Positions 1 to 64,000 of a stretch of 64,000 bases of DNA are shown piece after piece (the stretch's first letter is position 1; each line of letters starts with the position of its first letter). The stretch covers positions 76,572,001-76,636,000 of the forward strand of contig CM059432.1 of the NCBI GenBank assembly GCA_030390025.1, written 5' to 3'. The position numbers and the translations under genes are program-made. The DNA is from Squalus acanthias (taxonomy: Eukaryota). The notes beneath the pieces are model-generated. The model was given only the letters and a program-made list of their open reading frames with translations, did not search any database and had not been told where the DNA came from.

Positions 1-470
1 TCCCTTTCACAACACCAACACGCGTGTCCAGCACTCATACAAGAGAGCCATGCTGCCACCAGGAACATCATCGAGCAGACCATCGGGCTGCTGAAGCAAC
101 TGTTCCACTGCCTTGACTGCTTGGGAGGAGCCCCCCAGCACTCAGCGGAGCGGGTGTCCTATTTCGTAGTGGCCTGCTGCATGCTTCACAACTTGGCCAT
201 TATAGAAACATAGAAACATAGAAGATAGGAGCAGGAGTAGGCCATTCGGGTATGAAGGTGCAGCCCTTGCCAGCAGGGATTGTGGGACCACCTCAGGAAG
301 AGGATGAGGGAGAGGAGGAGGAGGAATAGGAAGATAAAGAGGAAGAGCCAGAGGAGGAGGACGAGGAGGAAGAGGAGGAGGACAAGGAGGAAGGGAGGAG
401 GCAGGCAGCAAATTTCCCTTCGGCACAGGCTGCCCATGAGTGCCTCATCAGACTCTGATTCCAGTGAATG
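1..470 (+). pseudogene. HARBI1-like DDE transposase C-terminus (H1)
   Basis: Translates [49 protein letters not shown], then a GAG-rich acidic tail. Interrupted at ~202-248. Confidence 0.85.
202..248 (-). mobile_element. Extreme 5'-truncated CR1-type LINE 3' tip
   Basis: Reverse complement ccgaatggcctactcctgctcctatcttctatgtttctatgtttctat matches the CR1 3' end at ~60325-60372. Confidence 0.8.
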
Positions 471-699
471 AAACCGTAGATCCCTGTTGCTCACCACATC
501 CTCAACAACCACATCCCCATCATACCATCCCTCTGTCACGGAATATCACAGTGTCCTCCTGGGCACAAAGCAGAAATGAGAACCACCACAAAATAAACAT
601 TCCAAACAAAATTAATACATTTATCAATAATCAATTCACACATACTATATCAACTTAATCTTGTGCAATCCCTTAGTGCCTGTCGTTCAGGTGCCCTTT

Positions 700-2575
700 C
701 CTGATCTAGTGCTCCTATGCAGTGCTCCCCCAGTGGCTGCAGTATGGCTAGTGGAAGGCTGCTGAGTTTCTATGGGGGAGACTTCAGATGGCCTTGCAGG
801 ATGACCTCAACTAGCTCTGGACCTAGAAGGCTCAGCTGTAGACTGCACCACCTCAGCGGCAGCAGTCTGGGCTGGCTGGCTGACAGGCAGTGGCAAGGGC
901 AATGGTGGAGTGGCAGTGGTGGGAACAGGAATGCTGTCATCCTGAGAGAGGACAGCAGGGTCCTGCTCCACAGATCCACTGCCACTCCCCCGGGGCGACG
1001 CCTAAGCTTTCCTAGCAATCTGTTGAAGGATAGATTGCTGGTCTGCTGCGACACCCTGCAAGCCCTGTTCGACAGTGGTAAACACAGCTACAATGCAGCA
1101 GACTGAGCTTGTGTGGCAGCAAGCTGAGACAGTAGGACAGCGGTCTACACTTCCACTGCAGCACTGAGACGTTGGGTCGCTTCTGCCTGTGCTGCAATGG
1201 AGGCCGCGACAGCGCCCATCACACGCAGCATCATGGCTGGGTCAACAAGGTCACTCCTGGAGTTGTCCATCATTTCCATCCTGGAAATCATGGGTTCCAA
1301 GCTCTGCGCAAAGCCCCGTCCAATGTTGGAGGCAGACTCCTCCATGCTCCTTGACATTGCGAAGAGGCTGTCTGGCAGGCTTGCCATTGCACCTAGCGAT
1401 TCGGTGTGCATGCTCATCACCCTTCTTCTGAAGACCGCCCTATCGAGGTCCTCATCTGAGTCCTGCGTGCGACCTCGCCCTCTGGGGAGCTGCCCCTGAG
1501 CTACCCTTTCTCCCTGGCTTTACTGTAGCTCACTCATGCCCAGTGCCTCAGCCTGAGCAGATCCCGCATCTACACTGCCCTTTAAAGTACGCGCAGTGCC
1601 AGTTTCTGAGCTCGTGTCTGCGAGTGACAGATGCAGTGACATTGTGTCTTCTTCTCCCCCCTCGCTCTCCTCAATCGCCTCAAGGACAGGCTCTGCTGCT
1701 GCTTGTTCTTGGTTAACTGAAAGCAGAAAGGCACAAGAGTCAGGTTATTGTGAGAGGATGGGGGGGGGGGAGGGGCGCGGGGTGGGGTGGTGAAAGCAAG
1801 ATATCCATGTATACAGCATCAGCAGCTTGTAAGGGAGAAGAGATTGTGGGATGAGGGGGAAGTGGGATGTGAGAAGAAGCATTAGGAATGGGCATACTGT
1901 TGTTGTCCCCAAGGGCTTCAACTTTGCCCTTTCCTACGGCCTCGGTGACTTCCCCTCCAATGATGTCAAGCACTCTCTCCTCCAGTTGGCTCAAGGCTTG
2001 TCCCCCGCCTGTCTGCCACTGCTCCCGGCATTGTGTGTGACCTTGGCCTGCAAGAGAAAGGGAAGTGTGTCAGTGAGTGTGGTGCAATATGTTTGAGTGT
2101 TGTGCCTGCCATAGTTGAATAGCTGTCAGTGTGTGCAAGGTGTGAGATGCGGATATGAATGTTGCAGCAGTGGTAAGGTTGTGAGAGTGAAGTGAAGCTA
2201 TGATTGTGAGATCTGAGTGGTGAAAGGTAGAGATTGTTGGTAGGTGAGTGATGGGGGTGTGGTGCATTGAGCAGTGTGTAAGGCTTGTGGAGCAGATGGT
2301 GGAATATGGCATTTGCTGAAGCCTTCACTCACCTTGACCTGGCGTGTGAGGTCATTAAACTTCTTGCGGCATTGGATGGAGTACCTGGGGACCACGCTGT
2401 TGACCATCACATAATCACATATCTCCTGCCACAGCCTTCTGCATTTATGGGCCAATGGCTTCTTGCCAGCTTGCTGGAAGAGGACAGCCTGCCTCCTCTC
2501 CACAGCCACTAACAGTGACTCCAGAGCTGTGTTTGAGAAGCGTCTTGCTCTCTCCCTCTGCTGCCGCTCAGCCAT
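700..2575 (-). pseudogene. Harbinger Myb/SANT-like DNA-binding gene (H1), 3 exons: 2575-2333, 2047-1898, 1716-~700
   Basis: MAERQQRERARRFSNTALESLL...LWQEI...QCRKKFNDLTRQVK. Donor AAG|GTGAGT; acceptors ttgcag and tttcag. Frame disruptions downstream. Confidence 0.85.
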
Positions 2576-4231
2576 TTCTTCCTAGTTGGTTGTGCTTCCA
2601 AGTGGTGCTCCAAATGGAATGACAATGAGGTGCTGTTGCATCAATGCACCTCCTCTTTAAGTACTGGATAAAGCCTAGGCCAAACATGACTTGGAATTAG
2701 ACTACACCTGTTATTGGCCTACCTGTTGAGCGGTAAGCCAATGAGCAGCGGTTTTAGCGCTGAGATCAGTACTATAATCATGTAAATGAGCACAGAGTAT
2801 GAATTTTGCAGCTACCTCGACCACTTTGACCCGGGCCATGACACCCCCTGTTTTCTATCCGAGTCCAATTTCTAGGCCAATGTTGCTATTGTAGCTCAGG
2901 TTACTCTTTTCTCACTCATTGGACAGTTAGCAATTGTAGCATTTGGGAGTTGTGGTTTAACTTATCTTGAGGTGCTTACAGTTTTACTACATTACTATAT
3001 TTTTCATTACTAAGTGCTAGAAGATTTAATCCATATTCTCAGGGTTCTAAATTCGACAGCCCTCGTAAACGGGTGCAGATATCACAATGCGTGATTAGCC
3101 CGCACCCATTGAGTCTGATGCAGGCAGCATATAAACTTTGTGCTGCCTGCTAATGTAACTGATTTTAGCATGCAGCCCAGTGCTGTTGAGTGGCTGCATG
3201 CCTGAGCAGGGGGCCAATTTTGTGACAAGCTAGCACCAGTTAAAGTTGGCCTGCATTAATTAAAGTTAGCCTGCGCCTATTAAAGGGGAGTTGCAGTCTG
3301 GCTGGAGCAGGTGCTGGAAGTGGCTGGGGAAGAGATTCTGACATGGAAGAACACTGAATTATGGTGAAACAGGGGAGAGAGCGTGCTCCAAGGTTCTCAG
3401 ACACTGCACTGGAGGCCTTGGTGGAGGAGGTGGACAGGAGGAGAGAGGTCCTCTATCCACAGTGGGCCAGGAGTCCCTCCAGACAAACTCTGAGAAGGCA
3501 GTGGGAGCAGATAGCTGTGGTGGTCAATGCCAGAAGTCAAGCCCTGAGGACCTGGATGGAGTGCATTAAAAAGCTCAATGAACTGGCACGAGCAGTCATG
3601 GTCAGTGAATTCATCTTAAAATGCCATATCCCACCAACTGCACCACTAGCTTCAGCCACTGCTCAATTCCCCACACCCCCATAACTCACCTATCAACAAT
3701 CTCTAGCAAACAGGACTCATACTTAACATTCATAGCTTCACCTCACCCTCACACACTTAGTACTGATGCAAACCTCACACCAACATCTCACAGCTTGCAC
3801 GCACTGTCAGCGATTCAATCATGACAGGCACATCATCCAAACAGATTGCACCACACTCACTGACACACTTCCCTCTCTCTTGTAGGACAAGTTGGCGCAT
3901 AACTGATGACAGCAGGAGCTAACCATAGGGGACAGGCACAGCTGCATGACCTGACCGCAATGGAGGAGATGGTGCTCGCCATCATTGGAGCAGCCATCGC
4001 TGAGCCTGTGGCCAGTGGTAGGGCTGAAACAATCAAAGATGATGGTATCCTCATACCTAATCCTCCTTCTCCCATCCCACTTCCCCCTTATCCCAAAATC
4101 TCTTCTAATTTACAAGCTACGGATGGTGTAAGCACGCACCTCTTGCTTTCCCCCACCTCACCACAACCCTACTCATGTGCCTTTCTCCTTTTAAATACCC
4201 AAGTAATGCTACCTGGCCAGGCAGTGGTGGA

Positions 4232-6255
4232 GATCTGGCCTATATGTGACTCCAGACCCACAGCAATGTGGTTGACTCTTAACTGCTCTTTGAAATGGTC
4301 TAGCAAGCCACTCAGTTGTAACAAACTGCTACAGAAAACAACAATAAGAATAAAACCGGACGGACAACCGGGCATCAACTTCAGCACCAACTTCGGACAA
4401 AACAACGGCACACCTAGCCCAGTTGACACTGCAAAGTCTTCACTAACATCTGGGGACTTGTGTCAAAATTGGGAGAGCTGTCACACAGACTAGTCAAGAA
4501 ACAGCCTGACATAATCATACTCACAGAATCATAACTTTCATCCAATGTCCCAGACTCCTCCATCACCATCCCTGGGTATGTCCTGTCCCAACATCAGAGG
4601 TGGCGATACAGTGGTATACAGTCATGAGGGAGTGACTCTGGACCCCATGAAGTCTCATGCCTTCAGGTCAAGCATGGGCAAGCAAACCTGCTGATTACCA
4701 TCTACCGCCCTCCCTCAGCTGATGAATCAGTACTCCTCCATGTTGAACACCACTTGGAAGAAGCAGTGAGGGTAGCAAGGGCAGAGAATGTACTCTGGGT
4801 GGGGGACTTCAATGTCTATCACCAAGAGTGGCTCGGTAGCACCACTACTGAGTGAGCTGGCCAAGTCCTAAAGGACATAGCTGCCAGACTAGGACTGCAG
4901 CAGGTGGTGAGAGAACCAACATGAGGGAAAAACCTACTTGACCTCGTCCTCACCAATCTACCTGTCGCAGATGCATCTGTCCATGACAGCATTAGTAGCA
5001 GTGACCACCTTGTGGAGACGAAGACTCATCTTCACACTGACGACACTTTCGATCGTGTTGGGTGGCACTACCACCGTCCTAAATGGGATAGATTCAGAAC
5101 AGATCTAGCAGCTCAAAACTAGGCATCTATGAGGCACTACAGGCCATCAGCAGCAGCAGAATTGTATTCCACCACAAACTGTAACCTTATCGCTCGGCAT
5201 ATCCCTCACTCTACCATTACCATCAAGCCAGGGAACCAAACGTGGCTCAATGAGGAGTGCAGAAGAGCATGCCAGGAGCAGCACCAGGCGTACCTAAATA
5301 TGAGGTGCCAACCTGGGGAAGCTGCAACACAGGACTACATGCATGCTAAACAGAGAAAGCACATTCTATAGACAGAGCTAAGCGATCCCACAATCAACGG
5401 ATCAGATCAAAGCTCTGCAGTCCTACTACATCCAGTCATGAATGGTGGTGGACAATTAAACAACTAACGGGAGGAGGAGGCTCAATGAAGATCCACATTC
5501 TCAATAATGGCAGAGCCCAGCAAGCGAATGCAAAAGACAAGGCTGAAGCATTTGCAACCATCTTCAGCCAGAAGTGCTGAGTGGATGATCCATATCGGCC
5601 TCCTCCTGACGTCCCCACCATCACAGAAGCCAGTCTTCAGCCAATTCGATTCACTCCACGTGATATCAAGAAACGGCTCAGCGCACTGGATACAGCAAAG
5701 TCTATGGGCCCCGACAACATCCCGGCTGTCGTGCTGAAGACTTGTGCTCCAGAACTAGCCACGCCTCTAGCCAAGCTGTTCCAGTACAGCTACAACACTG
5801 ACATCTACCCGACAATGTGGAAAACTGCCCAGGTACGTCCTGTCCACAAAAAGCAGGACAAATCCAATCCGGCCAATGACCACTCCATCAGTCTACTCTC
5901 AATCATCAGCAAAGTGATGGAAGGTGTCATCAACAGTGCTATCAAGTGGCACTTACTCACCAATAACCTGCTCACCGATGCTCAGTTTGGGTTCTGCCAA
6001 GACCACTTGGCTCCAGACCTCATTACAGCCTTGGTCCAAACATGGACAAAAGAGCTGAATTCCAGAGGTGAGGTGAGAGTGACTGCCCTTGACATCAAGG
6101 CAGCATTTCACCGAGTGTAGCATCAAGGAGCCCTAGTAAAATTGAAGTCAATGGGAATCATGGGGAAAACGCTCCACTGGCTGGAGTCATACGTAGCACA
6201 AAGGAAGATGGTTGTGATTGTTGGTGGTCAATTATCTCAGCCCCAGGACATCACT
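4232..6255 (+). mobile_element. Non-LTR retrotransposon family B (APE endonuclease + RT, 3' part lost; clade unresolved, CR1-group or RTEX-like)
   Basis: EN motifs QPDIIILTES, YRPPS, VGDFN, DLVLTN, SDH. RT motifs GPDNIP..VLK, PVHKK, QFGF, ALDIKAAF.RV. Internal stops. Confidence 0.85.
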
Positions 6256-6257
6256 GG

Positions 6258-6997
6258 GGTCCTGCGCCCGCAGATCGTGACGTCAGTCGAGCGTGCAACG
6301 CCACGGTAGCGCCTCGGACTGGATATTGAGTGGCGCCCCTGCCTTACCGCCTGCCGCTAGCAACGACAGGTTGAGGGGAGCGTTTTGCAGTCGGGAAGGG
6401 ACTGTGGGAGTGCTATTTAAAGTTGACCGCTTCCTGCCTTTTTTTGTCGGTGACATTTTTGCACCACGCATTCTGAGAGAGAGAGTGAGAGACTTCTGGA
6501 GAGATTCAATGCTGTGTGAAGGAGTTTTGAGTACTGAGCAGCATTTTGCAGGTTCACTTTGATTTGACCTTCCTTGCATCGATATAGAAGAGATTATGGG
6601 GGCTGCACTCTGAGCTCTTTCCCATGGCCTCTCCATTATTCTTTCCAGCAGATTGGATGTACAGGTCTCTCCAGGTCGAGATTCAAGGCTGCAATGAGCA
6701 GGGTGTGGATGGAGAGCAAGATCGACCCTCCCCTTTAAGAACTGGCTGGCGCCAGTGTGTCTGTGTTCCATTGCTGACTGACATCACATGAGCTTCGCCA
6801 GCGCTCTGAGGTAGCGCCTCGCTCCTCGGTGTTAGAGCCTTAAGAGAGGTGTGTAGTGCCTGATTTAGCGCTCCAATCACCTCCAGGGGCGATAAAAGCC
6901 AAGTTTGCTGTCGGTGGCGATAATTAGCGCCAGACGCTAAACTTTACGCCCGGCTGATAATCGCGCCCCAAACGGGGCGATACCGAATTTCTCCCCC
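6258..6997 (-). mobile_element. Internally deleted non-autonomous derivative of the Harbinger H5 family
   Basis: 6258-~6620 matches the reverse complement of ~43275-42900. ~6660-6997 matches the reverse complement of ~40675-40348, including the TIR gaatttctccccc. Confidence 0.85.
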
Positions 6998-8126
6998 AAT
7001 ATACCTGTACCTGGAGTGGTTTGTGTAGTCACGGACAAATTATTCTAAAAAGCTTTCAAAAGCTACAATGGGATCTGCAAGTGGTGTGACACCGGGCACG
7101 ACTGTCCTGCAGCCAGGGCAGGGGACAAGGGTAGCACAGGTGCCAGCTCCTTGGAGGGCGAGATCGCACACAATTTCTGCTACAGAGGACTTGGATGAGC
7201 AGTTCTATGGGGCAGGCTACAGAAGAAGGCTGATGGGTATGCAGAATGAAATGCTTGGTGCAGTGGCAGGCCTGCCAGAAAGCTTGTATGCAACGTCAAG
7301 AGCATGGCGGAGTCCGGCACCAAATTGGCACAGGGATTTGCACAGGGCTTGGAGCACATCCTTTCCAGCATGGAAGTGATGGACAACTCCATTGACACAC
7401 TTGTTGACCCAACCATGATGGCCGATGTCTCAGCTTCCATTACAGCACAAGCAAAAGCCACCCAACGTGTGGGTGCTGCCACGTAAGCTCAGACTGCTGC
7501 CATCGTGGCTGCGTTTACCAGTGTTCAAAGTGGCTTGCAGGGTGTCACAGCAGTGCAGCAATCTGTCCTCCAACAGATTAGTAGGATTGCTGAGGCGCCG
7601 CCCTGGGGGAGTGGCAGTGGTTCCATGGAGTATAAACCTGCTGTCCTCTCTCAGGATGACAGCATTCATCCTCCCACCCCTGCCACTGCACCAGTGCCCT
7701 TGCTGTTGTCTGTCAGCCAGCCAGCCCAGACTGCTGCCGCCCATGCCGAGATGGTGCGGTCCGAAGCAGGGACTCCTAGTTCCAGAGCTGCTCGAGGTCG
7801 GCATCCAAGGCTATCTGCAGTCTTCTCCATTGCAAGTCAGCAGCCTTCCACCAGCAATGCGGCAGCCACTGGGGTAGCACTGCATAGGAGCACGAGGACA
7901 GGCAAAGCACTCTGAAGACCAGCACAAATGAAATGCACAGGGGTGATTAGTTGACGTTTGTATGCAATATGGCATGATTTAATACATAAATTTGGTTTAA
8001 AATTTTTATTTTGTGTTGGTTTTTATCTTTGCTTTGTTGCCAAGCGGATCCTGTGACGGTCAGGTACAGAGGGAAGGTAAGATGTGGGACTGTTGGTGAA
8101 TGGGGACTTGGGGTTGTGTTTACTGG

Positions 8127-9262
8127 TATCGCAGTCAGATGAGTCGGTTACGGATAGCCCGGCCAGAAAGGGGCTGTCTGGGTTGCCTCCTCCTCCTCTT
8201 TCTCCTCCTCCTCCTGCTTCTCAGCTGGTCACCGTATGGCTGGTAGCAAGGGCTGTTCCCTCATGATGGTGAGGTTGTGCAGCATGCAGCAGACCACCAC
8301 AGAACTCGACACCCGCTCTGCCAAGTACTGCAAGGCTCCTCCAGAGCGATCCAGGTAGCGTAAGCATTGCTTCAGCATGCCAGTTTTCTACTCGATGATA
8401 TTTCATGTGGCAGCATGTCTTTCATCGTATGAATGCTGCCCACATGTGCATGGGCTGCGCACTGGAGTCATGAGCCATGTTGTTAACGGATAGCCCTGTC
8501 TCGCAGTAGCCACCCTCTGGTTTGTCGTGGTAGCTCAAATGCAGCTGGGACAGCGGACTGCCACAGAATAAAGACAATATGACTGCTGCCAGGATATCAG
8601 GCATTCACCTGCATGATTTGATGAGTATGGTCGCACACCAGCTGGACATTGAGGGAGTGGAATCCCTTTCAGTTGTGGTACATCTCAGAGTTGATATGCA
8701 GCGCCCGCAAAGTGATGTGCGTGCAGTCGATGGCACCCTGCACCATGGGGAAGCCTGCAATCCTCGTGAAGCCATGTATTTGCTCCGTCTGCTGTTCTCT
8801 AGCCAGAGAGAAGGAAATGTATTCAGCTCTCTTCAAATTCAGAGCCTCAGTTACCACCCTTATGCAACAGTGGAGGGCAAATTGGGAGATGCTGCAAATA
8901 TCTCCTGCTCCAGCCTGGAAGGAGCCCACGCATAAAAGGTCATGGCCACCGTGACCTTCACAGCCACTGGCAATGCGGTCGGTCCTTGCCCTGCTCTGAG
9001 GCTGCAGTTGTGGCTGCAGCAGGTGGCAGATTTCAGTGAAGACATCCTTGGTGAAGTGCAGACATCTGACACACTGTTCCTCACTGAGATTCAGGTAGGA
9101 GAATTCCTCCCTGAACACCTTGGGCGGATATGGCCTCCTGCTGAGAGCCCTTCTCCCCCTCCTCCTCCTCCCTCTTCCAGCAGCTTGTCCTGTTTTGTGT
9201 CGACTCTGCTCACTCTTCCTGTCATGCTGCAGGCCAAGTGGAATGCCTACTAGTGCACCCAC
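8127..9262 (-). pseudogene. HARBI1-like transposase (H2), frameshifted
   Basis: RRPYPPKVFR...LSEEQCVRCLHF...GSFQAGAGDICSISQ...IAGFPMVQGAIDCTHI...[14 protein letters not shown]. Confidence 0.88.
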
Positions 9263-9624
9263 GTCTTGGAGCAAGTGATCTGTGCAGAATCCTTGAAGTC
9301 AGGACAAAGTCATTCAGCACCTGCCACACCACTCTCTGTAGACTTTAGCAACTTGAAATAACTGTACAAACCACCAAACACTTCTAAAATCTCAGCAACA
9401 GCTAGTAGGAATCAAACAGCAACTAACCTGCAAGTAGGTGATGATCCCTTGAAATAGTGCTGGTGGGGTGGTCCTTCCTGCTGTTGAATGCGTGTTCAGC
9501 TATGTAACCTTAAGAGAGGGCGTTAGCTGGAGCGTTGAGCTCCAAAATAGCAACGTTGGCTTCAAATCAACGTTGCTCGCTGATTGACGTCACGGTCTGC
9601 CTACTCTGCATACTTATGCCGACA

Positions 9625-11527
9625 GGCTGACAGTGGTGATGTCAGCACCTTTTAAAGGGACACACACATCCTTCAGGTAAGTTTGAATTTAAGCTTTTGG
9701 ACTGTTTTTAAAATTTTTTATTGAAGTAGTAGCTTGCTGCAATAGATGTTAAAAGTTTTTGAAGTGTGTCGGGAGTACTGCTGGATGCTTGCAAGGCCTC
9801 GTATGGTAAAGGAAGGCCTCTGAGAAGACAGAAAATGCTTCAAATACTCAGCAGGTCAGGCAACATTCGTGGAGAGAGAAACAGAGTTCACATCTCAGGT
9901 CGAGATGCTGCCTGACCGGCTGAGTATTTCCAGAATTTTATGCTGTAATTTACAGCATCCACTTGCAAAGGAAAGAGGAAGACACAGAAGAGTAAAAAGC
10001 CAAAGAGGAGGAAGCAAAAGGAAGGATGCAACCCAGACAGCCCCTTTGTGGCCGGGATATACGGGATGGAATCATCCGCCTGCAGTCCCAGTGACCAAAA
10101 CCCCAATTACCCTTTCAACATTTGTCCCACACCTTACCTTCCCTCTGTTTCTGACCATCACAGTGGCCTCTTGGCCACGATGCTGAAATAAAAGCCACCA
10201 CAAAGCAAACCTTCCAATCCAACTTTATACATCCATCCATCCGATACGACATCAAGAAATCAACTCATCGCCCTAATGCATTCTCTTAATGACTGTCTTG
10301 CGTGTGCCTTTGCCTATCCTACTGACGTAACGCAGTGCTACCCCAGTAGCTGCAGCATGGCTGGTGGAAGGCTGCTGACTTTCAGTGGGGTACACTGCAA
10401 ATAGCCTTGCTAGTTGAACTTGAGGAGCTGGTGGCTGGGAGTGTCAAATCAATCTTCTTCTTCACTCTCCTCTCCCTCTTCTTGGTCACACACTGGTTGG
10501 GCAGGCTGCATTCCTTTGGTGTGTGAAATGAGGAAGGCACAAGGGTGGAGTTGTGGTGAGGGAAGAGCAGGAAAGCAAGAGGTGTATGCCAGAAGGAGGA
10601 TAAATTATGAGGATACCAGCATCTTTTATCTTTTCAGCCTCGCCGCTGGCCAAAGGCTCAGCCATGCCCCTGCCAAGAATGGCCAGCACCGTTTCCTCCA
10701 AGGGGGTGAGGTGAGGCTAGGAATGGGAGATGTGCCTCGTGATTGGTGCAGATTGTTGGTAGGTAGGTGAGTGATTGGGGGTGGGGGTCGTGCATTGAGA
10801 AGTGTGTGAGGCTAGTGGTGCAGTTGGTAGGAGACGGCTTTTGAAGATGCATTCACTGACCTTGACCAGTGGTCTGAGGTCATGAATCCTCTTTGGGCAC
10901 TGGAGCTAGGTGGTGGGGGTGACACTGCTGGCAGTGATGGCCTTGGTGATGTTCTTTGTGGAGGGCCTCCTGGCCCCTGTGAGTAGAGGCCCTGTCTTGC
11001 AGTGCTGACCCCCTGCACAAAGCTGGAGCGCTGCGTGCGAGACCCTGGGTGCCCTTTCCCTGGCTTACTGAGCCATTTGTGTTAGTGCTGAGGCATTTTT
11101 TCCGATTTTTTGAGGTTAGGAAGGGAATTCAGCTTTAAGAGCTGAATATTCACATTTGGGACTTCTTTTTAATGTTAAATATTTTTTTTTAAGGCAGATA
11201 GGGCTGAAAACTGCAATGTTTCACTTCATTTTAATTTGTATTGCTTCAGTATGCAAGGCCCCTTTAATTCTCAGACCTCTTCATTGTCCACAATTCCTTG
11301 CGAGTTCCACAGCGTCACTTGCAGAGGCTGTGGGAAGCTGCAACACTGCACCTGCACACAAACTTCACCTCGGATGTCTCCAGCAATGCCACCAGGACAG
11401 CATTACATGGCAGGTAAGCGCTGCGCCAACAATCTCCAACCCCCAAACAAATTTTGCCCCGTTAGCTTTGCAGCCATTTTCAGCGGCCATTAGCTCCACT
11501 TTCCTGGCTAAAACGAATTTCTCCCCC
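9625..11527. mobile_element. PIF/Harbinger copy H3 (heavily deleted)
   Basis: Transposase acidic-tail remnant at ~9965-10095 (+). Myb-like remnant at 11076-~10300 (-): RERAPR.S, EETVLAILGRGMAEPLASGEAE. Right TIR cgaatttctccccc. Confidence 0.7.
9829..9958. repeat. Short foldback repeat (probably derived from a Penelope-type terminus)
   Basis: Arms cagaaaatgcttcaaatactcagcaggtcaggcaacat / atgctgcctgaccggctgagtatttccagaattttatg. A related degenerate copy lies at 18926-19110. Confidence 0.6.
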
Positions 11528-11530
11528 ATA

Positions 11531-11817
11531 GTCTCAGGATAAGGGGTCGGCCATTTAAGACTGAAATGAGGAGGAATTTCTTCACTCAGAGGGTTGTGAA
11601 TCTTTGGAATTATCTACCCCAAAGGGCTGTGGATGCTGAGTCATTGAGTATATTCAAGGCTGAGATATATAGATTTTTGGACTCTAGGGGAATCAAGGAA
11701 TATGGGGACCAAGAGAGAAAGTGGAGTTGAGGTCGAAGATCAGCCATGATCTTATTGAATGGCGGAGCAGGCTCGAGGGGCATATGGCCTACTCCTGCTC
11801 CTAATTCTTATGTTCTT
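11531..11817 (+). mobile_element. CR1-type LINE 3' fragment
   Basis: Encodes RIRGRPFKTEMRRNFFTQRVVNLWNYLP. Tail ttcttatgttctta continues after the MITE at 12582-12590. Confidence 0.9.
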
Positions 11818-11820
11818 ATT

Positions 11821-12578
11821 GGCCCGAAAATTAAACCTAATACGCGAGAGTACGCACTGTGTACTCTCGCGTATTAGATCCCGAATTGCCGGTTTCCTGC
11901 ATGCACTGCGCATGCGCGGGAAACCGGCACTTCGTGAATTGCAAAGGGGGCGGTTCCTAAGTGAACCGCGTGCGCACTACAGGCTGTACGCACGCAGTGC
12001 ACTTCGTTTTTTTTTCAGCTTTGAACGCGCAGGTAAGTGGTGAAGATTTTACACATAAAGAAAGCAGGCATAGGACCCCCTTTTAACAAGGTAAGTAGTT
12101 AATTAAGTGTTATTTAAAATTTTTTCAACAGGTTTATCTTTTTTAGAGACTTTAAAGAAAGGTTATTTTTATAACTTTTAAAAAGATTTTAAATTTTTTC
12201 AAAAATTTAATTTTTTGTTTAAAGTGGTTAATTTATTTAACTATACTTATTTTATTAATGTGATGGCTTTTTTTAAAATTTAATTGAGGTTTAGCTGTTC
12301 TTTTGGGGGTTTGTAGTATTCATAGCTTTGACAGCTCTTGCCATCAAAACTATGAATGAAAGATGGTGTGCTGCCATTGGCTCTAACTGAATCACGTGAT
12401 CCCAGAGCTCGCACGAACTAATTGCGCCTCTGGGATACGCACACACTGCGTGGTTGCAACAAGAAGAGGCTCTGAAACTAAAGTTCGTGTGGGCCCCAAA
12501 CAAAAAGGTAGGCACGGAGTGCGATATCGCGGGGAATCCTTACCCCCGCGGGAACCATCCATGTTTAATTTCTGGGCC
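11821..12578 (+). mobile_element. Harbinger-type MITE family M1, copy 1
   Basis: TIRs GGCCCGAAAATTAAAC / GTTTAATTTCTGGGCC (14/16). TSD ATT on both sides. AT-rich core, GC-rich hairpins. Confidence 0.9.
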
Positions 12579-12914
12579 ATTATGTTCTTATACCCAGAGA
12601 GTTTCCTACTGATGGTACAGAATAAGGTAATAGCAGATCAAAGGGTTGATATCCATATTAGTCAATTTAGTGCAGCAACAATTTTGGGGTAGGTGTACTG
12701 TGCTACTGCAATGAGCACAGGTGAAAAGAACTGTTAATGCATTGGCCAAATGTGACATTTAGCTGAAGGTCTCATCTATCGAAGGTTGGCACATAACTTT
12801 GCTGCCTACAAAGGTATTTCAGCAAGGATATTATTTGGCTCAATATCATGGTCTTGCTCTGCTTTTGGCTGCAGGTGGGCCATATTCTCCTCCTCTTCAA
12901 CTTGGTCTATTGTT

Positions 12915-13700
12915 AGGCCTCTCTTTATTGTGCAGCAAGCAGCAGATTATGCTAATTTTGGAGATCCTGATGGGCTGTATTCTAAGATGCCCCTTGATCT
13001 GTCTAGGCATCCAAAGTGTTACTTCAAGATACCTATAGTGTGTTTGATAATAATCCTAGTGACTCCATGGGGTTCATCATCTCTTCATCAACCTGCTGTT
13101 TATAGATATCTGGTGTTATAAGCCAGAACTATAGAGGGTAGCCTCGGCTTCCTAGGAATCATTCTTATAGACTGCCTTCCCTTTAAATAGTTCAGGCATG
13201 CAAGATCATCTTAAAATGAAGGCATCATAACTGCTGCCTGGGAAGGATCCTGTGTAGCTGAATATTAACCATCTAGACATTGATGGAGTAGAACCCCTTG
13301 CAGTTCAAGAAGGCCATGGGATTGTGTATAGGGGTCAAAGAGACAAATGGGTACTGTCAGCAATGCCCTGGAATTTGTGGAATGCAGCAATACAGAGAAA
13401 TTACAATGCCCTCTCATTCTGCTGCCAGTTTTTCAGGATGAAAGTGATAAAGGCATTAGCTTGGCCAACAATGCATCAGCGATCTGCTTAATGAATCTAT
13501 GCGCTGCAGATTGACTGATGTTGCTGATGTCTCCTGCACCAAAGTTCAGATCTGTGGTGATCTTAATTGCTTCTGATAGTGTTGTCTCTGTTGAGAAGGT
13601 TGTTTGCAGGTTAGCTCCTAGTAGATGGCAGAACTCTGTCACTGCCTCGCTAGTGAATTAAAGCCTCCAAAAGTACTTTTCCTAGGGCATTCGCAGATAG
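12915..13700 (-). pseudogene. Old, degenerate HARBI1-like transposase relic
   Basis: TEFCHLLGANLQ...AIKITTDLNF..GDISNISQSAAHRFIKQIADALL. Downstream QTIGILK..FGCLDRS, CLLHN. Confidence 0.75.
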
Positions 13701-14074
13701 TTTCAATTAGGTCTGTAGACATGGCTGTGGGAGATAAGAGCAGTCCACTTCTGGTTCAATTGCACTTTTCTCGCATTCTCCCTTGCATTCTCTTCTTCCT
13801 CCCCAAAAGAGCACAAAAAGAGAGGAACATCCAAAAAATTCCCTTTAAGCAGTCACTTGCTATCTACACCGAAATGGCCAAGCCCTCATTGGCCATTTTG
13901 AGAAAATCAGGGAATCATGCTTGCATTTATTAAACTCACATTAATGTGCATTTAAATATTAAAGCTTTCACCATGTGGAACACAACATTTGCCCTGTTGA
14001 GTGGTAATATTATGACAATTAAATCAGTGGTCCTTGTCCTAATCATTTCTAGAAATCAGGAATGTTCCCTTCAA

Positions 14075-14510
14075 TTTTTCTTCTCCTTATCCCTCTACTC
14101 CTGAAGGCAGAAATTCATTTTGCTATGGTTCTAGGAGTGACAACCCTCTTGTACCTACCCAAATGTCCATTCTTTAATTACGATCAAAAACATTGAGTGA
14201 TATGGAACAATTCAACTGTGGGCCTACCACATCTGAGCTTGACCCTGTTCTCACCTAGCAGCTGCCTCAATCACTTACTGCAGGCATCACTGGTTAGCAG
14301 TTGCGTGCTGTATCCAATTTTTCCCCTCCCTAGCCTAGGGACATTCATGCTAATTGTGCACTTCCACCATCACCATGACTGAGATGTACTGACAGTACAG
14401 ATTAGGATCAATAAAGGTCTGCTTGCCCACATTGGCCAGATTATAGCCTTCCTAGATTGTATGGCTCAGCATCACACCATAAAGTGCAATTACCCACTGA
14501 ACTATCAGGT
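14075..14510 (-). mobile_element. Degenerate tRNA-derived SINE (AmnSINE2-like)
   Basis: Shares ccctccctagcctagg and flanking blocks with 39150-39530. Family name from recalled consensus. Confidence 0.45.
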
Positions 14511-14665
14511 ACTGCAGCAGCTTTTTTTAAATAAATCCGTAGAGAATGAAATTATTTTTCCTTAAATTTCTTTCTTTAAATTTCTTAATGAGCCACAGAA
14601 CCATTCTGGTAATCTGGCCTTTCTGTGCCCTCGCTGGCACTTTTGAACCTTAACTGCAGTCTATT

Positions 14666-15357
14666 GGCCCAGAATTTGCTGCAGCCGAGTTCCCCATTTG
14701 CATCTCACGGCGTATGCCGTTAGTTAGACTTTAAGGAAGCATCTGGGACCTTGGTGAATGATGGGACCAACAGTCTATATGCTTACCCAATGAGATTTAA
14801 CGATAGAGAAAGAACCAGAGGAGCAACGGAGAACAAAATAGGATGAATTAGAGTCAGAATTAGATACAGAAAGACAAATAAAGAGAAGGAAAGAAAGATT
14901 GGATTAATAGAGAGAGAAAAAAAAGAAACAGAAAGGAAAAGTAAGAAAAAAAATTTTAAACTTAAATTTAAAAACAATTTACTACCTGCAGGAATGAAAC
15001 TCCACGGTTATAATTGTTCCCTTTCTTGGCCTCTGAGGCTGAGTGGCATTGCAGGAACCTAAATTTCGTCATTCAAAGGGTCCTTATGTCGTTAAGTACC
15101 AGCCCTAACTTTCTGTGGCAAGTTTAATTTGTTTTAAGAGAGCAAATGCCGCAACTTCATGATACTCTCAGGGAGGTTGATGGCAAGCTCTCGTTTACGC
15201 GAGGCTAACGGCGGAGTGGTGCAAATCATCCAGCAATTTGTGGTAATTTGCAACTCATGGCATATCTCTTCCTTGCTGCAAATTGCTGGGTTCTTTACAC
15301 ATCAATTACAGCGTGTGCCTTTAACTTCCTGAATATTGACCCAGCAAATTCTGAGCC
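14666..15357. mobile_element. Harbinger-type non-autonomous element
   Basis: TIRs GGCCCAGAATTTGCTG / CAGCAAATTCTGAGCC (15/16). TSD not conserved. Confidence 0.75.
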
Positions 15358-16622
15358 CCACATTTTAGTTGTGGAATCACTTTGGGAGCTCCAGTTTTGA
15401 TCCACTTTGCGATCATAGGCTCCACACTCTGTTTATGCACCGACGTAAGTGCTGTGATGCTAAAACCAATACATAAATGCACTCTTACTCTGAAATCCAC
15501 TTGTCTTAGCCTGCATGTTCTTTAAATTTTTTCAGAAAAGTACATCTGAAGAGCAAAACAGCACTGAAATTCTGATTTTATTTTTCATTCACGCTGTGTT
15601 TACCCAGCCTTGTTGAGGTGTCATGCTGCCAGAACAATTATTGTGAAAAGGTTCCAATGCAGCCTCATTTTGCAAGCATTACAATGATTTGACACAGCAC
15701 TTTGGTTGTTCCCTTAAATTGATTTTATTTTATTCAATCAAACTTCCAAATGTGAAAAATAAAATTTTCAATCAAAATTTATACTTAATCATAATGGTAT
15801 TCGCTGAAGTATATTTGGCAGAAACCTAATAAATAAACTGCCATTTGAAAGCATCTAGTATTAGCAGCTAGGATTTCCAGTATCGGTAGTTTCTATAAAT
15901 TAATGTATCAGTTAATTGATTGGCTACTGATGTAATTGATTTGAAACCAGGTATTAGAATAATGATTGTCTCCTTTTTGTAATAATATCACTGCTTACAG
16001 TTAGCACCAGCAGAAAGAGAATAATTGATATAACTCTGTTAAGAAAACCACACATGTAGATTCTGTAAATCAATAATTCTGAATGAACAAAGGTTACAAA
16101 GAGGAAAGCTCGTCACAATGGACAAATATGAGATGTTGTTAAGAGCGACTATAAAGTCCATTCTATAAACAGCAAAGATAGGATCGGGCCAGGCTAATAT
16201 GGGGACACATTGCAGTAAACGTAGGCTCACCTTCTTTAATCCTTCCAAATCCTTTGGTATATTTAACCTCATCACAGTCTATGGCAATGTGAACTATTTG
16301 ACAATGATAAAGGCCATCTATAATACTAAACTGATTCACTCAAGTTAATTTTAATTCAGCAATTTAGGTCTTTATTAAACTGAATTTGGGGAAGTGTTTG
16401 CTACCTTATATAGGATCTGAATAGGTTTGACTTTGCAAACAGGCTGAATTCAACTTTTCCAAAATCTCCCATAGACATTGACAGTGGTAGTTGTTCAAAC
16501 TGCATAAACATACTTTTATCCTTGGTCATAAATTAAAAGTTAGGTTTATCTTTAATGTTTATTATGTATTTTCTTTTGCTTTATATATGTTATGTAGGCA
16601 TGTTTCCTCAATGATGCAAAAA

Positions 16623-16891
16623 CAGTAATCCCTCCCCAACCGCGGGGAATACATCCCTGAAAACCCCCGTGGTTAGTAAAACCGTGGTTGGCAAATACAG
16701 TATAAATGTTCAAATAACACAATAAAAAAGAATATAAAAGCAATAAAATCATGTTATTTACCTTAATCCTAAATTAAAAACCGCGTATACGCAAAATTCA
16801 CTGCCGCGGTTGGCAAAAGTTGTCGCAGAGAGGAAACCGTGTATACTTGAAATCCGCGTATGGCAAAACCACGGTTGGGGCGGGATTCCTG
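16623..16891. mobile_element. Tc1/mariner-pogo (Tigger-like) MITE
   Basis: TIRs CAGTAATCCCTCCCCAACCGCGG / CCACGGTTGGGGCGGGATTCCTG (20/23). TA on the right flank, AA on the left. Confidence 0.75.
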
Positions 16892-17144
16892 TATACATTT
16901 CCTGGTTTAGAATATTCAAGAGAAAGACTAGAATGTCACATAAAGCCTCCTGTCGAAGTTGTTTAGGTTTCAATGAGGTTGTAGGAACTATTCTATATAT
17001 TGAAATACAGAAGGTGTTTTGTGCGAATTGTGGGAACCCAATAGCCAGATTCAGAGTGACGAGTTTACAGAGGTGTTTTCCATTATAAATGTGGACAAAA
17101 ATGAGAAGTCGCACAACACCAGGTTATAGTCCAACAGATTTATT

Positions 17145-17193
17145 TAATTTTACAAGCTTTCGGAGCAGTTCGCTCCTTCGTCAGGTAAGTTTA
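17145..17193 (-). ncRNA. Minimal type I hammerhead ribozyme (mirror copy)
   Basis: Exact reverse complement of 18655-18703. Confidence 0.8.
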
Positions 17194-17412
17194 GCAGTGA
17201 GAGAATCTCCCAGAATTCACAATTTAAACACAGACAAAATATATTCAAATCTTTCCTACATCAAAGAGCATAGCCAAGACAATGAGATGTGTCCCAGGGG
17301 GTCCAACGTGTCAAACCACCTGCTGGCTGCATATCCTGTCAATCTGTGTAGGTTCTTGTGTTAGCCTTTTTTTAAAAAAAAAACACCTGGGAAGACCGGC
17401 CATGATGTCAAG

Positions 17413-17888
17413 TCACGTTCTGTATCGTGACATGAACCCGATATCGCGATTGAGGCCATCCTCATGAGTGCGGAACTTGGCTATCAGTTTCTGCTCTATG
17501 ATTTTGCGCTGTCGTGTATCTCGAAGGCCGCCTTGGAGAACGCTTACCCGCATATCCGAGGCTGAATGCCCCTGGCTGCTGAAGTGTTCCCCGACTGGGA
17601 GGCAACCCTCCTGCCTGGCGATTGTTGCGCGGTGTCCGTTCATACGTTGTCTCAGTGTCTGCATGGTCTCGCCGATGTACCATGCTCTGGAGCATCCTTT
17701 ACTGCAACGTATCAGGTAGACAACGTTGGCCGAGTCACATGAGTATGTACCGTGTACCTGGTGGGTAGTGTCCTCACGTGTGATGATGGTATCTGTGTCC
17801 ATGATTTGGCATGTCTTGCAGAGGTTGCCATGGCAGGGTTGTGTGGTGTCTTGGTTGCTGTTCGCCTGAAAGATGGGTAATCTGCTGC
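17413..17888 (-). CDS. Penelope GIY-YIG endonuclease C-terminal fragment (left arm)
   Basis: PCHGNLCKTC..., NVVYLIRCSKGC..AWYIGET.QTLRQRMNGHR...VGEHF...EQKLIAKF.TH..GLN. Confidence 0.85.
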
Positions 17889-17889
17889 T

Positions 17890-18435
17890 GCTAAGGCCAT
17901 CCCCACGCCTCCACTACTCGCCTTCAAGCAGCCGCCTAACCTCAAAAGTACCATCGTTCGCAGCAGATTACCCATCTTTCAGGCGAACAGCAACCAAGAC
18001 ACCACACAACCCTACCATGGCAACCTCTGCAAGACATGCCAAATCATGGACACAGATACCATCATCACACGTGAGGACACTACCCACCAGGTACACGGTA
18101 CATACTCATGTGACTCGGCCAACGTTGTCTACCTGATACGTTGCAGTAAAGGATGCTCCAGAGCATGGTACATCGGCGAGACCATGCAGACACTGAGACA
18201 ACGTATGAACGGACACCGCGCAACAATCGCCAGGCAGGAGGGTTGCCTCCCAGTCGGGGAACACTTCAGCAGCCAGGGGCATTCAGCCTCGGATATGCGG
18301 GTAAGCGTTCTCCAAGGCGGCCTTCGAGATACACGACAGCGCAAAATCATAGAGCAGAAACTGATAGCCAAGTTCCGCACTCATGAGGATGGCCTCAATC
18401 GCGATATCGGGTTCATGTCACGATACAGAACGTGA
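17890..18435 (+). CDS. Penelope RT-EN linker + GIY-YIG endonuclease fragment (spacer + right arm)
   Basis: Open frame AKAIPTPPLLAFKQPPNLKSTIVRSRLP...CKTC...VVYLIRC...YIGET...GLNRDIGFMSRYRT*. 5'-truncated, no RT domain. Confidence 0.9.
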   Translation, partial: AKAIPTPPLLAFKQPPNLKSTIVRSRLPIFQANSNQDTTQPYHGNLCKTCQIMDTDTIITREDTTHQVHGTYSCDSANVVYLIRCSKGCSRAWYIGETMQTLRQRMNGHRATIARQEGCLPVGEHFSSQGHSASDMRVSVLQGGLRDTRQRKIIEQKLIAKFRTHEDGLNRDIGFMSRYRT

Positions 18436-18654
18436 CTTGACATCATGGCCGGTCTTCCCAGGTGTTTTTTTTTTTAAAAAAGGCTAACACAAGAACCTAC
18501 ACAGATTGACAGGATATGCAGCCAGCAGGTGGTTTGACACGTTGGACCCCCTGGGACACATCTCATTGTCTTGGCTATGCTCTTTGATGTAGGAAAGATT
18601 TGAATATATTTTGTCTGTGTTTAAATTGTGAATTCTGGGAGATTCTCTCACTGC

Positions 18655-18703
18655 TAAACTTACCTGACGAAGGAGCGAACTGCTCCGAAAGCTTGTAAAA
18701 TTA
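18655..18703 (+). ncRNA. Minimal type I hammerhead ribozyme in the Penelope 3' region
   Basis: taaacTTAC-CTGACGA-A-GGAGC(gaact)GCTCC-GAAA-GC-TT-GTAAaatta: core CUGANGA and GAAA, 5-bp stem II, palindromic AGCT stem III, stem I TTAC/GTAA. Confidence 0.8.
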
Positions 18704-18925
18704 AATAAATCTGTTGGACTATAACCTGGTGTTGTGCGACTTCTCATTTTTGTCCACCCCAGTCCAACGCCGGCATCTCCACATCATTATAAATGTGGAC
18801 ATGGAAATTTATAGTGGAAACAGTTGACACAAAAAGTATGGCAAGATAGATGGATAGATAATGTAAACTGGATTGTACTGACTGTGAATTAGAAGAGGCA
18901 TGTCCACATTCAGTATAGTTATAAA

Positions 18926-19110
18926 CTGTAAATGCTGGAAATCTGAAATAAAAGCAGAAAATGGTATAATTGCACAGCAGAGACATTAGCATCTCAATAG
19001 AGCAAAGACAGGTAAAAGTTTCAGGGCCAAGGTTTGTTACCCAAAATGCTAACCTGTTGTTTCTCTTTTCAGATACTGATGCAGCTGCTGTATATTGCCA
19101 GCATTTTCTA
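18926..19110. repeat. Degenerate foldback repeat related to 9829-9958
   Basis: cagaaaatggtataattgcacagcag ... ctgctgtatattgccagcattttct form imperfect inverted arms. Confidence 0.5.
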
Positions 19111-19672
19111 TTGCCCAAATTCACACAAAGAAAAGAAACAGTTTGCTAGGGCACAATTCCATAGCCACAGCTACAGAGCCAGCCAATGCAATCCACTGCA
19201 GTGAATGACAACTTGTTTCTCCCTCCCACCCCAAATAGACTGGAAGGGGAGACATAGGCCGCGATTTTATCGGCTCTCAGAGGGCGGGTTTGGAGGCGGG
19301 TCAGAGGTTAAAATCTTTTTGATTGACGGCGGGTTGCGATCCCACCGTCAACCCACCTCCAAACAATTTTCCCAAGTGCCAGCTGTGGAAGTCCCAATCA
19401 GTCCTGCCACCAAGCGGCGGGAGAGGCCCTTAAGGCAGTTAACAGCTTGACAGCTGCAGCTCCAGCATAAAAGCGGAGCTCTAACATGGCTCACTTACAG
19501 ATGACAGAACTTCATTTTTTCAGGTGTTGGAACACTTTTTTTGCAGGTCTACTGAGCTTGTAAGTGGTGAAGCTGAGATCCATCTCCACTGTGACCTCCT
19601 GGGAAAACCCTCTCCCCACATTGACTGAGCACGTATAACTTCTATTCCTCAACTGACATACCTACCAGCAGC

Positions 19673-20877
19673 ATGGGAACCATTTATACCCTGTCATCCT
19701 GGTCCTCAGATTGGGAGGAAGAACAGCCGTGGCAACAGCAGAACCAGGCACAACAGCAGCAGCAACAACAGGAGCGCCAACCTCCTCCTCACCCACCTGA
19801 TGCTGCACAGGGCAGAGGGCGTCAGCACAGGGCTGCACCTCGCCACAGGAGATACCCCCAACACAGGGTTTACAGGCAGAGGATGAGCTTCCTCAACATG
19901 ACTGAGCAGCAGTGCCAAAGGAGGCTGAGACTTTTGGGAGAGGTAGTGGGTGACATCTGCGCAATGCTGCAGCAACACCTGGAGCCCAGAGAAGTGGGTG
20001 GATACCCCTTACCAGTGGCTGGCAAAGTCACCACCGCCCTCAATTTTTTTGCTTCAGGGTCCTTCCAGGGCTCATCAGCAGACATCTCCCAGTCGTCCGC
20101 AAACACTTGCATCACGCAGGTTACCGACGCCCTCTTTGCAAAGGTGCACAATTACATTCACTTCTCCACGGATGAGGCAAGTGTACGGTTGGCTTTGCAA
20201 AGCTGGCAGGCTTGCCAAGGGTGCAGGACGTCGTAGACTGCACACATGTGGCCATTAGGGCACCCCATCACAGCCCAGCTGTATTTGTCAACCGCAAGGG
20301 CTTCCACTCCCTTAACGTCCAGCTGGTGTGTAACCACAGGAAGAACATTATGCATGTTTGCGCAAAGTAACCTGGCAGTTGCCATGACCTGTTAAGCCTG
20401 CGGCAGTCTACTGTGCCTCCGCTCTTCAATCCGCCAACCCAACTTTCCGGATGGCTACTTGGAGACAAGGGCTATCCCCTGAAGACGTGGCTAATGACGC
20501 CGTTGAGGAGGCCATCAAACGAAGCAGAGGAGCGCTACAATGCCAGCCACATTTCCACCAGAGCCATCATCGAGCAAACCATCGGCTTGCTCAAAATGTG
20601 ATTCAGATGCCTTGACAGATCAGGTGGAGCCCTACAGTACTCACCAGCCAGGGTCTCCAGAATCGTCGTGGTCTGCTGTGCACTGCATAACATCGCACAG
20701 CAGCGTGGCTTGCAGCTGCCTGAGGAACAAGTGGCTCAGCGCATAGCCTGCTCAGATGAGAAGGAGGATGAGGAGGAGGAAGACCTTGCGGAGGTGGATG
20801 AGCCAGCTCCAGCAGCATGTGATCACATTGCTGCCCTGATGCAAGGGATGCACTAATCTTTGCCAGATTACCTTAGG
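19673..20877 (+). pseudogene. HARBI1-like DDE transposase (H4)
   Basis: Q-rich N-terminus, [66 protein letters not shown], acidic tail. Frameshift near 20190, stops near 20368 and 20599. Confidence 0.9.
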
Positions 20878-21151
20878 TAGACGAATCAAACACATGTGGC
20901 TGGCACCTTCTTATCACACCATACACAATGGACAAGAACCTGTGGGTTCCTATCACTCTCACCACCATCATTACAAATGCAAGTCACCCTGAGCCCTCAA
21001 TGTGCAACTTCCATTTCCCAGAACACAGAGGCCAGACCTTCAACTGTTTGCCATGACTTTTGTTTTATACATACACAAAAGGATGACAATGCCAAAAATT
21101 AAACACAACAAAAGACAACAGAACAGAACACCCAAGTGATTACCCTTGTGA

Positions 21152-23122
21152 CTAATTGTGCTTTATCTTCCTCTTATGCGTGCTTCTACGCGGTGCTTCC
21201 CCTGTGGCTTCAGCAGATGTGGAGGCACCTTGCTCACTTTCATGCTGCTCCTGCTTCAACACTTTTGGTGGGCATCCTCTGGGTTTGCGAGCCTGTGAGG
21301 GCTCGCCAACAGTCTGCTCCTCCTGCGGCTGTGCAGGGGCTGAGACGCCCATCTCAGTTGGGGCTCTGACCGATGGTTACGCAATGGCATGGGAGTGTGA
21401 GCGCTTGGAGAGGAGCCCACACTTCCTTGTTGCCTGCCACCAACATCCCTCTCATGGGTCAGCCCCACTTCAGTGCCAGCAAATGGCTGGACAGCACCTT
21501 GCTGCACACCAGGGGGGCCATGAGGACCCGTATCTGCACTGGCAGTCCTCTTCAAAAGGACTTCCATGAAGCTCTGGTTTCTCTGCTCAGTAGCTGACCA
21601 TCGCTCCTCCAGAGATGTCAATCTATTCTGAACATTCACCATGTCTTCCTGACTCTGGCGACTTATTTCCTCCATGACCGTAGCCATCCTCTCCTCTACC
21701 GTAGGCATCCTTTCCACTGAGATAGCCATCCTTTCCATGGAGGTAGCCATCGTTTCCACGGAGGTTGCCATCCTTTCCACGGAGGTTGCCATCCTTTCCG
21801 TGGTGGTGCGTTCATGTGCCATTGCCTCCACAAAGGCACTGCTCATGTTAGACATCGTCTCCACACTCGCAGTAACCCTGGATGCAAAACCTGCCAGAGA
21901 CTCCTGCACCTGTTCCTGGAGTTCCAGCACCACTCTCTTTCTGGATGGCCCCAGAGGCACAGGGTCCACATGCAGCTGAGCAGAGCTGGGAGCGCCCTGC
22001 GGCCTCCGACGAGGACTCTCCACTGCTGTCCCTGTCTCCACCATCTGCTAATGCTCACTTGTGAGCTGTGATACACCAGGTGACAACACTACTCTATCTC
22101 GCGAAGGTCCCACCGAGGTGTGCATATCTGCGCTGGTGCTGGGTGCGCTTAATACTGCTGATGCTGCGCCCTCAGAGGTTGCAGCTTCCTCTGAGGAGTC
22201 TTCACGCTCTTCCTCCTGGACAGTGGGGAGGGGGGCTCTCAATGGTCCTGTGGGGGAGTAAAGGCATGAGTTAGACATGTGATATTAACGTTGCATGCAC
22301 ATTGAATTGTGCAGATGATCATAACTCAATCTGTATGAGCATCAGATGCCATATCAGTCACTCATGCAACGTAAATGAGAGAGATGCAAATCTATTCTGT
22401 CACCAGCGCCCGTCTGCCCATCCCCCACTTCCAGATCCTCATCACCTCTGATTATTTCGAGGGCCGCCTCCTCAGCGTTGGTCATGTGGGCAATGGAAGG
22501 TGGCCCTCCTCCTGTCCTAGCCCTCTCCCAATTATTGTGGGCTCTCTTTTCCTGCAACAAGTGGAGTTTGAGTGAGAACGATGGAGTGAATGTAGAGAAG
22601 CCATAGCATAGATGCTTAGAAAGAGACAAAGATGGAGTGAGGTGCCAATACCAAGGACCTCCCTGTGCGTTGTTAGTTGTTGGCATTGCATAACAGTGAT
22701 AGCGAGTGTGAGGGCAGCAAAGTTGAATAGTGGGGTGAGTCTGTACATAGAGAGAGGGATGGTTAAGGGTGCAAGGGATGTAAGGGTAAAGTGGGATGTG
22801 CAGGAGTAGGTTGACAATGCAGAGTGCTGGTGATGAGAGGAGATGGGGAGCAGATTGAGTATAAGTGTGATGTTATACTCACTTTTCCTGAGTGAACCAG
22901 GTCATTAAACCTTTTCCTGCACTGGACCCAGGAGCGAGCACACAATGATCTGGAGCTGACCTCCTCAGCAATTTGCAGCCAGGCTGCTTTGCTTTGCTGA
23001 GGAGGCTTCCTCTGTCCAGAGGATGGGAATATTACCTCCTGGCGCCCTCTCACTTCATCCACAAGAGCTTGGAGGGAGTCATCATCAAAGTGGGGAGAGG
23101 CCTTGGCTCTTGCAGTAGTCAT
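21152..23122 (-). pseudogene. Harbinger Myb/SANT-like gene (H4): exons 23122-22883, 22551-~22400, 22247-21152
   Basis: FDDDSLQALVDEV...AWLQIAEEV...WVQCRKRFNDL; then EKRAHN.ERARTGGGPP; exon 3 carries a heptad repeat and a basic C-terminus. Confidence 0.85.
21675..21805 (-). repeat. 21-bp coding tandem repeat (ERMATSV heptad, ~6 copies)
   Basis: + strand unit ggaggttgccatcctttccac; protein ERMATSV ERMATSV ETMATSM ERMAISV. Confidence 0.85.
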
Positions 23123-24006
23123 GGGAGCAGTTGGCAGCATGAAAACCAACATAAAAGGATAAGACTGAAAGAAGGCTGCATAGGCCCCTTAAATGAAGCT
23201 GGCTGACAGACGTCAGCAGAGGCGAGCAGCAGACCTGAAACCACTGATTGGGCCGGGCAGCGCGCACGCAGGGATTCTATAGGGCAATTAAGGTAGAATT
23301 CCAATTTCTGACTGGCTGAAAGCGGCGGCGGGACCGGAACCCGCCGGCCACCTGACCCGCACCCAACCCGCCAATCGCGGCCACAGTAAGAGTACATGGA
23401 TATTCGCTGCAAAATAGGGCACAGGAATTTGACACAGTACTAGTTTCTAAAGTATATTTAGAATGTAGCTGAAACTGGAATTCATTACTGAGCAGTGCTC
23501 AGGGGAACACTAACCTTTACAGGCAGCAATTTGGTCCTATGAAATACTGCCAAAGATGAAATTACAGCACTTGTTTATTGCAATATGGATAGCACAGGAA
23601 AAAAGATGCTGATTGTTATCAAGAGTATCCATTCAACTTTTGCCAGTTGCATGGTACGTAAGTCAAACTGCCTGAATGATAGACATTATTTTTAGTGAAT
23701 GATTACAGCAGTGGAATTCCCAGCTTCCCTCCAGTAGACTAAAAAAGTCCTTCGTAATGGATAATTGTTCAGATCACCATGCTATGTGGGCACCCGTTGG
23801 ATTAAATTGGTATTTTCTCCCCTAAGCACAACATTGTGAATTCAACTTTCATATCAAGGGCAGGGAGGGGGGAAATCAAGAAATCAGGCTGGATCTTATT
23901 TGCTTTTCTCTGGGACAATGTTCACACTGTTGTTGTTAATTGTTGCACCAAATTATTTCAAAACAAAGTCAGCCAAATGAGGAAAATGCTGCTATTCAGC
24001 TTCAAA

Positions 24007-24290
24007 ATAGAATCATAGAATCATACAGCACAGAAGGAGGCCACTTGGCCAACACGCCTCCCTGGTAGAGCTATCTAATTGGTCCAACTCCCCTACTCTT
24101 TCCCCATGGCCCTGCATTTTTTTAAATATTCAATTCCATTTGAAAGTTACTATTGAATTTGTTTCCACCACCCTTTCAGGTAGTGCATTCCAGACCATAA
24201 TAACTCACTGTGTAAAAAAATACCCATCACTTCCCCTCTGGCTCTTTTGCCAATTACCTTAAATCTGTGTCCTCTGGATATCGATCCTCC
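24007..24290 (-). mobile_element. CR1-type LINE 3' fragment
   Basis: atagaatcatagaatcatacagcacagaaggagg is the reverse complement of the CR1 tail, as at 37700-37740. Confidence 0.8.
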
Positions 24291-24633
24291 TGAAAAATAC
24301 TGTACTTTTCCAAGTGATATGTTAAATAAAGAACCTGTACGTTGTCTGATACAGATGCAGCTGCAGTTCTAATTGGTCATATTTCTGTGAATGACGTTGA
24401 ACCGAATGACCAATTCAGTATCAATAGGGTGAAGGTGGGAAGTACACTAAGGAACCACACAGCCTTACTGGTAATCTGGCCTTCCAGTCAGTTGAATGAT
24501 TGGTGGAAGCAATTGATAGACATTTCAAAATGCAGTATCTTCCAGCTTTAGAATCCATTTAAATGATCTGAATATGGATTAATATTCAAATCTTACTTTA
24601 GTAGTTTTCTGAGCAGAACAATCTGAAATTGAT

Positions 24634-25376
24634 GAACCTGAAATTGCAGTCGGAGGCTTCCCGCAGGTGAATGCCTCCGAATCGCAAGTAAAATCCGTGC
24701 TTACCTGATTGCTCCAGACCTACGAAGACTCGTGCTCCTGGGCATGCAGGCATACGCCTGCGTAAGGGCCCCCGTATCCCAGGGACGCATGTGGTTCGCA
24801 AACGTCCCTGCGTTCACATGGGCCGGCCCAACCAATCAAAAAGGGGGATTCCATTATGCTTTTGGAATCATTTACGTACGGAATCCCCATAAGCAGAATA
24901 GGAATCACGTAAAAAAAATATTTTCACACAACCTAAATAAAAATAAATCATCACATGTTTAAAATTAATTAAAATACAATTTAATTAAACATTTAAAACA
25001 AAATTTTAATTTTTTGAAAAATAAATTTAAAAGTTTTTAAAGGGGCCAAAAATAACCTAAACTAATTTTAAAGGTTTTTGAATGTTAAAATGATTTTAAA
25101 AAATTTATTTTAGCATTTATTTAAACCCTTACGCTTTTACCAGGCGTAAGAGTTTCGTGGGCATGCGCTCGGCAGTAGTTGGGCAAATAGCCCAACTCTG
25201 TGCCAGCGAATGTCCATTTCCTTTGGATTCATACAATTTGTCAAGCTGAAACTTGACTGATCGCAAGTTCCGGGTTTTCACGCATGCGCATCGCATGCAG
25301 AAACCCGGAACTTGTGGGGCACTTACGACCCAGGAAGCTGTGCGTACATGGTCATAGGCCCCGGAAAATCCGGGCC
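24634..25376. mobile_element. Harbinger-type MITE related to M1
   Basis: TSD GAT on both sides. Ends gaacctgaaattg / gaaaatccgggcc. AT-rich core and hairpin caagttccgggttt...aaacccggaacttg. Confidence 0.8.
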
Positions 25377-26421
25377 GATATGTTTGATATGGAATGAAGT
25401 TCTCCACCAAAGGCTGCAGTGGTTAGGCATGCTATGTGATCGATAACAGTCTATACAAAGATCAGGGAGCTCATGTGCCCGCCACACTGTATGAGTTGGA
25501 ATAAGGACTAGCGGCACTATTCCAGAAGGACACAGTACAAAAGAAGATGAGGAATTATCTGTTGAAAGGCTGACTACAAAATGTCTGTACAAATAAAAGT
25601 CCATTGGGTTCAATGAAGTCTTCTTCTTCTGAAAAACTTCTCAAACAAGTTTTGTACCTTGTATTTCCACACAGTCACAAAACAAGATGATGATTTTTGC
25701 CTTTGTTTTATTTAACAATTAACAGATTTCCCTTCGCACAGTGAGTTAGAGAATATATTGTTTAATAATGAGCACCATTATACAATTTATTATATAAAAA
25801 AGGAGGAAAATAGCATTCATCTCACATATGTTATTGGCCCAAATTTGAGAAGAGAAAACCTCCAAATGCACAGAAACTAACATGAAACAAATTAATAATT
25901 TAAGCAACAGAAATAATTGTCAAATAATGCAAATGTTGAATTAAAATTTGGTGGAATGTAAGGCTCATTGTGCATGCACGGTGGGACTTGATTTAAGACA
26001 AACAACAAAGTCTAGTTTGGCAATCAAATGTCAAGGAAGCACCAATACTGGAGTCCAGGCCTCTTGGGGGAAGAGGGGGGCAGGGGTAGCTGTCTGGAGG
26101 AGAACATTTTTGCAGAAATTTGCAATACCGCAGATATATCTGTACGGGTAAGTTAATAATTTTGGTGTGAATTATTTATTTTTTATGTTAATTCTATTAT
26201 AAATGTCATTTTTACAGATATAAATTGGCTTAGTTGAAACAATTTTGAAAAAATCATTGAGTAATTTGATAAGACAGTTCCTGATGTTGCTGGTAGCTTA
26301 TTAGTAGTTGTTTTCCAGCTGTTTATCAACTGGAAGGGATAACAGACAGTGCTGCATGATTACTTAGGGCAAAAGATAAAACTATGGATACTTTTGAGAT
26401 GTGAAGCGCTATGAACACTTA

Positions 26422-29400
26422 GGCCTAGAAATCAGATAAGGCCCGTAAATGGCCGGTGCCATCGTGGGGTGAGCTTTACGTGCCCGTAAAAAGATCGCAG
26501 GCAGCACCGGAACTTGGTGCTGACTGCTGATTAACATTATTGTGCCGTTCAGCCGCGCGCTGAACGGCTGAATGCCCAGCAAGGACTCTGGGTTAGGTCG
26601 AGACTCGGGGCCAGTCTCGGGGGGAGGTCGAGACTCGGGACTCGGGGTCAGTCTCGGGAGGAGGTCGGGACTCGGGGTCAGTCTCGGGAGATGGTCGGGA
26701 CTCGGGGTCAGTCTCGGGGGGAGGTCGAGACTCGGGGTCAGCGTCGAGGGGAGGTCGAGACTCGGGGTCACTATCGGGGGGAGGTCGAGACTCGGGGTCA
26801 GCATCGAGGGGAGGTCGGGACTCGGGACTCGGGGTCAGTCTCGGGGGGAGGTCGGGACTTGGGGTCAGCATCGAGGGGAGGCCGAAACTCGGGGTCAGTC
26901 TCGGGGGGAGGTCGGGACTCGGGGTCAGTCTCGGGGGAAGGTCGGGACTCGGGGTCAGTCTCGGGGGGAGGTCGGGACTCGGGGTCAGTCTCGGAGGGAG
27001 GTCGGGACTCGGGGTCAGTATCAGGGGGTGGTCGGGACTCGGGGCCAGTCTCGGGAGATGGTCGGGACTCGGGGCCAGTCTCGGGGGGAGGTCGGGACTC
27101 GGGGTCAGTCTCGGGGGGAGGTCAGGACTCGGGGCCAGTCTCGGGAGATGGTCGGGACTCGGGGCCATTCTTGGGGGGAGGTCGGGACTCGGGACTCGGG
27201 GTCAGTGTCAGGGGGAGGTCGGGACTCGGGGTCAGTCTCGGGGGGAGGTCAGGACTCGGGGCCAGTCTCGGGAGATGGTCGGGACTCGGGGCCATTCTTG
27301 GGGGGAGGTCGGGACTCGGGACTCGGGGTCAGTGTCAGGGGGAGGTCGGGACTCAGGGTCAATGTCAGGGGGAGGTCGGGACTCGGGGTCAGTATCGGGG
27401 GGAGGTTGGGACTCGGGGTCAGTCTCGGGGGGAGGTCAGGACTCGGGGCCAGTCTCGGGAGATGGTCGGGACTCGGGGCCATTCTTGGGGGGAGGTCGGG
27501 ACTCGGGACTCGGGGTCAGTGTCAGGGGGAGGTCGGGACTCAGGGTCAATGTCAGGGGGAGGTCGGGACTCGGGGTCAGTATCGGGGGGATTTGGGACTC
27601 GGGGTCAGTCTCGGGGGGAGGTCGGGACTCAGGGTCAGTATCGGGGGGAGGTCGGGACTCGAGGTCAGTCTCGGGGGGAGGTCGGGACTCAGGGTCAGTC
27701 TCGGGGGGAGGTCGGGACTCGGGGTCAGTCTCGGGGGGAGGTCGGGACTCAGGGTCAGTCTCGGGAGATGGTCGGGACTCGGGGTCAGTCTCGGGGGGAG
27801 GTCGGGACTCAGGGTCAGTCTCGGGGGGAGGTCGGGACTCGGGGTCAGTCTCGGGGGGAGGTCGGGACTCAGGGTCAGTCTCGGGAGATGGTCGGGACTC
27901 GGGGCCAGTCTCAGGGGGAGGTCGGGACTCGGGGTCAGTCTCGGGGGGAGGTCAGGACTCGGGGTCAGTCTCGGGAGATGGTCGGGACTCGGGGCCATTC
28001 TTGGGGGGAGGTCGGGACTCGGGACTCGGGGTCAGTGTCAGGGGGAGGTCGGGACTCAGGGTCAATGTCAGGGGGAGGTCGGGACTCAGGGTCAGTATCG
28101 GGGGGAGGTTGGGACTCGGGGTCAGTCTCGGGGGGAGGTCGGGACTCAGGGTCAGTATCGGGGGGAGGTCGGGACTCGGGGTCAGTCTCGGGGGGAGGTC
28201 GGGACTCAGGGTCAGTCTCGGGGGGAGGTCGGGACTCGGGGTCAGTCTCGGGGGGAGGTCGGGACTCGGGGTCAGTCTCGGGTGATGGTTGGGACTCGGG
28301 GTCAGTCTCGGGGGGAGGACGAGACTCGGGGTCACTATCGGGGGGAGGTCGAGACTCGGGGTCAGCATCGAGGGGAGGTCGGGACTCGGGACTCGGGGTC
28401 AGTCTCGGGGGGAGGTCGGGACTTGGGGTCAGCATCGAGGGGAGGCCGAAACTCGGGGTCAGTCTCGGGGGGAGGTCGGGACTCGGGGTCAGTCTCGGGG
28501 GAAGGTCGGGACTCGGGGTCAGTCTCGGGGGGAGGTCGGGACTCGGGGTCAGTCTCGGAGGGAGGTCGGGACTCGGGGTCAGTATCAGGGGGTGGTCGGG
28601 ACTCGGGGCCAGTCTCGGGAGATGGTCGGGACTCGGGGCCAGTCTCGGGGGGAGGTCGGGACTCGGGGTCAGTCTCGGGGGGAGGTCAGGACTCGGGGCC
28701 AGTCTCGGGAGATGGTCGGGACTCGGGGCCATTCTTGGGGGGAGGTCGGGACTCGGGACTCGGGGTCAGTGTCAGGGGGAGGTCGGGACTCGGGGTCAGT
28801 CTCGGGGGGAGGTCAGGACTCGGGGCCAGTCTCGGGAGATGGTCGGGACTCGGGGCCATTCTTGGGGGGAGGTCGGGACTCGGGACTCGGGGTCAGTGTC
28901 AGGGGGAGGTCGGGACTCAGGGTCAATGTCAGGGGGAGGTCGGGACTCGGGGTCAGTATCGGGGGGAGGTTGGGACTCGGGGTCAGTCTCGGGGGGAGGT
29001 CAGGACTCGGGGCCAGTCTCGGGAGATGGTCGGGACTCGGGGCCATTCTTGGGGGGAGGTCGGGACTCGGGACTCGGGGTCAGTGTCAGGGGGAGGTCGG
29101 GACTCAGGGTCAATGTCAGGGGGAGGTCGGGACTCGGGGTCAGTATCGGGGGGATTTGGGACTCGGGGTCAGTCTCGGGGGGAGGTCGGGACTCAGGGTC
29201 AGTATCGGGGGGAGGTCGGGACTCGAGGTCAGTCTCGGGGGGAGGTCGGGACTCAGGGTCAGTCTCGGGGGGAGGTCGGGACTCGGGGTCAGTCTCGGGG
29301 GGAGGTCGGGACTCAGGGTCAGTCTCGGGAGATGGTCGGGACTCGGGGTCAGTCTCGGGGGGAGGACGAGACTCGGGGTCACTATCGGGGGAGGTCGAGA

Positions 29401-32400
29401 CTCGGGGTCAGCGTCGAGGGGAGGTCGGGACTCGGGACTCGGGGTCAGTCTCGGGGGGAGGTCGGGACTCGGGGTGAGCGTCGAGGGGAGGCCGAAACTC
29501 GGGGTCAGTCTCGGGGGGAGGTCGGGACTCGGGGTCAGTCTCGGGGGGAGGTCGGGACTCGGGGTCAGTCTCGGGGGGAGGTCGGGACTCGGGGTCAGTC
29601 TCGGGGGGAGGTCGGGACTCGGGGTCAGTATCGGGGGGAGGTCGCGACTCGGGGTCAGTCTCGGGGGAAGGTCGGGACTCGGGGTCAGTCTCGGGGGGAG
29701 GTCGGGACTCGGGGTCAGTCTCGGAGGGAGGTCGGGACTCGGGGTCAGTATCGGGGGTAGGTCAGGACTCGGGGTCAGTATCAGGGGGGGGTCGGGACTC
29801 GGGGCCAGTCTCGGGAGATGGTCGGGACTCGGGGCCAGTCTCAGGGGGAGGTCGGGACTCGGGGTCAGTCTCGGGGGGAGGTCAGGACTCGGGGTCAGTC
29901 TCGGGAGATGGTCGGGACTCGGGGCCATTCTTGGGGGGAGGTCGGGACTCGGGACTCGGGGTCAGTGTCAGGGGGAGGTCGGGACTCAGGGTCAATGTCA
30001 GGGGGAGGTCGGGACTCAGGGTCAGTATCGGGGGGAGGTTGGGACTCGGGGTCAGTCTCGGGGGGAGGTCGGGACTCAGGGTCAGTATCGGGGGGAGGTC
30101 GGGACTCGGGGTCAGTCTCGGGGGGAGGTCGGGACTCAGGGTCAGTCTCGGGGGGAGGTCGGGACTCGGGGTCAGTCTCGGGGGGAGGTCGGGACTCGGG
30201 GTCAGTCTCGGGAGATGGTTGGGACTCGGGGTCAGTCTCGGGGGGAGGACGAGACTCGGGGTCACTATCGGGGGGAGGTCGAGACTCGGGGTCAGCATCG
30301 AGGGGAGGTCGGGACTCGGGACTCGGGGTCAGTCTCGGGGGGAGGTCGGGACTTGGGGTCAGCATCGAGGGGAGGCCGAAACTCGGGGTCAGTCTCGGGG
30401 GGAGGTCGGGACTCGGGGTCAGTCTCGGGGGAAGGTCGGGACTCGGGGTCAGTCTCGGGGGGAGGTCGGGACTCGGGGTCAGTCTCGGAGGGAGGTCGGG
30501 ACTCGGGGTCAGTATCAGGGGGTGGTCGGGACTCGGGGCCAGTCTCGGGAGATGGTCGGGACTCGGGGCCAGTCTCGGGGGGAGGTCGGGACTCGGGGTC
30601 AGTCTCGGGGGGAGGTCAGGACTCGGGGCCAGTCTCGGGAGATGGTCGGGACTCGGGGCCATTCTTGGGGGGAGGTCGGGACTCGGGACTCGGGGTCAGT
30701 GTCAGGGGGAGGTCGGGACTCGGGGTCAGTCTCGGGGGGAGGTCAGGACTCGGGGCCAGTCTCGGGAGATGGTCGGGACTCGGGGCCATTCTTGGGGGGA
30801 GGTCGGGACTCGGGACTCGGGGTCAGTGTCAGGGGGAGGTCGGGACTCAGGGTCAATGTCAGGGGGAGGTCGGGACTCGGGGTCAGTATCGGGGGGAGGT
30901 TGGGACTCGGGGTCAGTCTCGGGGGGAGGTCAGGACTCGGGGCCAGTCTCGGGAGATGGTCGGGACTCGGGGCCATTCTTGGGGGGAGGTCGGGACTCGG
31001 GACTCGGGGTCAGTGTCAGGGGGAGGTCGGGACTCAGGGTCAATGTCAGGGGGAGGTCGGGACTCGGGGTCAGTATCGGGGGGAGGTTGGGACTCGGGGT
31101 CAGTCTCGGGGGGAGGTCGGGACTCAGGGTCAGTATCGGGGGGAGGTCGGGACTCGAGGTCAGTCTCGGGGGGAGGTCGGGACTCAGGGTCAGTCTCGGG
31201 GGGAGGTCGGGACTCGGGGTCAGTCTCGGGGGGAGGTCGGGACTCAGGGTCAGTCTCGGGAGATGGTCGGGACTCGGGGTCAGTCTCGGGGGGAGGACGA
31301 GACTCGGGGTCACTATCGGGGGGAGGTCGAGACTCGGGGTCAGCGTCGAGGGGAGGTCGGGACTCGGGACTCGGGGTCAGTCTCGGGGGGAGGTCGGGAC
31401 TCGGGGTGAGCGTCGAGGGGAGGCCGAAACTCGGGGTCAGTCTCGGGGGGAGGTCGGGACTCGGGGTCAGTCTCGGGGGGAGGTCGGGACTCGGGGTCAG
31501 TCTCGGGGGGAGGTCGGGACTCGGGGTCAGTCTCGGGGGGAGGTCGGGACTCGGGGTCAGTATCGGGGGGAGGTCGCGACTCGGGGCCAGTCGCGGGAGA
31601 TGGTCGGGACTCGGGGCCAGTCTCGGGAGATGGTCGGGACTCGGGGCCAGTCTCGGGGGGAGGTCGGGACTAGGGGTCAGTCTCGGGGGGAGGTCGGGAC
31701 TCGGGGTCAGTATCGGGGGGAGGTTGGGACTCGGGGTCAGTATCGGGGGGTGGTCGGGACTCGGGGCCAGTCTCGGGGTGAGGTCGGGACTCGGAGCCAG
31801 TCTCGGGGGGAGGTCGGGACTCGGGGCCAGTCTCGGGAGATGGTCGGGACTCGGGGCCATTCTTGGGGGGAGGTCGGGACTCGGGACTCGGGGTCAGTGT
31901 CAGGGGGAGGTCGGGACTCAGGGTCAGTGTCAGGGGGAGGTCGGGACTCGGGGTCAGTATCGGGGGGAGGTCGGGACTCGGGGTCAGTATCGGGGGGAGG
32001 TCGGGACTCGGGGCCAGTCTCGGGGTGAGGTCGGGACTCGGGGCCATTCTTGGGGGGAGGTCGGGACTCGGAGCCAGTCTCGGGGGGAGGTCGGGACTCG
32101 GGGCCATTCTTGGGGGGAGGTCGGGACTCGGGGTCAGTATCGGGGGGAGGTCGGGACTCGGGGTCAGTATCGGGGGGAGGTCGGGACTCGGGGTCAGTAT
32201 CGGGGGGAGGTCGGGACTCGGGGTCAGTATCGGGGGGAGGTCGGGACTCGGGGTCAGTATCGGGGGGAGGTCGGGACTCGAGGTCAGTATCGGGGGAGGT
32301 CGGGACTCGGGGTCAGTATCGGGGGGAGGTCGAGACTCGGGGTCAGTATCGGGGGGAGGTCGGGACTCGGGGTCAGTATCGGGGGGAGGTCGGGACTCGG

Positions 32401-33562
32401 GGTCAGTATCGGGGGGAAGTCGGGACTCGGAGTCAGTATCGGGGGGAGGTCGGGACTCGGGGTCAGTATCGGGGGGAGGTCGAGACTCGGGGTCAGTATC
32501 GGGGGGAGGTCGGGACTCGGGGTCAGTATCGGGGGGAGGTCGGGACTCGGGGTCAGTATCGGGGGGAGGTCGAGACTCGGGGTCAGTATCGGGGGGAGGT
32601 CGGGACTCGGGGTCAGTATCGGGGGAGGTCGGGACTCGGGGTCAGTATCGGGGGAGGTCGAGACTCGGGGTCAGTATCGGGGGGAGGTCGAGACTCGGGG
32701 TCAGTATCGGGGGGAGGTCGGGACTCGGGGTCAGTATCGGGGGGAGGTCGGGACTCGGGGCCAGTATCGGGGGGAGGTCGGGACTCGGGGTCAGTATCGG
32801 GGGGAGGTCGGGACTCGGGGTCAGTATCGGGGGGAGGTCGAGACTCGGGGTCAGTATCGGGGGGAGGTCGAGACTCGGGGTCAGTATCGGGGGGAGGTCG
32901 GAACTCGGGGTCAGTATCGGGGGGAGGTCGGGACTCGGGGCCAGTATCGGGGGGAGGTCGGGACTCGGGGTCAGTATCAGGGGGAGGTCGGGACTCGGGG
33001 ACAGTATCGGGGGGAGGTCGGGACTCGGGGTGAGTATCGGGGGGAGGTCGGGACTCGGGGTCAGTATCGGGGGGAGGTCGGGACTCGGGGTCAGTATCGG
33101 GGGGAGGTCGGGACTCGGGGTCAGTCTCGGGGGATAGTCGGACTCGGGGTCAGTATCGGGGGGTTCCTGGAGTTCGGTGCCAGGACGGGGGTAGATCGGA
33201 GAGGGCCTGGAGGTCAGAGTTGGGAGTGAGGTCAGAGATGATAAAAGGTAAGTACTTATCTTTTTTCATTCGGCGCTGTTTAACGTTTGTCTTCCTGAGA
33301 GAAAACAGCGCTGGCGCTGGCTGCCTCAGACGCAAGCCAAATTTGCAAGAGGGAGCAGAAGCAGGCATTAGGCCCCTTATTTGAATATGTTAATTGCCTA
33401 ACTCCTGCTTCAGATGAAGCTAAACGGTGCCTCTTTGTTTTACCCTCACCAATATGACGTCCGGCACGGCCCACGCTGGAAGTGGGCAGAAGCGAGGCGG
33501 ATGCCATTTTTTCCACAAAACCGGCCTTAACAGCTGGCGCTAAGGTGCCGAACTTCAGGCCC
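26422..33562. mobile_element. Harbinger-type non-autonomous element hosting a minisatellite array
   Basis: Left GGCCTAGAAATC and right cgaacttcaggccc resemble other Harbinger-type ends. GC-rich subterminal sequence. TIR match is imperfect and no TSD is seen. Confidence 0.55.
26583..33163 (+). repeat. G-rich 30-bp minisatellite (~215 units) with higher-order duplications
   Basis: Consensus GGGACTCGGGGTCAGT(C/A)TCGGGGGGAGGTC. 37-bp variants carry an extra GGGACTC. Confidence 0.98.
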
Positions 33563-34149
33563 TGGTATATGGAAGAGAAATACATATAGAGATAGTGAGG
33601 GCGATAGTCAACTGCTGGCCACCCATTACTTACCTGCAAAACCAGCTGCGGCAGTTCGAAATCGGGGGCACCTCAGCCACCCCGTTGATACCCAAGGCCC
33701 TCCTGATGCAGTTTTCAGGTGAGCCTGTAAATGGGCGAGCAGTACGTCTACATCTTTCAGGCATAAGGCTGCTTAAATACACAAATCAGGGTCTTATGCC
33801 GGTTGTTGGGCCCTGCTTATAATTTTCAGGTACTTCCCCTTGATCTCAAAAAGTCCATAAGGGGCAGTGGTGGAGAAAGTTTTAAACCTTTTTAATGTTA
33901 CCAAAAGGCAGAATCTCCCACCTGCTCTCCTAACATTAAAATAAAATGCTGGGGAGCAAAGCTCTGCACATATGCACGCAGCTCTCTCCTGGTGGGTAGA
34001 GCGAGATTAGTAGCCTGCAATATAACCCTGGGTTTGGCAGCTGCACCTCTCACTCTACAGCATGTGGCCTCAGATTGATAGAGGACTGGGAGAGACAGTT
34101 AGAGTTAGAAATAATACAGAATGAGGTGGGATCATATAAAATACAAAGA

Positions 34150-37100
34150 GGTCGAAGTTAGGTTTGGAGTGCATGTGTGTAAATGCACAAAGTGTGGTTA
34201 AAATGGTTGGTTGAGCTGCAGGCGCAAATAGCCACGTGGGAATATGATCTAGTGGTGATAACTCAGACCTGGCTCAAAAAAGGGGAGGATTGGATGCTTA
34301 ATATTCCTGGGTGAAAGGTATTCAGGAAAGATAGGGAAGGGAAAAAAGGAGGTGGGGTAGCAGTTTTGATTAAGGAAAATATTACAGTGCTAGAAAGAGA
34401 GAATGTCCTCGAGGGGTCAAAGACCGAATCTATTTGGTTGGAGTTGAGAAACATTAAAGGAGTTGTTGCGCTACTTGGTGTATTTTATAGGCCACTAAAT
34501 AGTGGGAAGGTGACAGAGGAGCAAATTTACAAAGAAATTACTGAGAGTACAAGAACTATAGAGTAGTGATAAAGGGAGACTTTAACTACCCCAATATTGA
34601 ATGGGACAGTGATTGTGTTAAGGGCAGAGAAGAGGAGGAATTTCTGAAATGTGTTCAGGAGAATTTTTTTGATTATTAAGTTTCCTGCCCAACAAGGAAG
34701 GAGACATTGTTGGATCTAGTCCTGGAGAATGAAGTGGAGAATGTCACAGTTAGAGAGCATTTCGGGAATACTGATCATAGTATCGTATGGTTTAGATTAG
34801 TTATGGAGAAAGACAAGGAGCAACCTAGAATAAAAATACTCAACTGGAAGAGGGCTAATTTCAGAGAATTGAGGAGTGATCTAGCCCGGGGAAATTGGAG
34901 TCAATGACTGGCAGGCAGAAATGTAATGGAGCAATGGGTGGCCTTTAAAGAGGAGATGGTTCGGGTACAGTCTAGGTACATTCCTACAAAGGGGGAAAGG
35001 GAGGGCAACTAAAGCCAGAGCTCCCTGGATGACGAAGCAGTTAGAAAGTCGGATGAAGCAGAAAAAGTGGGCTTATGACAGATGTCAGCTTAATAATACA
35101 AGGGAGAATCAGGCTGAATATAAAAAGTACAGAGGAGAAGTGAAAAAGGAATTAAGGGGGCAAAGAGACAGTACGGGAATAGATTGGCGGCTAACATAAA
35201 AGGGAATCCAAAGGTCTTCTATAGGCATATTAACAGTAAAAGGGTTGTCAGAGGAGCGGTGGGGCCAATTAGGGACCAAAATGGAGAACTATTGGTGGAG
35301 GCAGAGGGCATGGCTGAGGTAATAAATTAGTGCTTTCCATCGGTGTCTACCAAGAGGACTTTGCCAAAGCTATTGTAAACGAGGAGGTTGCTGGGATACT
35401 GGATGAGATAAAAATAGATAAAGAGGAGGTACTAGAAAGACTGGCGATAATTAAAGTGGATAAGTCACCTGGTCCGGATGGAATGCAGCCTAGGTTGCTG
35501 AGGGAAGTAAGGGTAGAAATTGCGGAGGTGCTGGTCACAATCTTGCAATCCTCCTTAGATACAGGGGTGGTGCCAAAGGACTGGAGGATTGCAAATGTTA
35601 CACCCTTGTTAAAAAAAAGGGGAGAAGGATAAACCTGGAAATTACAGGCCAGTCAGTTTAACGTCGGTGGTGAGGAAGCTTTTAGAAACAATAATCCGGG
35701 AGAAAATTAACAGCCACTTGGACAAGCATGGACTAATAAATGAGAGCCAGTACAGACTTGTTAAGGGCAAATCATGTTTGACTAACTTGATTACGTTTTT
35801 GATGCGGTAACAGAGAAGGTGGATCAGGGCAGTGTAGTTGATGTTGTGTATTTGGACTTTCAAAAGGCGTTTGATAAAGTACCACATATTAGGTTTGTCA
35901 GCAAAATTGAAGCCCATGCAATAAAAGGGGCAGTAGTAGCATGGATACAAAATTGGCTAAGGGATAGACGACAGAGAGTTGTGGTGAATGGCTGTTTTTC
36001 AGACTGGAGGGAGGTATACAGAGGCCTTCCCCAAGGTTCAGTATTAGGACCACTGCTGTTATTGATATACATTAATGACTTGGACTTGGGGGTATGGGGC
36101 ACAATTTTGAAATTTGCAGATGACACAAAACTTAGAAATGCAGTAAACAGTGAAGAAGATAATAATAGATATCAAGAAGACATAGACAGGCTGGTGGAAT
36201 GGGCGGACACATGGTAGATGAAATTCAATGCAGAGAAGTGTGAGGTGATACATTTTGGTAGGAAGAATGAGGAGAGACCATACATACTAAATGGTGCAAT
36301 TTTAAAGGGGGTGCTTGTTCACAAATCTTTGAAGGTGGCAGGACAGGTTAACAAAGCAGTTAATAAAGCATATGGGATCCTGGGCTTTATAAATAGAGCC
36401 ATAGAGTACAAAAGCCAGGAAGTTGTGCTAAACCTATATAAAACATTAGTTTGGCCTCAGCTGGAGTGTTGGCCCAGAAATTTGACTCGGAGGCTTGCCG
36501 CGGGGGTAAGGATCGCGCGCGATATCACCTACCTCGTCTGCCGTCCTTGTTTGCCCCCGCAGGAACTTCGGGTCCTGGGCCTCTCCCTAGTGCCGGCGCG
36601 CAGTGCTTGCGTGTCCCAGGGGCGCAGTTAGTGCGATGCGACTCCTGGGATCACGTGGGCCATGGAGAGCCAATGGCAGCACACCATCTTTCATTCATAG
36701 ATTTGACAGGAGACCTGTCAAATCTGTGATTGAAAGAGGCCCCAAAAGAACAGCTAAACCTCAAATAAATTTAAAAAAAACCCATCACATTAATAAAATA
36801 ACTATAGTTAAATAAATTAACCACTTTAAACAAAAATTAAAATTTTTGAAATTTTTTTTTTTTTTTAAAAGTTATAAAAATAAACTTGCCTTTCTTTAAA
36901 GTCTCTAAAAAAGATAAACCTGTTGAAAAATTTAAAAATTATACTTAATTAACTACTTACCTTGTTCAAAAGGGGTCTACGCCTCCTTTTTACTTGTGTA
37001 GAATCTTCCATACTTACCCTCGCGTTGAAACCTGAAAACAAACCTAAGTGTGCTGCGAGCGCACAACCTCTAGTGAGCATGCGGTTCACTTAGGAACCGC

Positions 37101-37740
37101 CCCCTTCGCCATACCGGAAGTGCCGGTTTCCCACGCATGCGCAGTGCATGCAGGAAACCGACACTACGGGAACGAATACGGGTGAGTACACAGTCCGTAC
37201 TCACCGTTCTCGGCCGAATTTTTGGGCCATTGTGACCAATTCTGGGCACCACATTTTAGGAAGGATGTGAAGGCTTTGGAGAGGGTGCAGAAGAGATTTA
37301 GAATGGTTCCAGGAATGAGGGATTACAGTTATGTGGATAGACTAGAGAAGCTAGGGTTGTTCTCCTTGGAGCAGAGGCTAAGAGGAGATTTGATAGAGGT
37401 GTTTAAAATCATGAATGGTTTAGATAGAGTAAATAAAGAGAAACCCTCTCCAATGGCTGAAGGGTCGATAATGAGAGGGCACAGATTTAAGGCAAAATAA
37501 CCACTTTTTTACCCAACGAGTAGTTAGGATTTGGAATGCACTGCCTGATAGGGTGGTGGAACAGATTCAATAGTAGCCATCAAAAGGGAATTGGATAAAT
37601 ACTTGAAGGAGAAAAAATTGCAGGGATATGGGGAAAGAGCGGGGAAGTGGGACTAACTGGATTGCTCTTCGAAAGAGCCGGCGCAGACTCGATGGGCCGA
37701 ATGGCCTCCTTCTGTGCTGTACTATTCTATGATTCTATGA
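34150..37740 (+). mobile_element. CR1-type LINE, near-complete ORF2 (EN+RT), decayed, split by an M1 MITE
   Basis: [56 protein letters not shown]; tail attctatgattctatga. Many stops and frameshifts. Confidence 0.92.
36471..37228 (-). mobile_element. Harbinger-type MITE family M1, copy 2
   Basis: TIRs GGCCCAGAAATT / AATTTTTGGGCC. Flanks GTT / ATT inside the CR1 QLE(Y)C motif. Reverse-orientation homolog of 11821-12578. Confidence 0.9.
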
Positions 37741-39149
37741 TAGCTCATTCAGGAGGCTCTTCAAGTCTATAAGTGTAGAACCATTTCATATTTATTCACA
37801 AAAGATCATTGGCCTTTCAGGTAAACACTGTGTGTGTCAAAAACAAAAACACAGCTCATACTTAACATTTTGAAATATTTAAATCCTGTGATGCATTTAA
37901 TCAGAGCTAGTTGTAAACCAAAATGACAAGTCATGTTATCCATATCTACCAAAGAATTTGAGGTTTTTACCATATTGTTTGGAGAAACAGCAGTTTTATG
38001 CTTTGCAAGATGGCAGTGGATAGTGATAAAGGCTATGTTTATGTACAAAACTCCTTGGTTTATTGATGCAGGTTCTTACAGCTGACTGGGTATAATTTGT
38101 TTGAAGTGTCCCCCTCAGCATAATTCCTAATTATTATTATATGATTTTTTTCAGACATGTGATAGGATAGGAAAAACCACTTCTCAAGGGGGTAACATGC
38201 ATTTAAAACAAGAATATATACCATTGGTAATACATCTGTTCTATGAATACCAATGAGGACTTGTTTAATATTCAACGGTTGACAAAGCATGATAATAATC
38301 ATTAGATGCTTGAGAACTTCTGTGTGTAATGTCACCAGTCTTACATTATAAGGCTGACTCTGCAATTGGCAGTCGCAGCAGGGAGTGGCACTTATGGGTA
38401 GTGCACCATGGGAAATCTTGGACATGCAGTCCATCATTTTCCTTTTCCATGTGGTGCTTACTATAAAGTATGTACCCAAACATCAGATATAGTTTTAATT
38501 ATTGCTTTTTTTGTGTCTGCAAAAGAAAATTATGACACAAAGATTATACCTGCAAAGGAGCCATATGGACTAAGCATAAGGTTCCATTTACAAAGTGTGT
38601 GTTTTGATCATGGTCCAGATTCAGAATTGCTGGGCAGTCAGTCACACAGCAATAGATCTCTTCGGTCATGTATAATACCTTTAAAAAATCGTGATTCTGT
38701 TTGTGCAATTAGGGTCAGTGCAAATGCTTATACAATAAGTGACTTTCTTGCTGTTGTCATTTCCAAATGCAAATTGGAGGACACGCCACTGCTAAGATTC
38801 TTCCAAGCTGGTCGTATGCCAGGTTCTATGCCTAGCGACGAATTTACAGGATATGATTGTCTTAGGGAGCTAAAGAGGAATTTCCTGGAATTTTTCCTGA
38901 AATTGGCCCTGGGTTTTTTGTTCTCAGTTTTTTATGCCTCTTCCAGGAGTTAGCATTACTAGCAATTGGGTGGCCTATTCATGTAGTTAACCCTCTACTG
39001 GAAAGGGTGAGCATAAAGAGCCTTCATGGTTGTTTCCCACCTTTCTTGTCATATACTTGTATGTATGTGCAATCATTTCTACAACACAAACATTTGTAAT
39101 GCATGATTTGTGGGGACATATTTCATTTTCTAGTTTTGCTTTCTAACCC

Positions 39150-39530
39150 GTCTTGTCCTGAATGTGGCGATTCATGCTGGGATACAGTTCCAGAGATGGC
39201 AGCAGGCCTGAGGTACCTGTTCCAAGTGACCATTCTTCATCTATGAGTCTGGACAATCTATTTGAGTGTTGGGAGGGTGCCATCAATACTGAGCCTGATC
39301 TGACATCCATAGATAGCATGTTCTAGCAGGGGGCGATCACTGGACAGCTTCTAAGATCAGAAATTGTGGTTGATCTTTACCCTCCCTAGCCTAGGTGTGC
39401 TGATGCCATTCCTTTTACCCCTATTGGATCTCTGGCTAAGATTAACTAACTCAGCACAGACCAGGAATCAAACCTGGGATATGCCTGAGTACCACACCCA
39501 TATCATATCTGCCCAGCAAGCCATTGAGGC
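39150..39530 (-). mobile_element. tRNA-derived SINE (AmnSINE2-like)
   Basis: Minus strand has a B-box-like GGTTTGATTCC followed by tggtctgtgctgagttag...ggctagggaggg...atgaagaatggtcacttgg, matching the recalled AmnSINE2 consensus. Confidence 0.55.
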
Positions 39531-39544
39531 AGCTGAAACATACT

Positions 39545-40107
39545 GGGCCGAAAATTGATCCCGGGACGCGAGAGTACGCACTGCGTACTCTCGCGTATTC
39601 CCACTCCAATTGCCGGTTTTCTGCATGCCCTGCGCATGCGCTGAAAACCGGCAATTGCTCTTCTGAAAAGGGGGCGGGGCCTGGGTGCATCGCGTGCGCG
39701 CTACAGGCTGCGCGCACGCTGTGCACTTCATGCTTTGGACGCGCAGGTAAGTAGGGAAGATTTTGGAAATGTAAAAAGGAGGAGTAAGACCCGCTTTTAA
39801 GAAGGTAAGTAGTGAATTAAGTATTTTTTTGAATTTTTTTTTACAGGTATATCTTTTTTAGAGACTTTAAAGACAGGTAAGTTTATTTTTATAACTTTTT
39901 AAAAGATTTTAAATTTTTTCAAAAATTTAATTTTTTATTTAAAATGGTTAATTTAATTAACTATACTTATTTTATTAATGTGATGGGTTTTTTTTTTAAT
40001 TTAATTGAGGTTTAGCTGTTATTTTGGGGGGGTGTAAGATTCATAGATTGCACAGCCATGCTGTGAGACTTATGAATGGAAGATGGTGTGCTGCCATTGG
40101 CTCTAAC
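39545..40107 (+). mobile_element. Harbinger-type MITE family M1, copy 3 (right end missing)
   Basis: GGGCCGAAAATT start. Colinear with 11821-~12387. Confidence 0.88.
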
Positions 40108-40701
40108 CTTTTAACTAACTTTTTAAAAATTATTTTGGCACAGACATCAGTAATGCAATGACATCATTGTGCATCTCTTGTTTACACACCTGCCAAACTA
40201 ACACACCAATGATTTTACCAGGAAGCCCCTTTTAATGTTTTTGGTTATGGTTTGTACTGAACTACTAATGAAATGGGCTAAATTATGAGAGATTTTTAAA
40301 TTGGACATTTTATTCATATTTTTATAAATAAAGATGCAAAATATAAAGGGGGAGAAATTCAGTATCGCCCCGTTTGGGGCGCGATTATCGGCTGGGCGCA
40401 AAGTTTAGCGCCTGGTGCTAATTATCGCCTCCGACTGCAAACTTGGCTTTTATCACCCCTGGAGGTGATTGGAGGGCTAAATCAGGCGCTGCACACCTGT
40501 CGCAAAGGCCGAGGAGCGAGGCGCTAACTCAGAGCGCAGGCGCAGTGCAGGTGATGTCAGTTAGCGATGGAACACAGACACACTGGCGCCGGACAGTTCT
40601 TAAAGGGGAGGGTCGATCTTGCTCTCCAGCCACACCCTGCTCATTGGAGCCTTGAATCTCGGCCTGGAGAGACCTGTGACTACATTTTCCAGCCAAGGAC
40701 T

Positions 40702-41927
40702 ATGGAGAGGGTGAGAGAACGAGCTCAGCGCTTCAGTGAGCGGGCCTTGGAGGCTCTGGTTGGCACGGTGGAGCACAGAAGATCTATACTCTTCCCTGAG
40801 AGTGGCAGGAGGCCTTTGCCGCGCGAGTACAGAAGAGTGTGGAGGGAGGTGGCTCAGCATGTCTCCTCCAGGAGCATGGTGCCCAGGACCCATGTTCAAT
40901 GCCGCAAAAAGTTCAACGACCTCACTCGGGTCGTCAGGGTGAGTGGCTTTTTTTCAATACCTCTCCATCCCTCCATCTTAACCTCACTCTATGGCCAGAG
41001 GGTCTTAAAACCCCAATGCCCAACACTTATCCAACACCTATGGCCCTCTCATGAAACACACACGCATATTCCACACTTTGCATACAGTAAGGGCTATTCA
41101 ACTATGGGAGGCACATCAGGCAAGACCATGGCTGTATATTTACTCAGACGCCGTCCTTTTTCTTGCAGGCCAAGCTATCTCATAATAGGAGACAGCAGCA
41201 ACGGGCGGGTGGAGGGCGGCCTCAGCTGCAACCCCTCAGCGATCTTGAGGCGCGCGTCCACAGGATTGTGGCAAGCCGGGTGATCGGTCCCGTCGCCTCT
41301 GGAGAGGCCGTCCCCATTCTGGACAGCAATGGTAAGGTCATCACCTTTCTCTCCTCTCTCATTCCACTTGTCCCTCACAACACCAGCCTTTGACACTTTC
41401 AATCCAACTTACTAAATCGCTGCACTCCTTCCTCCCTTACTGCCCCCCTGTCCTCACGCTAAAGCCACTCTTGTACCTCCCTGCTTTCAGATGGTGATTC
41501 ACCAGCTGAGGAGACGGGCCCTCAAGCTGTCAGTGGGAGTGAAGCTGCAGGCGAGGAGGAAGATGAAGCCGGAGCATCAGCGCCACCCTCTCCCGAGGAA
41601 GCCCATGCCCACACTGGGAACACGCCTTCCCTGGAGGGGAGCAGGGGGGAAGGGTCTGATGAGGGTGAAGCTCCAGGACCCAGCAGGCAGCAGCAACGCG
41701 ATGTGGCTAGGGAAGCTCAGGGGCCTTCTCCCCGGAGGGAGAGTAGGCCAGTGAGTCCTGCTGCACTGGACGCAGAGGAGGAGCGGCTCATCGCTGAAAT
41801 GAACACCCAGGCGGTGCACATGCACACTCAGCTCATGGGTGCAGTGGGAAGGGTGCCCGAATGCATTGATGCACTGGCAAGGAGTGTGGAGAACTTCGCT
41901 GTAGCACAGGCATTGGCTGGGTCCTGA
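40702..41927 (+). CDS. Harbinger Myb/SANT-like DNA-binding protein; exons 40702-40938, 41169-41331, 41491-41927 (278 aa)
   Basis: MERVRERAQRFSERALEALV...WREVA...QCRKKFNDLTRVVR. GT-AG introns of phase 0 and 1 join into one stop-free 837-nt frame. Confidence 0.88.
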
Positions 41928-42918
41928 GGATTACCAGGTTATGCAGCATGCAGCACACAACTATGAAGAGGGAGACTCGCTCAGGCGAGTACTGCAGGGC
42001 TCCTCCTGAGTGGTCCAGACAGCGGAACCGTTGCTTGAGCACACCGATCGTCTGCTCAGCGATGTTCCTGGTGGCGAGATGGCTCTCGTTGTACCGCAGC
42101 TCAGCAGGGGTGTTGGGCATACGGAGCGGTGTCATCAGCCAGGTGCAGAGTGGATAACCCTTGTCCCCGAGGAGCCAACCACTTGGCTGATGCGGTGCCT
42201 GGAAAAGTTCTGGCACAGCAGTCTGGTGCAGGATGAATGCATCGTGGCTGCTGCCAGGATAGCGGGCATTGACAGCGAGTATCAGCTGTCTGTGGCCACA
42301 GACCAACTGGAGGTTTAAGGAGTGGAACCCCTTGGGGTTGCAGAAATCCTCTGCATTCTCATGCGGTGCGCGCAATGCCACATGCGTGCAGTCAATGGCA
42401 CCCTGCACCATGGGGAAGCCCGCTATCCTCGCAAAGCCCAATGCGCGTTCATGCTGTTTGGCCCAGGTCATCGGGAAAGAGATGTACTGGCGTCTCCTTT
42501 TATAGAGGGCATTTGTGACCTGACGGATGCAGCAATGGACCACGAACTGGGAGATATTTACGATGTCCCCAGTAGCTGCTTGAAAGGAGCCGGTGGCATA
42601 AAAGTTCAGAGCCACTGTGACCTTCACTGCCACCAACAGAGACGTCCTGGTCCTCAGTAGAGGCTGCAGATCTGTCTGCAGCGGGTGGCAGAGCTCAGTG
42701 ACTACCTCCTTGCTGAAGCGCAGCCTTCGCAAACACTGCTCCTCAGACAAATTAATGTAGGAGAATTGTTGGCGAAATACCCTGGGAGGGTAAGGTCTCC
42801 TGTACAGAGGCCTGTTGGCCCTCCTCTGTCTGGCCAGGATTGCCACTGTCTCTCTGCGTCTATGTTGCCTCCGAATCTGCAGGCGCAGGACGACGCCCTG
42901 AATCAGTGCAGCCCCCAT
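41833..42918 (-). CDS. HARBI1-like DDE transposase (361 aa from MGAAL)
   Basis: Uninterrupted ORF with [35 protein letters not shown]. It is the element's own transposase, not a domesticated host gene. Confidence 0.93.
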   Translation of the reverse strand: MGAALIQGVVLRLQIRRQHRRRETVAILARQRRANRPLYRRPYPPRVFRQQFSYINLSEEQCLRRLRFSKEVVTELCHPLQTDLQPLLRTRTSLLVAVKVTVALNFYATGSFQAATGDIVNISQFVVHCCIRQVTNALYKRRRQYISFPMTWAKQHERALGFARIAGFPMVQGAIDCTHVALRAPHENAEDFCNPKGFHSLNLQLVCGHRQLILAVNARYPGSSHDAFILHQTAVPELFQAPHQPSGWLLGDKGYPLCTWLMTPLRMPNTPAELRYNESHLATRNIAEQTIGVLKQRFRCLDHSGGALQYSPERVSLFIVVCCMLHNLVILRTQPMPVLQRSSPHSLPVHQCIRAPFPLHP

Positions 42919-44159
42919 AGTCTCTTGGTAATCAAAGTAATGAAGGCCAAAATCCAAAAGTACCTGCAAAGTGATGCTCAGTAGCCAAAACTACTTTACA
43001 CAGCGTTGACTCTATGCAGAAGTCTCTCCTTCTCTCTCTCAGAATCTCTCTCTCTGTCAGAATGAGTGGTGCAAAAATGTCTACCACAGAAAAAGCCAGG
43101 AAGAGGCCACCTTTAAATAGCGCCCCCCCAGCCCCACAGCGACTGGGAAACGTTCCAGTCTACCTGTCGTTGCTTGCGCCAGGCGGAAAGGAGGGGGGCG
43201 CCACTCAATATCCGGTCCGGGGCGCCACAAGGGCGTTGCACGCTCGACTGATGTCAAGATCTGCGGGCGCAGGAGATCGGGGCAGTATTGTTTAGCGCCG
43301 CCGCAAAATGTCTGGTCAATTTCGCGAGCGGCGCAGACATCGCTGCGCCCGGGCGCTAGTTGCTTTGCGCCCCATTAGCGCCCTCTTAAGGCGCTAACGG
43401 GAGGCGCAAACCAACCAAATTTTCCCCCCAAAATTTCTTGCCAAACTAGTTATGCAGTTATCAGGAGTCACCTGTACTGGAGCTCTCAGACTTGCATTGT
43501 TGACTTTTAGCTGATTTTTGAGAAGGCTCCAGTAACTAGATTTATGTAGGGCTGAATTTTGCCGGCGCTCAGAGGGCGGGTTCAGAGGCGGGTCCGCTGT
43601 CAAAATGGCAGTGATTGACAGCGGGGCGGAAGTCCGCTCTGAACCCACCTCCTTGTTAATTTCCCAAGTGCCGGCTCTGCCTGTGGTTTGCAGACCCGGC
43701 ACTAAGCGACGGGTCAGGCAATTGAGATACTTAAGAAGCTGCTTAAAGCTAGTTGAGCAGCATTTTACCAGGTCCTAATGATTTTTCCATGTTTTTTACG
43801 AGGTTCCCAGCACTCGGGAATTACGTCAGGTAAGTGTGTCGGGTTCTAAATGACTCTGCATTGCTGTAAATAGTTGACAGCTGCAAAAGTGGTCTAAAAG
43901 CTACCATTTCACAGCTGTTCAATTTCCAATCTTAGAAGCTGGAGCCTGCAGGATTCGGAATACACTTTTCAGCTTTATGGAGGCTTGAAGTGTTTGGAGC
44001 AAACTCTCTATCCAGTGTCACCTCCTTGGAGCAACCTGTCTCACCATTGACAGATCGCTTCTGCCATCTCAACTTCAGCTGCCATCTATTCCATCAGCAT
44101 CAGTGCCCTTGAAAAAATCTCACCTCAGTCGTCTAAATCCCTCCACGATCAGCTCCAAA

Positions 44160-44272
44160 ACCAACATCACCAGGCACACCAACATCACCAGGCACACCAA
44201 CAGCACCAGGCACACCAGCAGCACCAGGCACACCAGCAGCACCAGACACACCAGCAGCACCAACAACAGCAC
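44160..44272 (+). repeat. 18-bp tandem repeat (caccaggcacaccarca[t/g]) in the H6 transposase 5' region
   Basis: About 5-6 copies seen directly. Confidence 0.85.
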
Positions 44273-44454
44273 CAACCTTCTCCGCAACCACCTGATGCTG
44301 CACAGGACACAGGACATCAGCACCCGAGCACATTGCTGTTGGGGAGGCCAGGGATGGCCTCACCATAATCAGATTTACTTCACTTGACGCTGTACACCCT
44401 GGCTGCCACATGATGAGCCAGATTGGCACCACCCCACACCAACACCATAAAGCA

Positions 44455-45044
44455 TCCCTGTGGCGAGTGTCTCACCTCCTGACTCTCCAAAGCCTTTCCA
44501 CCATCTACAAGGCAGAAGTCAGGGGTGTGATGGAATACTCTCCACTTGCCTGGATGAGTGCAGCTCAAACAACACTCAAGAAGCTCGACACCATCCAAAG
44601 CAAAGCAGCCCGCTTGATTGGCCCCCCATCCACCACCTTAAACATTCCTTCCCTCGACCACCAGCGTACCGTGGCTGCAGTGTCTACCATCTACAAGATG
44701 CACTGCAGCAACACGCCAAGGATTCTTCGGCACGCTTCCCAAACCCACGACCTCTACCACCTAGAAGGACAAGGGCAGCAGGCGCATGGGAACACCACCA
44801 CCTCCAAGTTCCCCTCCAAGTCACACACCATCCTGACTTGGAAGCATATCACCGATCCTTCATCGTCGCTGGGTCAAAATCCTGGAACTCCCTACCTAAC
44901 AGCACTGTGGGAGTACCTTCACCACACGGACTGCAGCGGTTCAAGAAGGCGGCTCACCACCACCTTCTCAAGGGCAACTAGAGATGGGCAATAAATGCTG
45001 GCTTTGCCAGCGGCGCCCACATCCCATGAACGAATAAAAAAAAA
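44455..45044 (+). mobile_element. LINE family B 3' fragment with A-tail
   Basis: LSTIYKAEVRGVMEYSPLAW...WNSLPNS...AAHHHLLKGN; ends cccatgaacgaataaaaaaaaa. Confidence 0.88.
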
Positions 45045-47029
45045 CAATGCCCAAGCCATTCCTTTCACACTCACCACCATCGGTGGGCGCGGGGGGAGTA
45101 CCAATATGTCTCGCCATCCATTGCAACTCACTGAGCCACTTCCAAAGGTGCACACAGATCTATCCAAGAACGCAAAGTGTTGAAAATAAAGATTTCAATG
45201 TTTGACACCACATTAACAGAAACTTTACATGAACGTTGGCGATAACATCCAACTTGGTATGATTGCACAAGGATGAGGGTGAGTGTGAGGGGTGGCTAGT
45301 GAGATGGAGAAGTGATAATGTAGATAAGGAAGGATGGGTGGAGGTGCAAGGTTAGTTGGTGTGAGTAAGGATGTGCAGGAGTAGGGTAGGAAGAGTGATG
45401 GGGATGTGATGAGTGGCACAGCAGGATGAGTTTGAGTGTGACTTTGCAGTAACGTTTCGTGATCTACTGAGATCATTGAAAGGTTTGTGCCACTGCAGCC
45501 TGGTCCTCCTGACGACATCCCTGCTTGTGTCCTCCTGTGCAATGTGCAACCAGGCTGTGTTGGTCTCCTGGGGAGGTGTCTTCCACCCATTGGAAGGGAA
45601 GAGAACCTCCCTGTGTGCTGTGACTCCCTCCATAAGCATATGGAGGGAGTCATGGGAGAGCCTGGGTGCAGCCGTGCACCTTTGTGCAGTGCTCGTCAGT
45701 CAATGCTGTGGAACACTGACAGCACAACTGTCAAAATGATTGTGGACATGGTCCCTTTTAGGAAACCGGTTGATGATGCATCATCAAATGACGTCATTAG
45801 ACCCGCATCCTATTAATTGGCCGGGAAACGCGCTGGGCGGGCTTAACAAGCCCCATAAACGGAAAATCTTGTTGGAGGCCAGGATCAACACAGATACGGG
45901 GTCCCCACACGCCACCGACGTCGCCCGCCCCGGACCCGCCGTGGGTGGAAAAATCCAGCCCATAGTTTCTACATTTTATTAGTAGTCACTTTGAAATGCA
46001 CTTTGTGCAGATTGACAAAAAGAGGTAACTGTCTCTTTAAAATCTGGCAACAGTAGCAAGCCTGGCTTTGAGTGCTTTGAAATACTGTGAAGAAATGCTG
46101 TAGGTGTTTGCAGATGATATAAACTCAAGTAGATGCCAGCACGCAATATGGCAAAAACAATTCAAGCAAATCAACTTCATGGAGCCTCTGCTACTTGCCA
46201 TCTGGCGCAAAATCAACCAAATGGATCTCTGCATATTCATCTTCATTTGTGAAAATACTCAGGAGAGTGTCATTCTTGGGTAAAAATGCATAAAATATCC
46301 ATAACGCAAAATATTCATGATGTCTTGACACATGATGTCTTCTCAATTCATATCTTGCCTATAGTTCATTAGAATTAAAGCTTAATAAGGGGTTGCCTTT
46401 CTGTCCTTATGTTAATATGCATATGTGGTCACTTAATCATTTAAGCTCTTGCGTTTACTGTAGAACCAGTTGCCATGGTAAAATAATACACACAAAAATG
46501 CCATAAGAGCTCTAGCTTACTAATAATCTACTCTTTCTCCATTTAATAAATAAGGCATTAAATTAGATATTTTACAAAATTTCCGGGTAACAGCACTAGC
46601 CCTCATTTTGGGGTTTCAAACATTTGGATAGGTCCCTCACCAAAGCTTTCAAGAATTGTGGACCTGTGTGTGTGTTCTTTGAATGTTAGGTGACATAACA
46701 GATTACAGCCAAAGGCAACTGTAACAGCATATCTATCTCAGAAATCCAACGCTAGTGATTGACAAGAACTTGAAGGAATTGTACCGTTTTATCAACAAAC
46801 AAGTCATAGATTTCCCACAGTGTGGCATGTGATGTTTAACTGCAGTGTTATGTGCTGCATGCAGCAAGAAGTGGGCAGAGGAAGCAAGAACTGGTTCCAA
46901 CAATGATGTTTCAAACATGAGCAGAACAACCAAGTTAAACTGACACAGTTTACAAAGCTTTACATAACAAGGACAGAAGGCAAGTGAAGTGTGAGAAAAT
47001 ATCATCAAAGCTCATTCCTCTACAACAGT

Positions 47030-47472
47030 AACTTACATTCTTATCATATGTCTTGTGCACACAAAGGTAGCCCAGAGGGCTTTACAGAGCAGGGGAAAAA
47101 GTGCACACTAAACAGGTAAATGTGGAGATGGTGTTAAGCAAAGTTACATGAAAAAGGAGGAAGGTTAGCTTTATATGGAATAAAGAGAAACAAAAGGTTA
47201 CGGGACACAAGCACGGGTATTTGGGAGGCTTTTGAAAGTGAGGAGGGATGTGGTAAGGCAGAGGAATTTAGATAGGTGTTTTTTCAGGGCATGAACGTCA
47301 AAGCTGAAAATACTGCAGGAGAAATAAGTCTGAGCCCATTTTCATCCATCCTAATAGCTCCATCTTTGGCTCGGTGTCAAATTTTGCTTGATTATGCTCC
47401 CGTGAAGTGCCTTGGGTGTTTTTCCTTTGTTAAAGGCACGATATAAATGCACGTTGTTTTTGTTGTTGTTGT
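47030..47472. mobile_element. L2-type 3' tail relics (47030-47340 on -, 47350-47472 on +)
   Basis: gtgaagtgccttggg...aaaggcacgatataaatgcacg + (ttg)n tail, the same tail type as the SINE at 50977-51418. Confidence 0.55.
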
Positions 47473-48521
47473 ATAGTGGGTTGATATGATCATTATTAAG
47501 CCACAATTTCCTGCTATTAGTAACTGGTGGACAAGGCACACCACCAGCAGCACAGGCTCAGTAAATTATCCAAATGCTTTTCATCATTGTTAGCCTACTG
47601 TTAATCTTGTTCCCCACCTACTTCTTAAGTTAAGATAGATTATTTAATTTTAAGTCTTTCTTTGGACTATCAAGACACTTTCCTTAATTTCCAAATTCTC
47701 CTGAACATATAAAGCTACCCTTCCTCCTTTTTCATGTAACTTTGCTGAACACCGTCTCCACATTTATCTTCCATAGTAGTTTTTACAATGTTTGTTTCAT
47801 AATTCTGTTATATTTTTCTTTGGTTTTAATTATTGTAATATATGGTTTGCCCATTGTCAGTTGTCTTCTAAATTGTCACCGTGCTGCTGACCATTTAGTG
47901 GGTTGAGAATTGTCTGAAGTGTATACTTTCATATTCTAATTCCATGACAACTTTCAACCCAGTTTAGCACTTAAGAATGTTTCTCAAAATCTATCTGCCA
48001 TATTACGAGTAGAATTGATTAATAGCCTTAATTCCAAAAGTTAAGAACTGATGGATTGTGCCATTGAATCGTTTTATTTGGTGTTTGCCTACGAATCATC
48101 ATTGCAAACTCATCTCAAATCTGCTGGGAAGAGGAGACTGATGTGCCTCCTCAGGAGTCTAGCTGCCCCAGTCTGCTCTATGCACATCTCCTCTGCTGAC
48201 CCAGGTGGACTTTCTGGGGTTGGGGAAGCTCTCTGATTTGTGTCACAATAGTAGGAGCCCATGCCACTGGGGAACATCTGGGGCACCTGCCTGCCAAAGA
48301 GGCCTAAAAGTCCAGCCGAAGATTGCCTGGTAGGGAAGGGGAGTGTTGGGTCCCCCACCCAGAACCAACAGAGCAGTCCCCCACAGCCCTTAGTGGGAGC
48401 TGCTGTAAAATTTAAATAAAAGTTGTTTTTTTTCTTCAGGGGTCCAGGCCACAAGCATTGCCTGGAAACTTAGAAGTCCCCACAACTGCCAGTTGTTGGA
48501 AAGTATGCCTGGGAACCGCAC

Positions 48522-49890
48522 CTCAGTTTTGGGCACCGCACCTCAGGAAGGATATATTGGCCTTGGATGTGGTGCAGCGCAGATTCATCAGAATGATACC
48601 AGGGCTTTGAGGGTTAAATTATGAAGACAAGTTGCATAAACTTGGCTTGTGTAGACCCTTGGGCATAGAAGATTGAGGGGTGATCTGATCAAGGTGTTTA
48701 AAATGTTAAAAGGATTTTATTTTTTTATTAGTTCATAGGATGTGGGCGTCGCTGGCAAGGCCAGCATTTATTGCCCATCCCTAGTTGCCTTGAGAAGGTG
48801 GTGGTGAGCCGCCTTCTTGAACTGCTGCAGTCCGTGTGTTGAAGATACTCCCACAGTGCTGTTAGGGAGGGAATTCCAGGATTTTGAACCAGCGACGATG
48901 AAGGGTTGGCGATATATTTCCAAGTCAGGCTGGTGTGTGACTTGGAGGGGAACTTGGAGGTGGTGGTGTTCCCATGCGCCTGCTGCCCTTGTCCTTCTAG
49001 ATGGTAGAGGTCGCGGGTTTGGGAAGCGCTGCCGAAGAATCCTTGGCGAGTTGCTGCAGTGCATCTTGTAGATGGTACACACTGCAGCCACGGTATGACG
49101 GTGGTGGAGGGAGTGAATGTTTAAGGTGGTGGATGGGGTGCCAATCAAACGGGCTGCTTTGTCTTGGATTGTGTCGAGCTTCTTGAGTGTGCTTCAAGCT
49201 GCACTAATCTAGGCAAGTGGAGAGTATTCCATCACACTCCTGACTTGTGCCTTGTAGATGGTGGAAAGGCTTTGGGGAGTCAGGAGGTGAGACACTCGCT
49301 GCAGAATACTCAGCTTCTGGCCTGCTCTTGTTGCCACAGTATTTATGTGGCTGGTCCAGTTAGGTTTCTGGTCAATGGTGACCCCCAGGATATTGATGGT
49401 GGGGGATTCGGTGATGGTAATGCCATTGAATGTCAAGGGGTGGTGGTTAGACTCTCGCTTGTTGGAGATAGTCATTGCCTGGCATTTGTGTGGTGCGAAT
49501 GTTACATGTCACTTATCAGCCCAAGCCTGAATGTTGTCCAGGTCTTGCATTTTATAGGGTAGATATGGAGAAACTTTTTCCTTTGGTGGGGAGATCAAGA
49601 ACATAATCACAAAATTAGAGCTAGGTCATTCAGGAGCAAAATCAAGAAGCACTTTTTTACACAAAGGGTGGTCGAAATCTGGAACTCTCCCCAAAAGGCT
49701 GTGGACACTAGGACAATTGGAGCTTTCAAGACTGAGATAGATAGATTTTTGTTAGGTAAGGGTATCAAAGGATATGGAGCAAAGGTGAGTAAATGGAGTT
49801 GAGATGCAGATCAGCCATGATGTAATTGAATGATGGAGTGGGCTCGAGGGTCTGATTGGTCTACTCCTATTCCTAATGGTCCTATGGTCT
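48522..49890 (+). mobile_element. CR1-type LINE 3' fragment split by a LINE-B insertion
   Basis: QFWAPHLRKDILAL..VQRRF...RRLRGDLI.VFK; resumes at 49556 with FFTQRVV.IWNS and the tail. Confidence 0.85.
48721..49548 (-). mobile_element. LINE family B 3' fragment
   Basis: Same sequence family as 44455-45044. 7-bp TSD ATTTTAT at 48714-48720 and 49549-49555. Confidence 0.9.
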
Positions 49891-50144
49891 AACTAGATAT
49901 ACATCACACACCGGGTCCCACTGAAGACGCTAGATGCAGGACCATCTGAAGTAGGGACTCCCCGTTCCTGTCCCTGTCCCGTCCCCTAGTGGCCATGTTT
50001 GGGGTGGGTGGAGACTCTCCCCCCACAACAGGAGATCCTGAATACCTCAGTGCCAGGCTGGGACTGGATGAGAGTACAAATGCTTGGAAGCAGATTTTTG
50101 TAACCATAGAGTATTAACAAATTTTGAGAACATCCAACCAAGAT

Positions 50145-50545
50145 TTGGATTCATATAGTACCTTATCAAGTCTCTCAGGAATATCTTTAACTGCAGTGGC
50201 TTGTTATGTAGTCAAACATAGCTGCCATTTTGCACATAGTAAGACCCGGCAAATGGTAATTAGATGAATGACCAGTTAATCTGCTTTTGGTAGTGTTGGC
50301 TGAAGGAGGATGATTAATCAGGACTGCTCCCTACTCTTCTTCAAATAGTGCCATGGGATTTTTTTATGTCCACCTGGTTTTAATGCCTCATCCAAAAGAT
50401 GACATTGCCCACAATGCACTCTCCTTTAGTACTGCTACTGGAGTGTCAATTTGAATTAGGAGCTCAAACTAATGGAGTGAGGCTTGAATTTATGAAATCT
50501 GTAACTCAAAGGCAAGTGTACTAGCCACTGAGCCAAGCTGGCAGA
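50145..50545 (-). mobile_element. Older copy of the tRNA-derived Deu-type SINE
   Basis: Colinear, diverged match to 50977-51418. Confidence 0.7.
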
Positions 50546-50599
50546 CAATACAACAAAGTATCTATACTTATTTCACTCCAAATTACCAAGACTTCGATA

Positions 50600-51680
50600 A
50601 CTTCATTTATGCAGTGCCTTTAATATAATAAACCATCACAAAGTGCTTCACAGAGGTAAATAGATACTGAGCACTGATGAGAAACAGTTAGGGGAGGTGA
50701 CTGCACAGCAAGCTTAAAGAGGTAGATTTTGAGGAGGGTATTGAAGCAAAGGAGAGAGGTAGCAAGGCAAGAGGGTTTATGGAGAGTATTTCAGCGTGTT
50801 TGGTCAAGATGGTGAGGGCACAGGTTGCCACATAGGGCAGAAACAGGTTGCAGATGTTGGGAGGGCCAAGGCCATGGAGGAACTTGTAAACATACTTAGG
50901 GATTTTTAATTTGGTGCATGAAGGATGGGAGCTAATGGAAGTGGTAAAAGGTTGGGGTGATAAAAAGAAAAGGAAGACTTGCATTTATATAGTGCCTTTC
51001 ATGACCACTGGATGTCCCAAAGGGCTTTACAGCCAATGAAGCACTTTGGAAGTGTAGTCACTGTTGTAAAGTAGGAAAAGCAACAGCCAAATTGCACACA
51101 GGAAGCTCCCACAAACAGCAATGTGATAATGACCAGATAATCTGTTTTTCAGCGATGTTGATTGAGGGATAAATGATGGCCAGGACACCAGGGATAACTC
51201 CCCTGCTCTTCTATGAATGGTGCCATGGCATCTTTCATATCCATCTGAGAGAGCAGATGGTGCCTCGGTTTAATGTCTCATCCGACAGTGCAGCACCTCC
51301 TCAGTACTGCACTGGAGTGTCAGCCTAGATTTATGTGCTCAAATCCCTGGAGTGGGTCTTTGAGCCCACAACCTTCTGACTCAGAGGCAAGGGTGCTACC
51401 AACTGAGCCACAGCTGACAGTCCAGGGGAGCATTATGTGATAGGATGCATGCAGCAGAGTTTTGGTTGAGTTACAATTAATAAAGGGTGGAATTCAGGAG
51501 GTGGCCAGCAAGTGGGAGATTGGAATAATCAAACCTTGAGGTGCTGAAAGCGTGAATGAGACTTTGATGCCAGCAGGGTGAGGCGGAGAGAAGGTGGAAA
51601 TATTTTGGAGGTGGAAATAGGTGATATTGCTGGTGCCTTGCATTTGGGCTTTGAAGCTCAGTTCAGGTCAAATAGGACAT
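50600..51680 (-). mobile_element. L2-type LINE 3' relic, interrupted by the SINE at 50977-51418
   Basis: LKIPKYVYKFLHGLGPPNICNLFLPY resembles the L2 ORF2 C-terminus; tail near 50600. Confidence 0.6.
50977..51418 (-). mobile_element. Full-length tRNA-derived SINE (SacSINE1/Deu-domain-like) with L2-type tail
   Basis: Minus strand: A-box TGGCTCAGTTGG, degenerate B-box, core cagtactgaggaggtgctgcactgtcggatgagacattaaaccgagg, tail gaaaggcactatataaatgcaagt. Confidence 0.8.
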
Positions 51681-52270
51681 CATTCATGCCTTTCAAGTAT
51701 GTTGCAGTCTATAACTCATTCCAGCCCAATTTTATATAACGTTAAGAATTTGTGTAAATTTCAGGAGAGAAATAACAGTTTATGTGTACCTTGATGTCAT
51801 CATGGACATACGAATTCAAATTTTCCTAGATTTCCTATGCAAATGAGAACATAAAAAACTATGGATGAGCATTCAGCCCATTAAAGTACAACTCTTCCAT
51901 CACTAGATCAATTATAAACCTCTCAATGACTAAACCAACATTTTGCAAGTTATAATAAAATAATAAAAGTTAATAATAAGTAATAAAAGTTACAAGTTAT
52001 TTTATTCATAGAATATTGGGAATGTTAACTGTTCAGTGGTCTGCACAGCAAGGTTAAAGAGATAGGTTTTCTGAATGTTTTTCCGAGTCCACACAAATCC
52101 TTATAAATATGTTGCTACAAATAAAAAGAATGAAGGACATACCTGTGGCTCTTGTCATATACTTACTATGATTATATATTTTTGTTATATGACTCGTGTT
52201 ATTTAGTATGAGGAAAAACTAGATAAACAACTTATTCTGATGAGCCAGACTGTTGTACCACTGATGCAAT

Positions 52271-52453
52271 GAGGTAGATTTTAACTTGTCGCCCAGGCTT
52301 AACATTGGTGTTGTGGATCGGCTGCCTGTTATAGAAACCAGCTGATTTGCATTCCCGTTGAAATCAGTACAAATGAAAATAGCTGGTTTCTATAATGGGT
52401 GCCAGTCCACAACGCCAGTTTTATACCCGAGTGGAAAGTTGAAAATCTACCCC
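52271..52453. mobile_element. Short palindromic MITE
   Basis: TIRs GAGGTAGATTTT / AAAATCTACCCC; inner arms ttatagaaaccagct / agctggtttctataa. Confidence 0.75.
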
Positions 52454-52504
52454 AGCATCTTAGTCCCATTTTGCTGCCCTTTACTACCTGACCACACAGT
52501 ATCA

Positions 52505-52662
52505 AAACCAACATAACAAAAACAGATTATCTGGTCATTATCACATTGCTGTTTGTGGGACCTTGCTGTGCGCTAATTGGCTGTCGCTTTTCCTACATTA
52601 CAACAGTGACTACACTTCCAAAGTGCTTCATTGGCTGAAAAGCCCTTTGGGACATCCGGTGG
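52505..52662 (+). mobile_element. 3' half of the Deu-type SINE
   Basis: Reverse complement match to ~51010-51150. Confidence 0.8.
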
Positions 52663-52671
52663 TCTGAACAT

Positions 52672-53975
52672 CTGAACTGTAGCATTTTGTAATCTCTCTC
52701 CATTTAAATAATAATTTGCTTTTTTATATTTCCTGCCAAAGTGGATAACCTCACACTTTCCCACATTATACTCCATCTGCCAAATGTTTGCCCATTCACT
52801 TAATCTGTCTATATCCCTTTGCAGATTCTTTGAGTCCTCTGCACAACTTGCTTTCCCACCCATCTTTGGATCATCCGCAAAATTGGCTACATTATACTCG
52901 GTCCCTTCATTCAAGTCATTAATGTAGATTGTAAATAGTTCAGGCCTCAGCACCGATCCCTGTGGCACCCCACTAGTTACCGTTTGCCAACCGGAAAATG
53001 ACCCATTTATCCCAACTCTCTGCTTTCTGTTAGTTAGCCAGTTTTCTATCCATGCTAATATATTACCCCCAACCTTGTAAGCTCTTATCTTGTGTAGTAA
53101 CCTTTTATGTGGCACCTTATCGAATACCTTCTGGAAATCCAAATACACGACATCTACTGGTTCCCCTTTATCCACCCTGCTCATTACATCCTCAAAGAAT
53201 TCCAGCAAATTTGTCAAACATGATTTCCCTTTCATAAAACCATGCTGACTCTGCTTGACTATATTATGATTTTCTAAATGTCCTGCTACCACTTCCTTAA
53301 TGATGGACTCCAGCATTTTCCCAGTGACAGATGTTAGGCTAACTGGTCGATAGTTGCCTGCTTTCTGTCTCCCTCCTTTCTCAAATAGGGGCGTTACATT
53401 TGCAGTTTTGCAGTCCGCTGGGACCTCCCCAGAATCCAGGGAATTTTGGTAGATTACAACCAATGCATCCACTATCTCTGCAGCCACCTCTTTTAAGACT
53501 CTAGGATGCAGGCCATCGGGTTCAGGGGACTTGTCCACCTTTAGTCCCATTAGTTTGCCTAGTACTTTCTCTCTAGTGATAGTGATTGTTTTAAGTTCCT
53601 CCCCCCCCCCCACCCCAATAGCCCCTTGATTATCCATTATTGGAATGCTTTTAGTGTCTTCTACCGTGAAGATCGATACAAAATATTTGTTCAAAGTCAC
53701 CGCCATTTCCCTGTTTCCCATTATTAATTCCCCAGACTCATCCTCTAGGGGACCAATGTTTACTTTAGCTACTCTCTTCCTTTTTATATACCTGTAGAAG
53801 CTTTTACTGTCTGTTTTTATATTTCTTGCTAGCTTACACTCATAAGCTATCTTCTCTCTATCATTTTTTTAGTTGTCCTTTGCTGGTTTTTAAAAATTTC
53901 CCAATCCTCTGGCCTTTCACTATTCTTCGCAACATTGTATGCTTTTGTTTTCAATTTGATACCATCCTTTACTTC
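52672..53975 (-). mobile_element. CR1-type LINE internal RT fragment
   Basis: ORF 52573-53721 with [37 protein letters not shown]. Confidence 0.92.
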
Positions 53976-54859
53976 CTTAGATTGTCTCCTTGGGTGAGGG
54001 GAATCTCACACTGGTTGGCTTTGGTGCTCTCTGGTGTCAAATTGGGACCTAGCATCAGAAGTACACATTTTGAGCCAATGTGCACCTAAAACCTTTATAC
54101 ATCCTTTTTGCACAAGACTGGCAGTATAACTGCACCCATAATCATCCCAATACATGTGCGATTAAATAACAGTGAAATATTACAGATTTTAAAGCCAGTC
54201 AGTGTTAACTATTATAGTTTTTGGCAGTTAGCATGTAATTTAAGATACAATTTTGACCATATGACAGTTCACACACATTTGCACCCAGTAAATAGGTTCT
54301 CAAGAGGCAATAAATAATTTTCTTTGCAAGCTGACAGTTCACACTCCTCAAGAGTTATGTTAAGAAGCTGTCAAATATCTGTGAATTCTGTAGCAGTATT
54401 TCTGAATCTTGTGAAATGTGAGTTATTCTTGACTAAATTGATCTGCAAAAGGCTGGAGGCTGTGTATTGTCCTGACTGCCTGAGGGCAGCAAGTACAGAC
54501 AGAAAGAAGAAAAATGGGAAATCAACTGTTCTAGTCACTAGCCTTGTGGTAACAAACAGAATTTGGAATCAAGAGAATGTTTTTTTTAAATAAATTAGTG
54601 CGTGGTGTACATTTAGAAATTGTTTTTGCTGAACTAAAGTCAATAATTGGTTCACATGTGAAAAATGCGACCATTATCTAATGTCATCTGCTGTCTTGCT
54701 TTGATAATACTCCATATCTGTATGTGTTTTGATATTGTAATGCTTTGGTTCGGTTTTAAGCATGTGCAAATATGTAGAACAGTTCAAAGAAAATTCAGAG
54801 ACCTCTTCTTCTGAAGGCATTTCTGGTTGATTAACTAATTTTTAGTTAAAAGAAGCCTG

Positions 54860-55240
54860 AAACTTGTGTTCTTTCCACCCATGCTATTGATGCTATTGAG
54901 TGCTCTGCAAGTCTCCTTCATCAGAGGGAAGGAGGGAATGGCAAATGTTGCTTTATGCTGACAACTATTCCCTTGAAGGACATTTGGAGGAAGAGCTCCA
55001 ACTCATCAATGACCGCTTTGCTACAGCCACTATGGACTAAAATCAGTTTAGAAAATACATGGTTTTGCAACACCTAGAACTGGGCAAGCTGCATGGCACA
55101 CTGAAAGTCACCATTAACAGATTATAGTCCAGCAACTCACACCTGAACAACAACATTTCCACTGGTAGGAGATGCAAACAGTAGGTTACAAGCTGAATCA
55201 AGAAACCAAGAGCATCTCAAGGAATGGGTATTTGAGCAAC
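54860..55240 (+). mobile_element. RTE-clade LINE relic, 5' piece
   Basis: LLYADN, EELQLINDRFATA, GLKISL; ends at ...EWVFEQ. Confidence 0.6.
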
Positions 55241-55321
55241 AACAACGACAACTTGCATTTATATAGCACCTTTAACATAGTAAAATGTCCCAAGGCGCTC
55301 CACAGGAGCATTATCAAACAA
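55237..55321 (-). mobile_element. L2-type tail fragment
   Basis: Reverse complement match to the tail at ~47385-47472. Confidence 0.7.
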
Positions 55322-55621
55322 ATGGCTGTAGAGATAGTGGATGCAGTGTTTGTAATCTACCAAAATTCCCTGGATTCTGGAGAGGTCCCAGTGGATTGGA
55401 AAACTGCAAATGTAACACCCCTATTCAAGAAAGGAGGGAGGCAAAAATCAGGAAACTATAGGCCAGTTAGCCCAACATCTGTCATTGGGAAAATGCTGGA
55501 ATCCATTATTAAGGAAGTAATAGCAGGACATTTAGAAAATCATAATACAATCAAGCAGAGTCAACATGGTTTTATGAAAGGAAAATAGCGTTTGCCAAAT
55601 TTACGAGAGTTCCTTGAGGAT

Positions 55622-56569
55622 CATAGAATCATAGAAAGTTACAGCACGGAAGGAGACCATTTCAGCCCATCGTGTCCGTGCCGGCCAACAAAGTGTTATC
55701 CAGCCTAATCCCACTTCCCAGCTCTTGGTCCGTAGCCCTGCAGGTTAGAGCATCAAAGTACTTTTTAAATGTGGTTAGGGTTCCTGCCTCTACAATCCTT
55801 TCAGGCAGTGAATTCCAGATCCCCTCAACCCTCTGGGTGAAGAAATTTCCCCTCAAATCCCCTCTAAACCTTCCCCCAATTACTTTAAATCTGTGCCCCC
55901 TGGTTTTTGACCCCACTGCTAAGGGAAATAGGTCCTTTCTATCCACTTTATCTATGCCCTCATAATTTTATACACCTCAATAAGGTCTCCCCTCAGCCTC
56001 CTCTGTTCCAAGGAAAACAGACCCAGCCTATCCAGTCTTTCCTCATAGCTAAGATTTTCTACTCCTGGCAAAATCCTTGTAAATCTCCTCTGTACCCTCT
56101 CTAGTGCAATCACATCTTTCCTGTAATGTGGTGACCAGAACTGCACACAGTACTTTAGCTGAGGCCTAACTACTGTTTTATACAGTTGAAGCATAACCCC
56201 CCTGCTCTTGTATTCTATGCCACGGCTAATAAAGGCAAGCATTCCGTATGCCTTCTTAACCACCTTATCTACTTGGCCTGCTACCTTCAGGGATCTGTGG
56301 ACATGCACTCCAAGGTCCCTTTGTTCCTCTACACTACTCAGTGTCCTACCATTTCATGTGTATTCCCTTTCCTTGTTAGCCCTCCCCAAATGCATTACCT
56401 CACACTTCTCCGGATTGAATTCCATTTGCCACTGTTCTGCCCACCTGACCAATTTATTGATATCTTCCTGCAGTCTACAGCTTCCTTCTTCAGTATCAAC
56501 CACACAGCTGATTTTAGTATCATCTGCAAACTTCTTAATCATACCCCCTATATTCAAGTCAAGATCGTT
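55622..56569 (-). mobile_element. CR1-type LINE 3' fragment nested antisense in the host CR1
   Basis: KFADDTKI...QFWSPHYRKD...FFTQRV; tail at 55622. GAT at both junctions. Confidence 0.9.
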
Positions 56570-57717
56570 GATGTAACGAGCAGGGTGCAAAAATGGGAAC
56601 CAGTAGATGTAGTGTATTTGGATTTCCAGAAGGCATTCGATAAGGTGCCACATAAAAGGTTACTGCACAAGATAAGAGCTCTCGAGGTTGGGGGTAATAT
56701 ATTAGCATGGATAGAGGATTGGCCAACTAACAGAAAACAAAGAGTCGGGATAAATGGGTAATTTTCCGGTTGGCAAACTGTAACTAGTGGGGTGCCACAG
56801 GGATCAGTGCTGGGGCCTCAACTATTTACAATCTATATTAATGACTTGGATGAAGGGACCGAGTGTACTGTAGCCAAATTTACTGATGATACAAAGATAG
56901 GTGGGAAAGCAAGTTGTGAGGAGGACACAAAGGGCTGGATATTGTGAATGGAGGCAAGTTGGAGGCGGGACTGCTGCTTGTCGTGTCAATGTCCCGCCTT
57001 CATCCTCGCCTGACCAATCAGAGGGATTTGCCCCTGATTGAGCTTGTTAAGCCCGCCCTGCGGGCTCAGCAGGCCAATTAGGGAGGAAGTCACTGACAGA
57101 TCACATCAACGTCAGATGTGCTATCTGTCAAGACTTCTTGAAAGAAGAAATGACAGTGTTTGACGGCTGTCAAACACTGACATTCTCTTTAGTTTGATGA
57201 GACTTTGTGGTGAGGACTCATCAAACCTTTCAACTTTGTAAATTTCACATGTCTATAAAATCAGAGGATCCAACAGCCATTATGTGAAATTGACAAGGAG
57301 AATATCGGCTCTCCCCATCCAGCGCGGCTAAAGGCTGTAGAAAGAAAATAAGGTAAGTGCACACTTTTTTAAACTTATCATGCACCTTACATACTTACCA
57401 CTCCACACTTGCACCCATCACTCACCTCTACACCTTACTTCCAGGTGCCTCCGACCAGCGTAGACCTCCTCCACGTCTCCTCCAACCCGGCGGGGTTCTC
57501 CGAGGTCTGGAAGCCTTCACCTGTGAAGGTAAAATGGCACTAATCCTTTTTTCTGCCTGTTAACTACCTGTTAACAGGCAGATAAAAGGATTAAATGCCT
57601 TTCCCGCCTCCAGGAGATGGGCCCTGAAGCTGTACATCTTCCCGTCTCCTGGCAAAAGGGCACGGATGCGGGATGGGGGCAGGTTTGCCATCCGTCCCCA
57701 CTTTCTCTGATTTTAAT

Positions 57718-60270
57718 ACAGAATCTATATGGGTGGAGCTAAGAAATAGCGAGGGGCGAAAAACATTAATAGGAGTGGTATATAGGCCTCCAAATAGTAA
57801 AATAGAGGTTGGGGAGGGCATCACGAGGGAAATTAGAGAAGCGTGCAATAAGAGCACAGCTGTCATCATAGGTGACTTTAACTTACATATAGATTGGAAT
57901 AGCCTAATCAGTAAAAATAATGAGGAGGAGGAATTCCTTGAGTGTTTAAGGGATGGTTATCTGGATCAATATGTCGAGGAACCAACTCGGGAACAGGCTA
58001 TATTGGACTGGGTACTGTGCAATGAGAAGGGACTAATTAGTAATCTTGTTGTACGGGGACCCTTGGGTCAGAGCGATCATAACATGATCGATTTCTCACT
58101 CGAAATGGAGAGCGAAGAAATTGACTCAGATACTAAGGTCCTGAATTTAAACAAGGGGAATTATGATGCCATTAGACGGGAACTGAGTAGGTCTGATTGG
58201 ACAACGTTCCTGGGAGGACTGGAGGTAGATAAACAATGGCAAGCATTTAAAGATAGAATGACAAAATTGCAAAAATTGTTTATACCAATCTGGCATAAAA
58301 GGAAATCTAAAAAGGTGACTCAACCGTGGATAACAGGGGAAATTAGAGACAGCATAAAATCCAAAGATAGGGCGTATAAAATAGCCAAAAAAAGCGCCAG
58401 AGCGGAAGATTGGGAACAGTTTAAGATAGAGCAAAGGAGGACAAAGGGCTTAATCAAGAGGGGCAAAATAGCTTACGAAAGCAAGCTGGCGGAAAATATA
58501 AAAACTAACTCCAAAAGCTTTTATAAGTATATCAAGAGGAAAAGACTGGTGAAAACCAAAGTTGGCCCATTGCAGTCAGATACGGGGGAATATATAACGG
58601 GAAATAAAGAAATGGCAGACCAACTAAATGCATACTTTGGGTCAGTCTTTACGAAGGAAGACACAAAAAACCTCCCTGGGATATCGGGAAAAATAGGGAC
58701 ATTTGCAAAGGAGGAACTGACGCAAGTCAATATCTCTAAGGATATGGTGTTAAGGAAGCTAAAGGGATTGAAGGCGGACAAATCCCCAGGGCCTGATAAC
58801 ATGCATCCTAGGGTGCTGAAGGAGGTGGCCCCAGAGATAGCGGATGCACTAAGTATGATTTTTCAGAATTCATTAGACTCGGGAACAGTGCCCATGGATT
58901 GGAGGGTAGCTAACGTTACCCCACTATTCAAAAAGGGGGGTAGGGAAAAAGCAGGTAATTACAGACCTGTAAGCCTTACATCAGTTGTGGGCAAAATGCT
59001 GGAGTCCATCATTAAGGATGAAATAGCGGAGCACTTAGCAAATGGGGACAGGATAGGACAGAGTCAACATGGATTTACAAAGGGTAAATCGTGCTTGACT
59101 AATCTATTGGAATTTTTTGAGGGAGTAACTGGTAAAATAGATGGGGGAGAGCCAGTAGATGTGATGTACCTGGACTTCCAAAAGGCCTTCGATAAGGTCC
59201 CACATAAAAGATTAGCAGGGAAAATTGAAGCTCATGGGATAAAGGGGAAAGTATTGACGTGGATAGAGAACTGGCTGTCAGATAGAAAACAGAGAGTTGG
59301 AATAAACGGCTCATTTTCTGAATGGCAGGCAGTAACAAGTGGGGTACCACAGGGATCTGTCCTGGGTCCCCAGCTGTTCACAATTTACATTAATGACCTG
59401 GATCAGGGAGTCGGATGCAGCATTTCCAAATTTGCAGACGACACTAAACTAGGAGGGGGGGTGGGCTCAGAGGAGGAGACCAGGAAGCTCCAGAGCGATT
59501 TGGACAGACTGGGTGATTGGGCGGATAAATGGCAGATGCACTATAATGTGGACAAGTGCGAAGTTATCCACCTTGGGTGCAGGAACGGGAGGGCAAATTA
59601 TTATTTAAATGGCAATAAATTGGGAGAGGGGGAAGTACAGAGAGACCTGGGTGTTCTTGTACACCAGTCACTGAAGGCGAGCATGCAGGTGCAACAGGCG
59701 ATCAAGAAGGCAAACGGTATGCTGGCCTTCATAGCAAAAGGGTTGGAATACAGGAACAGGGATACCTTGCTGCAGCTGTACAGGGCACTGGTGAGACCAC
59801 ACCTCGAGTACTGTGTACAGTTTTGGTCGCCTCATCTGAGGAAAGATGTTCTTGCCATGGAGGGGGTGCAGCGGCGATTCACCAGGCTGATACCAGGAAT
59901 GGCGGGATTGACCTATGAGGAGACACTATGTAGTTTAGGGATGTACACACTGGAGTTTAGAAGATTGAGAGGGGACCTCATAGAAGTGTATAAAATTCTG
60001 ACAGGTCTAGACAGACTAGATGCAGAAGGAATGTTTCCCTTGGCGGGTGAGAACAGAACTAGAGGACATAATTTAAGGATAAGGGCTAAACCATTTAGGA
60101 CAGAAATGAGGGGGAATTTCTTCACTCAGAGGGTGGTGAACCTGTGGAACTCATTGCCACAGAGGGCAGTGTACGCCAGCTCATTAAATATATTTAAGAG
60201 GGAATTAGATATATTTCTACAGGCAAAAGGGGTTAAGGGTTACGGAGAGAAGGCGGGGACGGGATACTGA
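57718..60270 (+). CDS. CR1 ORF2 (partial APE endonuclease + complete RT), ~850 codons open
   Basis: [54 protein letters not shown]. The listed ATG at 57673 lies in the flanking MITE. Confidence 0.9.
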   Translation, partial: TESIWVELRNSEGRKTLIGVVYRPPNSKIEVGEGITREIREACNKSTAVIIGDFNLHIDWNSLISKNNEEEEFLECLRDGYLDQYVEEPTREQAILDWVLCNEKGLISNLVVRGPLGQSDHNMIDFSLEMESEEIDSDTKVLNLNKGNYDAIRRELSRSDWTTFLGGLEVDKQWQAFKDRMTKLQKLFIPIWHKRKSKKVTQPWITGEIRDSIKSKDRAYKIAKKSARAEDWEQFKIEQRRTKGLIKRGKIAYESKLAENIKTNSKSFYKYIKRKRLVKTKVGPLQSDTGEYITGNKEMADQLNAYFGSVFTKEDTKNLPGISGKIGTFAKEELTQVNISKDMVLRKLKGLKADKSPGPDNMHPRVLKEVAPEIADALSMIFQNSLDSGTVPMDWRVANVTPLFKKGGREKAGNYRPVSLTSVVGKMLESIIKDEIAEHLANGDRIGQSQHGFTKGKSCLTNLLEFFEGVTGKIDGGEPVDVMYLDFQKAFDKVPHKRLAGKIEAHGIKGKVLTWIENWLSDRKQRVGINGSFSEWQAVTSGVPQGSVLGPQLFTIYINDLDQGVGCSISKFADDTKLGGGVGSEEETRKLQSDLDRLGDWADKWQMHYNVDKCEVIHLGCRNGRANYYLNGNKLGEGEVQRDLGVLVHQSLKASMQVQQAIKKANGMLAFIAKGLEYRNRDTLLQLYRALVRPHLEYCVQFWSPHLRKDVLAMEGVQRRFTRLIPGMAGLTYEETLCSLGMYTLEFRRLRGDLIEVYKILTGLDRLDAEGMFPLAGENRTRGHNLRIRAKPFRTEMRGNFFTQRVVNLWNSLPQRAVYASSLNIFKRELDIFLQAKGVKGYGEKAGTGY

Positions 60271-60372
60271 ATTGGAGGATCAGCCATGATCTCATTAAAT
60301 GGCGGAGCAGGCTCGAAGGGCTGGATGGCCTACTCCTGCTCCTATCTTCTATGTATCTATGTATCTATGTAT
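57718..60372 (+). mobile_element. Young 5'-truncated CR1-type LINE
   Basis: Uninterrupted ORF2 frame, 3' UTR and (atctatgt)n tail. Confidence 0.95.
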
Positions 60373-60610
60373 CCCGCCTCCATGCCCACCTCCTCGGGGC
60401 TTGGAAAATCCATCCCAAAGAGTCTGCAAAGGGATATAGATAGGTTAAGTTAGTGGGCAAAAATTTGGCAGATGGAGTATAATGTGGGAAAATGTGAGGT
60501 TGTTCACTTTTGTAGGAAAAATAAAAAAGCAAATTATTATTTAAATGGAGAGAGACTGCATAATGCTGCGGTACAGAGGGATCTGGGGGTCCTTGTACAT
60601 GAAACACAAA

Positions 60611-61372
60611 GGGCTCGATTTTGTCATTGGGGCGGGCTGGGGTCGTGTCATCCACTTTTCGTGTTAGCCACCCAACTCCAATTGGATGTGGGAGCATTAT
60701 TCGATTTTCCCCTAGTTGGGCAATTGAGTTCCAGCATGTGGGAACCCATGACCCAATTAGTGTTTTCAGTCTGAAAGTCGCCTCTGATGATGTCATCATT
60801 GCTGCTGCATTTAAGGTCTGCAAAGACTGGGAAGCTTTTGGCCTTTGCTGTGAGAGGGACCTGGAAGCAAAATGAGCAGCAGGAGACCTAAGTCTGCTCC
60901 CAGATTTTTTTGACCACCACCACCACCACCACCCTCACCCTCACCACCCTCTTGCTCCAGGCTCCAAAGTTCCACAACAATGGTTATGACTGCTAAAAGT
61001 TCCCCCAGAATGATGATTGATCAAATCTCCTTCTTAATGGTGGACCTGCAGCTGATAGTCAGCAATCCAAGTGTGCTACCACCAGGTTTCACCGTCGTGT
61101 TTCAGAGGAAGCGTGCATCACGTTGGAAAAGTGTTAAAATCAGAAAGGCCTCTCAAAATGGGATTATAGAGGCAATTAAGTGGTTGTTAAGGGCCTTAAG
61201 AGCCTATCCCGCCTCTTGGAGGTGGGACGGAGACGGGATCAGAAACCACGCATTTGGGAAAATTGCTCGGAGGCGGGATGGAGGCGGGGTCGGGCCCGCC
61301 CATCATTTTTTGCAATTTTAACACCCCACATGCCTCCATTCCCGCCTCCTAGGGCCTGGCAAAATCGAGCCC
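60611..61372. mobile_element. Harbinger-type non-autonomous element B
   Basis: Perfect 13-bp TIR GGGCTCGATTTTG / CAAAATCGAGCCC. TSD AAA on both sides. Confidence 0.92.
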
Positions 61373-62068
61373 AAAGAGTTAGCATGCAGGTACAGCAAGT
61401 AATTAGGAAGGCAAATGGAATGTTGGCCTTTATTGCAAGAGAGAGTATAAATGTAGGGAAGTCTTGCTACAATTGTACAGGGCGCTGATGAGACCACACC
61501 TGGAGTACTGTGTGTAGTTTTGGTCTCCTTATTTAAGGAGGGATATACTTGCATTGGAGGCAGTTTAGAGAAGGTTCACTAGGTTAATTCCTGAGATGAA
61601 GGGGTTGTCTTATGAAGAAAGATTGAGCAGGTTGGGCCTATACTCATTGGAGTTTAGAAGAATGAGAGGTGATCTTATTGAAACATATAAGATTCTGAGG
61701 GGGATTGACAGGGTAGATTCAGGGAGGATGTTTCCCCTTGTGGGGGAATCTAGAAATAGGGGGCACAGTTTCAGGATAAGGGGTCGCCCATTTAAAATGG
61801 AGATGAGGAGGAATTTCTTCTCTCAGAGGGTCGTGAATCTTTGGAATTCTCTACCCCAGAGAGCTGTGGAGGCTGAGTCATTGAATATATTCAAGGCGGA
61901 GATAGACAGATTTTTGAGCTACAGGGGAGTCATGGGTTATGGGGAGTGGGCGGGAAAGTGGCGTTGAGGCCAAGATCAGATCAGCCGTGATCTTATTGAA
62001 TGGCGGGGCAGGCTCGAGGGGCCAAATGGCCTACTCCTGCTCCTATTTCTTATGTTCTTATGTTCTTA

Positions 62069-62560
62069 AAGCTTAAAACCTATCAAGATATCATCATCCC
62101 ACCATATTGTGTGGCTGCAATCCTGAACCTGCTACAGAAAGCATGTGAAAGAACTTGCCAGGATTCACATGAGGCACCTCGGCAATACCCTGAATGTTAA
62201 ATGGCAGAAAAAAGTACCCAAAACTAAAGTTCTGACACGAGCAACACCACCAGCATTCATTCGATGCAGATAAGGGTGCAGCTGTGCTGGATCGGCCATG
62301 CAGTGAAAATGGATGAGGGCCAGCTCCCTAAAAAAAACTCTTATGGCAAGCCTGAGGAAGGAAAAGGCACAAGAGGTGACCAGCACTCTCAAACAACATC
62401 TGATTACCTGTGGCTATGCCTAAGGAGGACTGAGAGCAATGGATCAGTCAGGCTACTATCCCATTGTTTACAAAGGAACAATACGGTTCAAAACATCAGC
62501 AGCTGGCAGCCTAACAACAGAAAAGACTGAAGAGGAAGATTCAGCTGAAAGCTCAGCCTG
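62069..62560 (+). mobile_element. RTE-clade LINE relic, 3' piece
   Basis: KLKTYQDIIIP.ILCGC...TCYRKHVKEL..HMRHL...VKWQ.KVP...QLCWIGHAVKMDEGQLPK...YG. Confidence 0.75.
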
Positions 62561-62854
62561 CTAGTAATGGCAACCGATGCTACAAATTCAGATTTGGCAC
62601 CTTTAACATATTAAAACAACTTAGATTTCTGCGCCTGCATCAGCCTCACTAACCATCTGTGTGTGCATGCGCAATGGGAGAATGGGAACATGAAACCAAC
62701 CTGAGATTTTCTTTAGCATCCTTGTCGGAATTGACAGGGCAATCATCATCACAGGTTCTTTAGCTCACCTCTGTCAACAAAGATTTGTGATGTTTCTCTA
62801 ATGTAATTCTTCCAAATGTAGAAAAATTGGTTTGTTGGATATAAATTTAAAGAT

Positions 62855-63120
62855 TGTGGGAGAATTTGCTGTCCTGTCACTTCTGAAACCTAGATCTAAT
62901 CCAAACTAATAAGGCAAAAGTTCCCCCTTCCTACCACCTGAGGTGTCCTATTTGAAATGAGGCTGAACAGTTTTAGCCTGATTCCTAGTGGGTATGATGC
63001 ACAACACAAAACGTAATTCAGCATGTGATGGCACTAAATCTCACTCAGGGAGATAATAGAAATGAGTGGTGTGAAAAGTGGAAAAATTGACACCAATATA
63101 AGAGTACCTTTTTGGGGTTA
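62855..63120 (+). mobile_element. LF-SINE-like relic
   Basis: cctatttgaaatgag...ttcctagtgg...cacaacacaaaac...tggcactaa follows the recalled LF-SINE core in order. Confidence 0.45.
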
Positions 63121-64000
63121 GTACTGAAGTGCGGGTAAATGTTCTGGTCCCAGTGCTAATGTGGCAGGATCCTTGCCAACACTGCACCGAGCCAACCTAA
63201 TTAGCCATGCCTGGCAAGCTTCCAGTTTTGATTGGTCCTAAAACTGGATGGGAATTGTGCAAATCATCAAAAGGCTGCAGGCAATATTTAAAGGGATGCT
63301 GCCTCAATAACCATGTGGCTGCCATTTATGACCCATGTACTTTAGAGAATATAACCGTGCAGTGACATTTGGCAGTCATGTCACGCTAATGTTGCTATTC
63401 AGGGAAAAAGTAAATGAAAGTGCTTGCCATGCTGACTGATGCTTGATACATGTATAAACAGCACATTGGCTGTTACTGCAGCTAATCTCTATGCTAGCCT
63501 GGAAGTGTTAGAAATCAGGGGTGTCCAAAATGTATATGGTTATGCGTTTACATGATTGTATTAGAACTGCAGACTAGTATTAGAATGATTAGATAGATGC
63601 TTAGAATCTGCTTGTGTTTTGGTTCTCTGCGGATGTTATAGCATTCTGCAGTGTGATGGTCATATATAATCTTGCTGTGTCTTAACTCCCTGGTCCCTAT
63701 CCTCCCTGGTACAATTGGTACTAGGCTTGGCTTTGTCCCCTTTCAATTATGAGGCCCAAGCCAGAGCTGTCCCACTTCAGTTGGTCATTAACTCACTTTC
63801 ATATAACAAACTGCTCCATCCTGAGATGGATACCTTTACTCCCCTAAATTCCTTTTATTCTATGTCTTTCTATACTAATTAACTTTTAATTATCTTCACA
63901 AGCAGTTTTGTTAAGCTAACTCCAATTCCTACCTTAGCATTATATCATGGTTATTAGCAATAATAGAAGAAACATAGACATTGAGCCATAGTTGGTCCAA

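What the first reader, a model, noticed from the sequence alone, without database searches (positions are those of the whole stretch)
18655..18703. Minimal hammerhead ribozyme in the Penelope 3' region, present twice in opposite orientation
Seen: TTAC-CTGACGA-A-GGAGC-gaact-GCTCC-GAAA-GCTT-GTAA. It has both core boxes, a 5-bp stem II, and stem I TTAC/GTAA extendable to 7/9 bp. Stem III is reduced to the palindrome AGCT, and there is an extra A after CUGANGA. Predicted cleavage is after 18694. A mirror copy lies at 17145-17193. Known: Penelope-like elements carry minimal hammerheads that are thought to cleave as dimers through the palindromic stem III. Inference: the copies are inverted, so each transcript has only one sense ribozyme plus its perfect antisense. 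Cis-dimerisation is impossible, and read-through RNA may mask its own ribozyme.
Basis: partly seen in the sequence, partly recalled or inferred. Interest (0 to 1): 0.7.

Follow-up and report, generated by a model that had tools for sequence, protein, structure and literature searches.

The report
Penelope retroelement minimal hammerhead, inverted pair
The small self-cutting RNA motif is real, but it is the known kind carried at the end of Penelope-like jumping genes, and it appears twice in mirror image only because this young, truncated copy was inserted head-to-head, as these elements often are.

Summary
The motif is there as described (18655-18703 +, mirror 17145-17193 -). It lies in the terminal repeat (pLTR) of a 5'-truncated Penelope-like element whose endonuclease is 87-89% identical to shark proteins. 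The mirror copy is part of a 798-bp inverted repeat (796 of 798 complementary), with a 30-nt tail on one end and a target-site duplication: the insertion shape already published for these elements. The extra A, the palindromic stem III and opposite-strand pairs are all in Cervera and De la Peña 2014. Added here: a distant relative, found through its protein, keeps the same hammerhead with 3 compensatory pairs and none broken among 8; among genomic copies the listed changes fall mostly in loops and at N7. Promoter-like motifs just upstream suggest outward transcripts without the antisense arm. Cleavage and transcription were not shown. The scan noted this kind before in other genomes. Ordinary; interest low.

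The parts
17081..17097 (+). Left target-site duplication, 17 bp at most; the last 7 nt also match the end of the left arm
   Evidence: loose ends in run X7 join left-flank-like sequence to the right flank (table 7)
17091..17888 (-). Inverted 5'-truncated copy without tail (left arm, 798 bp)
   Evidence: 796 of 798 complementary to 17960-18757; differences at 17373 and 17834
17145..17193 (-). Mirror minimal hammerhead; predicted cut between 17154 and 17153
17413..17888 (-). Endonuclease frame of the left arm; has the CX4CxxC linker motif
17889..18787 (+). 5'-truncated direct copy with tail
   Evidence: tblastn to P0002, residues 464-642, 87%; loose ends pile at 18787
17889..17959 (+). 71-nt stretch present only in the direct copy (loop of the inverted repeat); the junction at 17888|17889 looks blunt or slipped by one triplet
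17890..18435 (+). End of the element's ORF: linker and GIY-YIG endonuclease with CCHH residues; no reverse transcriptase in this copy; the first linker Cys is Tyr here
18620..18652 (+). Promoter-like motifs: TTTAAA at 18620 and TCACT at 18648 (inferred start near 18650)
   Evidence: L001 has TATAAA at 949 and TCACT at 976; same motif pair described for rotifer pLTRs. Not tested functionally
18655..18703 (+). Minimal type I hammerhead: stem I 18660-63/18695-98, core 18664-70, extra A 18671, stem II 18672-76/18682-86, GAAA 18687-90, AGCT 18690-93, predicted cut after 18694
18704..18709 (+). AATAAA directly after the ribozyme; absent in L001
18712..18770 (+). Segment conserved with L001 (TGTTGGACTATAA ... 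CAGTCCA), able to form a stem; spans the tail-less end point
   Evidence: fold z only -0.8 to -1.0
18758..18787 (+). 30-nt tail on one end only; last 3 nt shared with the duplication
18785..18801 (+). Right target-site duplication

Best explanation
This is a young, dead-on-arrival insertion of an abundant Penelope-like retroelement (C-terminal endonuclease, Neptune/Nematis-type linker) in a shark-like genome. Its pLTR carries a minimal type I hammerhead that cannot close stem III alone. In full-length partial-tandem elements, two sense copies on one RNA (or the element's protein) would supply the active fold and cut weakly after U17 (inferred from published members). At this locus one insertion event made two truncated copies head to head. 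Most likely both strands of an AT-rich target were nicked and each 3' end primed reverse transcription from one of two start sites 30 nt apart, giving one arm with and one without the tail (inferred). The mirrored ribozyme is a passenger of that event, and the locus is probably inert for cleavage. Shown: motif, covariation with one relative, element identity, architecture, duplication. Inferred: cleavage, dimer, promoter, priming route.
For: Motif and chance controls. L001, found through its protein (56% identity), has the same motif 278 nt after its stop (229 here): of 8 pairs compared, 4 unchanged, 3 compensatory, 1 wobble, 0 broken, and the same extra A. Among genomic copies, substitutions at 2% or more touch 1 of 32 core and stem positions (a U-A to U.G wobble) and 6 of 11 loop, N7 or bulge positions, Fisher p=0.0005. 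Element identity: 87% to a shark RT-plus-endonuclease protein; GIY-YIG in 6 of 19 aligned relatives. Both arms share alleles that are the minority in the family (18483, 18498, 18504), as expected from one template. Tail, duplication and inverted copy match published shapes; both-strand cutting and extension and two start sites bounding the tail were shown in vitro for a lizard element. ATT lies on both strands in the duplication.
Against: Constrained positions are not less variable than the rest of the UTR (1 of 32 versus 17 of 303, p=1.0), so the within-genome signal is loop hypervariability rather than proven purifying selection. I left the distal stem I out of that count; it has one listed substitution and two deletions, and a deletion is listed at 18682 in stem II. 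Covariation rests on 2 sequences; L002 ends too early to test. The swapped dimer (-16.1 kcal/mol) is not more stable than two monomers (-17.0 with the same stems; -10.7 each at minimum energy). The 7-nt match to the target at the left end differs from the homology-free priming seen in vitro. No listed contig bridges the right junction. The window's own frame has no Pfam hit.
Confidence: 0.85

Rival explanations
1. Same element and ribozyme, but the inverted arm arose by fold-back self-priming of one cDNA (or on an antisense template), and its new end was joined to the target by 7-nt microhomology.
For: Self-priming was proposed for head-to-head Penelope repeats. Arms are nearly identical and the left end matches the target over 7 nt.
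Against: No palindrome or clear primer homology at the central junction. The 30-nt offset equals the usual tail, which matches two RT start sites in vitro.
Confidence: 0.3
2. The inverted pair is a selected control device: read-through RNA forms an 800-bp hairpin that masks the ribozyme and perhaps feeds small-RNA silencing.
For: A spanning RNA pairs all 49 nt of the motif. Antisense small RNAs from rotifer Penelope copies are reported.
Against: The repeat covers the endonuclease frame as well, not only the ribozyme; the copy is truncated, young, possibly absent on another allele (record 8); no host exon among 143 frames of 52 aa or more in 9.5-26.4 kb. Inverted copies also occur in Naiad elements, which lack canonical hammerheads.
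Confidence: 0.05
3. The motif is a conserved protein-binding or promoter-proximal structure of hammerhead ancestry that rarely cuts in vivo.
For: Monomers inactive, dimers weak in vitro. The lizard ribozyme cut only with protein, was not needed for insertion in vitro, and no RNA-seq ends mapped to its cut site. U at position 17 is a slower cleavage base (recalled, from no call).
Against: All catalytic core residues are kept in the window, in L001 and among listed variants; the C3/G8 rescue in the lizard element shows real ribozyme chemistry.
Confidence: 0.3
4. The inverted repeat is an assembly artefact (fold-back read).
For: Arms nearly identical; no listed contig bridges the right junction, and an X1 contig at single-copy depth has 219 other letters before 18792.
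Against: A 17-bp duplication flanks the unit, the tail is on one side only, the arms differ at 2 sites, and related empty sites join the two flanks.
Confidence: 0.03

Closest known systems
Minimal hammerheads (min-HHR) in pLTRs of metazoan Penelope-like elements (Cervera and De la Peña 2014, PMC4209133)
   Same: Type I layout, no real stem III, palindromic 15.2-16.2, extra nucleotide between 9 and 10.1, G10.1-C11.1 pair, 4-bp stem I, location in the pLTR; opposite-strand pairs also reported.
   Different: Stem II is 5-6 bp (7-8 in Schistosoma); the two copies lie 1.5 kb apart (about 100-700 bp reported). Sharks are not named in the parts I read (1-2 of 4; supplements not read).
Insertion units of endonuclease-positive Penelope-like elements (Arkhipova 2013, PMC3846280; Craig 2021, PMC8557442)
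   Same: 5' truncation, adjacent inverted copy head to head, 30-nt tail on one end, target-site duplication, TATA-like plus TCACT motif in the pLTR.
   Different: Both copies are truncated inside the ORF end; duplication 7-17 bp because of 3-nt and 7-nt junction homologies (8-10 bp in the rotifer cases read).
PAc, Poseidon of Anolis carolinensis (Frangieh 2024, PMC11167929)
   Same: Hammerhead in the pLTR, two end points that bound a tail, AT-rich target with ATT.
   Different: Other clade (this one has the Cys linker). PAc's start codon lies in stem II; here the likely start codon is about 90 nt past the cut site (inferred). PAc primed without homology in vitro; here one end has 7 nt.
Non-LTR retrozymes (PMC7229834; bioRxiv 10.64898/2026.07.22.740005)
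   Same: Type I hammerheads, dimer-dependent activity in amphibian members, proposed PLE origin.
   Different: Those are non-coding head-to-tail tandem repeats; this is a coding remnant in head-to-head orientation with no tandem array.

Membership tests
Minimal type I hammerhead of PLEs | CUGANGA and GAAA boxes with NUH triplet | tested here: met
   CTGACGA, GAAA, CUU
Minimal type I hammerhead of PLEs | Stems I and II with covariation | tested here: met
   3 compensatory, 1 wobble, 0 broken of 8 pairs, but only 2 sequences, 48 compatible
Minimal type I hammerhead of PLEs | Extra nucleotide after A9; G10.1-C11.1; palindromic 15.2-16.2 without stem III | tested here: met
   features as listed
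Minimal type I hammerhead of PLEs | Located in the terminal repeat of a PLE | tested here: met
   229 nt after the ORF stop and 93 nt before the element end; no second direct pLTR in this copy
Minimal type I hammerhead of PLEs | Self-cleavage as dimer or with protein | not testable with these tools
   only energy models, which do not favour the dimer
Rfam hammerhead families | Score against a curated model | tested here: not met
   no hammerhead match at E<=10; does not bear on the minimal kind, which lacks stem III
Endonuclease-positive PLE | RT followed by C-terminal GIY-YIG endonuclease in one ORF | tested here: met
   for relatives P0002, P0005, P0020 (RVT_1; window frame aligns to their C-termini; GIY-YIG in 6 of 19). 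This copy lacks the RT
Endonuclease-positive PLE | Inverted truncated copy, tail, target-site duplication | tested here: met
Neptune/Nematis clades | CX2-5CxxC linker plus CCHH residues | tested here: met
   CHGNLCKTC in the left arm; C88, C92, H128, H134 region in alignments; definition
Neptune clade specifically | Placement in an RT tree | not tested
Non-LTR retrozyme | Non-coding tandem repeats with a hammerhead in each unit | tested here: not met
   no tandem array at the locus; coding remnant present

The most novel reading that the evidence does not exclude
The hammerhead sits about 14 nt behind the element's own transcription start (TATA-like box and TCACT about 28 nt apart in both the window and a relative at 56% protein identity). 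Protein-assisted cleavage would then remove a capped leader of about 45 nt and act as a switch between mRNA and template. The insertion would also record in vivo priming on both target strands, one end guided by 7 nt of target homology, which the in vitro work did not see.
Probability: 0.2. Interest if true: 0.45.

Novelty: new member of a known kind. Interest (0 to 1): 0.15.

Why it matters
Little as it stands: it extends a known motif and a known insertion shape to a shark-like family. What these ribozymes do in the Penelope cycle is still open, and a young, abundant family with clean junctions is handy material for testing where the RNA starts and how inverted copies form. This single locus does not settle either.

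Tried and rejected
No genome is held, so copies could not be aligned one by one. Rfam: no hammerhead; the best hit, MIR1858, only reflects the centre of the inverted repeat. Viral contigs: no relative by protein (47 pattern hits, none confirmed); 13 hits of a downstream pattern, none with the core; 120 hits of a core pattern, 1 with weak 3-bp stems and none encoding a PLE; 0 hits of the conserved downstream 21-mer. Plasmids: no match. Prokaryote genome contigs: 1 locus of 40 candidates (L002), ending before the motif. Metagenomes: 1 of 179 candidates (L001). Runs: no RNA holder listed; X12 is only guessed to be RNA, so its cover of the element and lack of cover at 18837-18893 are no evidence on expression. 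The rise in depth downstream of the cut site was considered as a sign of copies truncated at the cut; rejected, because loose ends before 18703 still read GAAAGCTTGT with other upstream stems, i.e. other subfamilies (table 7). Host exons: none among 143 frames; only Harbinger-type domains and one weak hit; shorter exons would be missed. PDB: only a weak GIY-YIG hit, E 0.16. A paper search for Penelope, shark and ribozyme gave 2 listings, neither on this by title or abstract start. Search of earlier findings by sequence: nothing.

Full report
Observation. The motif is present as described. Stem I is 18660-63/18695-98, extendable past a 2x2 loop to 7 of 9 pairs; the core is CTGACGA at 18664-70; an extra A follows; stem II is GGAGC/GCTCC; GAAA is at 18687-90; AGCT at 18690-93; the predicted cut follows U at 18694. 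The 49-nt stretch folds better than all 200 shuffles (z -3.3), though with wider flanks the signal vanishes (z 0.07). The two boxes match 2 times in the window against 0.16 expected; a stem-aware descriptor, set after seeing the motif, gives 2 here and 0 in 100 random windows. The two matches are a single observation. Rfam has no hammerhead match.

Surroundings. Both copies lie in an inverted repeat, 17091-17888 and 17960-18757, with 2 mismatches in 798 bp. The frame 17890-18435 is 87% identical to the C-terminus of a 643-aa shark protein with a reverse transcriptase domain, and 60% and 52% to two full-length 881-882-aa proteins; the closest shorter hit is 89%. GIY-YIG is found in 6 of 19 aligned relatives but not in the window's own frame. 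The left arm has the CX4CxxC linker; the right copy has Tyr at its first Cys. By the clade definitions in Craig 2021 (passages) this is Neptune or Nematis type; no tree was built. No other copy is in the window. The right copy goes 30 nt further (18758-18787). A 17-bp direct repeat flanks the unit (17081-97, 18785-801); 7 nt of it match the left arm's end and 3 nt the tail's end, so the true duplication is 7-17 bp.

Family data. Contigs of 4 runs were laid on 18400-18960. Summed depth is 1e5-1e6 over the element in X1 and X3 against about 10 in unique flank in X1: the family is very abundant (depth is no copy number). Loose ends pile at 18787 in 4 of 4 runs (115, 107, 20 and 53 records), and their consensus starts with G each time (agreement about 0.4); one contig continues GGCTACC. 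This hints that the tail ends at a start codon, so that the region is a pLTR (inferred). In X7, 174 contigs carry before 18785 a consensus that matches the left flank 17051-17080 at 23 of 30 letters (my count by eye): the target is an older repeat and empty sites exist. X1 record 8 has 219 other letters before 18792 at single-copy depth, a possible empty allele; its match starts 7 nt later than an identical empty site would give, and its letters were not shown. No listed piece bridges the right junction (38159 pieces not shown).

Conservation. The table of substitutions at 2% or more has 30 rows. They touch 1 of 32 core and stem positions (18697 A to G, a wobble) and 6 of 11 free positions, p=0.0005, but the constrained set does not differ from the rest of the UTR (17 of 303, p=1.0). 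I left out the 6 distal stem I positions, where one substitution and two deletions are listed; deletions are also listed at 18677-82, the last in stem II. L001, retrieved by protein alone, has the same motif: 4 pairs unchanged, 3 compensatory, 1 wobble, 0 broken of 8, the same extra A and the same GAAAGCTTGT. It also shares a downstream segment, has TATAAA and TCACT 27 nt apart (TTTAAA and TCACT 28 nt apart here), and has a reverse-transcriptase piece inverted head to head against its endonuclease piece. In L001 the TCACT also pairs in distal stem I, so it may be structural. As a control, 1 of 120 viral matches to the bare core pattern had even 3-bp stems.

Mechanism. Shown elsewhere: a minimal monomer did not cut, dimers and trimers cut weakly (Cervera 2014, parts 1-2 of 4 read); the lizard ribozyme cut only with the element's protein and was not needed for insertion in vitro; that protein cut and extended both target strands from two start sites that bound the tail (Frangieh 2024, parts 1-2 of 4). 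Inferred here: nicks on both strands, two primed cDNAs from one template, joined at their truncated ends. Both arms share minority alleles, which fits one template but also fold-back, the route proposed in Arkhipova 2013 (passages). The central junction does not decide. The swapped dimer is not favoured by nearest-neighbour energies.

A spanning RNA buries the motif, and there is no second sense copy. But an RNA starting near 18645 folds stems I and II freely, no spanning RNA or host exon was found, and inverted copies also occur in Naiad elements without canonical hammerheads. Masking is a consequence, with no sign of selection.

Novelty. Hammerhead-bearing retrozymes were reported in one chondrichthyan genome (bioRxiv 2026, part 1 of 5 and passages; supplements closed). 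PMC7229834 was seen as passages. Four paper searches showed no paper on this shark family; supplements of the 2014 paper, which I did not read, may list shark motifs. The scan's own notes hold several like cases in other genomes; they are unchecked and I use them only as context. One of them suggests that the template starts just before the ribozyme, which agrees with the promoter-like motifs I had already seen.

Verdict. Real, correctly described, new member of a known kind. Interest 0.15.

Noticed in passing
window 17077-17090 and 18807-18820: The target site is an imperfect 14-bp inverted repeat (13 of 14) inside an older repeat family; the insertion fell in this potential hairpin.
   Followed up: partly
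window 26595-33163: G-rich 30-bp tandem array, 215 copies, strong GC skew, with longer higher-order repeats.
   Followed up: no
window 20176-20853 (+) and 22766-23188 (-): Broken Harbinger/PIF-type transposase (DDE_Tnp_4 in three frames pieces) and a Myb/SANT frame on the other strand.
   Followed up: partly
window 40555-41283 (+) and 41833-42990 (-): A second Harbinger-type pair: Myb/SANT frame and a 385-aa open DDE_Tnp_4 frame.
   Followed up: partly
window 57628-60270 (+); 52573-53868 (-): LINE-type frames: 880 aa with endonuclease and RT, and 431 aa with RT.
   Followed up: no
window 18704-18709: AATAAA right after the ribozyme with GT-rich sequence downstream; a poly(A) site here would lie upstream of the two element end points. 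Not in L001.
   Followed up: no
L002 (record titled as a bivalve gill symbiont scaffold): A 1.3-kb contig in a bacterial assembly encodes this Penelope-type RT and endonuclease at 58-60% identity; probably host DNA in the assembly.
   Followed up: no
protein hits: Pieces of this endonuclease appear in annotated isoforms of many shark genes (septin 5a, XRCC5, PPP1R12A, cytochrome P450, FAM210B): exonised copies or annotation errors.
   Followed up: no
window 18695-18760: The segment after the cut site is shared by more subfamilies than the ribozyme stems (depth rises several-fold; loose ends show other stem II sequences before GAAAGCTTGT).
   Followed up: partly
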